Shown piece after piece: positions 1 through 41,602 of a DNA stretch of 41,602 nt (its first letter is position 1; each line of letters starts with the position of its first letter). The stretch is from positions 1-41,602 of IMG/VR virus record IMGVR_UViG_3300045988_096059; one strand, given 5' to 3'. The notes under the pieces are model-generated. The model was not told the DNA's origin. It ran no database searches and was given only the letters and a program-made list of their open reading frames with translations. The position numbers were made by a program, and so were the translations under genes. Source of the DNA: a virus.

Positions 1-55
1 ACGGACAGATGCAGGAGACAAAAGAAATCAACGACAGGATCGCATTTATATATGG
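1..55. repeat. Terminal direct repeat, copy 1 (identical to 41548..41602)
   Basis: acggacagatgcaggagacaaaagaaatcaacgacaggatcgcatttatatatgg is read at both ends of the window. Confidence 0.95.
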
Positions 56-104
56 TTGGATGCCTAAAGAACAGGCAGACGCATACAGAAAAGAATGGTT
101 ATAG
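3..104 (+). CDS. 3' part of junction-spanning small ORF (61 aa in total, continues from 41466..41547)
   Basis: The reading frame of the ORF starting at 41466 continues through the 55-nt repeat into position 3 and stops at TAG 102..104 (...IAFIYGWMPKEQADAYRKEWL). Confidence 0.45.
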   Translation, partial: GQMQETKEINDRIAFIYGWMPKEQADAYRKEWL

Positions 105-159
105 CAAACAAGCCGAGCCGGGGCGGCATAGTCCCCGGCAGAATGAGAGGAGAAAGAAA

Positions 160-411
160 ATGAAATACAAAGGGCACTACATCGAAAAGGATTCTGTGAA
201 CGGGTTTCACAGCAAGGAGGATATAGACAACTTCCTTCGGAATCAGGCAGTAAAAGACTTCAAAATGTCGGTGGAGATGTTCGCAGCACATTCAACAATG
301 GAATGCAGCATCTTTTCTGCGGAGAAAGCCGACAGACTTGTTAAGGGCTTCGGGTTCACTTGGGAACAGGTCGAAGCCCTTGAAATTGAAACACTTGAAG
401 CACTTGCATAG
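160..411 (+). CDS. hypothetical protein (83 aa)
   Basis: ATG at 160 is preceded by GAGAGGAG 7 nt upstream. This is an internal start of track ORF 52..411. No family recognised. Confidence 0.6.
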   Translation: MKYKGHYIEKDSVNGFHSKEDIDNFLRNQAVKDFKMSVEMFAAHSTMECSIFSAEKADRLVKGFGFTWEQVEALEIETLEALA

Positions 412-424
412 AGAGGAGAAAGCC

Positions 425-571
425 ATGAAATACACTGATAAAAACGAAGCACTCGCCAGATACAAAGCTGCAAGAGCGGCATATCTGGCAGATATGACAG
501 AAGCAAACTGGATCACGTTCTGCGACGCACGCACAGAATGTATGCGGTTGGGAATCAGATTCACACTTTAA
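425..571 (+). CDS. hypothetical small protein (48 aa)
   Basis: ATG at 425 is preceded by GAGAGGAG. It is tightly packed after the previous stop. Confidence 0.5.
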   Translation: MKYTDKNEALARYKAARAAYLADMTEANWITFCDARTECMRLGIRFTL

Positions 572-582
572 GGAGGTACAAG

Positions 583-864
583 ATGCTAAAAGCAACGCTG
601 ACAGTCTCCCAGTTCCGAGCCCTTGAGGGGCTCGCCTACTGGATCGCAGACGAAAAACATATCAAGACGGAGTTCGGCGAGGATGAGCCGGAATTACAGC
701 ACACAAGGGAGACAATAAAAGCCTGTTTTGACGAGCTAGACAAGTTAAAAGTTCCGTTCTGGGTACAGAATACAGCTATTATGTTTGGTCAAAACCTGCA
801 GAGGTACAAGACGGAATACATCAAAGAATACATGAAGACAAAAAATATCACGGTGGGGGCTTAG
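583..864 (+). CDS. hypothetical protein (93 aa)
   Basis: ATG at 583 is preceded by AAGGAGG (MLKATLTVSQFRALEG...). Confidence 0.6.
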   Translation: MLKATLTVSQFRALEGLAYWIADEKHIKTEFGEDEPELQHTRETIKACFDELDKLKVPFWVQNTAIMFGQNLQRYKTEYIKEYMKTKNITVGA

Positions 865-885
865 TCCCCCGGAGGAGGTTCAACA

Positions 886-1023
886 ATGAAGAAAATTATA
901 GTAACAGTAGTCTTCACGGCGGTATTTACCGCCCTGCTGACTGCAGGAGTCATGATAAAAACAGCCCAGCCGGATAAGCCGGTACATATCACATGGGCAG
1001 CAAGTACATATCAGTATGATTAG
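886..1023 (+). CDS. small membrane protein (45 aa)
   Basis: Not in the ORF track (<60 aa). ATG at 886 is preceded by GGAGGAGG. MKKIIVTVVFTAVFTALLTAGVMI is a single hydrophobic helix. Confidence 0.5.
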   Translation: MKKIIVTVVFTAVFTALLTAGVMIKTAQPDKPVHITWAASTYQYD

Positions 1024-1034
1024 GAGGTGACACA

Positions 1035-1241
1035 ATGTCATTAGTCAATGAAATCAAAAGAGAGATACAGGAAGCAGAGAAGAAAATAATCCTCTGCAAC
1101 GCCCAGCTACTGGAAGCCGTGGAACGGGAAGATGAGCCGTCTTGCTGCTACTGGAAAGTCAAGGCGGCTAACGCACAGGGGAAAATAACAGCACTTAATG
1201 ATGTGTTGGACTGGATAGAATGGAACATTATCAAAGAATGA
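1035..1241 (+). CDS. hypothetical protein (68 aa), helical/coiled-coil-like
   Basis: ATG at 1035 is preceded by TAGGAGGTG. Confidence 0.6.
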   Translation: MSLVNEIKREIQEAEKKIILCNAQLLEAVEREDEPSCCYWKVKAANAQGKITALNDVLDWIEWNIIKE

Positions 1242-1307
1242 AGGGACACGATCCCCGGAGTATGGTATAATCAGTTAACAGCCCCAGAGGGCAAGGAGGG
1301 AAACACA

Positions 1308-2114
1308 ATGACGAAGTTAGAAGCGATCAAACGGTTAGGAACAATAGTTAAACACAGCACAAATAGCAACTATCACTATGAGGTGAAAGCTAACGACTGG
1401 CAGAAAATCGACGACAAAAACGGCGGTGCGATTTTGAAGCACCGAACCTATTTTTCTATTGTCGAAACGAGAGAACACAGCAAGCACCATGCTGAAAGAG
1501 AGTATGGATATATGGACATGCTCACAGGGGAATACTACCCCGGCAAAAATGACTTACGGGAAAACTATACTTTCAGCGGAATGCGTTTTGACGAATCCGC
1601 CAGCGTGGACACCGAAGAGCCACGGAGATTCAAAGACAAGTACGAATTTGACAAGTGGATCAACGGGCATCAGACATCGTCCATTGAGGCTATTATCAAC
1701 GGTTTTCAGGATCCAAGTGACGATGAATACATCGCCCTTCTGCAAGCAGAAGGATACACCGATTTAGACAATCTGGTGGAGAACGGGGATCCATACAGCT
1801 TTTGTGGACACACAAACCGTGCCCGTCGTTGGATAATCGAAGAGTACCGGGACAAAGCAGGGGTTGGAAGCACACGGGTATTTGACAATCAACACGAGGC
1901 GTTAGAAACTGCCATGAACGAATGGGATGCCCTCTCTGACAAAGACAAAAAGAGTTACGGCACAGACCCCGCTGGAATGTTCCGTCTGTTCCGCATCAGC
2001 ATCCCACCGCAGAAGTTAGAACAGTATGAAGATGGTGAACTTGACAACACTCTTGCAGACTATGAGACAGGGGAAATCTGGAACGCATTACAGGAGGTGC
2101 ACAATGACAAATAA
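1308..2114 (+). CDS. hypothetical protein (268 aa)
   Basis: ATG is preceded by AAGGAGGG. It is the largest gene of the plus-strand accessory block. No family recognised by eye. Confidence 0.7.
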   Translation: MTKLEAIKRLGTIVKHSTNSNYHYEVKANDWQKIDDKNGGAILKHRTYFSIVETREHSKHHAEREYGYMDMLTGEYYPGKNDLRENYTFSGMRFDESASVDTEEPRRFKDKYEFDKWINGHQTSSIEAIINGFQDPSDDEYIALLQAEGYTDLDNLVENGDPYSFCGHTNRARRWIIEEYRDKAGVGSTRVFDNQHEALETAMNEWDALSDKDKKSYGTDPAGMFRLFRISIPPQKLEQYEDGELDNTLADYETGEIWNALQEVHNDK

Positions 2115-2286
2115 TTATGAGGAATGTATGGAGAGACTCAACTCTCCTGAGGTTAAAGCATACCGGAAGTTTATGGACAACCCGGACAACATCATGGAGT
2201 GCGACGATTGCCCAGAGAATACGGGCAATTCTCCGCTTCCATGCGGGCAACAGAACTGTTGGGTTGCCTGTCACTGCAAAGAATAG
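2104..2286 (+). CDS. Cys-rich small protein (60 aa)
   Basis: ATG at 2104 is preceded by CAGGAGGTG and overlaps the upstream stop (ATGACAAATAA). Seven Cys (CDDCPEN...PCGQQNCWVACHC) suggest a metal-binding mini-protein. Confidence 0.55.
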   Translation: MTNNYEECMERLNSPEVKAYRKFMDNPDNIMECDDCPENTGNSPLPCGQQNCWVACHCKE

Positions 2287-2302
2287 CCCTGAAATGGTGA
2301 GA

Positions 2303-2337
2303 AGCCCCGGAAAATATCCGGGGCTTTTCTTTTTTTC
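2303..2337 (+). terminator. Intrinsic terminator closing the plus-strand accessory block
   Basis: Stem AGCCCCGG / CCGGGGCT with a 7-nt loop, followed by TTTTCTTTTTTT. Confidence 0.8.
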
Positions 2338-2440
2338 TGCTTAAATCGCCTTCATTTTTTGCAGAAACACAACAAATAATTATCATATATTGGACACTTA
2401 TATTATACCGCTAAATTGCAGTAATTGCAAGGGTTTTCTT

Positions 2441-2878
2441 CTATTCAAAGTAGGCTTCTGTGATGGTGCGCCGGAGCTGGTCAAGTGCTTCACGGCGCAT
2501 GGTGTAAACAGAACGAGTGGTGACAGCGAACTTATAAGCAAGCATGTCAACGTTATGGGATATGTACCCACCATCAAAGAAAAAAGCTCTGATGACGGCG
2601 TTCTGCTCCTCTGACAGGGTGCTAAGTCCGTAGTTGAGAGCTTCCTCGTACTGCTCAAGTCGCTGTATCTGGGTTTCAATCTTCATCCGTTCAGCGGCTG
2701 TTGAAGCTACGGGATCGCTTGGTTTTCCGGAACGCCCCGGGGAGCCGTCACTCCTTCCCTTGATTTCAGTGATTGCCGCAAGCTCGTCTTTCAGTTTCTT
2801 CTTCCGGGATTCCCAGTGCTTTGAATCCTGCAAGAACTTCACTACGTTGAATTCAACGAATTTATTCAATCTCATCAC
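2441..2878 (-). CDS. ArpU-family phage late transcriptional regulator (sigma-70 region-4-like HTH)
   Basis: 145 aa, the last gene of the early operon. The C-terminal LSEEQNAVIRAFFFDGG...MLAYKFAVTTRSVYTMRREALDQL matches the ArpU/RinA-like pattern. Confidence 0.75.
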   Translation of the reverse strand: MMRLNKFVEFNVVKFLQDSKHWESRKKKLKDELAAITEIKGRSDGSPGRSGKPSDPVASTAAERMKIETQIQRLEQYEEALNYGLSTLSEEQNAVIRAFFFDGGYISHNVDMLAYKFAVTTRSVYTMRREALDQLRRTITEAYFE

Positions 2879-3035
2879 CCGCCTTTACTCTCTGCCCGAA
2901 CCTGACAGCCGGCTTTTTCTTGAAACCTATGTATCGCACCACCTTTTTTTTCTGGCTTCTTACATGGACTTCCCAAAGTCCGGTATCGGTGCTTTTGCAG
3001 ACCTTTTCAACAATCCCATCGTTTTGAAAAACCAT
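2862..3035 (-). CDS. hypothetical small protein (57 aa)
   Basis: Not in the track. ATG at 3035 is preceded by GAAAGGATGG (MVFQNDGIVEKVCKSTDTGLWEVHV...VKAGDEIE). It overlaps the ArpU start by 17 nt. Confidence 0.4.
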   Translation of the reverse strand: MVFQNDGIVEKVCKSTDTGLWEVHVRSQKKKVVRYIGFKKKPAVRFGQRVKAGDEIE

Positions 3036-3036
3036 C

Positions 3037-3318
3037 TTACCATCCTTTCATAGAAACACCTGCGTTTTTTTCAATGGACTTTCTGATATCTTCCCATGTC
3101 ACAACACCTTCAGAGAGGTAATCTGCATAATGGTTTGTAAGTTCTATAATCCGGCATACCTGTTCTTCGTTCAGTCCCACAACATCCACCGTGGCGGCTA
3201 GAATCAGCATACCGAGCTTGTCCGTAAGTCCACTACTGATTTCACGTTTCATCCTGTCGATTTCACTGGTGCCCATCAAGACTTTTTTCTTCTTGGATTT
3301 CTTCTTTACTCTTTGCAT
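3037..3318 (-). CDS. hypothetical protein (93 aa), Lys-rich N-terminus
   Basis: Track ORF with RBS AGAGGG upstream of ATG 3318. Confidence 0.55.
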   Translation of the reverse strand: MQRVKKKSKKKKVLMGTSEIDRMKREISSGLTDKLGMLILAATVDVVGLNEEQVCRIIELTNHYADYLSEGVVTWEDIRKSIEKNAGVSMKGW

Positions 3319-3815
3319 GATACGCCCTCTTTGCCTTTCATTGCAAGCTCACAAAGGTTCTTGTAGCAGTCCCTTTCAATTCTCAAAGTCTTCATTTCAT
3401 CCGTTTCTTCGTGCGGATTTACTACCGGGAGTGCGGGCGCAAGGCTCTTTGCCACAAGCTCCCGTACCTCGGCCATTTCGCTACTCGTAACCTTCTTCCG
3501 GAACGACTGCAGATAGTCGTCGAAAACGTACTGTATCATGCTTGTCGACGTCCACCGAATCCCATTGTAACTAATCGCAACCTCATGTGGCTTATTTGTT
3601 GGCACATCTAACAATGCCAGTGCCAGAGAGTGGTCGTCAAACGGTGCAAGGATCAGCACCGTCTTTCCATTTTTCAAACTCCACAGCTCACCGGCGTGCT
3701 TGGTTCGTTCTTCTGGCTCCGGCGTTGCATCCACCTTCTTGATTGCCTCGTATGCGGTCAGATCCAGACATCCAGATCCGTTCCGCTTTAAGTCTCTGTC
3801 ATTTATTTTTTCCAT
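3306..3815 (-). CDS. hypothetical protein (169 aa)
   Basis: Internal ATG (MEKINDRDL...) of track ORF 3306..3878, chosen because the longer form overlaps the upstream HTH gene. Confidence 0.55.
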   Translation of the reverse strand: MEKINDRDLKRNGSGCLDLTAYEAIKKVDATPEPEERTKHAGELWSLKNGKTVLILAPFDDHSLALALLDVPTNKPHEVAISYNGIRWTSTSMIQYVFDDYLQSFRKKVTSSEMAEVRELVAKSLAPALPVVNPHEETDEMKTLRIERDCYKNLCELAMKGKEGVSCKE

Positions 3816-4020
3816 CTGTCTTTTCTCCAAATAATAACCAGTCAGCCGACACCTCAAGCACTCTGCATGTATCTGCAAGGTATTTCGTGCTCATCCAGTT
3901 CCCATTATTGCACCAGTAGCTTATTGTTGCCGGACTCACTCCGACACGCTCCGCAAGCTCTCTCTGTGATATTCCCTTGCGATATATCGCCCTACCGAGT
4001 CTCGTTGCAAAATCACACAC
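3799..4020 (-). CDS. XRE-family HTH transcriptional regulator (73 aa)
   Basis: GISQRELAERVGVSPATISYWCNNGN is a classic HTH_3. A GTG start at 4020 with GGAGGA 7 nt upstream avoids the 70-nt overlap of the longer track ORF. Confidence 0.75.
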   Translation of the reverse strand: MCDFATRLGRAIYRKGISQRELAERVGVSPATISYWCNNGNWMSTKYLADTCRVLEVSADWLLFGEKTDGKNK

Positions 4021-4294
4021 TTTCGGGTCCTCCTGTATCCGCCGCACAAGCGGCATATCCTGCAAGGTCAATGTAACTATCAAGCTTGGATCTTCCAGTC
4101 TTGATTCGTGCGATTTTCAACAGGCACATCATCATTGCCACGTCATCCGCCATCACTGTACGGTCAAGATATGTGCTCCACAAATCTGCGATCAGTGCGA
4201 AGTTGTTCTCCGGTTCTCCGTATGCGTCCGGCCTGTCCTCACAGACTGTCTGTATTGCCGCCTCCAACACGGCTTTTCTCATTGAATCCGCCAT
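4013..4294 (-). CDS. DUF6378-like protein (93 aa), commonly adjacent to phage MazG-type enzymes
   Basis: Pattern R..YG.PE.NF..IA.LW..YL...V...DV..MM.LLK.AR......D...DL.GYA. TAATG overlap with the upstream gene. Confidence 0.55.
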   Translation of the reverse strand: MADSMRKAVLEAAIQTVCEDRPDAYGEPENNFALIADLWSTYLDRTVMADDVAMMMCLLKIARIKTGRSKLDSYIDLAGYAACAADTGGPESV

Positions 4295-4815
4295 TAGATG
4301 TCGCCCTCCTCTCTGTGGTTTGCTCTGTACTCCGAAAAACCTTCCGGATATCTCTTTTTCAGCTTGTCCACATTGGTCTGCATCACATCGTCAAGCTCCC
4401 ATCCGCACGACTCGCAAATCAATGCCACATACCACATCACATCTCCGAGTTCCTTTTTCAGATGCTCCATGTCGACGCCTTTTCCGTGGAAGATTCCCTT
4501 TTTCACGATGTCAACAACTTCTCCTGCTTCTCCGGTGAGTCCCATTACTCCGTTTACCAGACTCCCGACGCAGACTCTGTGGTTTACACCCATAAGGCTT
4601 GCCAACTTCTCCGTGTCGTTCGGATTCATCGTTCTCATTGCTAATTCCTGATATTCATTTCCTGTCATTTTTTTTTTCTCCTTTTCTCTTTCGTCAGCTT
4701 CTTTCAACGCTCCGTATACCATAACGTAAATCGTTGTTGCCCTCTCATCATTGATAGGTGGTGCTATCAATGGAGCTATGAAGTGCCAACAATCCATATA
4801 GGTTAAGTCTTTCAT
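4294..4815 (-). CDS. MazG-like nucleoside triphosphate pyrophosphohydrolase
   Basis: YQELAMRT...GLTGEAGEVVDIVKK...ELGDVMWYVA...VMQTNVDKLKKRYP are MazG/NTP-PPase helices. The true start may be the internal ATG at 4668 (AAGGAG upstream). Confidence 0.8.
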   Translation of the reverse strand: MKDLTYMDCWHFIAPLIAPPINDERATTIYVMVYGALKEADEREKEKKKMTGNEYQELAMRTMNPNDTEKLASLMGVNHRVCVGSLVNGVMGLTGEAGEVVDIVKKGIFHGKGVDMEHLKKELGDVMWYVALICESCGWELDDVMQTNVDKLKKRYPEGFSEYRANHREEGDI

Positions 4816-4818
4816 TTT

Positions 4819-4953
4819 TCACCCCACATCGGCGACCAATCCATAAACACCGGCACCGCCAAGAACCATAGGCAAGCCATTCTTCCGGTTTGGGAAATGG
4901 CGTACATGACTGCAGCCGATACGCTCATCCATGTTAGGGAACATGCTATCCAT
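4819..4953 (-). CDS. hypothetical small protein (44 aa)
   Basis: Internal ATG of track ORF 4819..5025 with AGGAGGG upstream (MDSMFPNMDERIG...). Confidence 0.35.
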   Translation of the reverse strand: MDSMFPNMDERIGCSHVRHFPNRKNGLPMVLGGAGVYGLVADVG

Positions 4954-4957
4954 CTCA

Positions 4958-5407
4958 TTACGCCCTCCTGTTCCATACTTCAATAGCTTCGACTGGCGTC
5001 TCGTATGACATCGTATTACACGCACAGCCTACGCACTGCACATGGTGATGCTCACGTCCCGTATGATACATTCTTGCGTCCTTTCCGCAGAACGGACACG
5101 GTTTTAGTTCTGGTTCTTTCGTCTTTGGCTCGAATTGGTTCGAATATCTTTCCGTGCATTCAATACACGGATATTCATCTTCGCCCCTATCACCATATTT
5201 GCAGAACCTACAGCTTTTATCGATTTCTTCATCTTCCACCGCCCACTGGATAAATGCTGAATTACAGCCCACACTGGCTTCGTTAAACTCACAATCATTA
5301 CACATTGTTCCTTTGCATGGTCTTAGTTCACCATTTACTTTCGCAAGTGATCCCTTACTTGCCGCAATCCTTTTGATTTTGTTTTTATGTTTTTCGAAAT
5401 TTGTCAT
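4958..5407 (-). CDS. Cys-rich protein with C-terminal Lar-family (restriction alleviation)-like domain
   Basis: The C-terminus KPCPFCGKDARMYHTGREHHHVQCVGCACNTMSYETPVEAIEVWNRRA fits the Lar-family zinc-ribbon pattern (CPFCG...C..C.....AI..WN.R). The N-terminal half has further CxxC pairs. Start taken at MTNFEKH. Confidence 0.65.
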   Translation of the reverse strand: MTNFEKHKNKIKRIAASKGSLAKVNGELRPCKGTMCNDCEFNEASVGCNSAFIQWAVEDEEIDKSCRFCKYGDRGEDEYPCIECTERYSNQFEPKTKEPELKPCPFCGKDARMYHTGREHHHVQCVGCACNTMSYETPVEAIEVWNRRA

Positions 5408-5592
5408 TCTATCACCCCATCTTCTTTTTCGAACAGTTCGCACCCCTTGCAATCGTCCTCGAACGCATAACAACAGCAGTGTTCACTTTCGTCATTGCAA
5501 CAGATATCGTCGTACATGTATTTGCACTCGTTCATATCAGCAATCGTTATCAGCGTTTTTCCGCCGAATGTTCCCTCGATCCAGCGGCTCAT
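5404..5592 (-). CDS. Cys-rich small protein (62 aa)
   Basis: ATG at 5592 is preceded by GGAGGTG. Sequence ...DDICCNDESEHCCCYAFEDDCKGCELF. Confidence 0.5.
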   Translation of the reverse strand: MSRWIEGTFGGKTLITIADMNECKYMYDDICCNDESEHCCCYAFEDDCKGCELFEKEDGVIE

Positions 5593-5885
5593 TCTTTCAC
5601 CTCCCTGTACGGCTCCGGCAACGGCATCCATGCTGTAATGTCAACTCCTTCTTCGATTTCATCAATACAATTTTCTCCATATTCTCGAAGTATGTCCACG
5701 CAAGTTGCTGAACCCCAGTGCCATATTCCCTTGTATAAAACACCTGCCCCTACGAATGGTTTATCTTTTATGTCGGCATAATAGGGCTCTGGTTCCCTGT
5801 TTACCCATGTAATATTTACTTCTGTGAGATCCTCCGGCAACCTTTCCGTCACCGGTATCCATTCGCCATGTTTTGCTTCTTTCAT
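5589..5885 (-). CDS. DUF551-like phage protein
   Basis: GEWIPVTERLPE near the N-terminus and ITAWMPLPEPY at the C-terminus are the DUF551 hallmarks. Confidence 0.6.
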   Translation of the reverse strand: MKEAKHGEWIPVTERLPEDLTEVNITWVNREPEPYYADIKDKPFVGAGVLYKGIWHWGSATCVDILREYGENCIDEIEEGVDITAWMPLPEPYREVKE

Positions 5886-6031
5886 TCTGCGCGCTCCTCG
5901 TTTTTATTCATCTGCGCTATGTAGATCTGTGTGGCGCACTGGACCACAGTTTCTTGACAACCACCGGTGCCATTGCGGAAGCACTTAACGCAGGCGTTGG
6001 TCACCATTATCATCACTTCCTGAAACGTCAT
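5882..6031 (-). CDS. hypothetical small protein (49 aa)
   Basis: Not in the track. ATG at 6031 is preceded by GGAGGGATG. ATGA overlap with the downstream gene (MTFQEVMIMVTNACVKCFRNGTGGCQ...). Confidence 0.4.
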   Translation of the reverse strand: MTFQEVMIMVTNACVKCFRNGTGGCQETVVQCATQIYIAQMNKNEERAE

Positions 6032-6108
6032 TCTTCATCCCTCCAGTCTATCCGTTGCCCGCAATTCGGGCAGTAATCATAATCGTCATAATCAACCTCA
6101 TATCTCAT
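6028..6108 (-). CDS. mini zinc-ribbon peptide (26 aa)
   Basis: ATG at 6108 is preceded by GAAAGGAGG (MRYEVDYDDYDYCPNCGQRIDWRDEE). ATGA-coupled to the next ORF. Confidence 0.3.
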   Translation of the reverse strand: MRYEVDYDDYDYCPNCGQRIDWRDEE

Positions 6109-6122
6109 TCCGTGCCTCCTTT

Positions 6123-6359
6123 CTACCATCCTATAATGCAATAGCCTTCTTTCAATCCATATTCAGGCACGTTCCGTAAAACGTACTTGATTGTCCTTGT
6201 CGCGAATCTTCCCGTGTAGTATCTGCCTGTCCATTCTCCCAGAACTATCTTGTCACCTTCCTGCGCATCATCATCGTCTTTTCTGATTTCAAAATTCTTT
6301 TTGCGATCCTGCACTGCTTCAAAATATTCAGGCAGAATCTTTTTTCTTATAGCTTTCAT
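6123..6359 (-). CDS. DUF3850 / ASCH-PUA-like domain protein
   Basis: KILPEYFEAVQDRKKNFEIRKDD....GD.I.L.EW......TGR fits the DUF3850 pattern. Confidence 0.65.
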   Translation of the reverse strand: MKAIRKKILPEYFEAVQDRKKNFEIRKDDDDAQEGDKIVLGEWTGRYYTGRFATRTIKYVLRNVPEYGLKEGYCIIGW

Positions 6360-6622
6360 TCTGTGCCCCCTTTCACCACATTGTTTTCATAACGCACTCC
6401 CTTTACCATCAAATACCCATCCATTTCCTGCACTGCATCAACCATAGTGCGGATGGTGACTTCGCCTGTGTCTTCGTTGATTTCCACCTGATAGCCAGTG
6501 CCAGAAAAGCCAGTATATTTTTCATCCGCCATCGCCGTTCCAACACTAAATCCTACCAGCATTCCGCCAAACCAGATTGCACACAGGGAAAGAATGATTA
6601 TAGTTCGCTTAACGGCTGTCAT
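6356..6622 (-). CDS. membrane-anchored hypothetical protein (88 aa)
   Basis: ATG at 6622 is preceded by AGGAGGTG. N-terminal TM IIILSLCAIWFGGMLVGFSVG. Confidence 0.55.
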   Translation of the reverse strand: MTAVKRTIIILSLCAIWFGGMLVGFSVGTAMADEKYTGFSGTGYQVEINEDTGEVTIRTMVDAVQEMDGYLMVKGVRYENNVVKGGTE

Positions 6623-6634
6623 TGCTTGCACCTC

Positions 6635-7045
6635 CTAGAACGGGCAATCATCTTCCGACATTGCCATGAATCCTTCCGGCACATTCTCGCTAGATGACTC
6701 TGTACGGCTCTGTGATTGTCTCTCGCTGTTTTTATCGCCCCATTCGAGGAATTCTGCCCTATCAGCGATAACGTCCGTTGTATAGACTGTATCGCCGTTC
6801 CTATTGGTGAAGCTCCCTGTTTGGAGTCTGCCCTGTATTCCTACCAGTCTTCCCTTTGCAAGATACTTCTCGCAGTTCTCCGCCTGTTTTCCAAACACAG
6901 TGACTCTTGGGAAATCTGCTTTCTTCTCCTCACCCCTTTTCGTTGGTCTGTCAATAGCTACCGTGAATGTAGCAATCGCCATTTCTCCTGCCCATCTGAT
7001 TTCTGGATCTTTTGTTAATCTGCCGATTAAAATTACTGAATTCAT
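6635..7045 (-). CDS. ssb: single-stranded DNA-binding protein
   Basis: MNSVILIGRLTKDPEIR...FTVA.....ADF..V..FGKQAE....YL.KG..V...GRLQ is an OB fold, and the tail ends in the acidic ..EDDCPF tip. ATG at 7045 is preceded by AGGAGGG. Confidence 0.93.
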   Translation of the reverse strand: MNSVILIGRLTKDPEIRWAGEMAIATFTVAIDRPTKRGEEKKADFPRVTVFGKQAENCEKYLAKGRLVGIQGRLQTGSFTNRNGDTVYTTDVIADRAEFLEWGDKNSERQSQSRTESSSENVPEGFMAMSEDDCPF

Positions 7046-7233
7046 CGTTTCGTCCCTCCTAAAATTACACACAGTATAAACAAAATCACCAATGCGGCCG
7101 GAATCCATGTTGGCGCGAGAACCCACACCCAACTCCACGAAATGATTTTGCAGAGTTTCAAGACAATAAACACAATCGTCAATAGTCCGCAAAATCCAAT
7201 ACCACCACCTACGCTTCTATTTTCTTCTTTCAT
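7042..7233 (-). CDS. small two-TM membrane protein (63 aa)
   Basis: Track ORF with hydrophobic stretches GFCGLLTIVFIVL and WIPAALVILFILCVILG. Confidence 0.55.
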   Translation of the reverse strand: MKEENRSVGGGIGFCGLLTIVFIVLKLCKIISWSWVWVLAPTWIPAALVILFILCVILGGTKR

Positions 7234-7244
7234 ATGTACCTCCT

Positions 7245-7925
7245 TTACAATATTCGTTCTCTGATAAACCTGTCCGCATACTGCGGATGTATTAAACTCC
7301 TTTGAACTTGCCTCGATATACCATCCCTCTTTTTCACATGATTTATAGTTTTAGTCTCCACATATTCCAAAGGCTCAAATATGAAGTTATTTTTTGGTTC
7401 GAAATTGATAAACCAGTATTGAGTCGGCTTCTTGTAGTAGTCTCCATTTTGCCGTCTATCCATATCAATGATTTTAGGTTTGATGCACCAATACTGTTTC
7501 AAATAATGTTGGGCGGAATACGGATTTTCTATTACACATTTCAGCCTTTTTCGCAAGCACACAACTACAAGCTGTGAAATTTTTTCATATAGCATGGCAC
7601 GTTCGTTGTGAAGCTTTATACACGTTTCCAACTTCTGCTCATCCGTGTACCTTTTCATTTGGAATGAATCACCCCTAAAAGACAAATTCACTTGATCTTC
7701 AAACCGCGTACATGGAAAGAATGCAAAAATTATATCTTCCTGAGAAAACGTATCAAACACGCTCCGCCCCCCCATATACGCTTCTTGAATTTCTTTAAAG
7801 ATATCTATTTGGAAATCCGTCTCTCCGAAATCATTCAGGATATCATAGTCATATGCTTGCACACCATTTTTGATAAACGCATTTTTAAATGTTCCTGACT
7901 GTTCAAAGAGTAAATGTGCTTTCAT
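7245..7925 (-). CDS. divergent C5-cytosine-methyltransferase-like protein (226 aa)
   Basis: Ordered motifs LLFEQSGTFKNAF (motif I-like), FFPCTRF (Pro-Cys motif IV-like) and VIENPYS (ENV-like motif VI). It resembles the short phage ACE.SG..R.AF / PPCT family. The gene is visibly AT-richer than its neighbours. Confidence 0.5.
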   Translation of the reverse strand: MKAHLLFEQSGTFKNAFIKNGVQAYDYDILNDFGETDFQIDIFKEIQEAYMGGRSVFDTFSQEDIIFAFFPCTRFEDQVNLSFRGDSFQMKRYTDEQKLETCIKLHNERAMLYEKISQLVVVCLRKRLKCVIENPYSAQHYLKQYWCIKPKIIDMDRRQNGDYYKKPTQYWFINFEPKNNFIFEPLEYVETKTINHVKKRDGISRQVQRSLIHPQYADRFIRERIL

Positions 7926-7934
7926 ATATACCTC

Positions 7935-8204
7935 CTACACTGTCAGCTTCTCTATGATTCTTTTTATTGCGCGCTCTCTGCCTATTTTCTTGCCATCTAT
8001 CAGTCCCTCGGCATACCCTTCGGCATATCCTGTGTTCTTAGAATAAGTGTCTACGCCATTTACCATCTGCGAGAGTTTATCTAACCCGTACTGGTCAAAC
8101 ACAAGAGCATTGAATCCCTTGATTGTGTACAGAAGAACATCGCCCTCTTCATCGACTATCACATTGTCGATTTCCATCACGAATTTATCGCCTTTTTTAT
8201 ACAT
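7935..8204 (-). CDS. hypothetical protein (89 aa)
   Basis: Track ORF in operon context. Confidence 0.55.
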   Translation of the reverse strand: MYKKGDKFVMEIDNVIVDEEGDVLLYTIKGFNALVFDQYGLDKLSQMVNGVDTYSKNTGYAEGYAEGLIDGKKIGRERAIKRIIEKLTV

Positions 8205-8497
8205 TACCTACCTCCATACGCTCCCTTGTAAATCTCATATGTTTTACCAAATACATCTGGCTTGCACGGATAAAATTCGCCGTTTACACCCTTGATGATG
8301 TAGTCGCCCTTAGATGCCTTCATGTCTCCCTCCAATGTATGAATGGTGATCTTTTGCCCGATTATTACTGATTCGCCCCTATCTCGAACATCTATATCAC
8401 AAGCATTCTTGCAAAACTCCTTGATCTCATCAATATTCGTCCCAGTCCACTCAACAGCTTCAATAACCACTGGTTTTTTTACATATTTTTTAATCAT
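8204..8497 (-). CDS. conserved phage hypothetical protein (97 aa)
   Basis: KPVVIEAVEWTG...KGDYIIKGVNGEFYPCKPDVFGKTYE is a pattern common in phage early regions. ATG overlap coupling. Confidence 0.6.
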   Translation of the reverse strand: MIKKYVKKPVVIEAVEWTGTNIDEIKEFCKNACDIDVRDRGESVIIGQKITIHTLEGDMKASKGDYIIKGVNGEFYPCKPDVFGKTYEIYKGAYGGR

Positions 8498-8940
8498 TAC
8501 TTCACCTCCACAAATTCCCCGTTCTTTAATGTATAGAACGTATCTGCTTTAATTTTTTCGCCGTCAACTTTGGCGGATTGTACGTGTTTAATGTGCCAAC
8601 TTCTGCATTCATCCCTGTACCACTCTGCTAAAACGATGTAACATCCAAGCGACCCCTTCGCTCTACCCTCAATGCCTGTAGCGATTGCAATAGATTCTTT
8701 TCCCTCAACCGTAGCTGCACTCTGGTCTCCGGTGTTGGTAGCTGCACTCCGGTTTCCGGTGTTGGTAGCTGCACTCTGGTATCCGGTGTTGGACTCTTTC
8801 GCATTCGCCCAATCAACTTTGTCCATGATGAACTTTACACCTGCTTCGACGATCCCTTTGATCCCGATTTCCACACCAATGCGAATCTTCTTACTGCACC
8901 GCTTGCTATCGTTGCTTGTTTCTGGATTTACTTCGTCCAT
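8497..8940 (-). CDS. repeat-containing phage protein (SAATNTG nonapeptide repeats)
   Basis: ATG at 8940 is preceded by GAGG (the track start at 8988 is a GTG without RBS). Sequence TGYQSAATNTGNRSAATNTGDQSAAT. Confidence 0.6.
   Translation of the reverse strand: MDEVNPETSNDSKRCSKKIRIGVEIGIKGIVEAGVKFIMDKVDWANAKESNTGYQSAATNTGNRSAATNTGDQSAATVEGKESIAIATGIEGRAKGSLGCYIVLAEWYRDECRSWHIKHVQSAKVDGEKIKADTFYTLKNGEFVEVK
8711..8791. repeat. 3 x 27-bp in-frame tandem repeat
   Basis: gtagctgcactctggtctccggtgttg / gtagctgcactccggtttccggtgttg / gtagctgcactctggtatccggtgttg. Confidence 0.95.
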
Positions 8941-9071
8941 TTCAACCTCACAATAACGGCTAGTTGCCGGTGGATAGTAGTTAAACACATCTAGTGGGTT
9001 TTGGCAGGCGTGAAAACCACAGCCACATAGTTCTGCTTTTGATTCCTCATTTCAGCTCCTCATTGAATCCT

Positions 9072-9404
9072 TTATATGCCTTCATTGTTTTCTCCTTTAA
9101 AAATTTTCATCCAGTCTTCTAGCGTCATAGTCACCAGCCACGGCTTCCCGTTTTTACGGTGAAACACCGCCGGAAGTTCATTTTCCCTTGCGTCACTTTT
9201 CGCTTGCTCTATTGCCTTGTGGATGTTCAATGACTCCACACGTTTGCACTCGATATGTATTCCCGGAAGTCCTACTACGTCCGCATCTCCATTCGCTCCG
9301 CAATACTGCTGACCACGTCTGCACTCGAATCCATGCTCCCGGAGCACCGCCGCAAGTTCTCTCTCTCCTCGTGCTCCCTTTTGTCTGCTGTTCGTCATAC
9401 TCAA
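9072..9404 (-). CDS. PD-(D/E)XK Holliday-junction-resolvase-like nuclease
   Basis: KGARGERELA....G.......G..GDADVVGLPGIHIECKR fits the Hjc/SPP1 G44P-like resolvase motif order (E...D...E.K). Confidence 0.65.
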   Translation of the reverse strand: MSMTNSRQKGARGERELAAVLREHGFECRRGQQYCGANGDADVVGLPGIHIECKRVESLNIHKAIEQAKSDARENELPAVFHRKNGKPWLVTMTLEDWMKIFKGENNEGI

Positions 9405-10588
9405 TCCCCCACTCCGTAAAACGTGAACTTGCTTGCTATGAAAATGCTGTTCACTTCTCCTGTAGAGCCATCCCTTTGTTTGGCTAGATCCAGAAGCATT
9501 GGTCTCCGGTCAGAATCCCATCCACCGGACATCATATCCTCTTCTGGTATCCTGTGGAGCAGTATCACGTTATCAGAATCTTCTTCGATGCTCCCAGATT
9601 CTTTCAGGTTGTCCAGCTTCGGTTTTCCCGTGCCGTTCCGGTTCACCTGACAGCATAGGAGCACCGCCACATCCTCAACCATAGATAGACGTTTCAAGTG
9701 GTTTGTCATGTGCGAGAATCTAGCTCTCTTATCTTGGAATCTCTCTCCGGAGCACCGCATCTGCTCTAGTTGGTCAACCACGATCGCATATGGCTTGTGT
9801 TTTCTGACAAGAGCCGCTATTACGTTGTAATCGTTCACCGACTCGAATATCAGAAAGTTCCCTGATTTCTCTAACTGGTGCACCTTTTCACTCTGCAGAT
9901 TCAGTTCTGCCCAGTCAACATCACCCCTACGCAGCCTCGACCTCGGAGTGTTTATGTATCGCAGGAACATCCGCTCCACCGTAGCTTCGGTGCTCATTTC
10001 GAGTGGAAAGTACAGCACCTTCTTCCCTTGCTTGGCAATCTCCATCGCTACTTGCAGAGCAAACGCCGACTTGCCCACCGAAGGTCTCGCCCCTATCGCC
10101 GTAAGCTCTTTCTTACGAATCCCGCATAACAGATAGTCAAGGTCTCGGATTCCGGTATTGACGATTTTATCCGTCGCTCTTCGGTCAAGTGCTGCAAAGT
10201 AGTTTGTGCAAAAGTCTTTCGCCGCCTCTGGCAGTGTGATGATTTCCGCTTCTTCGAATTTCCCCAGAGTCTCTTTGATTTCGGATATCGGAACATCCGA
10301 TGTGATGTTTGCCAGGTACGACCTAGCCTTATAGTCCATGACTTCCCCGACGGCTCTCTGGTAGTAGTAGTCGGTGTACTCTCCTGTCATAGTCATTAGA
10401 TCTGTTATCGGGATCCCGGCTTCTTGTGAAACTTTATACGGCTCTGATCCACACTTGCGAATTGCCGCAGCCACATGAGCCAGTTCCTGAAAGTCCGCAT
10501 CCTGTATCCGGTCCATGTCTTTTAAGTTTTTCCCGAGCACCCATCCGGCGATGATCTGTGACTCAATCTGTTTTCGCTGAGAACTCAT
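9401..10588 (-). CDS. dnaB: DnaB-family replicative helicase (G40P-like)
   Basis: Walker A GARPSVGKSAFALQVA, Walker B AIVVDQLEQM, and RecA-like C-terminal domain motifs. ATG at 10588 is preceded by GGAAGGAGG. Confidence 0.92.
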   Translation of the reverse strand: MSSQRKQIESQIIAGWVLGKNLKDMDRIQDADFQELAHVAAAIRKCGSEPYKVSQEAGIPITDLMTMTGEYTDYYYQRAVGEVMDYKARSYLANITSDVPISEIKETLGKFEEAEIITLPEAAKDFCTNYFAALDRRATDKIVNTGIRDLDYLLCGIRKKELTAIGARPSVGKSAFALQVAMEIAKQGKKVLYFPLEMSTEATVERMFLRYINTPRSRLRRGDVDWAELNLQSEKVHQLEKSGNFLIFESVNDYNVIAALVRKHKPYAIVVDQLEQMRCSGERFQDKRARFSHMTNHLKRLSMVEDVAVLLCCQVNRNGTGKPKLDNLKESGSIEEDSDNVILLHRIPEEDMMSGGWDSDRRPMLLDLAKQRDGSTGEVNSIFIASKFTFYGVGD

Positions 10589-10802
10589 ACATCCTCCTTC
10601 CCGGCTCACGCAAATCTGCAATAGTCGGCAGATACCGGCTTGATTTCACGTGACGCATCAGAGCATCCTTGCACTGGTCGAACGGAATGTCGTTCATCGC
10701 TTCGTACCAGGCATCAAATGCACTCTGTTCTCGAAGAAACTCTGGTCTGCTGTAAAGGTCCCTTGTGAGTCTCGCTATTTTCAAGAATTCATTTTTTTCC
10801 AT
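10563..10802 (-). CDS. helicase loader/inhibitor, SPP1 G39P-like
   Basis: 79 aa, immediately upstream of the helicase. Pattern ...W...L.D......K.AL.......YLPTIADL typifies G39P-type loaders. Confidence 0.55.
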   Translation of the reverse strand: MEKNEFLKIARLTRDLYSRPEFLREQSAFDAWYEAMNDIPFDQCKDALMRHVKSSRYLPTIADLREPGRRMYEFSAKTD

Positions 10803-11481
10803 TTGCGTCCTCCATAAGTTCTCTCTCCCAGTCTTGCGTTGTGCCCTGCTTATCTCTGGTGGATCTGTTCTTCTCCCACGTTCTCACCGCTGCCTTCCAG
10901 TCCTTCATTTTGTTCTTGCCAACCATCCAACCTTTACTCTCGTAGAAATCGACAAACGCTTCTGCATCTACCGAGTTACCTCTTTCGAGACAATATCTTT
11001 TAACATCATCCACTAGGGGCGGCTTGAACGCCCTATTATTCTTCTTTTCTTTCTTTTCTTTCTTTATACGTGTACCGTCTGCTGTACCGTCTGCTGTACT
11101 GTTTTGTGTACCGTCTGCTGTTGTAATTGCTGTACCGTCTGCTGTGCCATCACACTGGTACATTGTGTAATTTTCAATGGTTATAACTGTTCCATATGGT
11201 GTACCGTAGTGCTGTATCATGCCCAGTTCGGAAAGCTGTATCAAAAATCGACGTACTTTTCCTCTTGACCATCCCCACTTTTTTGCAAGCGTCTCCTCAC
11301 CGAAAATCGTTTGACCAACATTCAGGTGTACAATGTTCCCCTTCAATATAATATCTGTCGGCTTGTATCTGGCGTTTAGCATCAGGAATTCAAACGCTCT
11401 CCAGCGGTCAAAAGGGAGCTCCAAGAACATGTCATTTAGCAGTGTTTTTCTATGCAATTTTATGTATCCTTCTGTCCCCAT
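10789..11481 (-). CDS. phage replication initiator / replisome organizer (winged-helix N-domain)
   Basis: N-terminal YIKLHRK....D....LP...W..F..L...A is the phage replisome-organizer pattern. It has a central TADGT repeat linker and sits upstream of the loader and helicase. Confidence 0.7.
   Translation of the reverse strand: MGTEGYIKLHRKTLLNDMFLELPFDRWRAFEFLMLNARYKPTDIILKGNIVHLNVGQTIFGEETLAKKWGWSRGKVRRFLIQLSELGMIQHYGTPYGTVITIENYTMYQCDGTADGTAITTADGTQNSTADGTADGTRIKKEKKEKKNNRAFKPPLVDDVKRYCLERGNSVDAEAFVDFYESKGWMVGKNKMKDWKAAVRTWEKNRSTRDKQGTTQDWERELMEDANGKK
11071..11145. repeat. Four direct copies of TGTACCGTCTGC (candidate origin iterons) inside the initiator gene
   Basis: Copies at 11071, 11083, 11107 and 11131, flanked on the low-coordinate side by an AT-rich tract (11041..11068). 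Confidence 0.8.
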
Positions 11482-11999
11482 AACTGCTTCAACCTCTCCA
11501 ATTCATCTGGCGTCATTGTTTCTATCCCGAGGCTTTGCGCCTCGTCTACGATGTAGTCAATGAGCCGTGACATTTCCTTGCTGTCATAAATACTTGAACC
11601 CTTATAAAGTCTCATACTCACTACGCTGTCCGTGCGATGGTGGTGTTCGCAGAACCATCCGATCCCGTTACTGCCCCAAGACGCCATCACCGCAGGAACG
11701 TCTCTTGCAGAAAACACACCGTCAATCCATGCGCCACATTCTCTTACCGCCTTCCGGTAAACATCCTCTTTCGTTGCTTGGATTTTATCAGCGATTTTTC
11801 CGCAAAGAACCCACATATAGGCGTTTGCATCTAACGACCGTCTATTTTTCCTTTTAAGCGTCAAAGTGTATCCATCGAGGGATTTATCCTTGAGCTTGTT
11901 AAAATCGTTCACAGCTTCACTACGGGGCATTCTGAACGCTATCCAGACGGACATACCCTTGTCTTGTATCGCTAAGCGATCAACTTTTGTTTCGATCAT
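11460..11999 (-). CDS. NinB/Orf-like recombination mediator domain protein
   Basis: KRKNRRSLDANAYMWVLCGKIA and SSIYDSKEMSRLIDYIVDEAQSLGIE parallel lambda NinB (ERNRSLDQNRKLWACLGDVS ... STSRMRVGEFAELLELIQAFGTERGV). Confidence 0.6.
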   Translation of the reverse strand: MIETKVDRLAIQDKGMSVWIAFRMPRSEAVNDFNKLKDKSLDGYTLTLKRKNRRSLDANAYMWVLCGKIADKIQATKEDVYRKAVRECGAWIDGVFSARDVPAVMASWGSNGIGWFCEHHHRTDSVVSMRLYKGSSIYDSKEMSRLIDYIVDEAQSLGIETMTPDELERLKQLWGQKDT

Positions 12000-12283
12000 A
12001 AATAATTCCTCCCGAATTCCTCTATGAAGTCCTCTCTTGTCCCGTGCTTTTTTTCATAGTCTTTTTGGCATTCCTGCTTCAAATATTCATCAATCTTTTT
12101 CCAGTTTTCACCGGCTTGTACCCCGTTGGGATGCAGATCTGCACGGAGCGGAGCTACATATCCGTATTTTTCTGATTTCGTTCTGTTGAATCCCCCAAAG
12201 CAATGATGCCGTTCTACCCTATCTGATCCGGTAAAAATGCAGTGATCCATATCGTCTGTAAAAATGCTCCAAAGCTTTTTCAT
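11996..12283 (-). CDS. HNH-like / DUF968-like small nuclease-fold protein (tentative)
   Basis: CIFTGSDRVERHHCFGGFNRTKSEKYGYVAPLRADLHPNG. It lies in a recombination module next to the NinB-like gene. Confidence 0.45.
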   Translation of the reverse strand: MKKLWSIFTDDMDHCIFTGSDRVERHHCFGGFNRTKSEKYGYVAPLRADLHPNGVQAGENWKKIDEYLKQECQKDYEKKHGTREDFIEEFGRNYL

Positions 12284-12864
12284 TCCGGTATCCTCCCTTT
12301 CTCAAGACACCTTGCAAGGTACTTTACCGCTGGTATGTATTCTCCCTTGATGAAGTGTTTGTCATATTTTATAGGTGTGAATTTTATCCGGTTTGGATCA
12401 ATGACAACTTCGTCCATGCCGTCCTCCGAGTAGTATTCGTCAGGGTAAAGTGGATACGATACTATGTATAGCTGCTTGAAGTCTTCAAAGTGCTTCTGGT
12501 AGACATACATTTCTACTTGAGCCTGCCGCCAGTAAGCGGTGGAAACCTCAAAGTCCTTGTCGCCTTTGTGCGTCTTCACTTCGTAGATTGTCCCTCTAAG
12601 GTCTCCATCGTAGTTTACACGGACTTTCAGCTTCTCAATGAGTAATTGCCTGTCTAGGTTCATTTCCTCGCTGATAGACGTCAAAATGGGATGCTCGTAG
12701 CGGTTTCCTGCTTCCGTATACAGGGAACCTTTGAAGTCCGGTTCCTGTTCGCCCATCTTGACCGCCCACCATTGCCGGAAAGTCTTTGTCTGCCGGTTCT
12801 TTGCAACGACCATTGAACTATCGCTGGCTCCGAACCAGCCCGATCTATCCATATTGTGAATCAT
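12280..12864 (-). CDS. YqaJ-type (lambda Exo-like) recombination exonuclease
   Basis: GWFGASDSS, GNRYEHPIL and D(G)...YEVKT give the PD-(D/E)XK order. It sits adjacent to the SSAP. Confidence 0.8.
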   Translation of the reverse strand: MIHNMDRSGWFGASDSSMVVAKNRQTKTFRQWWAVKMGEQEPDFKGSLYTEAGNRYEHPILTSISEEMNLDRQLLIEKLKVRVNYDGDLRGTIYEVKTHKGDKDFEVSTAYWRQAQVEMYVYQKHFEDFKQLYIVSYPLYPDEYYSEDGMDEVVIDPNRIKFTPIKYDKHFIKGEYIPAVKYLARCLEKGRIPE

Positions 12865-12867
12865 TTT

Positions 12868-13494
12868 TTATAACCCCTGCACATATTCAAGGCATTTTTC
12901 TAATCTATCGTCCGTCAGTTCTTCCAGAGAGCCAACCTTTACTCTCTTGCAGATATCCGCAATATCAAGCCGTTTTGCGTCGCACAGAGCGACGATTTTC
13001 ACTTCAAGGTCTTCTCTTGAAAGCTTCGATTTTGCCTTTTCTTTCGTTTTCGCTCTTGAAGAGTGAGAGGCTCGTTCCTCTACGCTTCCGTCAGCCTTGT
13101 CCGGCAGGTCTTCTCCTGCGTAGATATAAAGTCCAAGTCCGTGTCTTGCGACCGCTTTTGTGAGCGACCGCTGAATCGTCTTGTTGACATCAAACGATGT
13201 CACTTTATCTAGCGGGATGGAGATGTTTTTGTAATCCATTACCGGAAGGTATTCTATGTGTTCTATTGCTTCCCCATCTTCGGTAACTACCGTCACGCCA
13301 GTCTTTACCCAACAGTACCGATTGTCCGTAAAGTAGTTCCATTCGAGTTCATTCTGGTAAACGGTGTAGTAGCTTTTAGGGAAAAGCTTCTTAAGTTCTT
13401 TCCAAGCGTGCGGCCACGAAAGATATGTGAGTCCGCCTTTCTTTTCCGTCATTTCAGAACAATCAATCTGATTGAGCTGTTCAAAGTAATTCAT
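12868..13494 (-). CDS. Rad52-like single-strand annealing protein (Sak / DUF1071 type)
   Basis: GGLTYLSWPHAWKELKKLFP...TGVTV......EYLPVMDY.N......FDVNKTIQRSLTKAVARHGLGLYIYAGEDLP matches the Sak/DUF1071 signature. Confidence 0.8.
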   Translation of the reverse strand: MNYFEQLNQIDCSEMTEKKGGLTYLSWPHAWKELKKLFPKSYYTVYQNELEWNYFTDNRYCWVKTGVTVVTEDGEAIEHIEYLPVMDYKNISIPLDKVTSFDVNKTIQRSLTKAVARHGLGLYIYAGEDLPDKADGSVEERASHSSRAKTKEKAKSKLSREDLEVKIVALCDAKRLDIADICKRVKVGSLEELTDDRLEKCLEYVQGL

Positions 13495-13680
13495 CTATTC
13501 GCCCTCCTCTTCCGACAGTGGTTCAATAACCAGACTCAAGTCCTGCATCCTGCCTTTATAATCTTCGGTTGGTGTATGATTCTTCATTGCAATCTGTGCA
13601 AACATCGTCAGCTTGCTGTAATCTGTGAATTCGAATGTAACTTCACTGGTTCCTTCTATGAGTTTCAGTCTATAAATCAT
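13495..13680 (-). CDS. hypothetical protein (61 aa)
   Basis: Track ORF in operon context. Confidence 0.5.
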   Translation of the reverse strand: MIYRLKLIEGTSEVTFEFTDYSKLTMFAQIAMKNHTPTEDYKGRMQDLSLVIEPLSEEEGE

Positions 13681-13798
13681 CGTCGTATTTCTCCCATTCG
13701 TTTAAATCATCTTCGGTTTCCGGTGGCTCAAAGTAGTTTGTCCCCGGACCGTAATAATCTCTTGCGTAGTATTCGTCGAGCTGTCTATCTGAAATCAT
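13670..13798 (-). CDS. hypothetical acidic small protein (42 aa)
   Basis: Not in the track. ATG at 13798 overlaps the upstream stop (TAATG). Sequence MISDRQLDEYYARDYYGPGTNYFEPPETEDDLNEWEKYDDDL. Confidence 0.35.
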   Translation of the reverse strand: MISDRQLDEYYARDYYGPGTNYFEPPETEDDLNEWEKYDDDL

Positions 13799-14025
13799 TA
13801 TGTGACGATCCTCCAATCTGGCATGTAAGCCCATGCGGTCACATCTCTTATTGCATTCGACACCGCTTCTTCCCGTTCTTGATAGTCATATGCATTGAAA
13901 AGATTGTGTACTTTCGAGTAATACACTTCGTACAGATGCCCCGAAGAAACAATGAGCACGTCATACGATTTCTCCGGCAACTTTTCGTCTACCGAGAAAA
14001 ATTCAAGTTCTATTTTGGTTGACAT
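13798..14025 (-). CDS. second DUF551-like protein (75 aa)
   Basis: SVDEKLPEKSYDVLIV... and C-terminal VTAWAYMPDW echo the 5589..5885 paralog pattern. Confidence 0.5.
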   Translation of the reverse strand: MSTKIELEFFSVDEKLPEKSYDVLIVSSGHLYEVYYSKVHNLFNAYDYQEREEAVSNAIRDVTAWAYMPDWRIVT

Positions 14026-14080
14026 ATTGTCTCCTTTCTGATAACCTATTTATAGGTTTTTGTGAGATGCGCCTGCGGAC

Positions 14081-14299
14081 TTAGTCCAAGGGTGCATTTT
14101 CTTTTTCCTCCTTCTGTTCTTCTTTGTAATCTGGATCCAGTGCTAACCGTCCGATATATGCAATAAGCCTGTCTGCCGCTTCCTCTCCTGCGACCTTCTT
14201 CATATTGTCATGCACAGCTTTGATTACTGTTCCAAGTTCAGCAAGGACTATTACTGGGTGTCCTTGTATAGTGACCCGTCCCTTATCTATTAAAATCAT
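14081..14299 (-). CDS. hypothetical protein (72 aa)
   Basis: Track ORF. Confidence 0.5.
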   Translation of the reverse strand: MILIDKGRVTIQGHPVIVLAELGTVIKAVHDNMKKVAGEEAADRLIAYIGRLALDPDYKEEQKEEKENAPLD

Positions 14300-14388
14300 T
14301 CTTTATCCTCCTTCAACATTTCTCTGCACCATGCCGCTGCACTGACCAACAGTGCAAGCACCAGCACGCTGTAAGCAATATCCATCAT
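14296..14388 (-). CDS. tiny membrane peptide (30 aa)
   Basis: MMDIAYSVLVLALLVSAAAWCREMLKEDKE. ATGA-coupled to the downstream gene. Confidence 0.3.
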   Translation of the reverse strand: MMDIAYSVLVLALLVSAAAWCREMLKEDKE

Positions 14389-14390
14389 GT

Positions 14391-14528
14391 TTAGCTCTCC
14401 TTTCCATCCTTGTCCTTATCTTCTTTCGGAGTAGCCGTCACAGTAACGACTGTTCCTCTTTCGTGGCTCAAGATTTGCCCCAGTACCTCGCAGAACAAAT
14501 CGATGTCTAATGTTGTTCTCTTTTCCAT
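14391..14528 (-). CDS. hypothetical small protein (45 aa)
   Basis: ATG at 14528 is preceded by GGGAGAAAC (MEKRTTLDIDLFCEVLGQILSHERG...). Confidence 0.35.
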   Translation of the reverse strand: MEKRTTLDIDLFCEVLGQILSHERGTVVTVTATPKEDKDKDGKES

Positions 14529-14676
14529 TTTGTTTCTCCCTTCCGTTACGCCCTCTACCGGACACCCTGTAGTAAAAACACGTTTTCGTTATGCAAATAT
14601 CCCAACTGAACAAATGTACCTTATACTTAAAATAGGAGGACAGGATGCCCGACAGGGGACGTAACTTATTAAATTG

Positions 14677-14685
14677 TGTTATAAT
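14677..14685 (+). promoter_or_regulatory. Extended -10 promoter (TGTTATAAT) for the plus-strand gene 14713..14982
   Basis: TGnTATAAT lies 28 nt upstream of the ATG. There is no good -35. Confidence 0.5.
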
Positions 14686-14712
14686 GTCCTCGTTGTAGAA
14701 AGTGAGGATATT

Positions 14713-14982
14713 ATGTTTTGGAAACTCCGCATCTTGGTTAAGCTAAGGTTCAGCGCTCAATCTTGGAGCACGCTTTTTGACACATTCAGCAATAACGCAC
14801 GCTTATACAATGCCTTGAAATATCTTCACTCTCACGGCTATATTGAAAGCCATGAAGATGATTCATATTCGCTTACCAGTCGTGCAGCATTGAGAGAGTA
14901 CATTGCTCACAGTGTCGGATGGTTCGTTTCGCTTGTGGGATTCTTTGGCGGTATATTGGCAATAATCCAATTCTTTACTTAA
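14713..14982 (+). CDS. membrane-anchored small protein (89 aa), moron-like, opposite to the early operon
   Basis: ATG at 14713 is preceded by GTGAGGA. A soluble N-domain (YNALKYLHSHGYIESHEDDSYSLT, winged-helix-like) is followed by a C-terminal TM WFVSLVGFFGGILAIIQFF. Confidence 0.6.
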   Translation: MFWKLRILVKLRFSAQSWSTLFDTFSNNARLYNALKYLHSHGYIESHEDDSYSLTSRAALREYIAHSVGWFVSLVGFFGGILAIIQFFT

Positions 14983-15145
14983 AAGCCACCACCGCCACTA
15001 TAACCAGCAGTATGCTATTCGCAACCGTAAGAGCGGTTATCCCCTTAACTTGTTTCTCCAGACTCTCATACAAGCAGTAAGGAGTCGGTTTCCCCAGAGT
15101 TTCGTCAAGTTCTTCCAGAGTCATGTATTTTCTTTGTTTTATCAT
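14975..15145 (-). CDS. tail-anchored small membrane protein (56 aa)
   Basis: Internal ATG at 15145 is preceded by AAAGGAGAAAAAAG. C-terminal TM ITALTVANSILLVIVAVVAF. Confidence 0.5.
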   Translation of the reverse strand: MIKQRKYMTLEELDETLGKPTPYCLYESLEKQVKGITALTVANSILLVIVAVVAFK

Positions 15146-15158
15146 GCTTTTTTCTCCT

Positions 15159-15350
15159 TTATTTGCTATCCAGAAAATACTCAATGGGTACATCGAAGTA
15201 ATCTGAAAGGATTTTCAGCTTGTCCAGTTTTGGGTTGCTTCTTCCTGTCTTCCAGTCGGAAAGACAACTTTGCGGAATGCCTGTCTCTTTCGCAAGCGTG
15301 TACTGGGTCAGCTTTTTCTTCTTCATTAACTTTTCTATCTTTTTGTACAT
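15159..15350 (-). CDS. Cro-like XRE-family HTH regulator (63 aa)
   Basis: KKLTQYTLAKETGIPQSCLSDWKTGRSNP is an HTH_3. It is the first canonical gene of the leftward early operon and is divergent from the CI-like gene. Confidence 0.8.
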   Translation of the reverse strand: MYKKIEKLMKKKKLTQYTLAKETGIPQSCLSDWKTGRSNPKLDKLKILSDYFDVPIEYFLDSK

Positions 15351-15363
15351 TCGCTCTCCTTTC

Positions 15364-15383
15364 TATCACTTATGTGATATAAT
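15364..15383 (+). promoter_or_regulatory. Palindrome TATCAC-N4-GTGATA overlapping an extended -10 (TGATATAAT)
   Basis: tatcacttatgtgatataat lies 34 nt upstream of ATG 15417 and directly upstream of the cro start on the other strand. Confidence 0.5.
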
Positions 15384-15416
15384 TGTTTTGCCCCAAAGGG
15401 CGGAAATGAGGTTGAA

Positions 15417-15782
15417 ATGTTTCTTAAGTACAAGATTATGAAAGAAATCAATAGCGTTGAGTTTCCCAATACGACAACTTTTGATGCCATCGTACAGAAT
15501 CTTAAAGTCGATGATGAGAAAGCCCTTGTCGCTGTGGATATTCTTGGATGCAAAGGATATGTCTCTTGTGATTTATCTGAATATCCCATAATCAAGCTGT
15601 CTTTAGAACACTTATCCTCTTTTGTTCGATACAAGCACGATATGAAAATATGTGCATTTGAATGGACTTTGAAAATCTGTTCATTTGCCACCATCATAAC
15701 GTCCTTGCTTTTTACAGAGGAGCTACAATCAGCTTTATTAAAAGTGCCAGAGATAATATGCAAAATACTATCGCTGCTATAA
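15417..15782 (+). CDS. hypothetical protein (121 aa), AT-rich moron-like gene inside the switch region
   Basis: ATG is preceded by GAGG. It has its own extended -10 and a C-terminal hydrophobic segment ICSFATIITSLLF. It converges on and overlaps 15712..15891. Confidence 0.5.
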   Translation: MFLKYKIMKEINSVEFPNTTTFDAIVQNLKVDDEKALVAVDILGCKGYVSCDLSEYPIIKLSLEHLSSFVRYKHDMKICAFEWTLKICSFATIITSLLFTEELQSALLKVPEIICKILSLL

Positions 15783-15891
15783 GCTGAGCTGTCTCCCGTC
15801 GTTCTTGTCTTTTACGAAGTTCGGCGGCTTTTTCTTTGCCGAAAATCAAGTCTCTTTGTGCATCCCACTCTTCATTGAATTCTTTTCTCAT
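15712..15891 (-). CDS. tail-anchored small membrane protein (59 aa)
   Basis: ATG at 15891 is preceded by AGAGGTG. Sequence ...RRETAQLIAAIVFCILSLALLIKLIVAPL. Confidence 0.5.
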   Translation of the reverse strand: MRKEFNEEWDAQRDLIFGKEKAAELRKRQERRETAQLIAAIVFCILSLALLIKLIVAPL

Positions 15892-15915
15892 GATTTCACC
15901 TCTTTCCATTTAAAA

Positions 15916-16039
15916 CGTAAATGCGTTTGACATTATACCGCATTTGTGATAGAATGTGATTGCGAATCAATTCTATAAATTGCGTATGCCGTCTACGTCG
16001 CAAATGCGTTCCATGCTTACAGTATAAACCGCATCTGCG
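15916..16039. promoter_or_regulatory. Four CGCA-N2-TGCG-type palindromic boxes (candidate CI/Cro operators)
   Basis: CGTAAATGCG at 15916 (1 mismatch), CGCATTTGTG at 15939 (1 mismatch), CGCAAATGCG at 15999 (perfect), CGCATCTGCG at 16030 (perfect). The boxes overlap both promoters. Confidence 0.55.
15927..15955 (+). promoter_or_regulatory. Sigma-70-type promoter toward the CI-like/lipoprotein/integrase genes
   Basis: TTGACA, 17-nt spacer, TAGAAT (with TGA extended -10). Confidence 0.7.
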
Positions 16040-16049
16040 TTGTAGTCAA
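16021..16049 (-). promoter_or_regulatory. Sigma-70-type promoter toward the early (lytic) operon
   Basis: On the minus strand: TTGACT, 17-nt spacer, TATACT. The spacer carries the perfect box CGCATCTGCG. It is positioned face-to-face with the plus-strand promoter. Confidence 0.65.
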
Positions 16050-16093
16050 GCATTTTGTTACGTGTTTACGCACTATATTTGAAAGGAACGGAT

Positions 16094-16471
16094 ATGAATG
16101 AGGTATTGCAACGCATTGAGGGATTAAGAGAATTAAAAAAAATTTCAAAGTACAAGTTATGTAAAGACTTGAAAATTAGTCAGTCTACATATAATACGTG
16201 GATATATGAAAACCGCATACCGCCAGCAAACAGAATCCAACTAATTGCAGACTATTTCAACATACCTATTGATTATTTGATGACTGGTGAAATAGAGCGA
16301 AAAATAGACGGAGCAAATATAATAGAAGAAAAAGCCGCTCTGGTCGCAAGAATAACTAAAGATTCAGAGCTACTTATTACTATAGAAGAATATTACTCTC
16401 TCAGCGAAGCCATGAAGCAGTTCGTCCGGAACATGGTTCATGACTTGACTGTGAGAGACATTGAAGATTAG
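16094..16471 (+). CDS. CI-like XRE-family repressor (125 aa, no S24 peptidase domain)
   Basis: ISKYKLCKDLKISQSTYNTWIYENRIP is an HTH_3. ATG at 16094 is preceded by GAAAGGAA. It is divergent from the cro-like gene. Confidence 0.8.
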   Translation: MNEVLQRIEGLRELKKISKYKLCKDLKISQSTYNTWIYENRIPPANRIQLIADYFNIPIDYLMTGEIERKIDGANIIEEKAALVARITKDSELLITIEEYYSLSEAMKQFVRNMVHDLTVRDIED

Positions 16472-16563
16472 TTTTCTTCATAAAGTGCCTGTACATACTT
16501 TAGGATGTAGTAAAGTTCTTCGTCAGGCAGTTTTTCTAAAATCTCAATAATTTCGTTCAGCAT
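16468..16563 (-). CDS. possible 31-aa peptide (MLNEIIEILEKLPDEELYYILKYVQALYEEN)
   Basis: ATG at 16563 is preceded by AAGGGAG. It converges on the CI-like gene stop. Very short, so weak. Confidence 0.25.
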   Translation of the reverse strand: MLNEIIEILEKLPDEELYYILKYVQALYEEN

Positions 16564-16684
16564 ATTGCACACTCCCTTCTAAGGATTGTGTGATAATTAT
16601 ATATCATTACCCTTGCAGAACGGCAGGCTACCGCTTGCTATTTTGCGACAAGAAAACTGTTTTTGTGAAAGAGAGGAAGAAGTT

Positions 16685-16957
16685 GTGAAAAAATTAGCCT
16701 ATCTGATTTTGCCGTTTATCTTGGTGATGTCCCTATGTGCTTGCGGTGGCAGTTCATCCAACGATGTTGACACAAGCTCGTACAACAAAGGATATATGGA
16801 TGCACTAAATGATATCAACGTGGAAACTCTGATGGAGTGCAATCAGAACTATGATACATTATCAGAGGAACAATACGATGCTATCTCAGCGTATGTTTAT
16901 GCGGCATTGAAAGAGTACACGAGTCAGCAGAGCGAAGAACACGAAATACACGAATAG
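16685..16957 (+). CDS. prophage lipoprotein (90 aa)
   Basis: GTG at 16685 is preceded by GAGAGGAAG. Signal peptide with lipobox MKKLAYLILPFILVMSLCAC|GG. It lies between the repressor and the integrase. Confidence 0.7.
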   Translation: MKKLAYLILPFILVMSLCACGGSSSNDVDTSSYNKGYMDALNDINVETLMECNQNYDTLSEEQYDAISAYVYAALKEYTSQQSEEHEIHE

Positions 16958-16998
16958 CTTCGGCTACTCGTTTTATTTTGAAAGATGGAGGTGATGAC

Positions 16999-18339
16999 GT
17001 GCGATGTGCACTTTATATCAGAGTATCCTCTGATGAACAAAAAAGAAACGGTTTCTCTCTGCCAGAGCAAAGGCACGCTCTGATGCAGTACGCTAAGGAA
17101 AAGGGATACACCATAGTAGACCTTTATGCAGATGAGGGAGTGTCTTCTTCCAAAAATCCGCAGCGCAGACATGAGTTTCAACGTATGCTTTCCGATGTTA
17201 AAAAAGGAAAGATAGATATTATCGTATTCCTCAAGTTAGACAGGTGGTATCGAAATGTTGGAGACTATTACCTCACGCAGGCAATCCTAGACCAATACGG
17301 CGTGAAATGGGAGTGCGTCGTCGAGAAGTACGACACGACCACCAGAACCGGTAAACTGGGGCTTAACATCAAGCTTACCGTAGCAGAAGACGAATCCGCC
17401 AATGCCAGCGAGCGTGTCAAATTCGTTCAGGCTGGCAAAGTCAGAAATCGTGAGCCTATCACTGGCAATCAGCCGTTCGGTTACAAAATCGAAACGATTG
17501 ACGGAGTGAAACGAATCGTCAAGGACCCGGAAACACAGGCAGAATGCGAAGATATGTTTGAAACGTTCTTCGCCACTGGATCCGGCGGAGCTACCAGTAA
17601 ATATATCAATGCCAAGTATGGGAGAAGTCTTGCCGAAAACGCAATACCACGCAGACTGAAAAATCCTTTTTATACGGGAGAATATCGTGGAGTGCCAGAC
17701 TATTGTCCGGCATACATCACAAAGGAACAACACGCTCGCATACTAGCTATCTTCGCCAAGCGTACACGGAGCACCAAGCGGAAAAAAGTATATCTGTTCG
17801 CAGGGCTTATCAAATGCCCTGTATGCGGAAGAACTATGGTGAGCTGTACCATGAACAAGAAAACCCTCGGATACCGATGTCGTCATCATTATATGAATAA
17901 GTGTACGTTTGTCCATACCATAACCGAAGAACGCATAGAAAGCTTTCTCCTTGAAAATATAGGCTCGATGCTTGAGCAATACCTGATTTCATACAAAGAA
18001 CAGAACAAAGCGAAAAAAAAGCCTGACCCCCGGAAGTTGGAGGACAGGCTCTCTCGATTAAACAACATATACATGATGGGCAACATCTCTGACAGTGAGT
18101 ACACGAAAAAGGCAAACGAAATAACGGCTCAAATTGCCGCTATAAAGTGTGCAAACAGCAACGACCTTCCAATCCCCGAAGAGTCCATAAAACTCCTGTC
18201 AGACAAGCGATTTGCCACCTTGTACGCTGACTTGCCACGGGAAAGCCGCAAGGCTCTGTGGATGAGTCTCATTGATTCAATCGAGGTTGAGGGGCTTTAC
18301 CCGAAGCAAGTCTTTTTTATCGGTCAGGAAAGACTCTAA
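16999..18339 (+). CDS. int: large serine recombinase (integrase)
   Basis: N-terminal resolvase catalytic domain (ALYIRVSSDEQ...GFSLPEQ), recombinase domain and zinc ribbon (CPVCGRTM...YRCRHH), plus a C-terminal coiled coil. GTG at 16999 is preceded by GGAGGTG (track start 16978). Confidence 0.93.
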   Translation: MRCALYIRVSSDEQKRNGFSLPEQRHALMQYAKEKGYTIVDLYADEGVSSSKNPQRRHEFQRMLSDVKKGKIDIIVFLKLDRWYRNVGDYYLTQAILDQYGVKWECVVEKYDTTTRTGKLGLNIKLTVAEDESANASERVKFVQAGKVRNREPITGNQPFGYKIETIDGVKRIVKDPETQAECEDMFETFFATGSGGATSKYINAKYGRSLAENAIPRRLKNPFYTGEYRGVPDYCPAYITKEQHARILAIFAKRTRSTKRKKVYLFAGLIKCPVCGRTMVSCTMNKKTLGYRCRHHYMNKCTFVHTITEERIESFLLENIGSMLEQYLISYKEQNKAKKKPDPRKLEDRLSRLNNIYMMGNISDSEYTKKANEITAQIAAIKCANSNDLPIPEESIKLLSDKRFATLYADLPRESRKALWMSLIDSIEVEGLYPKQVFFIGQERL

Positions 18340-18371
18340 CGTACATGACAGTTCTGTCACGTTACTTAGAG
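18334..18371. other. Candidate attP core: imperfect inverted repeat around TGACAG-TT-CTGTCA
   Basis: CTCTAACG-taca-TGACAG TT CTGTCA-CGTTActtaGAG, in the 42-bp gap between the convergent int gene and 18382..18825. Confidence 0.3.
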
Positions 18372-18381
18372 GCTACCATCC

Positions 18382-18825
18382 CTATACCATAGTGAAGTAT
18401 TTTGCAACCTTATACGGTGGTGCGTCCTCGTCGTTCAGGAAGTCCTGTGCCAAGTCGAAATAGAAGTCCGGAGAGTCACCTGCATATTTCTGTCCAGTAT
18501 CCTTGGAGTCGTTATAATACATATTCATTGCCAGATAAAACTCTTTAAAGTGGTCTTCTAGTCCTTTGGATTTCACAAAATTTACAACGTCTTCATATGT
18601 CCACCGCTCGCCTACCGGAGTCATGCCGTGTACTTTCTCCTGTGCCCATGCCAAGTCAAAATTATAAAGAATTTCTTCCGCACGATTTATAAGACTGCGG
18701 TACACGTCCGGATTGTTCTGTCTGACATAATCAGCGGCGGAATAATAAATTTCATTCGCTTCTCGCATCTTACATTTATCATCGCCCTCATAGATGATGT
18801 CAGTAACTTCTTTTAACCCTTTCAC
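18382..18825 (-). CDS. hypothetical acidic/aromatic-rich protein (147 aa)
   Basis: GTG start is preceded by GGAGGTG. No family recognised. Confidence 0.6.
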   Translation of the reverse strand: MKGLKEVTDIIYEGDDKCKMREANEIYYSAADYVRQNNPDVYRSLINRAEEILYNFDLAWAQEKVHGMTPVGERWTYEDVVNFVKSKGLEDHFKEFYLAMNMYYNDSKDTGQKYAGDSPDFYFDLAQDFLNDEDAPPYKVAKYFTMV

Positions 18826-18838
18826 GGTATCACCTCCG

Positions 18839-19246
18839 TTACAGTTTTGTTACTGTCACAGCCGCATTATTTGTAGTGACTTCCTGACCGCTGATTACCA
18901 CCGTCAGATTTGCTCTTGATTCTCCACAGCAAGCGACTCTGACAAGACATGCTAACGGGATTGTAACAACATCATTTGCCGCCGCTGTTACTGTGCCGGT
19001 AGCTCCCGGAACAAGTGCTCCATCTTTATACAGTGATGCTGTTACTGCGCCTGCTGCCGAAGCTGTGACTGTGATTGTAGCGTTCACTTCATAATAACCC
19101 CTGTCAAAGAGTGTGATTGCATTACCGTTCAGGTTTGCTCCATTTCCAAACCTCCGGATAATCTGCGTAAGCGGAAGTGCGCTTCCTACCGGTATAGAAG
19201 TTCCTGCTGTAGTATTTACAGCGTACAGTGCTGATTTACAACTCAT
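18839..19246 (-). CDS. BclA C-terminal / C1q-TNF-like beta-jelly-roll protein (135 aa)
   Basis: The alternating beta pattern ...IPVGSALPL......G..L.GNAITL.D.GYYEVNATITVT......VTASLYKDGALVPGA... resembles BclA-CTD heads. It has no collagen stalk. RBS AAAGGAGAA. Confidence 0.5.
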   Translation of the reverse strand: MSCKSALYAVNTTAGTSIPVGSALPLTQIIRRFGNGANLNGNAITLFDRGYYEVNATITVTASAAGAVTASLYKDGALVPGATGTVTAAANDVVTIPLACLVRVACCGESRANLTVVISGQEVTTNNAAVTVTKL

Positions 19247-19261
19247 TATGTTCTCCTTTCA

Positions 19262-19291
19262 TTAAAAAGGGGGCGGTAAAACACCGCCCCC
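19262..19291 (-). terminator. Intrinsic terminator after the 211-aa gene
   Basis: Minus-strand RNA GGGGGCGG-UGUUUUA-CCGCCCCC followed by UUUUUAAU. Confidence 0.75.
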
Positions 19292-19310
19292 ATACCCCTT
19301 GTCAAACTGA

Positions 19311-19946
19311 CTAAATGTTTGCATAGTTTCCGCAACAACTGTTTGCTGTGTACGGACTTGCTGTGATGTACGCAGGTTTTGCTACCGGCTGTAACTGTCC
19401 AATTAGGTACGCATTCTGTGCACACTGACTGTTAGCTAACTTTTCGTCGGCAAGCTTGTCTCTAAGAGCCTGCATTTCATTCTGTGTGATGAGTGCCCTT
19501 GTTGCTTCTCCTTCTGCGTGGATTGCGTTCGTGATTGTGCATGTGTTCTGTGCGTTCTCGAATTTCACAGAATCAATGTTTCTGTTGGTTTCGCAACAAC
19601 ACTGAGACTGCTGATATCCGAGCTGTGCTACACTTGCTCCAATCTGGTTCAGATCCTGTAGTGCATTATACGCCTGATCCTTGATGATTGTAGACACGTC
19701 ATAGCCTGCCTGTCTGGTAGCCGCTACGCCCTCGTTCATCTGACGTTCTAATGCCGCAAAGTTGAACTGGTTCTGCACGTCTTCCGTGGTAGCACACTGT
19801 CTGCTATTGTTATTCCACCCACCGAAGCCATTGCCGCCCCATGCGAGCAGGAAAAACAGCATCATGACCCACATATAGCCACCGCCATACATTCCGTCAC
19901 TGTCCCGATTATTCATATCGAATACCGGCTGTACTCCATTGTCCAT
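19311..19946 (-). CDS. membrane-anchored Gly/Gln/Cys-cluster protein (211 aa)
   Basis: RBS AAAGGGGGA. N-terminal MYGGGYMWVMMLFFLLAWGGNGFGGW (YjcZ-like Gly-rich TM), a long helical region, QCCCETNR and C-terminal NSCCGNY. Confidence 0.65.
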   Translation of the reverse strand: MDNGVQPVFDMNNRDSDGMYGGGYMWVMMLFFLLAWGGNGFGGWNNNSRQCATTEDVQNQFNFAALERQMNEGVAATRQAGYDVSTIIKDQAYNALQDLNQIGASVAQLGYQQSQCCCETNRNIDSVKFENAQNTCTITNAIHAEGEATRALITQNEMQALRDKLADEKLANSQCAQNAYLIGQLQPVAKPAYITASPYTANSCCGNYANI

Positions 19947-19969
19947 GAGTTATCCCCCTTTCATTTTTA

Positions 19970-20206
19970 TTACTTAAAGCCGCCCATGCGACTGAAAGCT
20001 CCCATCAGCTCGTCAAAGTTGACTCCTGTCTGATTGCATATGTTTCTAACCACCTGTTCCATTTGCGGTGGTGTCTTGCCCTGCATCATCTGCATTGCTC
20101 GTGAGAAATTAGGATTATTCCCGAAGCTCTGCATCATTGCTTGCATTGGATTCTGCGTTCCCATTACAGGAGCAAACATTTGCATTATCTGATCTGGATT
20201 GAACAT
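19970..20206 (-). CDS. Met/Gln/Asn-rich small protein (78 aa)
   Basis: RBS AGGGGGAG 6 nt upstream of the ATG. Sequence NPMQAMMQSFGNNPNFSRAMQMMQGKTPPQ. Confidence 0.6.
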   Translation of the reverse strand: MFNPDQIMQMFAPVMGTQNPMQAMMQSFGNNPNFSRAMQMMQGKTPPQMEQVVRNICNQTGVNFDELMGAFSRMGGFK

Positions 20207-20543
20207 TCTCTATCTCCCCCTTTAGTGCTATGATCGCACTCTCCACTTTTCTAAGACGTTCGCCTATTTTATCTTCCGGTGACTGTATCGGTTCCGGAGA
20301 ATACGCCGTTATCTCCGCAACTCCGTCCAGATTGATACATTTTGTATAGATTTTGCCGTTCGTTACGTCCATAAACACACATTTTGTGCCATCAAGAGCG
20401 ATTCTGGCGGCTTTTACCTCTTCGATGGATGAAACTGGCTGACACGTCATAAAGTTTTGCTGTGGTGGCATCACCGGCGGTGTCTGCGGTGTGTACTGCG
20501 GATACATTCGCCCTATTGGCTGTCCGTATTGCTGATAATTCAT
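20115..20543 (-). CDS. Pro/Gln-rich N-terminus protein (142 aa)
   Basis: RBS GGAAAGGGGAAG. Sequence MNYQQYGQPIGRMYPQYTPQTPPVMPPQQNF, then a small globular segment and a coiled coil. The last 92 nt overlap the next gene. Confidence 0.6.
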   Translation of the reverse strand: MNYQQYGQPIGRMYPQYTPQTPPVMPPQQNFMTCQPVSSIEEVKAARIALDGTKCVFMDVTNGKIYTKCINLDGVAEITAYSPEPIQSPEDKIGERLRKVESAIIALKGEIENVQSRSDNANVCSCNGNAESNASNDAELRE

Positions 20544-20571
20544 TTTTCTTCCCCTTTCCTATGTTTATTGT

Positions 20572-20609
20572 AAAAAAAAAGAACCCTCCGGAAGTAATCC
20601 GAAAGGTTC
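20572..20609 (-). terminator. Strong intrinsic terminator ending the late operon
   Basis: Minus-strand RNA GAACCUUUCGG-AUUACUU-CCGGAGGGUUC (11 bp including 2 GU pairs) followed by U9. Confidence 0.85.
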
Positions 20610-20617
20610 TCAAAAGT

Positions 20618-20848
20618 CTATAAAAAGTTATTCAGTTTTTCCAGACATCGCCGATGCTTTGCCTTTATGGTTCCTTCACAATATCCAAGCATATCACCAA
20701 TATAGCCAAAGTTTTTCCCTTTTAAATAGTGGAGTCTTAAAATCTCTTTTTCATCATCTGTTAAAACACATTGCTCCAATAATTTTTCAAACTCTTGCAC
20801 TCCACATATACGACGAAGCTTGCGCCTCGTCTCTATGTGGTTACTCAT
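20618..20848 (-). CDS. sigma-70 region-4-only HTH protein (76 aa)
   Basis: LTDDEKEILRLHYLKGKNFGYIGDMLGYCEGTIKAKHRRCLEKL is a sigma70_r4/LuxR-type HTH. Confidence 0.7.
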   Translation of the reverse strand: MSNHIETRRKLRRICGVQEFEKLLEQCVLTDDEKEILRLHYLKGKNFGYIGDMLGYCEGTIKAKHRRCLEKLNNFL

Positions 20849-20859
20849 TTGTTTTCTCC

Positions 20860-23800
20860 TTACATTCTCGCTGTGGTTTTCTTACGTATCTTTGCCGTCT
20901 TGCTCTTGAAACTGGAATCAATAGGGGAATCCCAGTCTTTCAGATTAACCGCACTCACTTTGCCACTATTGGACAGTGCGTCCTTTACATAGCTTTCCCA
21001 TGACGGCATGTTGGTCTTCTTGGTGGAGGTAGAAGAGCTTCCAGAACGTCCGGAACGACGACGACCACTTCTACCATAGCCGCCCCTACCTCTGCCGGAG
21101 CTGACTTTATCCAGCTTGTCAAAGCTAAGATAGTTTGGGATACGTCCGTAAGGATTCTTTGCAGAAGATCCCTTGAGGTATTCAAACAGGCAGGCTTTTT
21201 CTGCCTTAGAGGAAAGCCCCAGACTATCTATGTACTTTACAAGTTCCTTTTTGTTCAGACTGCCGTTACCGTCTTCGTCGCACTGATACACTGACATAAA
21301 CTTATGCTCCGTCAAAGACTTAAAGGTGTATCCGAAATTTTTCAGTCCCACTCCCATGTTGGCTTTCTGTTCACTCAACCCAAGTGCACGGTATGTACGC
21401 TCCTTGATGTTAAAACCTGCAGCGGAAACAGCTTTATTCGCAGTGGATGTTGAAACTCCCGCCTTGTTTATGCCAGATGCGATATTACATGAGGCATTAG
21501 TGAATTCTTTTCTGTTGCCGCCAGAGTTAAGATACTCTTTTGCCGCCTTTACTTTATCTGTATGGATCCCATAAGCTGTAGCCATTTTATCGTTTCCGGA
21601 CAAAGCGACTGCCATTGCCTTGATATAATAATCAGAAGCGTGCGATCTAGCAATCAATTTCTCCTTCTGAATGTAAAAGTTAACAAACTCTTTGTCCGTA
21701 CCGCCAAGCATTTTGTTTGCTCTGCGTGCTTCTTTGTCGTTTTCTTCATTCTTCGCGATACGATTTGCGGCAAACTTAGCACCATAGGTTTTCAGGTCAG
21801 CGCAAGTCTGCCCGATCCAGTGTGCATCCTTGACTTCGGATGATTTCATTTTCCAGGTCATATTTTTGTACGATTTCGCATCGATCATATCCTTGATGCC
21901 ACTTGCCTGCTGTCTCCGGCTTTCTTTGCCGAATTTGTACGCTTCATCGTAGGTCATGCGCTTACCATTGCCAAGATCGTAGCTTGGGTTTCCGGTGAAG
22001 TTGTAGAAGAAAAACTTCTTGTCGTTCCCCTCTTCCATATGATTATAAATTGCAATGATCTCCTTGTCCATTTTTGTGAACTTGATTTCCTTGACATTGG
22101 AAGGATTCACAAAAGACTGCAGCAGTCTTGTGACAACGTTATTGCCATTTTCGACGTCGTTTCCGAACCGGTCAACCTTTGGGTTCAGCAGTTTATTTCT
22201 AAGCCCAGGAACACGATTTATCATCTTCCTGCGCCACGAATCCCATGACTTGGAAACAGGGTTTTCCTTGGTGGAGCGTGTATCTCTCATTTTGCTGTCG
22301 AGTGCTCCCGCTAACTGCGAGGACACCTGTGGAACAAATCCATTAAGATACCCCTGCGGTACAGAACCAAACAACGCCTGGAACGCTGCTCCGCTCCAAT
22401 CAGCTTCGCCATTGCCCTGACGGTATGCCTGGTCAATGAAGTTTTCGACGGTATCCTTTGTCCCCGACATAAACGACATGTCAAGCATAGGACCCGTCAT
22501 AGCAGTAAGACAATTCCAGACAGCCATAGGCTGCCACCCATCAGCAGTTATTTCATTCCACACTTGCGCTCCCATAAACAATGAACTTTGCATCGGGGAA
22601 GCCCAGTCTATCGTCCAAGAGTATTCCTTGCCGTTCGGGAAGTGAATGTTCAGTGAGTAGTCCTGAAATCCCATATCACGGTCATAATATGCGTCTCCGG
22701 ACACATTGCCAGCCTTTACGGTAATGACTCCGCTTTCCGCCAGATACATTCCTAACCCGAAAACACCTGTCCCAGTAAGCCCGGTGGCAAGGTCATGAAG
22801 CCCCTGTTTGAATAATTCAGGGTCTTCTTGCTTAACCAGTTTTGTTGTTGCTCTGATAAGCGATATCGGGGAAAAGTCAACACTTCGCCTGAATACATTA
22901 ACTGGGGTTTTTACAAACGGTACAGAGGATTCAAGAGCGGCGTTGGCAAGCCTGTATCCGGCAGTGCCAAGACGTGTTTTCCCTTTTGCTCCCTCTGTTT
23001 TCTGCTTCAATCCTGTGAGCCAAGAACTGAATTGTGTCGTGTCTCGGAAAGTCGCATATTCAGCTTTAAACAAAGCATAGTTTCTCGCTTCATTCTTCTG
23101 CTCCGCTGTGAGATTCTTAATATCCCATCCCTTAGACTCGCACTTTCTGACGTAGTTCTTCTTAAATTCTGGGATGAACGTAAGCATATCTTCTTTTTCT
23201 AATAGATTGTAATTCTTATTCACCATCCACCGCAGAGCCTTCCACTCTACTGCGGTTACTCCTTCTGGGCGTGTGGACTCGATATATCGGTTGATGCTTC
23301 CGGAATTATCATAGGCTTCCTTAAATTCTTTATCTAAAAGCTCTTTGTTTTCCTTGATTATCTTCCGGTCAACCTTTACCATGTCAACTTCGCCGCCGAG
23401 TTTTTCAATGTGGCTTTTTGCCATTTTATTCATGACCACTTCCATGCCGTCAGATAGACTTCTTACCGCCTTGAACATATAGTTACCCACTAGATTTCGC
23501 TCATGAGTTTTCAGGTTGCCGAGCATGGACAGGTGTCTGATTTCATTGAACTTTTCAAAGAGTGTTGCCGGTATCTTATCCCAGATTTCCCGGTTGATTT
23601 CATCCATCACATCTGTGATTTCATCGTCGCTTGCATTTAAGATGCGCTGTACCTGATCCTCTGTTAGTTCCAGTTTCCCGTTTTTCAAACGACTGCTGTA
23701 TCTACTGTTCAGCCGGTCAATATCTTTGAGTGCCATTCGCACCCTTCCTTCCGGCGTAGTCTTTACCAGAAGTTTTGCGGCATTGAGGGCGCGTCCGCTG

Positions 23801-26800
23801 AAAGATGCCAACTCGTTTGCCTTTTCCAGTACGTTCATCATCTGTTCTGCTGCAGCTTTGTCTCCGGCTTCGAACCGCTTAGAAAGTTCTTCGGAAAGTG
23901 CCCGTGCTCTTGCAAAAGCAACGTGAGCATCCTTATCCGGGAGTCCATTCAGCGTGTCAGTATCAAGGAAGTTCTTATAACAGCGCATGAAATCATCGTC
24001 AATTTCTCTTGCAACAAATTCCTTAGCATCTGCCTGTGTGTATCCCTTTGCTTTGCCGAATACGCCATCTGCCGCCTTTTCATCAAATATGGCTTCCAGT
24101 TCCTCATTCCCTTCAACGAAGAGCTTTCTTGTTTTCTGGGCGTTACGTCCCATCTCACCATCAGAAGCTACTTTGCGAACGTCTTTCATAATATCAGATG
24201 CTGGCGGATTTTCTTTCTTTATCTGTTCCCCGGCAGTCTTTGCCATAACGACTTTGTCAGCATTGTCGTAAGCTGCCTTAGACTCTGCCATCCAGTTTTC
24301 CTGTGCTTTCGGATCTTTTTCGATTTTAGCTATGGTCTCTCTCTGCACCTTGGATACAGGTGTGTTCTCTACCATATCCATAGCCTTCTGCGGACTTGTT
24401 CCCATCTTCTGCAGCTGATCCAGAATATCATCATCCGTAAAGCCGTTTTTCCGCATGGAGTCAATGTGACGCACGATTGCTTCGTCGTTGGCTTTCACCG
24501 TCTGCCTTGCTTCTTCGGATTTTGCAATCGGTTCAGCAGATTTTACATTATATGCCCCTGCGTCGATTGCTTCATTGAAGTTTTTAACGGTGGTGTCTGA
24601 TACTTCTTTACCCACACGTTTGCTGATATACGCTTCGTTTGCCGGAACTTTTTCTCCGAGAATATCTGTATACCCATTCCGCAGCCGTTCATCAAGAAGC
24701 AGCTCGATTCTCTTTGAAACAGCATTGTCAGCCTTAGAACCGCCTTCTATAATGTCGTTTAGCCCTTTTTCAATCTGCTTATAACTATACTTGTACTCGT
24801 CACGCAGGAATGCTATATCGTCGGTAGTCATTCTGGAAGTACCAAAATATCCGCCGGAGTATCCGTTGTTCTCATTTACAACAGGTGAAAAAGTCTTTTC
24901 GCCTTTAACACTCTCATTAAGGTCTCTAAGCATTATCTTTGCTTCGTCCTGGATGTGTTCCTTTAATTCCGGACTTTCATTTGCGATAGCTTTAACATTC
25001 CTTTTTGAAACGTCCTTCATGGTTCTCTTAGGTGCAGGAGCACTCGCTCCGGAACGTTCCTTTACTGCATTATAGTTATCCAGAAGCTGTACTGCTTCAT
25101 CAAACTGTGCCGGTGTTAAATCATCAAATGACTTCGCATTAAAGTAATTCAGAATGTCTTCCTGCGAAACGGCTCTCGTTGTAGCCGGAACGTCTTCTGC
25201 TTTCAAGTTTGCAATACGTTCCGCATTGTTTGCGTCACGCTTTGCTACGTCTGCCGCTGTGAGAGACTTCACCTCCGGCAGGGCTGTAAACGGTTTTTCC
25301 TGCTTTGCCCGAAGTTCGTCTACTGCTCTCTGTCCGGCTCTCTCTGCTACAGTATTCTTCGCCTGTGCTATGGCTTTCTGCAAGAACTTAGTCTCTGCCG
25401 GTGTCAATTCAATACCGGACTTCTGTTTTGCTAAAATCTTCACAGTCTTCTGCAAGTCTTTGGATGTCAGCTTGCTTACAGCTTTTGTCCCTACGTCGAT
25501 ACCACCACCGACCAACAGGTCTAATCCGGTGTTTAATGCAAAGGCTTTCCCTGCCTCTCCCCAGTGCACATTGCCGTTTTCATCCGTGGCGGATTTTATA
25601 GCGTCAGAAGCATTGAGCGGAGAAGATACTGCCGCATCTGCCACACGACCGGCTACAAAGCGTTTGGTTGCCGTTGTGCCGCTTTTTCCTGCGGTCTTGG
25701 AGGCATTCTTCGCCGCGGCGGAAATCATCGCTCTGGACGCATCGTCGAGCTGTCCACGCACAAGTCTCTTTGCAGTACCTTTACCGGCTATCTTGAGTCC
25801 TGTTTTCGCTCCGTTTTTCGCAAGTGCTTTAGATGCTTGCTTTGTGCCCATATTTTTGAGCAGTCCCTTTGCGATTCCGCTTTCACCGGCACCAAGTCCG
25901 CCGCCAAGGAAAAACGAGCCCACCTGTCCTGCCATGTATCCAGCCTTATACGCCGTTGAGTCCTTAGACTTCCTGTTCTGCACTTTTTCTCCATTGGAGT
26001 ATGTGCCGGACCCCATTCTATCCAAAGATACCGGAAGAGGGTTCAATCCTTCCATGGCACCGGATGCAAACTTGCCCTTTTTCAGTGCCGCAGTGTTCAG
26101 ACTTCCTACGGTCTTGGCAAGGTTTTTCCCGAGTGCGGCGTTCTTAGCCTCCACACTTGGCATCCGCTCGGCGTTCTGCAACCTTAAATATTCATCACTC
26201 GTAAGATTCCGGTATTTCAGTGTTTTAGGGAGTGCCTTATCGACAGCCTTATCGACCTTAGCCTTTGCTTCCGGCATATATTCCTTGATAGCCTGCTTCT
26301 TCTGGCTGTCTGTGAGCTTCCCGTGCTCTTTTTCGTTACTAAGGTCTTTATATGCGTCTCCGTATGCTTTGGAGTAGCCTGCCACCTTTGCAAGCCCTCT
26401 TGCCATTCCAGTATTCGTTTTATATGATTTCGTCTTTACCTTTGCACCGAGAGCGTCTATCTTTTTCGCCTTTGCTACAGCTTGCTTACCGTCAGCACGC
26501 AGATTATCCCTCCACGTCTTGTTTTTCTGCTGATTTGCAGCTGCTTTTTTCTGCGCATTACGCATTTTGGTGAGCTTTAAAGAGGCTTGGGCTACCTTCT
26601 GTGCCGCCTGACGTTTCCGCTCTTTTTCCGCCGCCGCTCTTTTAGCCGCTTCCTGTGCCGCCCGTGCCGCAGCTTGGGCAGCCTGTGCCACATCATTCCT
26701 ATTAGAGGATTCTTTTTTCTTATTTGCGGCTTTCTGAACACTTTTTTTGAAGGCGGTTTTTTTTGTCTGCTTTGCGACTTGGCGCATAATGGATGCAAAT

Positions 26801-26820
26801 GACGTTTTCTTCTTAGCCAT
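20860..26820 (-). CDS. giant virion-associated / polyvalent-like protein (1,986 aa)
   Basis: Uninterrupted ORF with RBS GAGGGAG. It has a Lys/Ala-rich N-terminus, Gly-rich hydrophobic segments, long helical regions, an EF-hand loop DEDGNGSLNKKE and an Arg/Gly/Ser tail. No enzymatic motif recognised by eye. Confidence 0.8.
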   Translation of the reverse strand: MAKKKTSFASIMRQVAKQTKKTAFKKSVQKAANKKKESSNRNDVAQAAQAAARAAQEAAKRAAAEKERKRQAAQKVAQASLKLTKMRNAQKKAAANQQKNKTWRDNLRADGKQAVAKAKKIDALGAKVKTKSYKTNTGMARGLAKVAGYSKAYGDAYKDLSNEKEHGKLTDSQKKQAIKEYMPEAKAKVDKAVDKALPKTLKYRNLTSDEYLRLQNAERMPSVEAKNAALGKNLAKTVGSLNTAALKKGKFASGAMEGLNPLPVSLDRMGSGTYSNGEKVQNRKSKDSTAYKAGYMAGQVGSFFLGGGLGAGESGIAKGLLKNMGTKQASKALAKNGAKTGLKIAGKGTAKRLVRGQLDDASRAMISAAAKNASKTAGKSGTTATKRFVAGRVADAAVSSPLNASDAIKSATDENGNVHWGEAGKAFALNTGLDLLVGGGIDVGTKAVSKLTSKDLQKTVKILAKQKSGIELTPAETKFLQKAIAQAKNTVAERAGQRAVDELRAKQEKPFTALPEVKSLTAADVAKRDANNAERIANLKAEDVPATTRAVSQEDILNYFNAKSFDDLTPAQFDEAVQLLDNYNAVKERSGASAPAPKRTMKDVSKRNVKAIANESPELKEHIQDEAKIMLRDLNESVKGEKTFSPVVNENNGYSGGYFGTSRMTTDDIAFLRDEYKYSYKQIEKGLNDIIEGGSKADNAVSKRIELLLDERLRNGYTDILGEKVPANEAYISKRVGKEVSDTTVKNFNEAIDAGAYNVKSAEPIAKSEEARQTVKANDEAIVRHIDSMRKNGFTDDDILDQLQKMGTSPQKAMDMVENTPVSKVQRETIAKIEKDPKAQENWMAESKAAYDNADKVVMAKTAGEQIKKENPPASDIMKDVRKVASDGEMGRNAQKTRKLFVEGNEELEAIFDEKAADGVFGKAKGYTQADAKEFVAREIDDDFMRCYKNFLDTDTLNGLPDKDAHVAFARARALSEELSKRFEAGDKAAAEQMMNVLEKANELASFSGRALNAAKLLVKTTPEGRVRMALKDIDRLNSRYSSRLKNGKLELTEDQVQRILNASDDEITDVMDEINREIWDKIPATLFEKFNEIRHLSMLGNLKTHERNLVGNYMFKAVRSLSDGMEVVMNKMAKSHIEKLGGEVDMVKVDRKIIKENKELLDKEFKEAYDNSGSINRYIESTRPEGVTAVEWKALRWMVNKNYNLLEKEDMLTFIPEFKKNYVRKCESKGWDIKNLTAEQKNEARNYALFKAEYATFRDTTQFSSWLTGLKQKTEGAKGKTRLGTAGYRLANAALESSVPFVKTPVNVFRRSVDFSPISLIRATTKLVKQEDPELFKQGLHDLATGLTGTGVFGLGMYLAESGVITVKAGNVSGDAYYDRDMGFQDYSLNIHFPNGKEYSWTIDWASPMQSSLFMGAQVWNEITADGWQPMAVWNCLTAMTGPMLDMSFMSGTKDTVENFIDQAYRQGNGEADWSGAAFQALFGSVPQGYLNGFVPQVSSQLAGALDSKMRDTRSTKENPVSKSWDSWRRKMINRVPGLRNKLLNPKVDRFGNDVENGNNVVTRLLQSFVNPSNVKEIKFTKMDKEIIAIYNHMEEGNDKKFFFYNFTGNPSYDLGNGKRMTYDEAYKFGKESRRQQASGIKDMIDAKSYKNMTWKMKSSEVKDAHWIGQTCADLKTYGAKFAANRIAKNEENDKEARRANKMLGGTDKEFVNFYIQKEKLIARSHASDYYIKAMAVALSGNDKMATAYGIHTDKVKAAKEYLNSGGNRKEFTNASCNIASGINKAGVSTSTANKAVSAAGFNIKERTYRALGLSEQKANMGVGLKNFGYTFKSLTEHKFMSVYQCDEDGNGSLNKKELVKYIDSLGLSSKAEKACLFEYLKGSSAKNPYGRIPNYLSFDKLDKVSSGRGRGGYGRSGRRRSGRSGSSSTSTKKTNMPSWESYVKDALSNSGKVSAVNLKDWDSPIDSSFKSKTAKIRKKTTARM

Positions 26821-26841
26821 ATCTTACTCCCTCTCTTACTC

Positions 26842-27411
26842 CTAGTAGCCTTTTGCGTATGTTGTCAGATAATTGATTCGAGCCTGAATGATTGCCCTTT
26901 CCTGGTCTGTTGTTGCAGAACTGTAAGCTCTCTGCAAAGAGCCTGTGTCATAATATGCACCATACTTCGCTTGCAAAAGGTCAAGAGCAGCAGCTTTATT
27001 ATCCGCCTGCTGATTCTGTGCAAGCTGTCTTTCTTCTGCCTCTCTCTGTTCGGTGTAATTGATTTTCGCCTGATCTGTTGTCTGCTTATAGTTGAAAAGG
27101 TTGTCCGCCGCCTGCGAATCAATGTCCTGCAATGCTCTGGATTTTTCCTTATTCATGTCGTTTCTGTTATTCTCATAGTTTGTTGCAAGTTTTAAGTGCG
27201 AAGTTTCTGTCGCTCCGCCGCGGATACCGGATTTCTTGAGATTTTCATTCAGATTTTTCTCGTTCTGCATCCGGGAAATGTACGCTTCTTTCAGCTTGGA
27301 GTCGTAGTCCTCTGTGGTCTGCTGTTTCTTCTTGGCGGTGTCTGCTTCGTTTTTCTTCCTGTACTCTTCGTACATGTTGTCATACCGTTTTAATTCATTT
27401 TCGTATGCCAT
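26842..27411 (-). CDS. coiled-coil protein (189 aa), partner of the giant gene
   Basis: RBS AGGAGGA. Highly charged Q/N/K/E-rich helical sequence. Confidence 0.65.
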   Translation of the reverse strand: MAYENELKRYDNMYEEYRKKNEADTAKKKQQTTEDYDSKLKEAYISRMQNEKNLNENLKKSGIRGGATETSHLKLATNYENNRNDMNKEKSRALQDIDSQAADNLFNYKQTTDQAKINYTEQREAEERQLAQNQQADNKAAALDLLQAKYGAYYDTGSLQRAYSSATTDQERAIIQARINYLTTYAKGY

Positions 27412-27421
27412 GTTATCCTCC

Positions 27422-27456
27422 TAAAAAAAGAAACCCCCGGAGTTTCCCCCGGGGAG
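27422..27456 (-). terminator. Intrinsic terminator after the lysis cassette
   Basis: Minus-strand RNA CCCCGG-GGGAAACU-CCGGGG followed by GUUUCUUUUUUU. Confidence 0.7.
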
Positions 27457-27465
27457 TATTCTGTT

Positions 27466-27759
27466 TTACCGAGAAGCCATCCGCCTCTCGTAGTCTTCTA
27501 TCGCATGTTTGACTTTCTGCTTGTACTCGTGTGCTTCGGCAAGATCCCCGTTAGGCTCTTTGCCAAACAATGTGCACTCTACAAGCTCCTTCGTGACGCA
27601 AAATATAGCATTAAGAGCCTCAAGTGTCAGCTTTTCACGTTCTTCTTCGGCAGCTCGTCTCTTTTCTGCCTTCATCTGCTGTCTGGTGACTATTAGCATA
27701 GTCAGCCCTGATAAAATAGATGGAATTGCCGCAATGACAACTCCTTGAACCATTGTCAT
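27466..27759 (-). CDS. N-terminally membrane-anchored protein (97 aa), lysis-cassette accessory
   Basis: TM VVIAAIPSILSGLTMLIV followed by a charged helix. It lies directly downstream of the endolysin. Confidence 0.55.
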   Translation of the reverse strand: MTMVQGVVIAAIPSILSGLTMLIVTRQQMKAEKRRAAEEEREKLTLEALNAIFCVTKELVECTLFGKEPNGDLAEAHEYKQKVKHAIEDYERRMASR

Positions 27760-27768
27760 GCTACCCTC

Positions 27769-28443
27769 CTACACGTTGATATGTACGCTCGTTCCCATCT
27801 GTCTAGTGTTGGCGTAGGAATACTTCGCGCCGTATTTATATGCCAACGCTACCACCTGCCGGCGCCCGGCTGCGGTATCGCAGATGCCTTTGATATAAAT
27901 ATCTGCCGCCTTGCCCTTCTTGTGGGAAGAGTTCTTATTGCCTCCTACCTGTGCATTGTGTCTATTGCACCGCTGACCAGATCTGATATTGACTGGTCTG
28001 CCGTAATGCGCCCGGATTTTTTCCAGAATGTTCAGCAGCTTCGCGCTAGTGTTTCCTGCCGGATATCCGTTGCAGTATCTGCCTCCGCACTTGCATTTGA
28101 ATTCAGATTTTTTAAAATGTGCGCTGGATCCACCGGATGGCGTTGATACCGTTGTTCTGCCGGACGACGTACCGCCGCCAAGGTATGCCGTGCTGCCGAT
28201 CTGTGCGCAGATCCATCCGGACGGGATCTGCACCCACACCTGATTGCCTACAGTCTTGACGACTTTTACCGTCACGCGTGTGCCATTTTTCAGCACGGCA
28301 TAGGTGCCGGCTTTTGCAGCTTTTTTGCCGCTCGCCGTCAGCTCCGACCGTTTTTTCTGGCGGTAGTTTGTTCCCGGACCCGTCCGCACCTTAATTCCAG
28401 ACTTCGCGCTGATTGTATATGTTTTCCCCGCGCTAAATGCCAT
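27769..28443 (-). CDS. endolysin: SH3-like binding domain + peptidase M15 (zinc D-Ala-D-Ala carboxypeptidase-type) domain
   Basis: C-terminal FKKSEFKCKCGG...IRSGQRCNRHNAQVGGNKNSSHKKGKAADI matches the Peptidase_M15_3 motif (SG.R....N...GG...S.H..G.A.D). The N-terminus is an SH3b-like beta domain. Confidence 0.88.
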   Translation of the reverse strand: MAFSAGKTYTISAKSGIKVRTGPGTNYRQKKRSELTASGKKAAKAGTYAVLKNGTRVTVKVVKTVGNQVWVQIPSGWICAQIGSTAYLGGGTSSGRTTVSTPSGGSSAHFKKSEFKCKCGGRYCNGYPAGNTSAKLLNILEKIRAHYGRPVNIRSGQRCNRHNAQVGGNKNSSHKKGKAADIYIKGICDTAAGRRQVVALAYKYGAKYSYANTRQMGTSVHINV

Positions 28444-28446
28444 TGT

Positions 28447-28719
28447 CTACACCTCCTCTTCCAGACTGTCGGATCCATCTCCATCTTCCTGCAACGCCTT
28501 TTTGTAGTTCTGCGCTTCTTTCGCAGCGCGGGTCACGTTGTTGTTTTTCCACCATAGCCACAGCACCGACAGCCCTGTTGCGATCTGCAATGCGATGTTA
28601 GAAAACGCCGTCTCATCGAATGGGATAGGATTCAACCCTTTCGCAGTCAGCACGCTGTTCAGCATCAGAATCGCTGCTACCAGCAGTCTGATAAACGCCT
28701 TTATTGTTTCGTTTTTCAT
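28447..28719 (-). CDS. holin (two TM)
   Basis: 90 aa, directly upstream of the endolysin. TMs IRLLVAAILMLNSVL and ALQIATGLSVLWLWW are followed by the KNNNVTRAAKEA motif and a charged tail. Confidence 0.8.
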   Translation of the reverse strand: MKNETIKAFIRLLVAAILMLNSVLTAKGLNPIPFDETAFSNIALQIATGLSVLWLWWKNNNVTRAAKEAQNYKKALQEDGDGSDSLEEEV

Positions 28720-28722
28720 GGT

Positions 28723-28869
28723 TTACACCTCCTGTTTTTTCAGTAACTCGATCAGTTCATTGTACTGATCCTCTGTGAGTTTTCCAGTTGCAAAGAATAC
28801 GTCGATACGTTCTTCCAGTCCTTCCGTTTTCCCCAGCTCAATCAGTCTTTTTAGCACTCTGTATAGCAT
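28723..28869 (-). CDS. XkdX-like small protein (48 aa)
   Basis: Not in the track. RBS GAAAGGAG. MLYRVLKRLIELGKTEGLEERIDVFFATGKLTEDQYNELIELL resembles XkdX (G.IT.E.Y..I) and sits in the usual pre-holin position. Confidence 0.55.
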   Translation of the reverse strand: MLYRVLKRLIELGKTEGLEERIDVFFATGKLTEDQYNELIELLKKQEV

Positions 28870-28882
28870 TTCATGCTCCTTT

Positions 28883-29146
28883 CTACTCGGTCAGTCCGAG
28901 CTCTAAATTGATAAGTCTTTCTTCGTGGTCTACCAGCATAGATAGCGTATCCTCTTCCACCGTAGGCTCCTGCGGCTGTGGCTCTGGCTTCGGTAGCGGA
29001 TCATGGATGAATTCACCGTTTTCGTAACGGTATTCTGACACGTCTCCGTCTGGGAACGATTCAACCACATTATCGTATGTCTGCCCGTCAATGCAGGCGC
29101 AGACGGACAAGACTCTATTGTCTTCGCCTAAATTTAATGCGTACAT
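28883..29146 (-). CDS. hypothetical protein (87 aa), XkdW-position fibre-associated
   Basis: ...YRYENGEFIHDPLPKPEPQPQ...RLINLELGL, between the tail fibre and XkdX. Confidence 0.55.
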   Translation of the reverse strand: MYALNLGEDNRVLSVCACIDGQTYDNVVESFPDGDVSEYRYENGEFIHDPLPKPEPQPQEPTVEEDTLSMLVDHEERLINLELGLTE

Positions 29147-30183
29147 TAGATCACTCCTTTCACGATAAATATCTTTATTGGAATGACAAATGATGGTCGC
29201 TCAACTGAATTTTTGTCCAAATGGTCTTTTGAGTACCCTTTACCAAATTCAATCCCATTGCTTTTCCATACCGCTCCCCTAAATGCTGTTCCTATGACTG
29301 TACCACTGCTTGAATAATCTGTATTATATGGCGCATCCATAATGTATGAATTGCCATCACAGGTTAGTATCGCCACTTTCCACAAAGTTGAACTTTTTGT
29401 TATCTTAAACACCACAAGAATAAAAAATGCGCCCGTAACATTCAGCTCAATCGTTTGCGCGGGAAAATCGCTTCCTGGACTTGCATTCTGCCACACTTTC
29501 TTGATCTGCACCCCATTCTTTTCATCCAGGCTTCTCACCCAGCCTTTTGATCCGGGGTACCACCCACTGGCGTTTCCAGACCGATACCACACTGGACTGT
29601 TTCCGTCTAATCCTATGAACTGCTGCGCTACTATAACGCTGCCAGATGTGAAGTTGTACAACCAGCCGTATTTCATCGGCTGATTTTCCAGCAGCCCTTC
29701 CGCGCTGATATACGCCAACCCTGTGCCAGCTTTCACCCAGTTGGCGGTTGTGTCACCACCTCCGCTTCCGGTAAGGAACGATAAATCGCTAGCTGGTATG
29801 TATTGCATATAATTCATCGCCGCAGCTCTTGTAGTTTTTCCTGTACCCCCCTTATTGAGTGGCTGTACCTTGTTCTCTTCTGCGGTCATGCGAGATTTTA
29901 GGTCTGTAACATCGCTTAATGCTCCGTCTACCTTGTCTCCTATAGCATAAATACCGTAGATTTCCTCCCACACACCTTCACATACAGGTACTGTGTACTG
30001 GATAGTTCCATCTGTGAGAGTAACTTTTGACCGCATCCACAAGTACTTATTGTTTCCCAGTGTAGGCGGAGTTGCCGACCAAGAACCGCCATCAAGAACA
30101 GCGGAACTGGAAGACAGGTAATACTCCCACGAAAAATCACTGACTCCCACGCCCTTGACATTTCCGATAAATCGTTTTGCCAT
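29146..30183 (-). CDS. tail fibre / receptor-binding protein (345 aa)
   Basis: The motif LNKGGTGKTTRAAAMNYM (GGTG.T.A.AR.NL-type fibre motif) precedes a beta-rich C-terminal domain. It follows the collagen-like fibre gene. Confidence 0.7.
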   Translation of the reverse strand: MAKRFIGNVKGVGVSDFSWEYYLSSSSAVLDGGSWSATPPTLGNNKYLWMRSKVTLTDGTIQYTVPVCEGVWEEIYGIYAIGDKVDGALSDVTDLKSRMTAEENKVQPLNKGGTGKTTRAAAMNYMQYIPASDLSFLTGSGGGDTTANWVKAGTGLAYISAEGLLENQPMKYGWLYNFTSGSVIVAQQFIGLDGNSPVWYRSGNASGWYPGSKGWVRSLDEKNGVQIKKVWQNASPGSDFPAQTIELNVTGAFFILVVFKITKSSTLWKVAILTCDGNSYIMDAPYNTDYSSSGTVIGTAFRGAVWKSNGIEFGKGYSKDHLDKNSVERPSFVIPIKIFIVKGVI

Positions 30184-30186
30184 TTT

Positions 30187-30858
30187 TTATTCCTCCGGTT
30201 CTATGTAATAAAGATTTCCTGTTGTTGCATCGTATTCAAAAGTACCGACTTTTCCTGACGGTCCTTGCGGTCCGGCAGGTCCTTGTATTCCCTGCACGCC
30301 TTGCTCTCCCTGCGGACCGGTTGCTCCTGTGTCGCCCTTTTCTCCTTGGATGCCTCGTTCCCCTTGGTCGCCTTTTGCACCCTTGAGCGATGCAAGCCAT
30401 TGAGCTTCCGTACCAGAGTATCCATTTTGCTTAGCGATTTCATATGCGGACAATCCGGTAGCTCCGGTCTCTCCGGTTGGACCTTGTGGACCGATTGCCC
30501 CAGTTGCGCCTTGCTTACCCTGCGGGCCTTCTGGACCTTGTGGTCCAGTATCGCCCGTATCACCTTTTACTCCGGGGACACCTTGTTCTCCCTGAATGCC
30601 TTGTATCCCTTGGATGCCCTGTTCGCCTTGGATTCCTTGTTTGCCTTCGTCTCCCTTGTCACCCTTTGCGCCTTTCAGTGATGCAAGCCACGCTTCTTCG
30701 TCTCCGACAAAGCCGTTTCTCACAGCAACTTCATATGCAGATGCTCCGTCGATGCCAGGCGGTCCCTGCTTACCCTGTCCGGAAGACTCTTTCAGTTTGT
30801 CGATAGCCTTTGCCAGTTCCGGTATGGATGCGTTATAATCTTTTCTGTTTAGCTTCAT
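30187..30858 (-). CDS. collagen-like (Gly-X-Y) tail fibre protein
   Basis: Two blocks of GXY repeats ([22 protein letters not shown]... and [22 protein letters not shown]...), each preceded by [22 protein letters not shown] at 30858 is preceded by GAGGAG. Confidence 0.85.
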
Positions 30859-30862
30859 ACCA

Positions 30863-32881
30863 TCACTCCTCATAGAACAGGAAGCCTGTGTCCGACTCAT
30901 AGATCAGATTCAACGAGTCAACATCATGTCCGGAAACATACAGATTGCTGTCTCTATCCATGAGAAGCGTGTACGTCTCAACCTCATTATTGATACGATT
31001 CTTTGAGTAGTTCCCGATAGTGTACAGCTTGACCACTTCCTGGACACCAAAGCTTTCATTCAGCAAGTCGTTTTGGATAATGAACTGCAGCCTCTTGTAC
31101 TTCTTGAACTTCTTCTTGATGTAAAAATCCTGCGGAAGGTCTGTGTTTGTACCTGCAATCGCACCGATATACACAGGTTTGTTTTCATCCGCTCGGATAT
31201 AAACCTCTGCCGAGGTGTTCGCAATGCTTCTATCCATTGACTGTATCGTCACCAGGCAGCCTTTTTTCTGCATGTTCTTGAAGTAGTGCGTCACGCCGTC
31301 ATTGTCCAAGATAGTAGTCCAGTGAGATTCTATCGGCATTCCATCATCATTGAACGCTTCGCTTCCGAACTCTGCGATAGATTTGAATCTGCAAAGTTTT
31401 CCGTCAGCCGTACCGAACCACAGCTCTTCGTTGTGCACGCAAAACGCCGTTGCCGGTACGTTCTCCCAGTAGTAGCACTCATACTGCAAATTGGAACGCT
31501 GTGTTTCCCACGAGTTCTTCTGCGTGCCGTCCATGATGTAGCAATGGTTATTCACGCACAAAATATAAAAGCGATCCCACACTACCGATACGGAGTCTTT
31601 CAGGTTCGCTTCTGCCAAAAGTTTCTTATTCACATAGTAGCTACGGTTCTGAACGGTAGCTGTTGCAAAGTAGTTTCCATTTTCTGACGACATTACCGCT
31701 GATATGCCGTATAATCCGTCCTCTGACAGGAAAACTTGCTCACCATTAAGGGAATTAAAGGACTTCTTAGAAATCGCTCCTACGCCCGTTATAGACTGTC
31801 TCACAGCATATGTGGAGTTTTCATCGAACGTCAGCGAGTACGCAAGAAATATCGTACTGCTTTCCGGGTTTGATTCTTTGACGATCCCAAGATATTCTCC
31901 AAGGTCAATCAATCCCATAACGGATGTAAAGTCGTCTCCAACTACAAAGTAGCTCAAGTCCGGGAAGTACGTCGCGTCTTCATACGCCGAGTACCAAACA
32001 TACGATTTGTACGTTCCGGATGCTCCCGAAAGAAAAATCCTGCTGTTATATACCGAGGCTACCGTGCACTGCCGTAGCTGTTCTGCGGCAGGGCTTGTTC
32101 CTGTAGCTGTATATTCCACAAGGATGTTGTCCTCTCCGGTAACGACCGGTGGCTTTGCAGAGGGAAAAGTGATTTTTCCCGTAACATAATCTACGGTGTA
32201 TCCAGAACCTTTGGTCAGCGTTACATAATCTCCGGAGCTGTTTTTTACCTTCACCGTCTCCGTACCGCTAACGATAGGCGTTGACGTGTAAAACTCCTTT
32301 GATGTTGCATCGCCTAGAAACATTTCTTTACGCTTTCGCGTCAGAAGGTTCACATTCTCGTACACCGTGCCTCCGCCGGATGCAGTTCTGCCAATCAGTA
32401 CCGTTGGTACATACGGCTGCACTTCCTTAAAGTAAAACTGCTTTGCATCACCTACAGTTTTAAAAGTGTACTCGCGGAGAACGTTGTCCGCCAGAATATA
32501 GAACGCTCCGCCGGAAATGGCATTAAAGAAAAATCCCACAACATCCGAAGCCGGATCACTCAATGTAATAAGTGCCGCCGTGTTATCTCCAAGCCCATTG
32601 TAGATGCCGTTTCCCTTTGCATACAGAATGTGAGATTGTCCGCCATAGTCAAACGACCACATTTCACGGATCTTCGCCTTCTGTTCTGCGTCTAAAGGAT
32701 TGTATTCAACCTTCCACCCGGTACGCTTGTACGGTACTCCGCCATCATCCGGGAGCATGTTCAATGCATCAGGGCTTCGCCTCTTGAAAACCTTTGTTGG
32801 ATCAGTGGTGAAATCTACGCCCTTAAAGTTCGAGTAGACCGATGTATAAACTTTCGGTTCGCTCGGTGTCTGTATTGGCAT
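30863..32881 (-). CDS. large virion tail/nozzle structural protein (672 aa)
   Basis: Beta-rich, positioned between the adaptor-like and fibre genes. RBS GGGGGG. Family not recognised. Confidence 0.6.
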   Translation of the reverse strand: MPIQTPSEPKVYTSVYSNFKGVDFTTDPTKVFKRRSPDALNMLPDDGGVPYKRTGWKVEYNPLDAEQKAKIREMWSFDYGGQSHILYAKGNGIYNGLGDNTAALITLSDPASDVVGFFFNAISGGAFYILADNVLREYTFKTVGDAKQFYFKEVQPYVPTVLIGRTASGGGTVYENVNLLTRKRKEMFLGDATSKEFYTSTPIVSGTETVKVKNSSGDYVTLTKGSGYTVDYVTGKITFPSAKPPVVTGEDNILVEYTATGTSPAAEQLRQCTVASVYNSRIFLSGASGTYKSYVWYSAYEDATYFPDLSYFVVGDDFTSVMGLIDLGEYLGIVKESNPESSTIFLAYSLTFDENSTYAVRQSITGVGAISKKSFNSLNGEQVFLSEDGLYGISAVMSSENGNYFATATVQNRSYYVNKKLLAEANLKDSVSVVWDRFYILCVNNHCYIMDGTQKNSWETQRSNLQYECYYWENVPATAFCVHNEELWFGTADGKLCRFKSIAEFGSEAFNDDGMPIESHWTTILDNDGVTHYFKNMQKKGCLVTIQSMDRSIANTSAEVYIRADENKPVYIGAIAGTNTDLPQDFYIKKKFKKYKRLQFIIQNDLLNESFGVQEVVKLYTIGNYSKNRINNEVETYTLLMDRDSNLYVSGHDVDSLNLIYESDTGFLFYEE

Positions 32882-33472
32882 CTAAATCCCCCCTGACATG
32901 ATCCTTGCTCTCGGCTTTTCTGCACCCATCTTTATTTCCTGTACCAGTCTTTCATACTGATTGTAGTACGCTACCGCCTTTGCGTTTTCGTCTTCCATCC
33001 AGATATAATAACTAGCCAGGAGTGGTACTAAGTGATGTACTTTCAACGGAAGCTCTATCGGTGCGGAATCTTCCGAATCTAACGTAAACGGTGTGTGTGC
33101 TCTCTTGTAGAACACTTTGAACGATCCCTTTACACTACCATTCATAATCAGCACCTTGTCGTTTTCGATTTCAAAGTCGTTATACTGCTTATATACGGTA
33201 GGACCCACCATGACTGGCGTGTCTGCAAACTCAAGGAATCTTACAGTGCCGCTTTCATCAGCAGTCAGCTCTTCCATGTCATAATATAAAAGGTCGCTTT
33301 CTGCACCGTCCTGTTCAAATTTATACGTTCCAACATTTGGCGTTACTATGAGGTTGATTTCCGTGATTGCTCTGTTTATCGCATTCGGCACTACTTCGTC
33401 AAATTCGTCGATTTCTGCATCTTCTGCAAAACCGAGGTCTCTGATTTGTGCTTTCAGTTCTCCATAGTTCAT
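32882..33472 (-). CDS. virion structural protein, putative head-tail adaptor (196 aa)
   Basis: Assigned by position after the capsid block. RBS AGGAG. Confidence 0.45.
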   Translation of the reverse strand: MNYGELKAQIRDLGFAEDAEIDEFDEVVPNAINRAITEINLIVTPNVGTYKFEQDGAESDLLYYDMEELTADESGTVRFLEFADTPVMVGPTVYKQYNDFEIENDKVLIMNGSVKGSFKVFYKRAHTPFTLDSEDSAPIELPLKVHHLVPLLASYYIWMEDENAKAVAYYNQYERLVQEIKMGAEKPRARIMSGGI

Positions 33473-33481
33473 AAGTAACTC

Positions 33482-33628
33482 CTATTTCTTACTTCGCTTC
33501 GCCGGTGTGCCTCTATTTCTTGGCTTCTTGGGTTCTTCACTGCCCTTTGTGGTCTCGGCTTTCTGCCGTTCCTTTTCGACCTCCTCCATGAACGCCCACC
33601 GTCTTTCGCGCTGTCTTCTTGTAGACAT
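33482..33628 (-). CDS. highly basic small protein (48 aa)
   Basis: Alternative frame to track ORF 33469..33660. ATG at 33628 is preceded by AGGAGGA (MSTRRQRERRWAFMEEVEKERQKAE...PAKRSKK). Confidence 0.5.
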   Translation of the reverse strand: MSTRRQRERRWAFMEEVEKERQKAETTKGSEEPKKPRNRGTPAKRSKK

Positions 33629-33639
33629 TGTATCCTCCT

Positions 33640-33666
33640 AAAAAAATATGGGGGCTGCACGCCCCC
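33640..33666 (-). terminator. Intrinsic terminator after the scaffold-capsid-118aa block
   Basis: Minus-strand RNA GGGGGC-GUGCA-GCCCCC followed by AUAUUUUUUU. Confidence 0.75.
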
Positions 33667-33672
33667 GTATCT

Positions 33673-34029
33673 TTATACTTTAGCTTCTACCACAGCGATA
33701 GAAACCGCCTTATCGGACGTGATGCGGATTTTACCCGCATTAACACCGGACACGTTCTTAAAGATCGTGGAATCCAGAGTGAATGCAGCCTCCGTACCCT
33801 TTTCTACAATAGCGGTCACATCGTTTACGCCTCCATAGGCATTACCGTGATGCAAAGTCAGCGTCGCATCATCAGAAGCGGATGCGTTCTGAACCAGAAT
33901 CAGTGTTCTCTGGTCATTGTAATCCGCCTTGATCACAGCGGTGTTACCAGCTGCAATGCTCGTTCTGGTAAACTTCGTTACCGTATTCGGCTTTGTTGTG
34001 GTCTGTTTGCTTACTGCTACGTCTGCCAT
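33673..34029 (-). CDS. beta-rich virion protein co-transcribed with the capsid gene (118 aa, decoration-like)
   Basis: RBS GGGAGGA, directly after the major capsid gene and before a terminator. Function inferred from position only. Confidence 0.45.
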   Translation of the reverse strand: MADVAVSKQTTTKPNTVTKFTRTSIAAGNTAVIKADYNDQRTLILVQNASASDDATLTLHHGNAYGGVNDVTAIVEKGTEAAFTLDSTIFKNVSGVNAGKIRITSDKAVSIAVVEAKV

Positions 34030-34048
34030 CTTCTATTCCTCCCTTCTC

Positions 34049-34891
34049 TTACGCAATCTTCATGCGCAGGTTGATAATTTCCTTTGGAGCAGTAACTTTA
34101 CCATCGAACAGGGAGAATCCCTTTACACGATCCTGGAAGTAATCTTCCGGTCTGTCTGCTTCCAGATGCAGATACGCATCAATGAAGGAAATAGCGTTGT
34201 TGGTCTTTACCTGAATGTCACATACTCCCGTAGAGGAGAAGTGTACATTGTTGGAAGCTTTGATGATAGCACCGCCGTACATTCCTACTCTGCCGTTTCT
34301 CAGCATTTCAGAATTGTTGGTATCGAGGTCAACGTATGCCTTTTTCAGCAGCGTTACGACTTTGTGCGGTACAGTGATGGTAACCTCGGTATCTCTGTCT
34401 ACATCGTTCTCCCACAGCCCTTCGAGTGCCTCGTCAATGCAGTCTAAGATAGTGGTGTGTGTGATCAAAGAAGCCGATTTATCAATGATCTTTACCTGTG
34501 GATCAGTAACCAGTCCGGCAATGAACTTGTCCTGCTCATTCGCAACCTTGTCCTTTGCCTTTGCAGTGTACTTTCCGATGAGTCCTTCTCCGCCTTCCGC
34601 CTGTCTCTTATCGAGATCGTCAACGAAAAAGTTGAAGTCTCTGTATTCCATGATCGGAATAGTCATGGATGTACCCTGGATTTCCTGTGGAGCATCCAGT
34701 TTATGAGTTTTACCATCGTTAAAGGATCTCAGGTCAACATCGCCCAGTCCTAAAACCTTTACAGTATCGCCTACCTGTCTTGCGATACCTTCGTATTCGC
34801 GGTTTGTGTTTTCTGCGAATACGAGCTTTCTTTTGAGATCATCCTGGAATTTCTTCGCCCAGACCTCGGGGATAAAAGTTTCTACAGACAT
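34049..34891 (-). CDS. major capsid protein (HK97-fold, P22-coat/N4-gp56-like N-terminal pattern)
   Basis: FIPEVWAKKFQDDLKRKLVFAENTNREYEG.....GDTVKV is typical of this capsid family, and it sits after the scaffold. RBS GGAAAGGAG. Confidence 0.78.
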   Translation of the reverse strand: MSVETFIPEVWAKKFQDDLKRKLVFAENTNREYEGIARQVGDTVKVLGLGDVDLRSFNDGKTHKLDAPQEIQGTSMTIPIMEYRDFNFFVDDLDKRQAEGGEGLIGKYTAKAKDKVANEQDKFIAGLVTDPQVKIIDKSASLITHTTILDCIDEALEGLWENDVDRDTEVTITVPHKVVTLLKKAYVDLDTNNSEMLRNGRVGMYGGAIIKASNNVHFSSTGVCDIQVKTNNAISFIDAYLHLEADRPEDYFQDRVKGFSLFDGKVTAPKEIINLRMKIA

Positions 34892-34905
34892 TTAAGTCTC
34901 CTTTC

Positions 34906-35625
34906 CTACTTGCGTTTCCACTTTGAGAATGACGCAAGTATCTTGTCAGCATTTTTATAACGTTGTTCGGATGTCATAGCGTCCACCTCTTCCTTCGTGA
35001 AGAAGTCCTTCTCCGGTGGCTCACTATTCACTTTGCCGATCTCTTTTGGAGCAGACGGTGTTGTCGCTGCTTCCTTACTCTTTACAGCAAAGTACGCATC
35101 GGTGGCGGAAAGCCCCGCCTTGATGTAACTTACATAGGATTCTCCAAGCTGTTCACAGCTCGTGATAGAAGGGTCAATCTTCTGGATTTCTGCAAGGTCT
35201 TCTTTCATCTGGCTTTCAGCTTTTGCAGATGCGACTTCACCTCTCAGTCTCTGGATCTCATTGTCCTTTTCTGCATTGTCCTGTTCAGCAGAAATCAGAG
35301 CCGCTAAATCACTTGGATCTAAATCCATGCTTTCTGCAAGAATCTCGATATCTCCGTTTTCTCTGCCCGTCAGCCGAGAAATGGTACTTGCTCTTGCGTT
35401 CTCTCTTGCCTGCAATTCTGCAAGCTGTCTTTCGGCTTCTTCCGCTCTACGTGCATTATCAGCAGATTCTCTGCGGATTCTTGCCCACGCTTCGGATGCT
35501 GAATGACCATCGTCGGGTGGTGTCCCCTGACCTTCTGTCTGTTCGGCTACCTCAGACTCGTTTACGCCTTCTGTTACCGGCTCGGCTACTTCCGGTTCGT
35601 TTACGCCTAAATTTTCAATATCCAT
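34906..35625 (-). CDS. scaffolding protein
   Basis: Acidic, helical and repeat-bearing (GVNEPEVAEPVTEGVNESEVAEQ), between portal and capsid. Confidence 0.7.
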   Translation of the reverse strand: MDIENLGVNEPEVAEPVTEGVNESEVAEQTEGQGTPPDDGHSASEAWARIRRESADNARRAEEAERQLAELQARENARASTISRLTGRENGDIEILAESMDLDPSDLAALISAEQDNAEKDNEIQRLRGEVASAKAESQMKEDLAEIQKIDPSITSCEQLGESYVSYIKAGLSATDAYFAVKSKEAATTPSAPKEIGKVNSEPPEKDFFTKEEVDAMTSEQRYKNADKILASFSKWKRK

Positions 35626-35643
35626 AATTTTCTCCTTGGATTT

Positions 35644-35674
35644 TTTTATTAAAAAAAGCGGGCTTATTCCCGCT
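35644..35674 (-). terminator. Intrinsic terminator between the portal block and the scaffold gene
   Basis: Minus-strand RNA AGCGGG-AAUAAG-CCCGCU followed by U7. The stop codon of the zinc-ribbon ORF lies in the loop. Confidence 0.7.
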
Positions 35675-35846
35675 CTTTTATCGTTGATTCAGTTTCTTCT
35701 CCGGTAGGTGAGTATGCTTTGCCGCACTCTTTGCATTCCGGATTCACGCAGGCATAGAAAAATGTCTCCACGCCGTCTTTTCTTGAAATTTTATCTAGCA
35801 GCATTTCGCTGTTACACTCACTGCACCGCCTGTTCACTGTTACCAT
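35664..35846 (-). CDS. zinc-ribbon small protein (60 aa)
   Basis: ATG at 35846 is preceded by GGGAGG. Two CxxC pairs (CSECNS ... CKECGK). Confidence 0.55.
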   Translation of the reverse strand: MVTVNRRCSECNSEMLLDKISRKDGVETFFYACVNPECKECGKAYSPTGEETESTIKERE

Positions 35847-37533
35847 CTTGCGCCTCCCATGCCTTCTGTGCCGCCTGCATATCAGCTCCATACGTCGCCT
35901 GCAGCCCTGCGGCTTCCTGCTTCATTTGCTCCTGCTGCTCGAGTTTTCGTTTCCGGAAAACTTCCATCAGTTTATTTTTCGGGACAACGCTGTTATCCGG
36001 TGCAAGCTCGACGTACTCCTTGAACGTGATATGCTGTTTTTCAAGCATGCTGTCAAGCGCAGTCTGCTCCGCTTCCTTTGTCCACGGGTTATCCTGCGAT
36101 ACGTCAATTCGGATATCCGGCTTCATGTTGTCCAATTCTTCTGTAGTGACTCTCTCCACAGTCCGGTGAGATTCTCCTATATCATCTGTAGTGTCGATAG
36201 CAACATCAAAACCGTCCGGATGATATACAGCCCAGATTTCAACCCATAGCTTAGCAAGGTCTTCAACGAAGGTTTTCATCTTAGCCACCTGCTCATTCAG
36301 CGGGAGTGCCGCCTGGTCACGGATAGCAATGATTGCGGATGCCGCAACTCTGTTCGGGTTGATGTTACCCATGGCAGTCTCGCCAGATCCGGACAATTCC
36401 TGCGAATTGGACAGCAGATCATCTGCATAGTTTTTCGGATCAGAGTTACTCTGCGCCGGATTCAGATATGAAATTATCTGGTTGATGCTCTGCACACCGC
36501 CAGACTGCATCTCGATAGGTGCTCCCACCTCTCCGAGTGCTTCCGGGTTTGTGATGGCATTACCGTCGTATGCGATTCTCGGGAACGCCGTAAGCTTAAT
36601 AATCATGCTCCGGCGTGCTAGGGTCTTGTTGATTTCAAGCTGATTGGGGATAAGCTGTGTTACCTCGGAGATCCCTCTTGCACTGTTCGGGTAATCTTCC
36701 CATGAAATCTTAACAAGCGGATAGAGAGTAAGTCCTCTGCCCGGTTCGCCATTTGCCAGAGTTACTTGTATTGGATGCTCCGGCTCGAAAATCACGCTTC
36801 TTGTGCACTGCGTTACATGAACGATGCCCCCTTTTTTCTCCATATGGATAATACACGTCACCTTGGACTCGTTACTGGATGAGTCGTTTGTGACTTCGTC
36901 CCGGTTTCCAACAAGGTTTTCCGTGTCATTGTCTGCTGTGATCCTCTTTATTTCGCTCTCCGGTATGTTGTTCAGTCTTGCGCGCTCCCTGACAGCTCCT
37001 ACAGTAAGCCTCTGTACGATGATGATATATGGCTGCTGCTGTATATTCTGATTGGACTCGTCGCCATAAAGCACCGAGGTGTTAAGCAGTCGCTGCACAT
37101 CTTCAACGTTGGCGGTTCCGTAATACTGGATACCGTCTCCGGTGACCGCTGAATCCTTTGTTGTTGCCCAAAGCTCCATGTCCATGTTGGATTTTTCCCA
37201 GCATCTAGCAAACATAGCATTGAGTTTGCTGTAAATCGCCATGGTTTCTTCTTCCTCCCTGCCTTCTGCGTCGGAATACTTCGCTACCATGTTGTTCTGT
37301 GATACGGTGGAGACTTTGTGCTTGATGGTAGGCTTGATGAAATTTAAAAACGGCAGTTCTTCACCGCCGCTCTTCATGCCTTCCCATTGATTTCCGGAAT
37401 AAAAATTCCATGCTTTATTTGTTTTGGGTATAAGTTGTTTATTTGTCAGATATTCCATGCCTTTTTCGTACCGTTTCCAGTACTTTTCCGGTGTCTGCGG
37501 AATATCGACGTTTTTCTTTACAGGGTTTGTCAC
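35818..37533 (-). CDS. portal protein
   Basis: 571 aa, between the large terminase and the scaffold. GTG start is preceded by GGAGGAA. Size and position are typical. The family call is by context. Confidence 0.85.
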   Translation of the reverse strand: MTNPVKKNVDIPQTPEKYWKRYEKGMEYLTNKQLIPKTNKAWNFYSGNQWEGMKSGGEELPFLNFIKPTIKHKVSTVSQNNMVAKYSDAEGREEEETMAIYSKLNAMFARCWEKSNMDMELWATTKDSAVTGDGIQYYGTANVEDVQRLLNTSVLYGDESNQNIQQQPYIIIVQRLTVGAVRERARLNNIPESEIKRITADNDTENLVGNRDEVTNDSSSNESKVTCIIHMEKKGGIVHVTQCTRSVIFEPEHPIQVTLANGEPGRGLTLYPLVKISWEDYPNSARGISEVTQLIPNQLEINKTLARRSMIIKLTAFPRIAYDGNAITNPEALGEVGAPIEMQSGGVQSINQIISYLNPAQSNSDPKNYADDLLSNSQELSGSGETAMGNINPNRVAASAIIAIRDQAALPLNEQVAKMKTFVEDLAKLWVEIWAVYHPDGFDVAIDTTDDIGESHRTVERVTTEELDNMKPDIRIDVSQDNPWTKEAEQTALDSMLEKQHITFKEYVELAPDNSVVPKNKLMEVFRKRKLEQQEQMKQEAAGLQATYGADMQAAQKAWEAQDGNSEQAVQ

Positions 37534-37808
37534 TTGATTTCCTCCTGTCCATTGTCTGTGCCATCATATCGGTCTATATTGGCTAAAACAGAGTTGATCT
37601 TTCTGATTTCTGCTTCCTGTTCGGTCCTCTGCTTCTTCTCTGCCTTGGTCTCCCTGTGCTTTATCTTGGGAGCATCTACAAAAGCAGGAACTTCTTCTTT
37701 TTCCTCAACTAATGCCAGTTTTACGCCGTATGCGATGAATTTAACCACAAAAAACGGTAAAATCATCAGATACACCACGCAAATTGTCAACAAAATATCA
37801 AATAACAT
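37530..37808 (-). CDS. small membrane protein (92 aa) between terminase and portal
   Basis: N-terminal TMs ILLTICVVYLMILPFFVVKFIAYGV, then a charged tail. Confidence 0.5.
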   Translation of the reverse strand: MLFDILLTICVVYLMILPFFVVKFIAYGVKLALVEEKEEVPAFVDAPKIKHRETKAEKKQRTEQEAEIRKINSVLANIDRYDGTDNGQEEIK

Positions 37809-39309
37809 GGATCTTATCTCCTTTTCCTATAGATTTTGCCTTGTTTATCCTTTTCGGGATGTTGAAATCACCCCGTCTTGCCTGCCGCATGGTCTGCCGG
37901 AAAGTACGTTTATGAATGAGCCTTGCGAGTGCCTGTGACATACTGTCCACCATATCGTCATGTGCTCCGTTAGGAAACGAGGCGCACTGGTCTATAAACT
38001 CCCATGTGAACTTCTTATCCCTCGGCAGATACACGCATCCGGCTTCGATCGCAAAGGAAACGTGGTTGACGCGGGATTCCTTGCTCGCTTCCGGCTCTAC
38101 GGCGATAACTCCCATGAGCTGCTCTCTTAGGACCTGTATGATTCCGGTACCGTTTGCCTTATCTTCTATCAAAATGGCTGTAATCTGCGGATATTTCGCT
38201 TTTACAAGCTTGATTTTCTTTACTGTGTTCGGGAAGTTCAGGTGAACATTGTAGCAGTCCAGAAGATAGAACCTGTTCTCTCTCTTTCCCCACACTTCAA
38301 TCGCTACATAGTCGTTTTTAGCCTGATCCTTAAAGGTAGCGTCCACGGACATTATCATATTGTTCATTTTTAGCGTGCCATTCTCAAAGTCACTGTAGTC
38401 GTAATACTGCCACCACTCACGTTTGAGTATGTTACCCTCTCTTGCGGTAGGTCTGCCCTGATACAGTGCGTTCCATGTTCTCATGCCCTGCTCGGATGCT
38501 ACCGTTCGTTTCTTGTCTTCTACCCACGCCTTGTCTCGTCCGATTTCCGGACAAATAGGCTCTCCTATATGCCGCCCTAAAGGGTCGTCTTCATCGTCAG
38601 CCTCACACGGGATATTAACAACTGTTGTGCGGTCAGGGAATTCTTTCATTATCCTCGCCGCAAGGTCGTCTTCGTGCCACCTTGTCATAATGAGCACCAA
38701 CTTACTGCCCTTGCCCATTCGCGTCATGATGGAGTCGTTGAATTCCTCCCAGAGACTATCTCTCTTCTTTTCGGAATCAGCGTCCTCTCTGTTCTTGATC
38801 GGGTCGTCCATGACAATTAAGTTTCCAGTATATCCGGTCAGCGGAGATTTTAATCCGCGGGAAATCATCTGTAATTTATGACCCTTAAGCTCTACTTCTG
38901 CCGCTGTCGCCTTGTCTTTTTTAACCTTTACGCCAAAAATGGACCCAAACTGCTTTATCTTGTCCAGATTCGCCCTGCCAAACCTCTGCGCCAGATCATC
39001 TCCGTATGAGATTACTATTACGCCACTATCCGCATGTTTCATTTTGTACCATGACGGCAAACACTCCGTTACCGTGGTGGATTTTCCTACCTGCGGCGGC
39101 GTGTTCAGTATCAGAAACTCACCCATGGGAAATTCGCTTTCCTTCTCTACGAATTCCTGTATGGTGTCACACAGAAACCTGTGAAACTTGCTCGGATACC
39201 AGTTATATCCATCCACCTCCACGTTTCGCCCAAAATTATGAACATGGTAACAGTAATACCTGTAATTCGCTTGTACATTTTGCAAATATGCGTCTTGCAA
39301 TGTTGACAT
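37798..39309 (-). CDS. terL: terminase large subunit
   Basis: Walker A NTPPQVGKST, Walker B LIVMDDP, and a C-terminal RNaseH-like nuclease with AHDDMVDS. Confidence 0.95.
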   Translation of the reverse strand: MSTLQDAYLQNVQANYRYYCYHVHNFGRNVEVDGYNWYPSKFHRFLCDTIQEFVEKESEFPMGEFLILNTPPQVGKSTTVTECLPSWYKMKHADSGVIVISYGDDLAQRFGRANLDKIKQFGSIFGVKVKKDKATAAEVELKGHKLQMISRGLKSPLTGYTGNLIVMDDPIKNREDADSEKKRDSLWEEFNDSIMTRMGKGSKLVLIMTRWHEDDLAARIMKEFPDRTTVVNIPCEADDEDDPLGRHIGEPICPEIGRDKAWVEDKKRTVASEQGMRTWNALYQGRPTAREGNILKREWWQYYDYSDFENGTLKMNNMIMSVDATFKDQAKNDYVAIEVWGKRENRFYLLDCYNVHLNFPNTVKKIKLVKAKYPQITAILIEDKANGTGIIQVLREQLMGVIAVEPEASKESRVNHVSFAIEAGCVYLPRDKKFTWEFIDQCASFPNGAHDDMVDSMSQALARLIHKRTFRQTMRQARRGDFNIPKRINKAKSIGKGDKIHVI

Positions 39310-39321
39310 GGTTTCACCTAT

Positions 39322-39343
39322 TAAAAAACCACCTTTTGGTGGT
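39322..39343 (-). terminator. Short hairpin plus U-tract between the tRNA-like gene and terL
   Basis: Minus-strand RNA ACCACC-AAAA-GGUGGU followed by UUUUUAAU. The stem is short, so it may only attenuate. Confidence 0.45.
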
Positions 39344-39447
39344 GTGCTTTTCTTGGGGCATTTGCGCCCCGCTTAATAAAACTCCCAGCTGAGTTCCCTG
39401 CAGGCTAGCATTCGGTGACACACGGTCTCCGGCAGGGTCTCTCTGTA

Positions 39448-39521
39448 TGGTGACGGGTGGACTCGAACCACCGCCCTGATGAGTTTTCGCTCATCCTCTC
39501 TTCCAACTGAGCTACGCCACC
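39448..39521 (-). tRNA. tRNA-like gene with a non-canonical anticodon arm (GAA/Phe-like triplet, 8-nt loop or 6-bp stem/6-nt loop, no U33)
   Basis: Hand-folded cloverleaf. Acceptor GGUGGCG/CGUCACC (one GU pair). D-arm GCUC-AGUUGGAA-GAGA. T-arm GGUGG-UUCGAGU-CCACC. Discriminator A, no encoded CCA. The anticodon arm GAUGA-GCGAAAAC-UCAUC is 1 nt longer than standard. Confidence 0.6.
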
Positions 39522-39813
39522 ATATTGCCTCGATTTCGAGGTAATTAAAAAAGAGCCCTTGCTGGACCCTTTTTATATTTTGAAAAATTTTTTTCGTGCG
39601 TCAGAATTTGATGCACCTTTTTCTGGGGGTTACTTACGCGTGTGGTGCCCCCCACACCAATATTCCACTGATAGCCCGGTCGCTTTGGGACACCGCTCTA
39701 CCTTATATATAGTAAGAAGTGGTAGACGGATCAAACCGCTTTCCTTCCTTTTCTTTTTTCTTCCTGCTCCCTCTCTGTATGTGGCGGGGTGGGGTGGATG
39801 GAGTCCCTACCAT

Positions 39814-39921
39814 TGTATAATTATGCAGTGGTTTGTGGGTGTTTCCCCGGTGTTTTTGCATACATTTATGTATAATCACTGTATAATTATCCATCAGCTT
39901 AACCGCTTCATTTGTTATAAT
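39814..39921. repeat. Four TGT(T)ATAAT motifs in the terS-terL spacer
   Basis: TGTATAATTAT at 39814 and 39880 (identical 11-mers), TGTATAATC at 39869 and TGTTATAAT at 39913. Confidence 0.8.
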
Positions 39922-40012
39922 CGTTGGTATTTCAACGGCTACAGCACTCTGCATAAGTTCCTACGTTTATACATTCAACTATGCCGATAATTTACATTAA
40001 GGGAATAGTTGG

Positions 40013-40777
40013 CTATTTCAGCAGGTCTATAGCCCTCTTTGCCTGCTCTGGGCTGGCTATAACTAGATTGTTCGTTACGCTTTGCGGCTGGCTGTCTTCC
40101 TGCCATCCGTGGACTGCTTTCAAGCTAAAGATATCACCCACGCGACCCTTGGAATATAGCCGTTCTTCGGTCTGTTCCTCGATTGCGAGCATGGCTTTTT
40201 GCAACGCCTCTCTGTACGTTATAAGCAGTATTTCCTCTCCGTCGCTGTCTGTAAGTGTGGGAATATCGCCCGTGTGTGGTACTGCGTCTATGTCAATATT
40301 ATGGTATTCGGCGTATTGATAAAGACGGTAGTCATACTCTCCGCCGATCATTTCGTACCATGCCGACTTGCTGACACCTGCCGCCCGGATCATTCCCGCC
40401 ACCGTCAATGGCTTTTCCTGTTCGGTCTGTTCTGTTATGTAGCTATTCAGCCGCTTCACTATCCCGGCCAGATCTTCCTGCTTGTACTTCTTCGCTTTTC
40501 TTTGCTTCTCTGCGATCTCTCTGTACTTGGCGATCTCCGCCGACTCTCTCCGGCTGATCTCTGCCAGTCCTGCGCCGTTCCTGGGCTGTCCTGGCGTCCT
40601 GTTTCCTTTTTTGTGGGCGTTCGGCCCGTTCTCTTTGCTGCCCCTGTCGTACTGATTGATTGCCACGGCTTCCGCCCCCTTTCTGTTTCCTACATCTATA
40701 TGAAAAAAAGACGATTTCCCCGGGCTGGACTGGTTGCCCGGTTCTTTTCGTCTCTTTTCACAATACCATTGTACCAC
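40013..40777 (-). CDS. terS: terminase small subunit (HTH-containing)
   Basis: ...GQPRNG...EDLAGIVKRLNSYITEQTEQEKPLTVAGMIRAAGVSKSAWYEM fits the GRPRK...Yf....kP.T..GLA..LG.S..T...Y pattern of Firmicutes TerS. The start is uncertain (alternative GTG at 40666 preceded by AAAGGGGG). Confidence 0.7.
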   Translation of the reverse strand: MVQWYCEKRRKEPGNQSSPGKSSFFHIDVGNRKGAEAVAINQYDRGSKENGPNAHKKGNRTPGQPRNGAGLAEISRRESAEIAKYREIAEKQRKAKKYKQEDLAGIVKRLNSYITEQTEQEKPLTVAGMIRAAGVSKSAWYEMIGGEYDYRLYQYAEYHNIDIDAVPHTGDIPTLTDSDGEEILLITYREALQKAMLAIEEQTEERLYSKGRVGDIFSLKAVHGWQEDSQPQSVTNNLVIASPEQAKRAIDLLK

Positions 40778-40787
40778 ATTTTTATTG

Positions 40788-40819
40788 CTTCAAGTTGAAG
40801 AAACCCGTTGAATTTTCAA
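40788..40819. promoter_or_regulatory. Two TTGAA-based palindromes in the divergent terS / accessory-block control region
   Basis: CTTCAA-G-TTGAAG (40788..40800) and TTGAA-TT-TTCAA (40808..40819). Confidence 0.4.
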
Positions 40820-40870
40820 TGCTTTGCAGATTGTACGAAAAAAAATACAAGATTAAATTGCAAAAATGTC

Positions 40871-40899
40871 TTGCATACTTGTCCACGTAGTGATAAGAT
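40871..40899 (+). promoter_or_regulatory. Sigma-70-type promoter of the plus-strand accessory block
   Basis: TTGCAT, 17-nt spacer, TAAGAT. The spacer contains box TACTTGTCCACGTA (40876..40889). Confidence 0.6.
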
Positions 40900-41055
40900 A
40901 TAGTCACCGCAAAGGAAAAAGCGAATACAGAAATCACCGGATGCGAGGAAATGGCATTAACTCCGGCGGGCAGATAAGACCCGACAAAACGATAAAAAAA
41001 TCAGACAACAGCGAGCAACTATAAAGGCGGTTGACTACTTAGAAAGGTTTCAGAT

Positions 41056-41127
41056 ATGACTGATTACGAAATGCTATCAATTATGTTGATGGTATTGGGA
41101 TTAGTTTTAATTCACCGGGAAAAGTAA
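41056..41127 (+). CDS. 23-aa hydrophobic peptide resembling Hol-Tox / type I toxin peptides
   Basis: MTDYEMLSIMLMVLGLVLIHREK has a single TM plus a basic tail. RBS GAAAGG. It has a roughly 150-nt leader from the 40871 promoter and is followed by a 12-bp-stem terminator. Confidence 0.5.
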   Translation: MTDYEMLSIMLMVLGLVLIHREK

Positions 41128-41161
41128 ATAACCGCCCTGGATAGTGTGGGGGCGGTTATTT
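41126..41161. terminator. Bidirectional 12-bp-stem hairpin terminator
   Basis: AAATAACCGCCC - 12-nt loop - GGGCGGTTATTT. Confidence 0.8.
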
Positions 41162-41204
41162 AATCGCTATACCTCGCAACCGCTTTAAACGGTTTGCTCG
41201 TTGT
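41126..41204 (-). ncRNA. Predicted ~80-nt antisense RNA (candidate type I antitoxin)
   Basis: Bounded by the minus-strand promoter 41211..41239 and the shared hairpin terminator. It is complementary to the 3' end of the peptide mRNA. Confidence 0.35.
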
Positions 41205-41210
41205 TCATAT

Positions 41211-41239
41211 ATTATAACACAGCCTAGGAGGTGATTCAA
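41211..41239 (-). promoter_or_regulatory. Near-consensus minus-strand promoter convergent on the toxin-like ORF
   Basis: On the minus strand: TTGAAT, 17-nt spacer, TATAAT with TGT extended -10 (TGTGTTATAAT). Confidence 0.6.
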
Positions 41240-41412
41240 TGGGAAAAACCTCTAGCGAGGTAAAAAACCGCTGGAAAGCTGCCCATTATAAACGGGTGAT
41301 CGTTGAGATTCCCAAGGAAGACGGCGAGCGGTTCAAAGCAAAATGCGAGCGTGAGAACGTATCGCAGGCAAGCATTTTGAAAGAAGCTATTTATAAATTT
41401 TTAGGGGAGTAG
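41239..41412 (+). CDS. ribbon-helix-helix (CopG/Arc-like) protein (57 aa)
   Basis: KRVIVEIPKEDGERFKAKCERENVSQASILKEAIYKFL gives a beta-strand/helix/helix pattern. RBS TAGGAGGTG. Confidence 0.65.
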   Translation: MGKTSSEVKNRWKAAHYKRVIVEIPKEDGERFKAKCERENVSQASILKEAIYKFLGE

Positions 41413-41431
41413 TTCCCCTTTAAATTTTACA

Positions 41432-41445
41432 TACTTGGACACGTA
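41432..41445. promoter_or_regulatory. Second copy of the TACTTGnnCACGTA box
   Basis: CATACTTGGACACGTA here versus CATACTTGTCCACGTA at 40874..40889. Confidence 0.45.
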
Positions 41446-41465
41446 TGCAGAAGGGAGAAAAAACA

Positions 41466-41602
41466 ATGAAGAAACATGAAATCACAATCGACATCAATCA
41501 GCTGAACACTACCCAGTTGGAGCAGCTAAGACAAATGACACACTACAACGGACAGATGCAGGAGACAAAAGAAATCAACGACAGGATCGCATTTATATAT
41601 GG
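41466..41602 (+). CDS. 5' part of the junction-spanning small ORF (61 aa in total)
   Basis: ATG at 41466 is preceded by AAGGGAG (MKKHEITIDINQLNTTQLEQLRQMTHYNGQMQETKEINDRIAFIYG...). It runs off the window end inside the terminal repeat. Confidence 0.5.
   Translation, partial: MKKHEITIDINQLNTTQLEQLRQMTHYNGQMQETKEINDRIAFIY
41548..41602. repeat. Terminal direct repeat, copy 2 (identical to 1..55)
   Basis: Exact 55-nt identity with the window start. Confidence 0.95.

Follow-up and report, generated by a model that had tools for sequence, protein, structure and literature searches.

A sigma-70 region 4 gene and the five open reading frames behind it, on the minus strand of a virus-derived stretch of 41,602 nucleotides (IMG/VR record IMGVR_UViG_3300045988_096059; hereafter the window), constitute a conserved, horizontally mobile phage accessory cassette. 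It is carried by thousands of gut phages, usually right behind their lysis genes. Its genes stand in the order wSig, w142, w78, w211, w135 and w147. Terminator-type hairpins, conserved in place and not in sequence, bracket the cassette; genomes that are collinear in other respects differ in having or lacking it. That this six-gene order is kept across such distant viruses implies that its job must be something general. In the literature found, no paper names these families in a phage context and none of the proteins has an assigned function. Unusual features include the use of a C1q/BclA-type domain, a DUF7841 fold with no match in the PDB, and a region-4-only protein together with an overlapping terminator and promoter. 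With considerable doubt, the whole may be read as an undescribed, self-regulated mobile cassette shared by tailed viruses whose hosts are Firmicutes, Bacteroidota and methanogenic archaea, in which a membrane-anchored helical stalk, coupled by cysteines to a C1q-like head, works with the lysis machinery. If true, this would be a general, envelope-independent device for lysis timing or egress or, in some lineages, this complex transferred to the virion to serve as a fibre.

Layout and distribution of the cassette

The cassette and its context in the window comprise the following features.

16978..18339, plus strand: large serine recombinase (context), with Resolvase, Recombinase and Zn_ribbon_recom domains; phrog_95, E = 2.4e-100
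18340..18381, no strand: interval bound to contain attP (context), from integrated versus circular copies
18382..18825, minus strand: w147, 147 aa, acidic, all-helical, GTG start
18839..19246, minus strand: w135, 135 aa, stand-alone BclA-C/C1q-TNF-like beta protein
19264..19291, minus strand: terminator 2, 10-bp GC-rich stem (19291-19269), 3-nt loop, T5 run
19311..19946, minus strand: w211, 211 aa, anchor protein of the cassette, phrog_16490
19970..20206, minus strand: w78, 78 aa, Met/Gln/Asn-rich
20115..20543, minus strand: w142, 142 aa
20567..20597, minus strand: putative cassette promoter overlapping terminator 1, read from the sequence
20570..20611, minus strand: terminator 1, 14-bp stem (20611-20579), 5-nt loop, T9 run
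20618..20848, minus strand: wSig, 76 aa, sigma-70 region 4 only (PF04545), first cassette gene
27769-28443, minus strand: Peptidase_M15_3 endolysin of the canonical lysis cassette (context), which spans 27769..28719
28447-28719, minus strand: Holin_SPP1 of the same lysis cassette (context)

The first-pass annotation of this DNA had described a five-gene orphan module between the late operon and the integrase. An ORF check recovered all five minus-strand frames at their positions, and the peptides quoted from them (MNYQQYGQPIG..., MYGGGYMWVMMLFFLLAWGGNGFGGW, QCCCETNR and SCCGNY) are found in the translations. The strong ribosome-binding sites take the form of a GGAGG-like site before each of the five starts; both terminators are real and lie where they had been placed, and the discrete, terminator-bracketed nature of the unit and its slot between the lysis genes and attP are borne out. 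Its other labels need correction. The module has six genes once the sigma-r4 gene is counted, and this gene is the first of the conserved block instead of the end of the late region. "Orphan" is wrong, as the module belongs among the larger uncharacterised phage gene families (the w211 family, phrog_16490, falls into 7,588 clusters at 90% identity, or 2,574 at 50%). The statement that no protein falls in a named family was too strong: w147 is DUF7841, w211 is phrog_16490, and w135 has a sub-cut-off match to BclA_C.

In the prophage the cassette occupies the attR end. The w147 gene is followed directly by host genes in two integrated copies (L146 and L147) and by the serine recombinase in two circular ones (L148 and L149).

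Among 139 loci fetched by iterative search, homologues were found of w211 (139), w142 (130), w78 (116), wSig (97), w147 (77) and w135 (63), and the gene order sigma-r4/142/78/211/135/147 recurs in the loci examined. Co-occurrence outside this genome, which the first-pass annotation had proposed as a check, is thus seen, and in one order; recurrence at more than 100 other loci shows the ORFs to be more than chance. The carriers include siphoviruses of Firmicutes, Crassvirales, isolated phages of Clostridium perfringens and Bacteroides, Negativicutes prophages and viruses of Methanomassiliicoccales; every locus examined looked viral or prophage-like and not like a defence island. In the isolated C. 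perfringens phages the w142-w78-w211 trio is collinear (blastp 5e-13, 2e-13 and 8e-47). The regions examined in Crassvirales carriers contain no annotated integrase.

In four independent phage groups the entire block comes after the holin and endolysin genes. Of the families that could be identified within 3.5 kb upstream, endolysin domains are the most frequent (16 ORFs in 42 non-redundant loci); Phage_holin_4_1 occurs there too. In cr10_1 the block is flanked by genes for a putative holin and for a transpeptidase-like lysin, and in B. fragilis phage BF503P2 the DUF7841 gene directly precedes genes for multi-TM holin-like, M15-like peptidase and TM-plus-coiled-coil proteins (translations judged by eye). 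In the C. perfringens phages and Bacteroides phage C3_41T2LP the block lies among early and recombination genes. Mobility is seen in the crAss-like phage cr116_1, where 3.85 kb holding the cassette are inserted exactly at the junction of the homologues of crAss001 gp30 (endolysin) and gp31. In crAss001 itself 236 nt separate these two genes, and all six families are absent from its region between portal and gp46.

Regulatory elements and proteins of the cassette

In Pfam, wSig matches Sigma70_r4 (PF04545) alone (37.6 bits vs a cut-off of 24.1), and it also matches phrog_36, "transcriptional regulator" (E = 1.3e-10). It is not a complete sigma factor, because it has only 76 residues and these give no match to sigma region 2, which serves core binding and -10 recognition. 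Its link to the module, suggested earlier, holds in most loci, where the homologue is directly upstream of that of w142, and wSig is presumed to be a dedicated regulator of the cassette.

Terminator 1 folds at -21.3 kcal/mol (z = -6.6), and a hairpin with a T-run also precedes the w142 homologue in 38 of 74 distinct loci. The putative promoter consists of TTACTTC (20597-20591, inside the hairpin loop), an 18-nt spacer and a -10-like TACAAT (20572-20567). A loose form of this pattern matches twice in the window, at the cassette and within a coding region at 33946. Because the -35-like motif is unique to the cassette in this genome, wSig is not a general late activator. Upstream of w142 homologues ATACTT, TATACT and ACTTTT are enriched 4-5x, and an ATACTT-type element recurs 18 nt upstream of a -10-like TACAAT. 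No universal -35 element was found there across all lineages, which counts against the account proposed below, and some loci have at the same place an ordinary promoter of the canonical sigma-A type (TTGACG-17-GATAAT).

The first two proteins behind this promoter have overlapping genes. The w142 family alignment shows a P/Q/Y/M-rich N-terminus, a conserved domain of ~55 aa with the consensus PVsSieEakaa.idlDGs..vF.D...gKIYTK.i.ldG....tY.L, and a short coiled coil; w142 has no match in Pfam, PDB, PADLOC or NCBIfam. The w78 gene lies in the +1 frame and shares 92 nt with w142, a point missing from the first-pass annotation. The w78 protein (M 17%, Q 13%) combines NPMQxMMQ repeats with a small helical C-terminal half and matches a 77-aa protein of the C. 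perfringens phage HMD-PC1 (blastp E = 1.8e-13). In Bacteroidota and archaeal homologues of w211 a Met-rich N-terminal extension replaces the separate w78 gene.

Membership of w211 in phrog_16490 rests on a profile match over residues 1-182 (E = 6.8e-15), and the same annotation appears in the record of an archaeal-virus homologue. The protein has an acidic N-terminal tail, a hydrophobic core flanked by Gly (residues 23-37, nt 19836-19880) and a pair of long helices (63-120 and 128-183), at whose turn stands CCC (nt 19593-19601); a Pro-rich LQPxxxPAYITxSPY motif and a C-terminal CC are also present. The CCC is invariant in alignments of full-length homologues. The Gly-rich segment earlier called a membrane segment is present, and w211 alone among the cassette proteins has a hydrophobic segment, but its hydrophobic core is just 13 residues (KD19 = 1.29). 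The predicted model shows one hydrophobic helix and a helical hairpin at poor confidence (pLDDT 46). In 205 of 223 family members acidity is greater in the N-tail than in the C-flank, a charge bias that suggests an N-terminus outside and a C-terminus inside. Directly 3' of the gene, terminator 2 folds at -20.8 kcal/mol (z = -3.8); at this position 96 of 123 distinct loci have a GC-rich hairpin with a T-run, the stems being unrelated in sequence.

Two known roles were considered for w211 and rejected. A holin is not supported by a 211-aa protein that is acidic overall, has a single short hydrophobic segment and matches no holin family, in a phage that already has a separate Holin_SPP1. For an i-spanin, reading of the neighbouring ORFs found neither signal peptide nor lipobox, so there is no o-spanin partner, and the cassette is common in phages of monoderm hosts and occurs in archaeal viruses.

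The w135 protein aligns over positions 3-127 of the 128 in BclA_C (PF18573) at E = 4e-4, with 20.7 bits vs a cut-off of 38. In its family, 14 of 22 members match BclA_C at E < 0.01 (best 7.3e-11), and the family profile finds the BclA structures (2r6q, 2z5w and 1wck, E = 1e-5 to 3e-5) and, with weaker scores, ExsF, BxpB and cerebellin. The alignment carries the sequence pattern of a putative jelly roll (G.Y.V ... late strands), and no GXY repeats are present, which agrees with the earlier description of a BclA-C/C1q-like protein lacking a collagen stalk. A sub-threshold match to the XM1_gp53 minor-capsid family was also obtained (E = 1e-3). The cysteines are Cys3 at the N-terminus and Cys100 with Cys106-107 in a late strand. 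A BclA-type exosporium glycoprotein was rejected, the protein starting MSCKSALYAVN... with neither an exosporium leader nor GXY repeats.

The last gene product, w147, is assigned to DUF7841 (PF25223) at 41.1 bits vs a 25.2 cut-off, and its homologues carry the same precomputed Pfam assignment. Its AlphaFold2 model (pLDDT 85.6, nine helices) has no fold match in the PDB; in BFVD it matches other DUF7841 proteins alone, many of them from crAss-like phages.

Candidate functions

A possible, still tentative account is that of a self-regulated mobile cassette whose membrane-held, cysteine-coupled stalk (w211) and C1q-like head (w135) act with three helpers around lysis. The late operon would end at terminator 1, and the promoter overlapping it would restart transcription, probably with the help of wSig through the non-canonical -35 element. 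The w142-w78-w211 trio, as far as terminator 2, would be strongly expressed, and read-through would supply w135 and w147 in smaller amounts. The hydrophobic segment between glycines would keep w211 in the cytoplasmic membrane, and the protein would project a helical-hairpin stalk with the invariant CCC at its tip. There w135, a C1q/BclA-C-type head and presumably trimeric, would be joined via its own conserved cysteines, a coupling likened to that of endospore appendages, to which CC motifs couple C1q-headed fibrils (PMC12357932). The w211-w135 contact, the trimeric state and the cysteine coupling are all predicted. Met/Gln-rich w78 may shield or escort the hydrophobic anchor of w211, with w142 and w147 (DUF7841) as organiser and chaperone.

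A role in the lytic cycle, played at the cytoplasmic membrane at about the time of lysis, is proposed because lytic and temperate viruses of monoderm, diderm and archaeal hosts share the cassette and because holin and endolysin genes recurrently adjoin it; control of lysis timing or egress is more likely than lysogenic conversion. Counting against a lysis role, none of the six proteins is linked to lysis by homology, this phage is already equipped with a holin and an endolysin of the canonical kind, a place after the lysis genes in Firmicutes phages is also the late-operon end and a permissive insertion site, and the block of the C. perfringens phages and C3_41T2LP is elsewhere. Against the membrane model count the poor w211 model, the short core and a topology drawn from charge bias only.

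An optional virion fibre or decoration, akin to the disulfide-linked virion fibre proteins that the first-pass annotation gave as its alternative, is a serious if still doubtful rival, in which w211 would form a trimeric coiled-coil shaft and w135 a distal C1q-like head, cross-linked by cysteines, with w147, w142 and w78 as chaperones or adaptors. A coiled coil with a C1q/TNF-like head is a classic fibre design, and a small acidic helical gene directly behind a fibre-head gene resembles a fibre assembly chaperone. The particle would be adapted to the gut, by adhesion or stability, and not to one host, and such a host-independent role fits the spread over bacterial and archaeal gut viruses. A natural fusion, P0360, points towards the virion and so counts against a membrane role: in place of the w211 anchor it has a coiled coil and an N-terminus resembling tail fibres (phrog_4242 "tail fiber", E = 8e-10), the C-terminal 150 residues are of the w211 family, and a DUF7841 gene lies just downstream; one metagenomic contig of 2.9 kb is the only known source of this fusion. 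Depositors have labelled crAss and Bacteroides homologues "spike protein/glycoprotein" and "outer capsid protein/viral fiber", but these labels probably reflect coiled-coil similarity only. Apart from the sub-threshold XM1_gp53 match of w135, the five window proteins match no structural PHROG or Pfam family, and the cassette lies outside the structural gene block, behind a terminator. A strongly hydrophobic, Gly-flanked N-terminus would be unusual as a virion anchor, siphovirus-type, Crassvirales and archaeal carriers share no attachment site, and crAss001 builds complete virions without the cassette.

Moron-type lysogenic conversion or superinfection exclusion, the main reading of the first-pass annotation, whereby the prophage would express the genes and remodel the envelope or spore surface or block entry of rival phage DNA, is unlikely. 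The attR-end position between the lysis genes and attP suits it, as do a moron-like layout of terminator, promoter, genes and terminator, the canonical sigma-A-type promoter of some loci, the predicted membrane anchoring of one protein, and the exosporium proteins in which the BclA-C fold is otherwise known. Presence/absence behaviour is that of a moron, with insertion between genes adjacent in a relative (cr116_1 vs crAss001); the flanking terminators are strong and conserved in position, and a putative promoter of its own is read from the -10- and -35-like elements. Base composition, however, is not deviant, the cassette region having the GC of the rest of the genome (0.43-0.47), and a machine of five to six proteins found across phyla is unlike the known single-protein exclusion factors. 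Carriers include Crassvirales and phages with no integrase in the fetched flanks, their hosts include non-sporulators, and archaeal viruses carry it too; this distribution argues against both spore-surface remodelling and a purely lysogenic role. The partner proteins have no signal peptides and so cannot reach the surface.

Phage-borne defence, abortive infection or counter-defence, with w211 as membrane effector and the soluble proteins as sensors or regulators, is more improbable still: a patchily present multi-gene accessory cassette with a membrane protein and its own regulator, at a location typical of prophage accessory loci, would fit, but a PADLOC search gave no meaningful match, enzymatic, nuclease, NTPase and signalling domains are all absent, the loci do not look like defence islands, and from one host phylum to another there is strong conservation of sequence as well as gene order. 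Least likely is the spore-specific form of conversion; the remodelling of spore surface or envelope favoured in the first-pass annotation conflicts with the carriage by Crassvirales, Bacteroides phages, Negativicutes prophages and Methanomassiliicoccales viruses and with the absence of signal peptides on every partner protein.

The carriers range over temperate phages of the dominant gut Clostridia, crAss-like phages, viruses of gut methanogens and isolated phages of C. perfringens and Bacteroides; cultivable ones include C. perfringens phages CPD1, HMD-PC1 and 17DYC and Bacteroides phage C3_41T2LP. The role of the cassette, once worked out, would annotate thousands of "hypothetical" genes and could reveal an unrecognised step in phage exit or a particle accessory.

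Likeness to known systems

The i-spanin Rz combines a hydrophobic anchor at its N-terminus with a pair of long helices, conserved cysteines and a Pro-rich end. The w211 protein shares this layout with lambda Rz (partner of Rz1) and, like lysis membrane proteins such as PBSX XhlA, adjoins lysis genes. It differs in having neither sequence similarity nor a lipoprotein partner, in occurring in hosts that offer spanins no target (monoderms and archaea), and in a charge bias that suggests the opposite topology; crAss-like carriers also hold a separate LysB-like gene.

With the BclA and L-BclA fibrils of the Bacillus exosporium and endospore appendages, w135 probably shares a fold family (BclA_C, TNF/C1q), and its CC motif and the conserved Cys at its N-terminus are reminiscent of the CC-motif connectors that join C1q-headed fibrils to appendage fibres (PMC12357932). 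Unlike BclA, it has no collagen stalk, exosporium leader or signal peptide, is phage-encoded, including by phages of non-sporulating hosts, and has as its presumed stalk a separate alpha-helical protein with a hydrophobic anchor (w211). Trimeric coiled-coil fibres with TNF-like knobs (the Sf6 tail-needle knob, reovirus sigma-1, adenovirus fibre) likewise pair a helical shaft with a TNF/C1q-like head, a likeness seen also in the one natural fusion of a tail-fibre-like N-terminus to the w211 C-terminal domain; in the cassette, however, shaft and head are separate genes, the shaft begins with a membrane-like hydrophobic segment, and there is no structural-family match and no place in the structural module.

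Phage late activators of the sigma-region-4 type and sigma appropriation (RinA/ArpU-like proteins, T4 MotA/AsiA) resemble wSig in its small, region-4-only form and in its position directly upstream of a putative promoter with a non-canonical, lineage-conserved element at -35. The differences are that wSig lacks region 2, that it is a putative activator, and that it is not the general late activator. From morons the cassette differs in its six co-conserved genes instead of one, its unremarkable base composition and its presence in integrase-less phages as well; it shares with them the bracketing terminators, a probable promoter of its own, presence/absence insertion and a place at the end of the late operon.

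Gene content and carriers of the cassette

The window is a temperate phage genome, in which the late operon runs along the minus strand from the terminases through portal, capsid and fibre genes to a holin and an endolysin. Downstream of the lysis genes lie genes for a 97-aa membrane protein and a 189-aa protein, a 1,986-aa ORF, and then the gene for wSig, a protein containing sigma-70 region 4 only, followed by five ORFs named here by their length in amino acids. A large serine recombinase gene faces this cassette, and beyond it are two HTH repressor-like genes and then the early genes.

Principal features of the window
40013-40777 (-), small terminase, late operon
37798-39309 (-), large terminase, late operon
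35818-37533 (-), portal, late operon
34049-34891 (-), major capsid protein, late operon
30187-30900 (-), collagen-like tail fibre, late operon (phrog_6320, E = 1e-39)
28447-28719 (-), Holin_SPP1 holin, lysis genes
27769-28443 (-), Peptidase_M15_3 endolysin, lysis genes
20618-20848 (-), wSig
20115-20543 (-), w142
19970-20206 (-), w78
19311-19946 (-), w211
18839-19246 (-), w135
18382-18825 (-), w147
16978-18339 (+), large serine recombinase, convergent with the cassette

The five ORFs, the peptides quoted for them in the first-pass annotation and their GGAGG-type ribosome-binding sites are all found in the window. The 97-aa protein (27466-27759, minus strand), encoded immediately 3' of the endolysin gene, has an N-terminal membrane segment and no family match, and may be a second holin or an antiholin. 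The giant ORF (20860-26820, minus strand) is Lys/Ala-rich towards its N-terminus and Gly/Arg/Ser-rich towards its C-terminus and finds no match in Pfam, PHROGs, NCBIfam or PADLOC; it is retained in the sister phages L146-L149 (1,987-1,988 aa), and a 112-aa gene occupies its position in loci L005-L008. The window genome has a collagen-like tail-fibre protein (30187-30900 and 28883-29146, both on the minus strand), but a tape-measure or tail-tube gene is not recognisable in it, and the particle may therefore be short-tailed. No GenBank phage matched the late region by megablast.

The five genes had initially been regarded as orphans, with wSig marking the end of the late region. However, w211 matches phrog_16490 (E = 6.8e-15), and its homologues comprise 7,588 clusters in a 90%-identity collection and 2,574 clusters at 50% identity, 1,257 of the latter at E < 1e-10. 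In a census of 139 loci from IMG/VR, GTDB genomes and GenBank, with ORFs searched iteratively, w211 is present in all 139, w142 in 130, w78 in 116, wSig in 97, w147 in 77 and w135 in 63. Gene order in the loci examined is that of the window, including the sigma-region-4 gene, and wSig is therefore the first gene of the module. The w142-w78-w211 trio is collinear with the window in the Clostridium perfringens phage isolates HMD-PC1, 17DYC, CPD1 and PMQ04 (blastp 5e-13, 2e-13 and 8e-47). In unrelated siphovirus-type prophages the full block (Sigma70_r4, 124 aa, an uncalled 74-aa gene, 204 aa, BclA_C, DUF7841) lies 3' of holin and endolysin and extends to the prophage border or the serine recombinase. 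In further lineages the block is found between lysis and replication genes, integrase being absent from the fetched flanks.

Carriers judged by record title include Clostridia, Negativicutes (for example, a 545-kb Phascolarctobacterium contig), Gastranaerophilales, Treponema, Bacteroidales and Mycoplasmatota. Because phage-sized contigs are not reliably binned into MAGs, firmer cases are preferred. These include numerous Crassvirales of the families Suoliviridae and Steigviridae, the Bacteroides uniformis isolate phage C3_41T2LP, and two viruses assigned to Methanomassiliicoccales with a w211 homologue annotated as phrog_16490 in the record. The crAss-like w211 homologues are full-length, with a Gly-flanked aromatic hydrophobic core, the CCC motif and an end of the form ...SQQAQTANIVNQ(I/L)RPxPxPAY...C(G)C; their neighbours encode a DUF7841 protein, a beta-rich protein containing Cys, and a protein that combines a small domain with a coiled coil. 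Several annotated genes of the crAss-like phage cr52_1 (L004 2712-6601), the w211 homologue included, contain in-frame stops under table 11, consistent with stop-codon recoding in these crAss-like phages. Just upstream of the w211 gene in cr52_1 (L004 91-2622) and in a Methanomassiliicoccales virus (L154 2052-5186) are genes for a tail protein, noted in cr52_1 as similar to the major tropism determinant, and a reverse transcriptase, which may constitute a diversity-generating retroelement.

Properties of the cassette proteins

None of the five proteins had been placed in a named family on first reading, yet Pfam and PHROGs assign w147 to DUF7841 (41.1 bits) and w211 to phrog_16490. Searches of all six proteins against Pfam, PHROGs, NCBIfam and PADLOC return only DUF7841, Sigma70_r4, phrog_16490 and a sub-threshold BclA_C match, with a generic sigma match alone from PADLOC and NCBIfam. 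Family profiles of w211, w142 and w147 have no significant match among PDB sequences. The AlphaFold2 model of w147 is confident (pLDDT 85.6, nine helices) and has no neighbour in the PDB at E < 1 (best E = 2.7); its fold matches in BFVD are DUF7841 proteins only, many from crAss-like phages.

The membrane segment first noticed in w211 is indeed hydrophobic and glycine-flanked, but its core is short, with 13 residues between glycine runs; it is the sole hydrophobic segment among the cassette proteins. The AlphaFold2 model, built from 23 sequences, is too poor for fold search (pLDDT 46), and at this low confidence predicts a hydrophobic helix (23-37) and a helical hairpin (63-120/128-183), with an invariant CCC at the predicted turn. 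Homologues often carry C-terminal tails that are rich in Gly and Tyr and contain CxC motifs. The N-terminal tail, acidic and nearly free of Lys and Arg, bears more negative charge than the C-flank in 205 of 223 members; this charge bias favours an N-out/C-in topology. The comparison of w135 with BclA C-terminal/C1q-like heads holds for the family, of which 14 of 22 members match Pfam BclA_C (best 7.3e-11) and whose profile matches BclA crystal structures at E = 1e-5 to 3e-5, with ExsF, BxpB and cerebellin weaker; the window protein itself scores 20.7 bits, below the Pfam cut-off of 38. As noted originally, a collagen stalk is absent. Recurrent features of the family are a Cys close to the N-terminus and, in a late strand, CC or CxC.

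The w142 protein, which has no match anywhere in the databases searched, is Q/P/Y/M-rich at its N-terminus and also has a conserved domain of ~55 residues and a short coiled coil. Its gene overlaps that of w78 (17% Met, 13% Gln) by 92 nt (20115-20206, minus strand), w78 lying in the +1 frame. Overlaps of this type, up to about 140 nt, occur in most related loci, that of the C. perfringens phages being only about 8 nt, and w78 is often missed or shortened by automatic gene callers. A programmed frameshift from w142 into w78 was considered for the +1 overlap and rejected, the loosely conserved 'NANDA'-type tail of w142 being explained as a frame-shifted shadow of the w78 NPMQxMMQ repeats. The crAss-like w211 homologues carry a Met-rich N-terminal extension (..LMxMLxNKGVDPxLxAML..) ahead of the hydrophobic core, in place of which Firmicutes phages have the separate Met/Gln-rich w78 gene. 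This looks like a fusion or fission, the resemblance being of low complexity only; the w78 HMM does not pick up the extension.

Other candidate relationships were discarded. A split sigma factor with DUF7841 as region 2 is without sequence or fold support, and a 375-aa 'fusion' in locus L110 is probably an ORF-calling artefact running into an upstream DUF4417-like gene. A RiPP/radical-SAM link had as its sole basis P0223, a 285-aa protein on a 1-kb contig joining a HemN-like radical-SAM fragment to a DUF7841 domain, which is probably an assembly or gene-calling chimera and was disregarded.

Transcription, attachment site and insertion

Both hairpins proposed as terminators are real by computed folding energy. 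Terminator 1, between wSig and w142, has a 14-bp stem and T9 run (-21.3 kcal/mol, z = -6.6); terminator 2, after w211, has a 10-bp GC-rich stem and T5 run (-20.8 kcal/mol, z = -3.8). In 96 of 123 distinct loci the gene for the w211 homologue is immediately followed by a GC-rich hairpin with T-run, which, since the stems are unrelated between lineages, is conserved in position rather than sequence. A similar hairpin separates wSig from w142 in 38 of 74 loci.

In the window the w142 start lies only 28 nt beyond the T-run of terminator 1. A -10-like TACAAT begins immediately 3' of this T-run, with TTACTTC 18 nt upstream, in the hairpin loop. Related loci share the layout of hairpin, T-run and TA(C/T)A(A/C)T, with ATAC(T/A)(T/A)C 17-18 nt upstream and in some cases extra ATACTTT copies, and across 72 non-redundant upstream regions ATACTT, TATACT and ACTTTT are enriched 4-5x. 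The w142-w78-w211 trio thus very probably forms an independent transcription unit whose promoter overlaps the terminator upstream of it. It is reasonable to suppose that wSig may read the odd -35 element. A universal -35 motif was rejected, as unbiased alignment on the -10 element yields no -35 consensus across lineages, and some loci have a plain TTGACG-17-GATAAT promoter. A role for wSig as general late activator was likewise rejected, since within the window the loose promoter pattern recurs just once away from the cassette, inside a coding region at 33946. No promoter is visible for w135 and w147, which are located 3' of terminator 2, so their expression probably depends on read-through.

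The same phage is found in integrated and circular forms (loci L146-L149). In integrated copies the w147 gene directly abuts host genes, namely those for an RsmD-like methyltransferase and CoaD, with acetate kinase and L32 further off; in circular copies the serine recombinase follows w147. The attP site must therefore lie within the 42-nt gap 18340-18381, placing the cassette at the prophage end.

The cassette behaves as a mobile insertion adjoining lysis genes. The phages cr116_1 and crAss001, both Steigviridae, belong to the same subfamily and share a collinear order of the homologues of gp28 (holin), gp30 (L,D-carboxypeptidase, the endolysin), gp31 and gp32 (capsid). Between gp30 and gp31, crAss001 has 236 nt (L157 14866-15102), as against 3.85 kb in cr116_1 (L151 3336-7184), where the extra DNA encodes a small HTH protein, a protein of no known type, w211, a beta-rich protein and a w142-like protein. 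From portal to gp46, crAss001 has no member of any of the six cassette families, and since it makes complete virions, particle assembly does not require the cassette. In cr10_1 the block is flanked by a putative holin and a transpeptidase-like lysin. In the B. fragilis phage BF503P2 a DUF7841 gene lies immediately 5' of three genes; judged by eye, their translations are a holin-like protein with multiple TM segments, an M15-like peptidase and a protein with TM plus coiled coil. Among 135 ORFs <=3.5 kb upstream of the module at 42 non-redundant loci, endolysin domains are the commonest Pfam families (Amidase_2 7, GH25 3, M15_3 3, M15_2 2, Amidase_3 1), and Phage_holin_4_1 occurs 4 times; these counts are a lower bound and have no matched control. 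Exceptions are the C. perfringens phages and C3_41T2LP, in which the block lies amid anti-repressor and recombination genes.

Possible functions and relation to known systems

The cassette is a conserved, mobile, terminator-bracketed set of six genes, encoding a hydrophobically anchored coiled-coil protein, a C1q-like protein, a helical fold that matches no solved structure, two proteins of low complexity and a sigma-region-4 protein. It is carried by both lytic and temperate viruses, whose hosts include monoderms, diderms and archaea, and the partner proteins lack export signals. Together with the recurrent adjacency to holin and endolysin genes, these properties tentatively suggest that during the lytic cycle it acts at the cytoplasmic membrane, near the time of lysis. 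The w211 stalk and w135 head would form one complex joined via their conserved cysteines, and w78 would handle the hydrophobic anchor of w211. A precedent for such coupling is provided by endospore appendages, in which CC motifs couple C1q-headed fibrils (PMC12357932).

The main rival, an optional virion fibre, is possible but somewhat doubtful. Just one metagenomic observation points directly towards the virion: P0360, a 557-aa protein on a 2.9-kb contig (L156 263-1936). Here a region of ~400 residues replaces the hydrophobic N-terminus of w211 and is followed, in the same frame, by the C-terminal 150 residues typical of the w211 family; the N-terminal region matches tail-fibre PHROGs (phrog_4242, E = 8e-10), mostly via coiled coil. 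Against a fibre, crAss001 particles are complete without the cassette. Downstream of P0360 are an 80-aa gene and then a DUF7841 gene. The 80-aa protein shares an 'ADQIRSR' stretch, by eye and unscored, with the product of a 119-aa gene 3' of w211 in C. perfringens phages (L001 5494-5853); the two appear related, which suggests a second, non-BclA partner family.

A conversion or exclusion function expressed in the lysogen is unlikely, and less likely than a fibre. Defence or counter-defence is conceivable but unsupported, and improbable. The spore-surface version of the lysogenic function is very unlikely.

A literature search on DUF7841, PF25223, phrog_16490, BclA_C in phages and the carrier phages found no functional or proteomic data, and no description of the cassette. 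Phrog_16490, DUF7841 and BclA_C are catalogued as families, none with an assigned function in phages, and the cassette matched no known system in the tests run. It could nevertheless prove to be a variant lysis accessory or a variant fibre.
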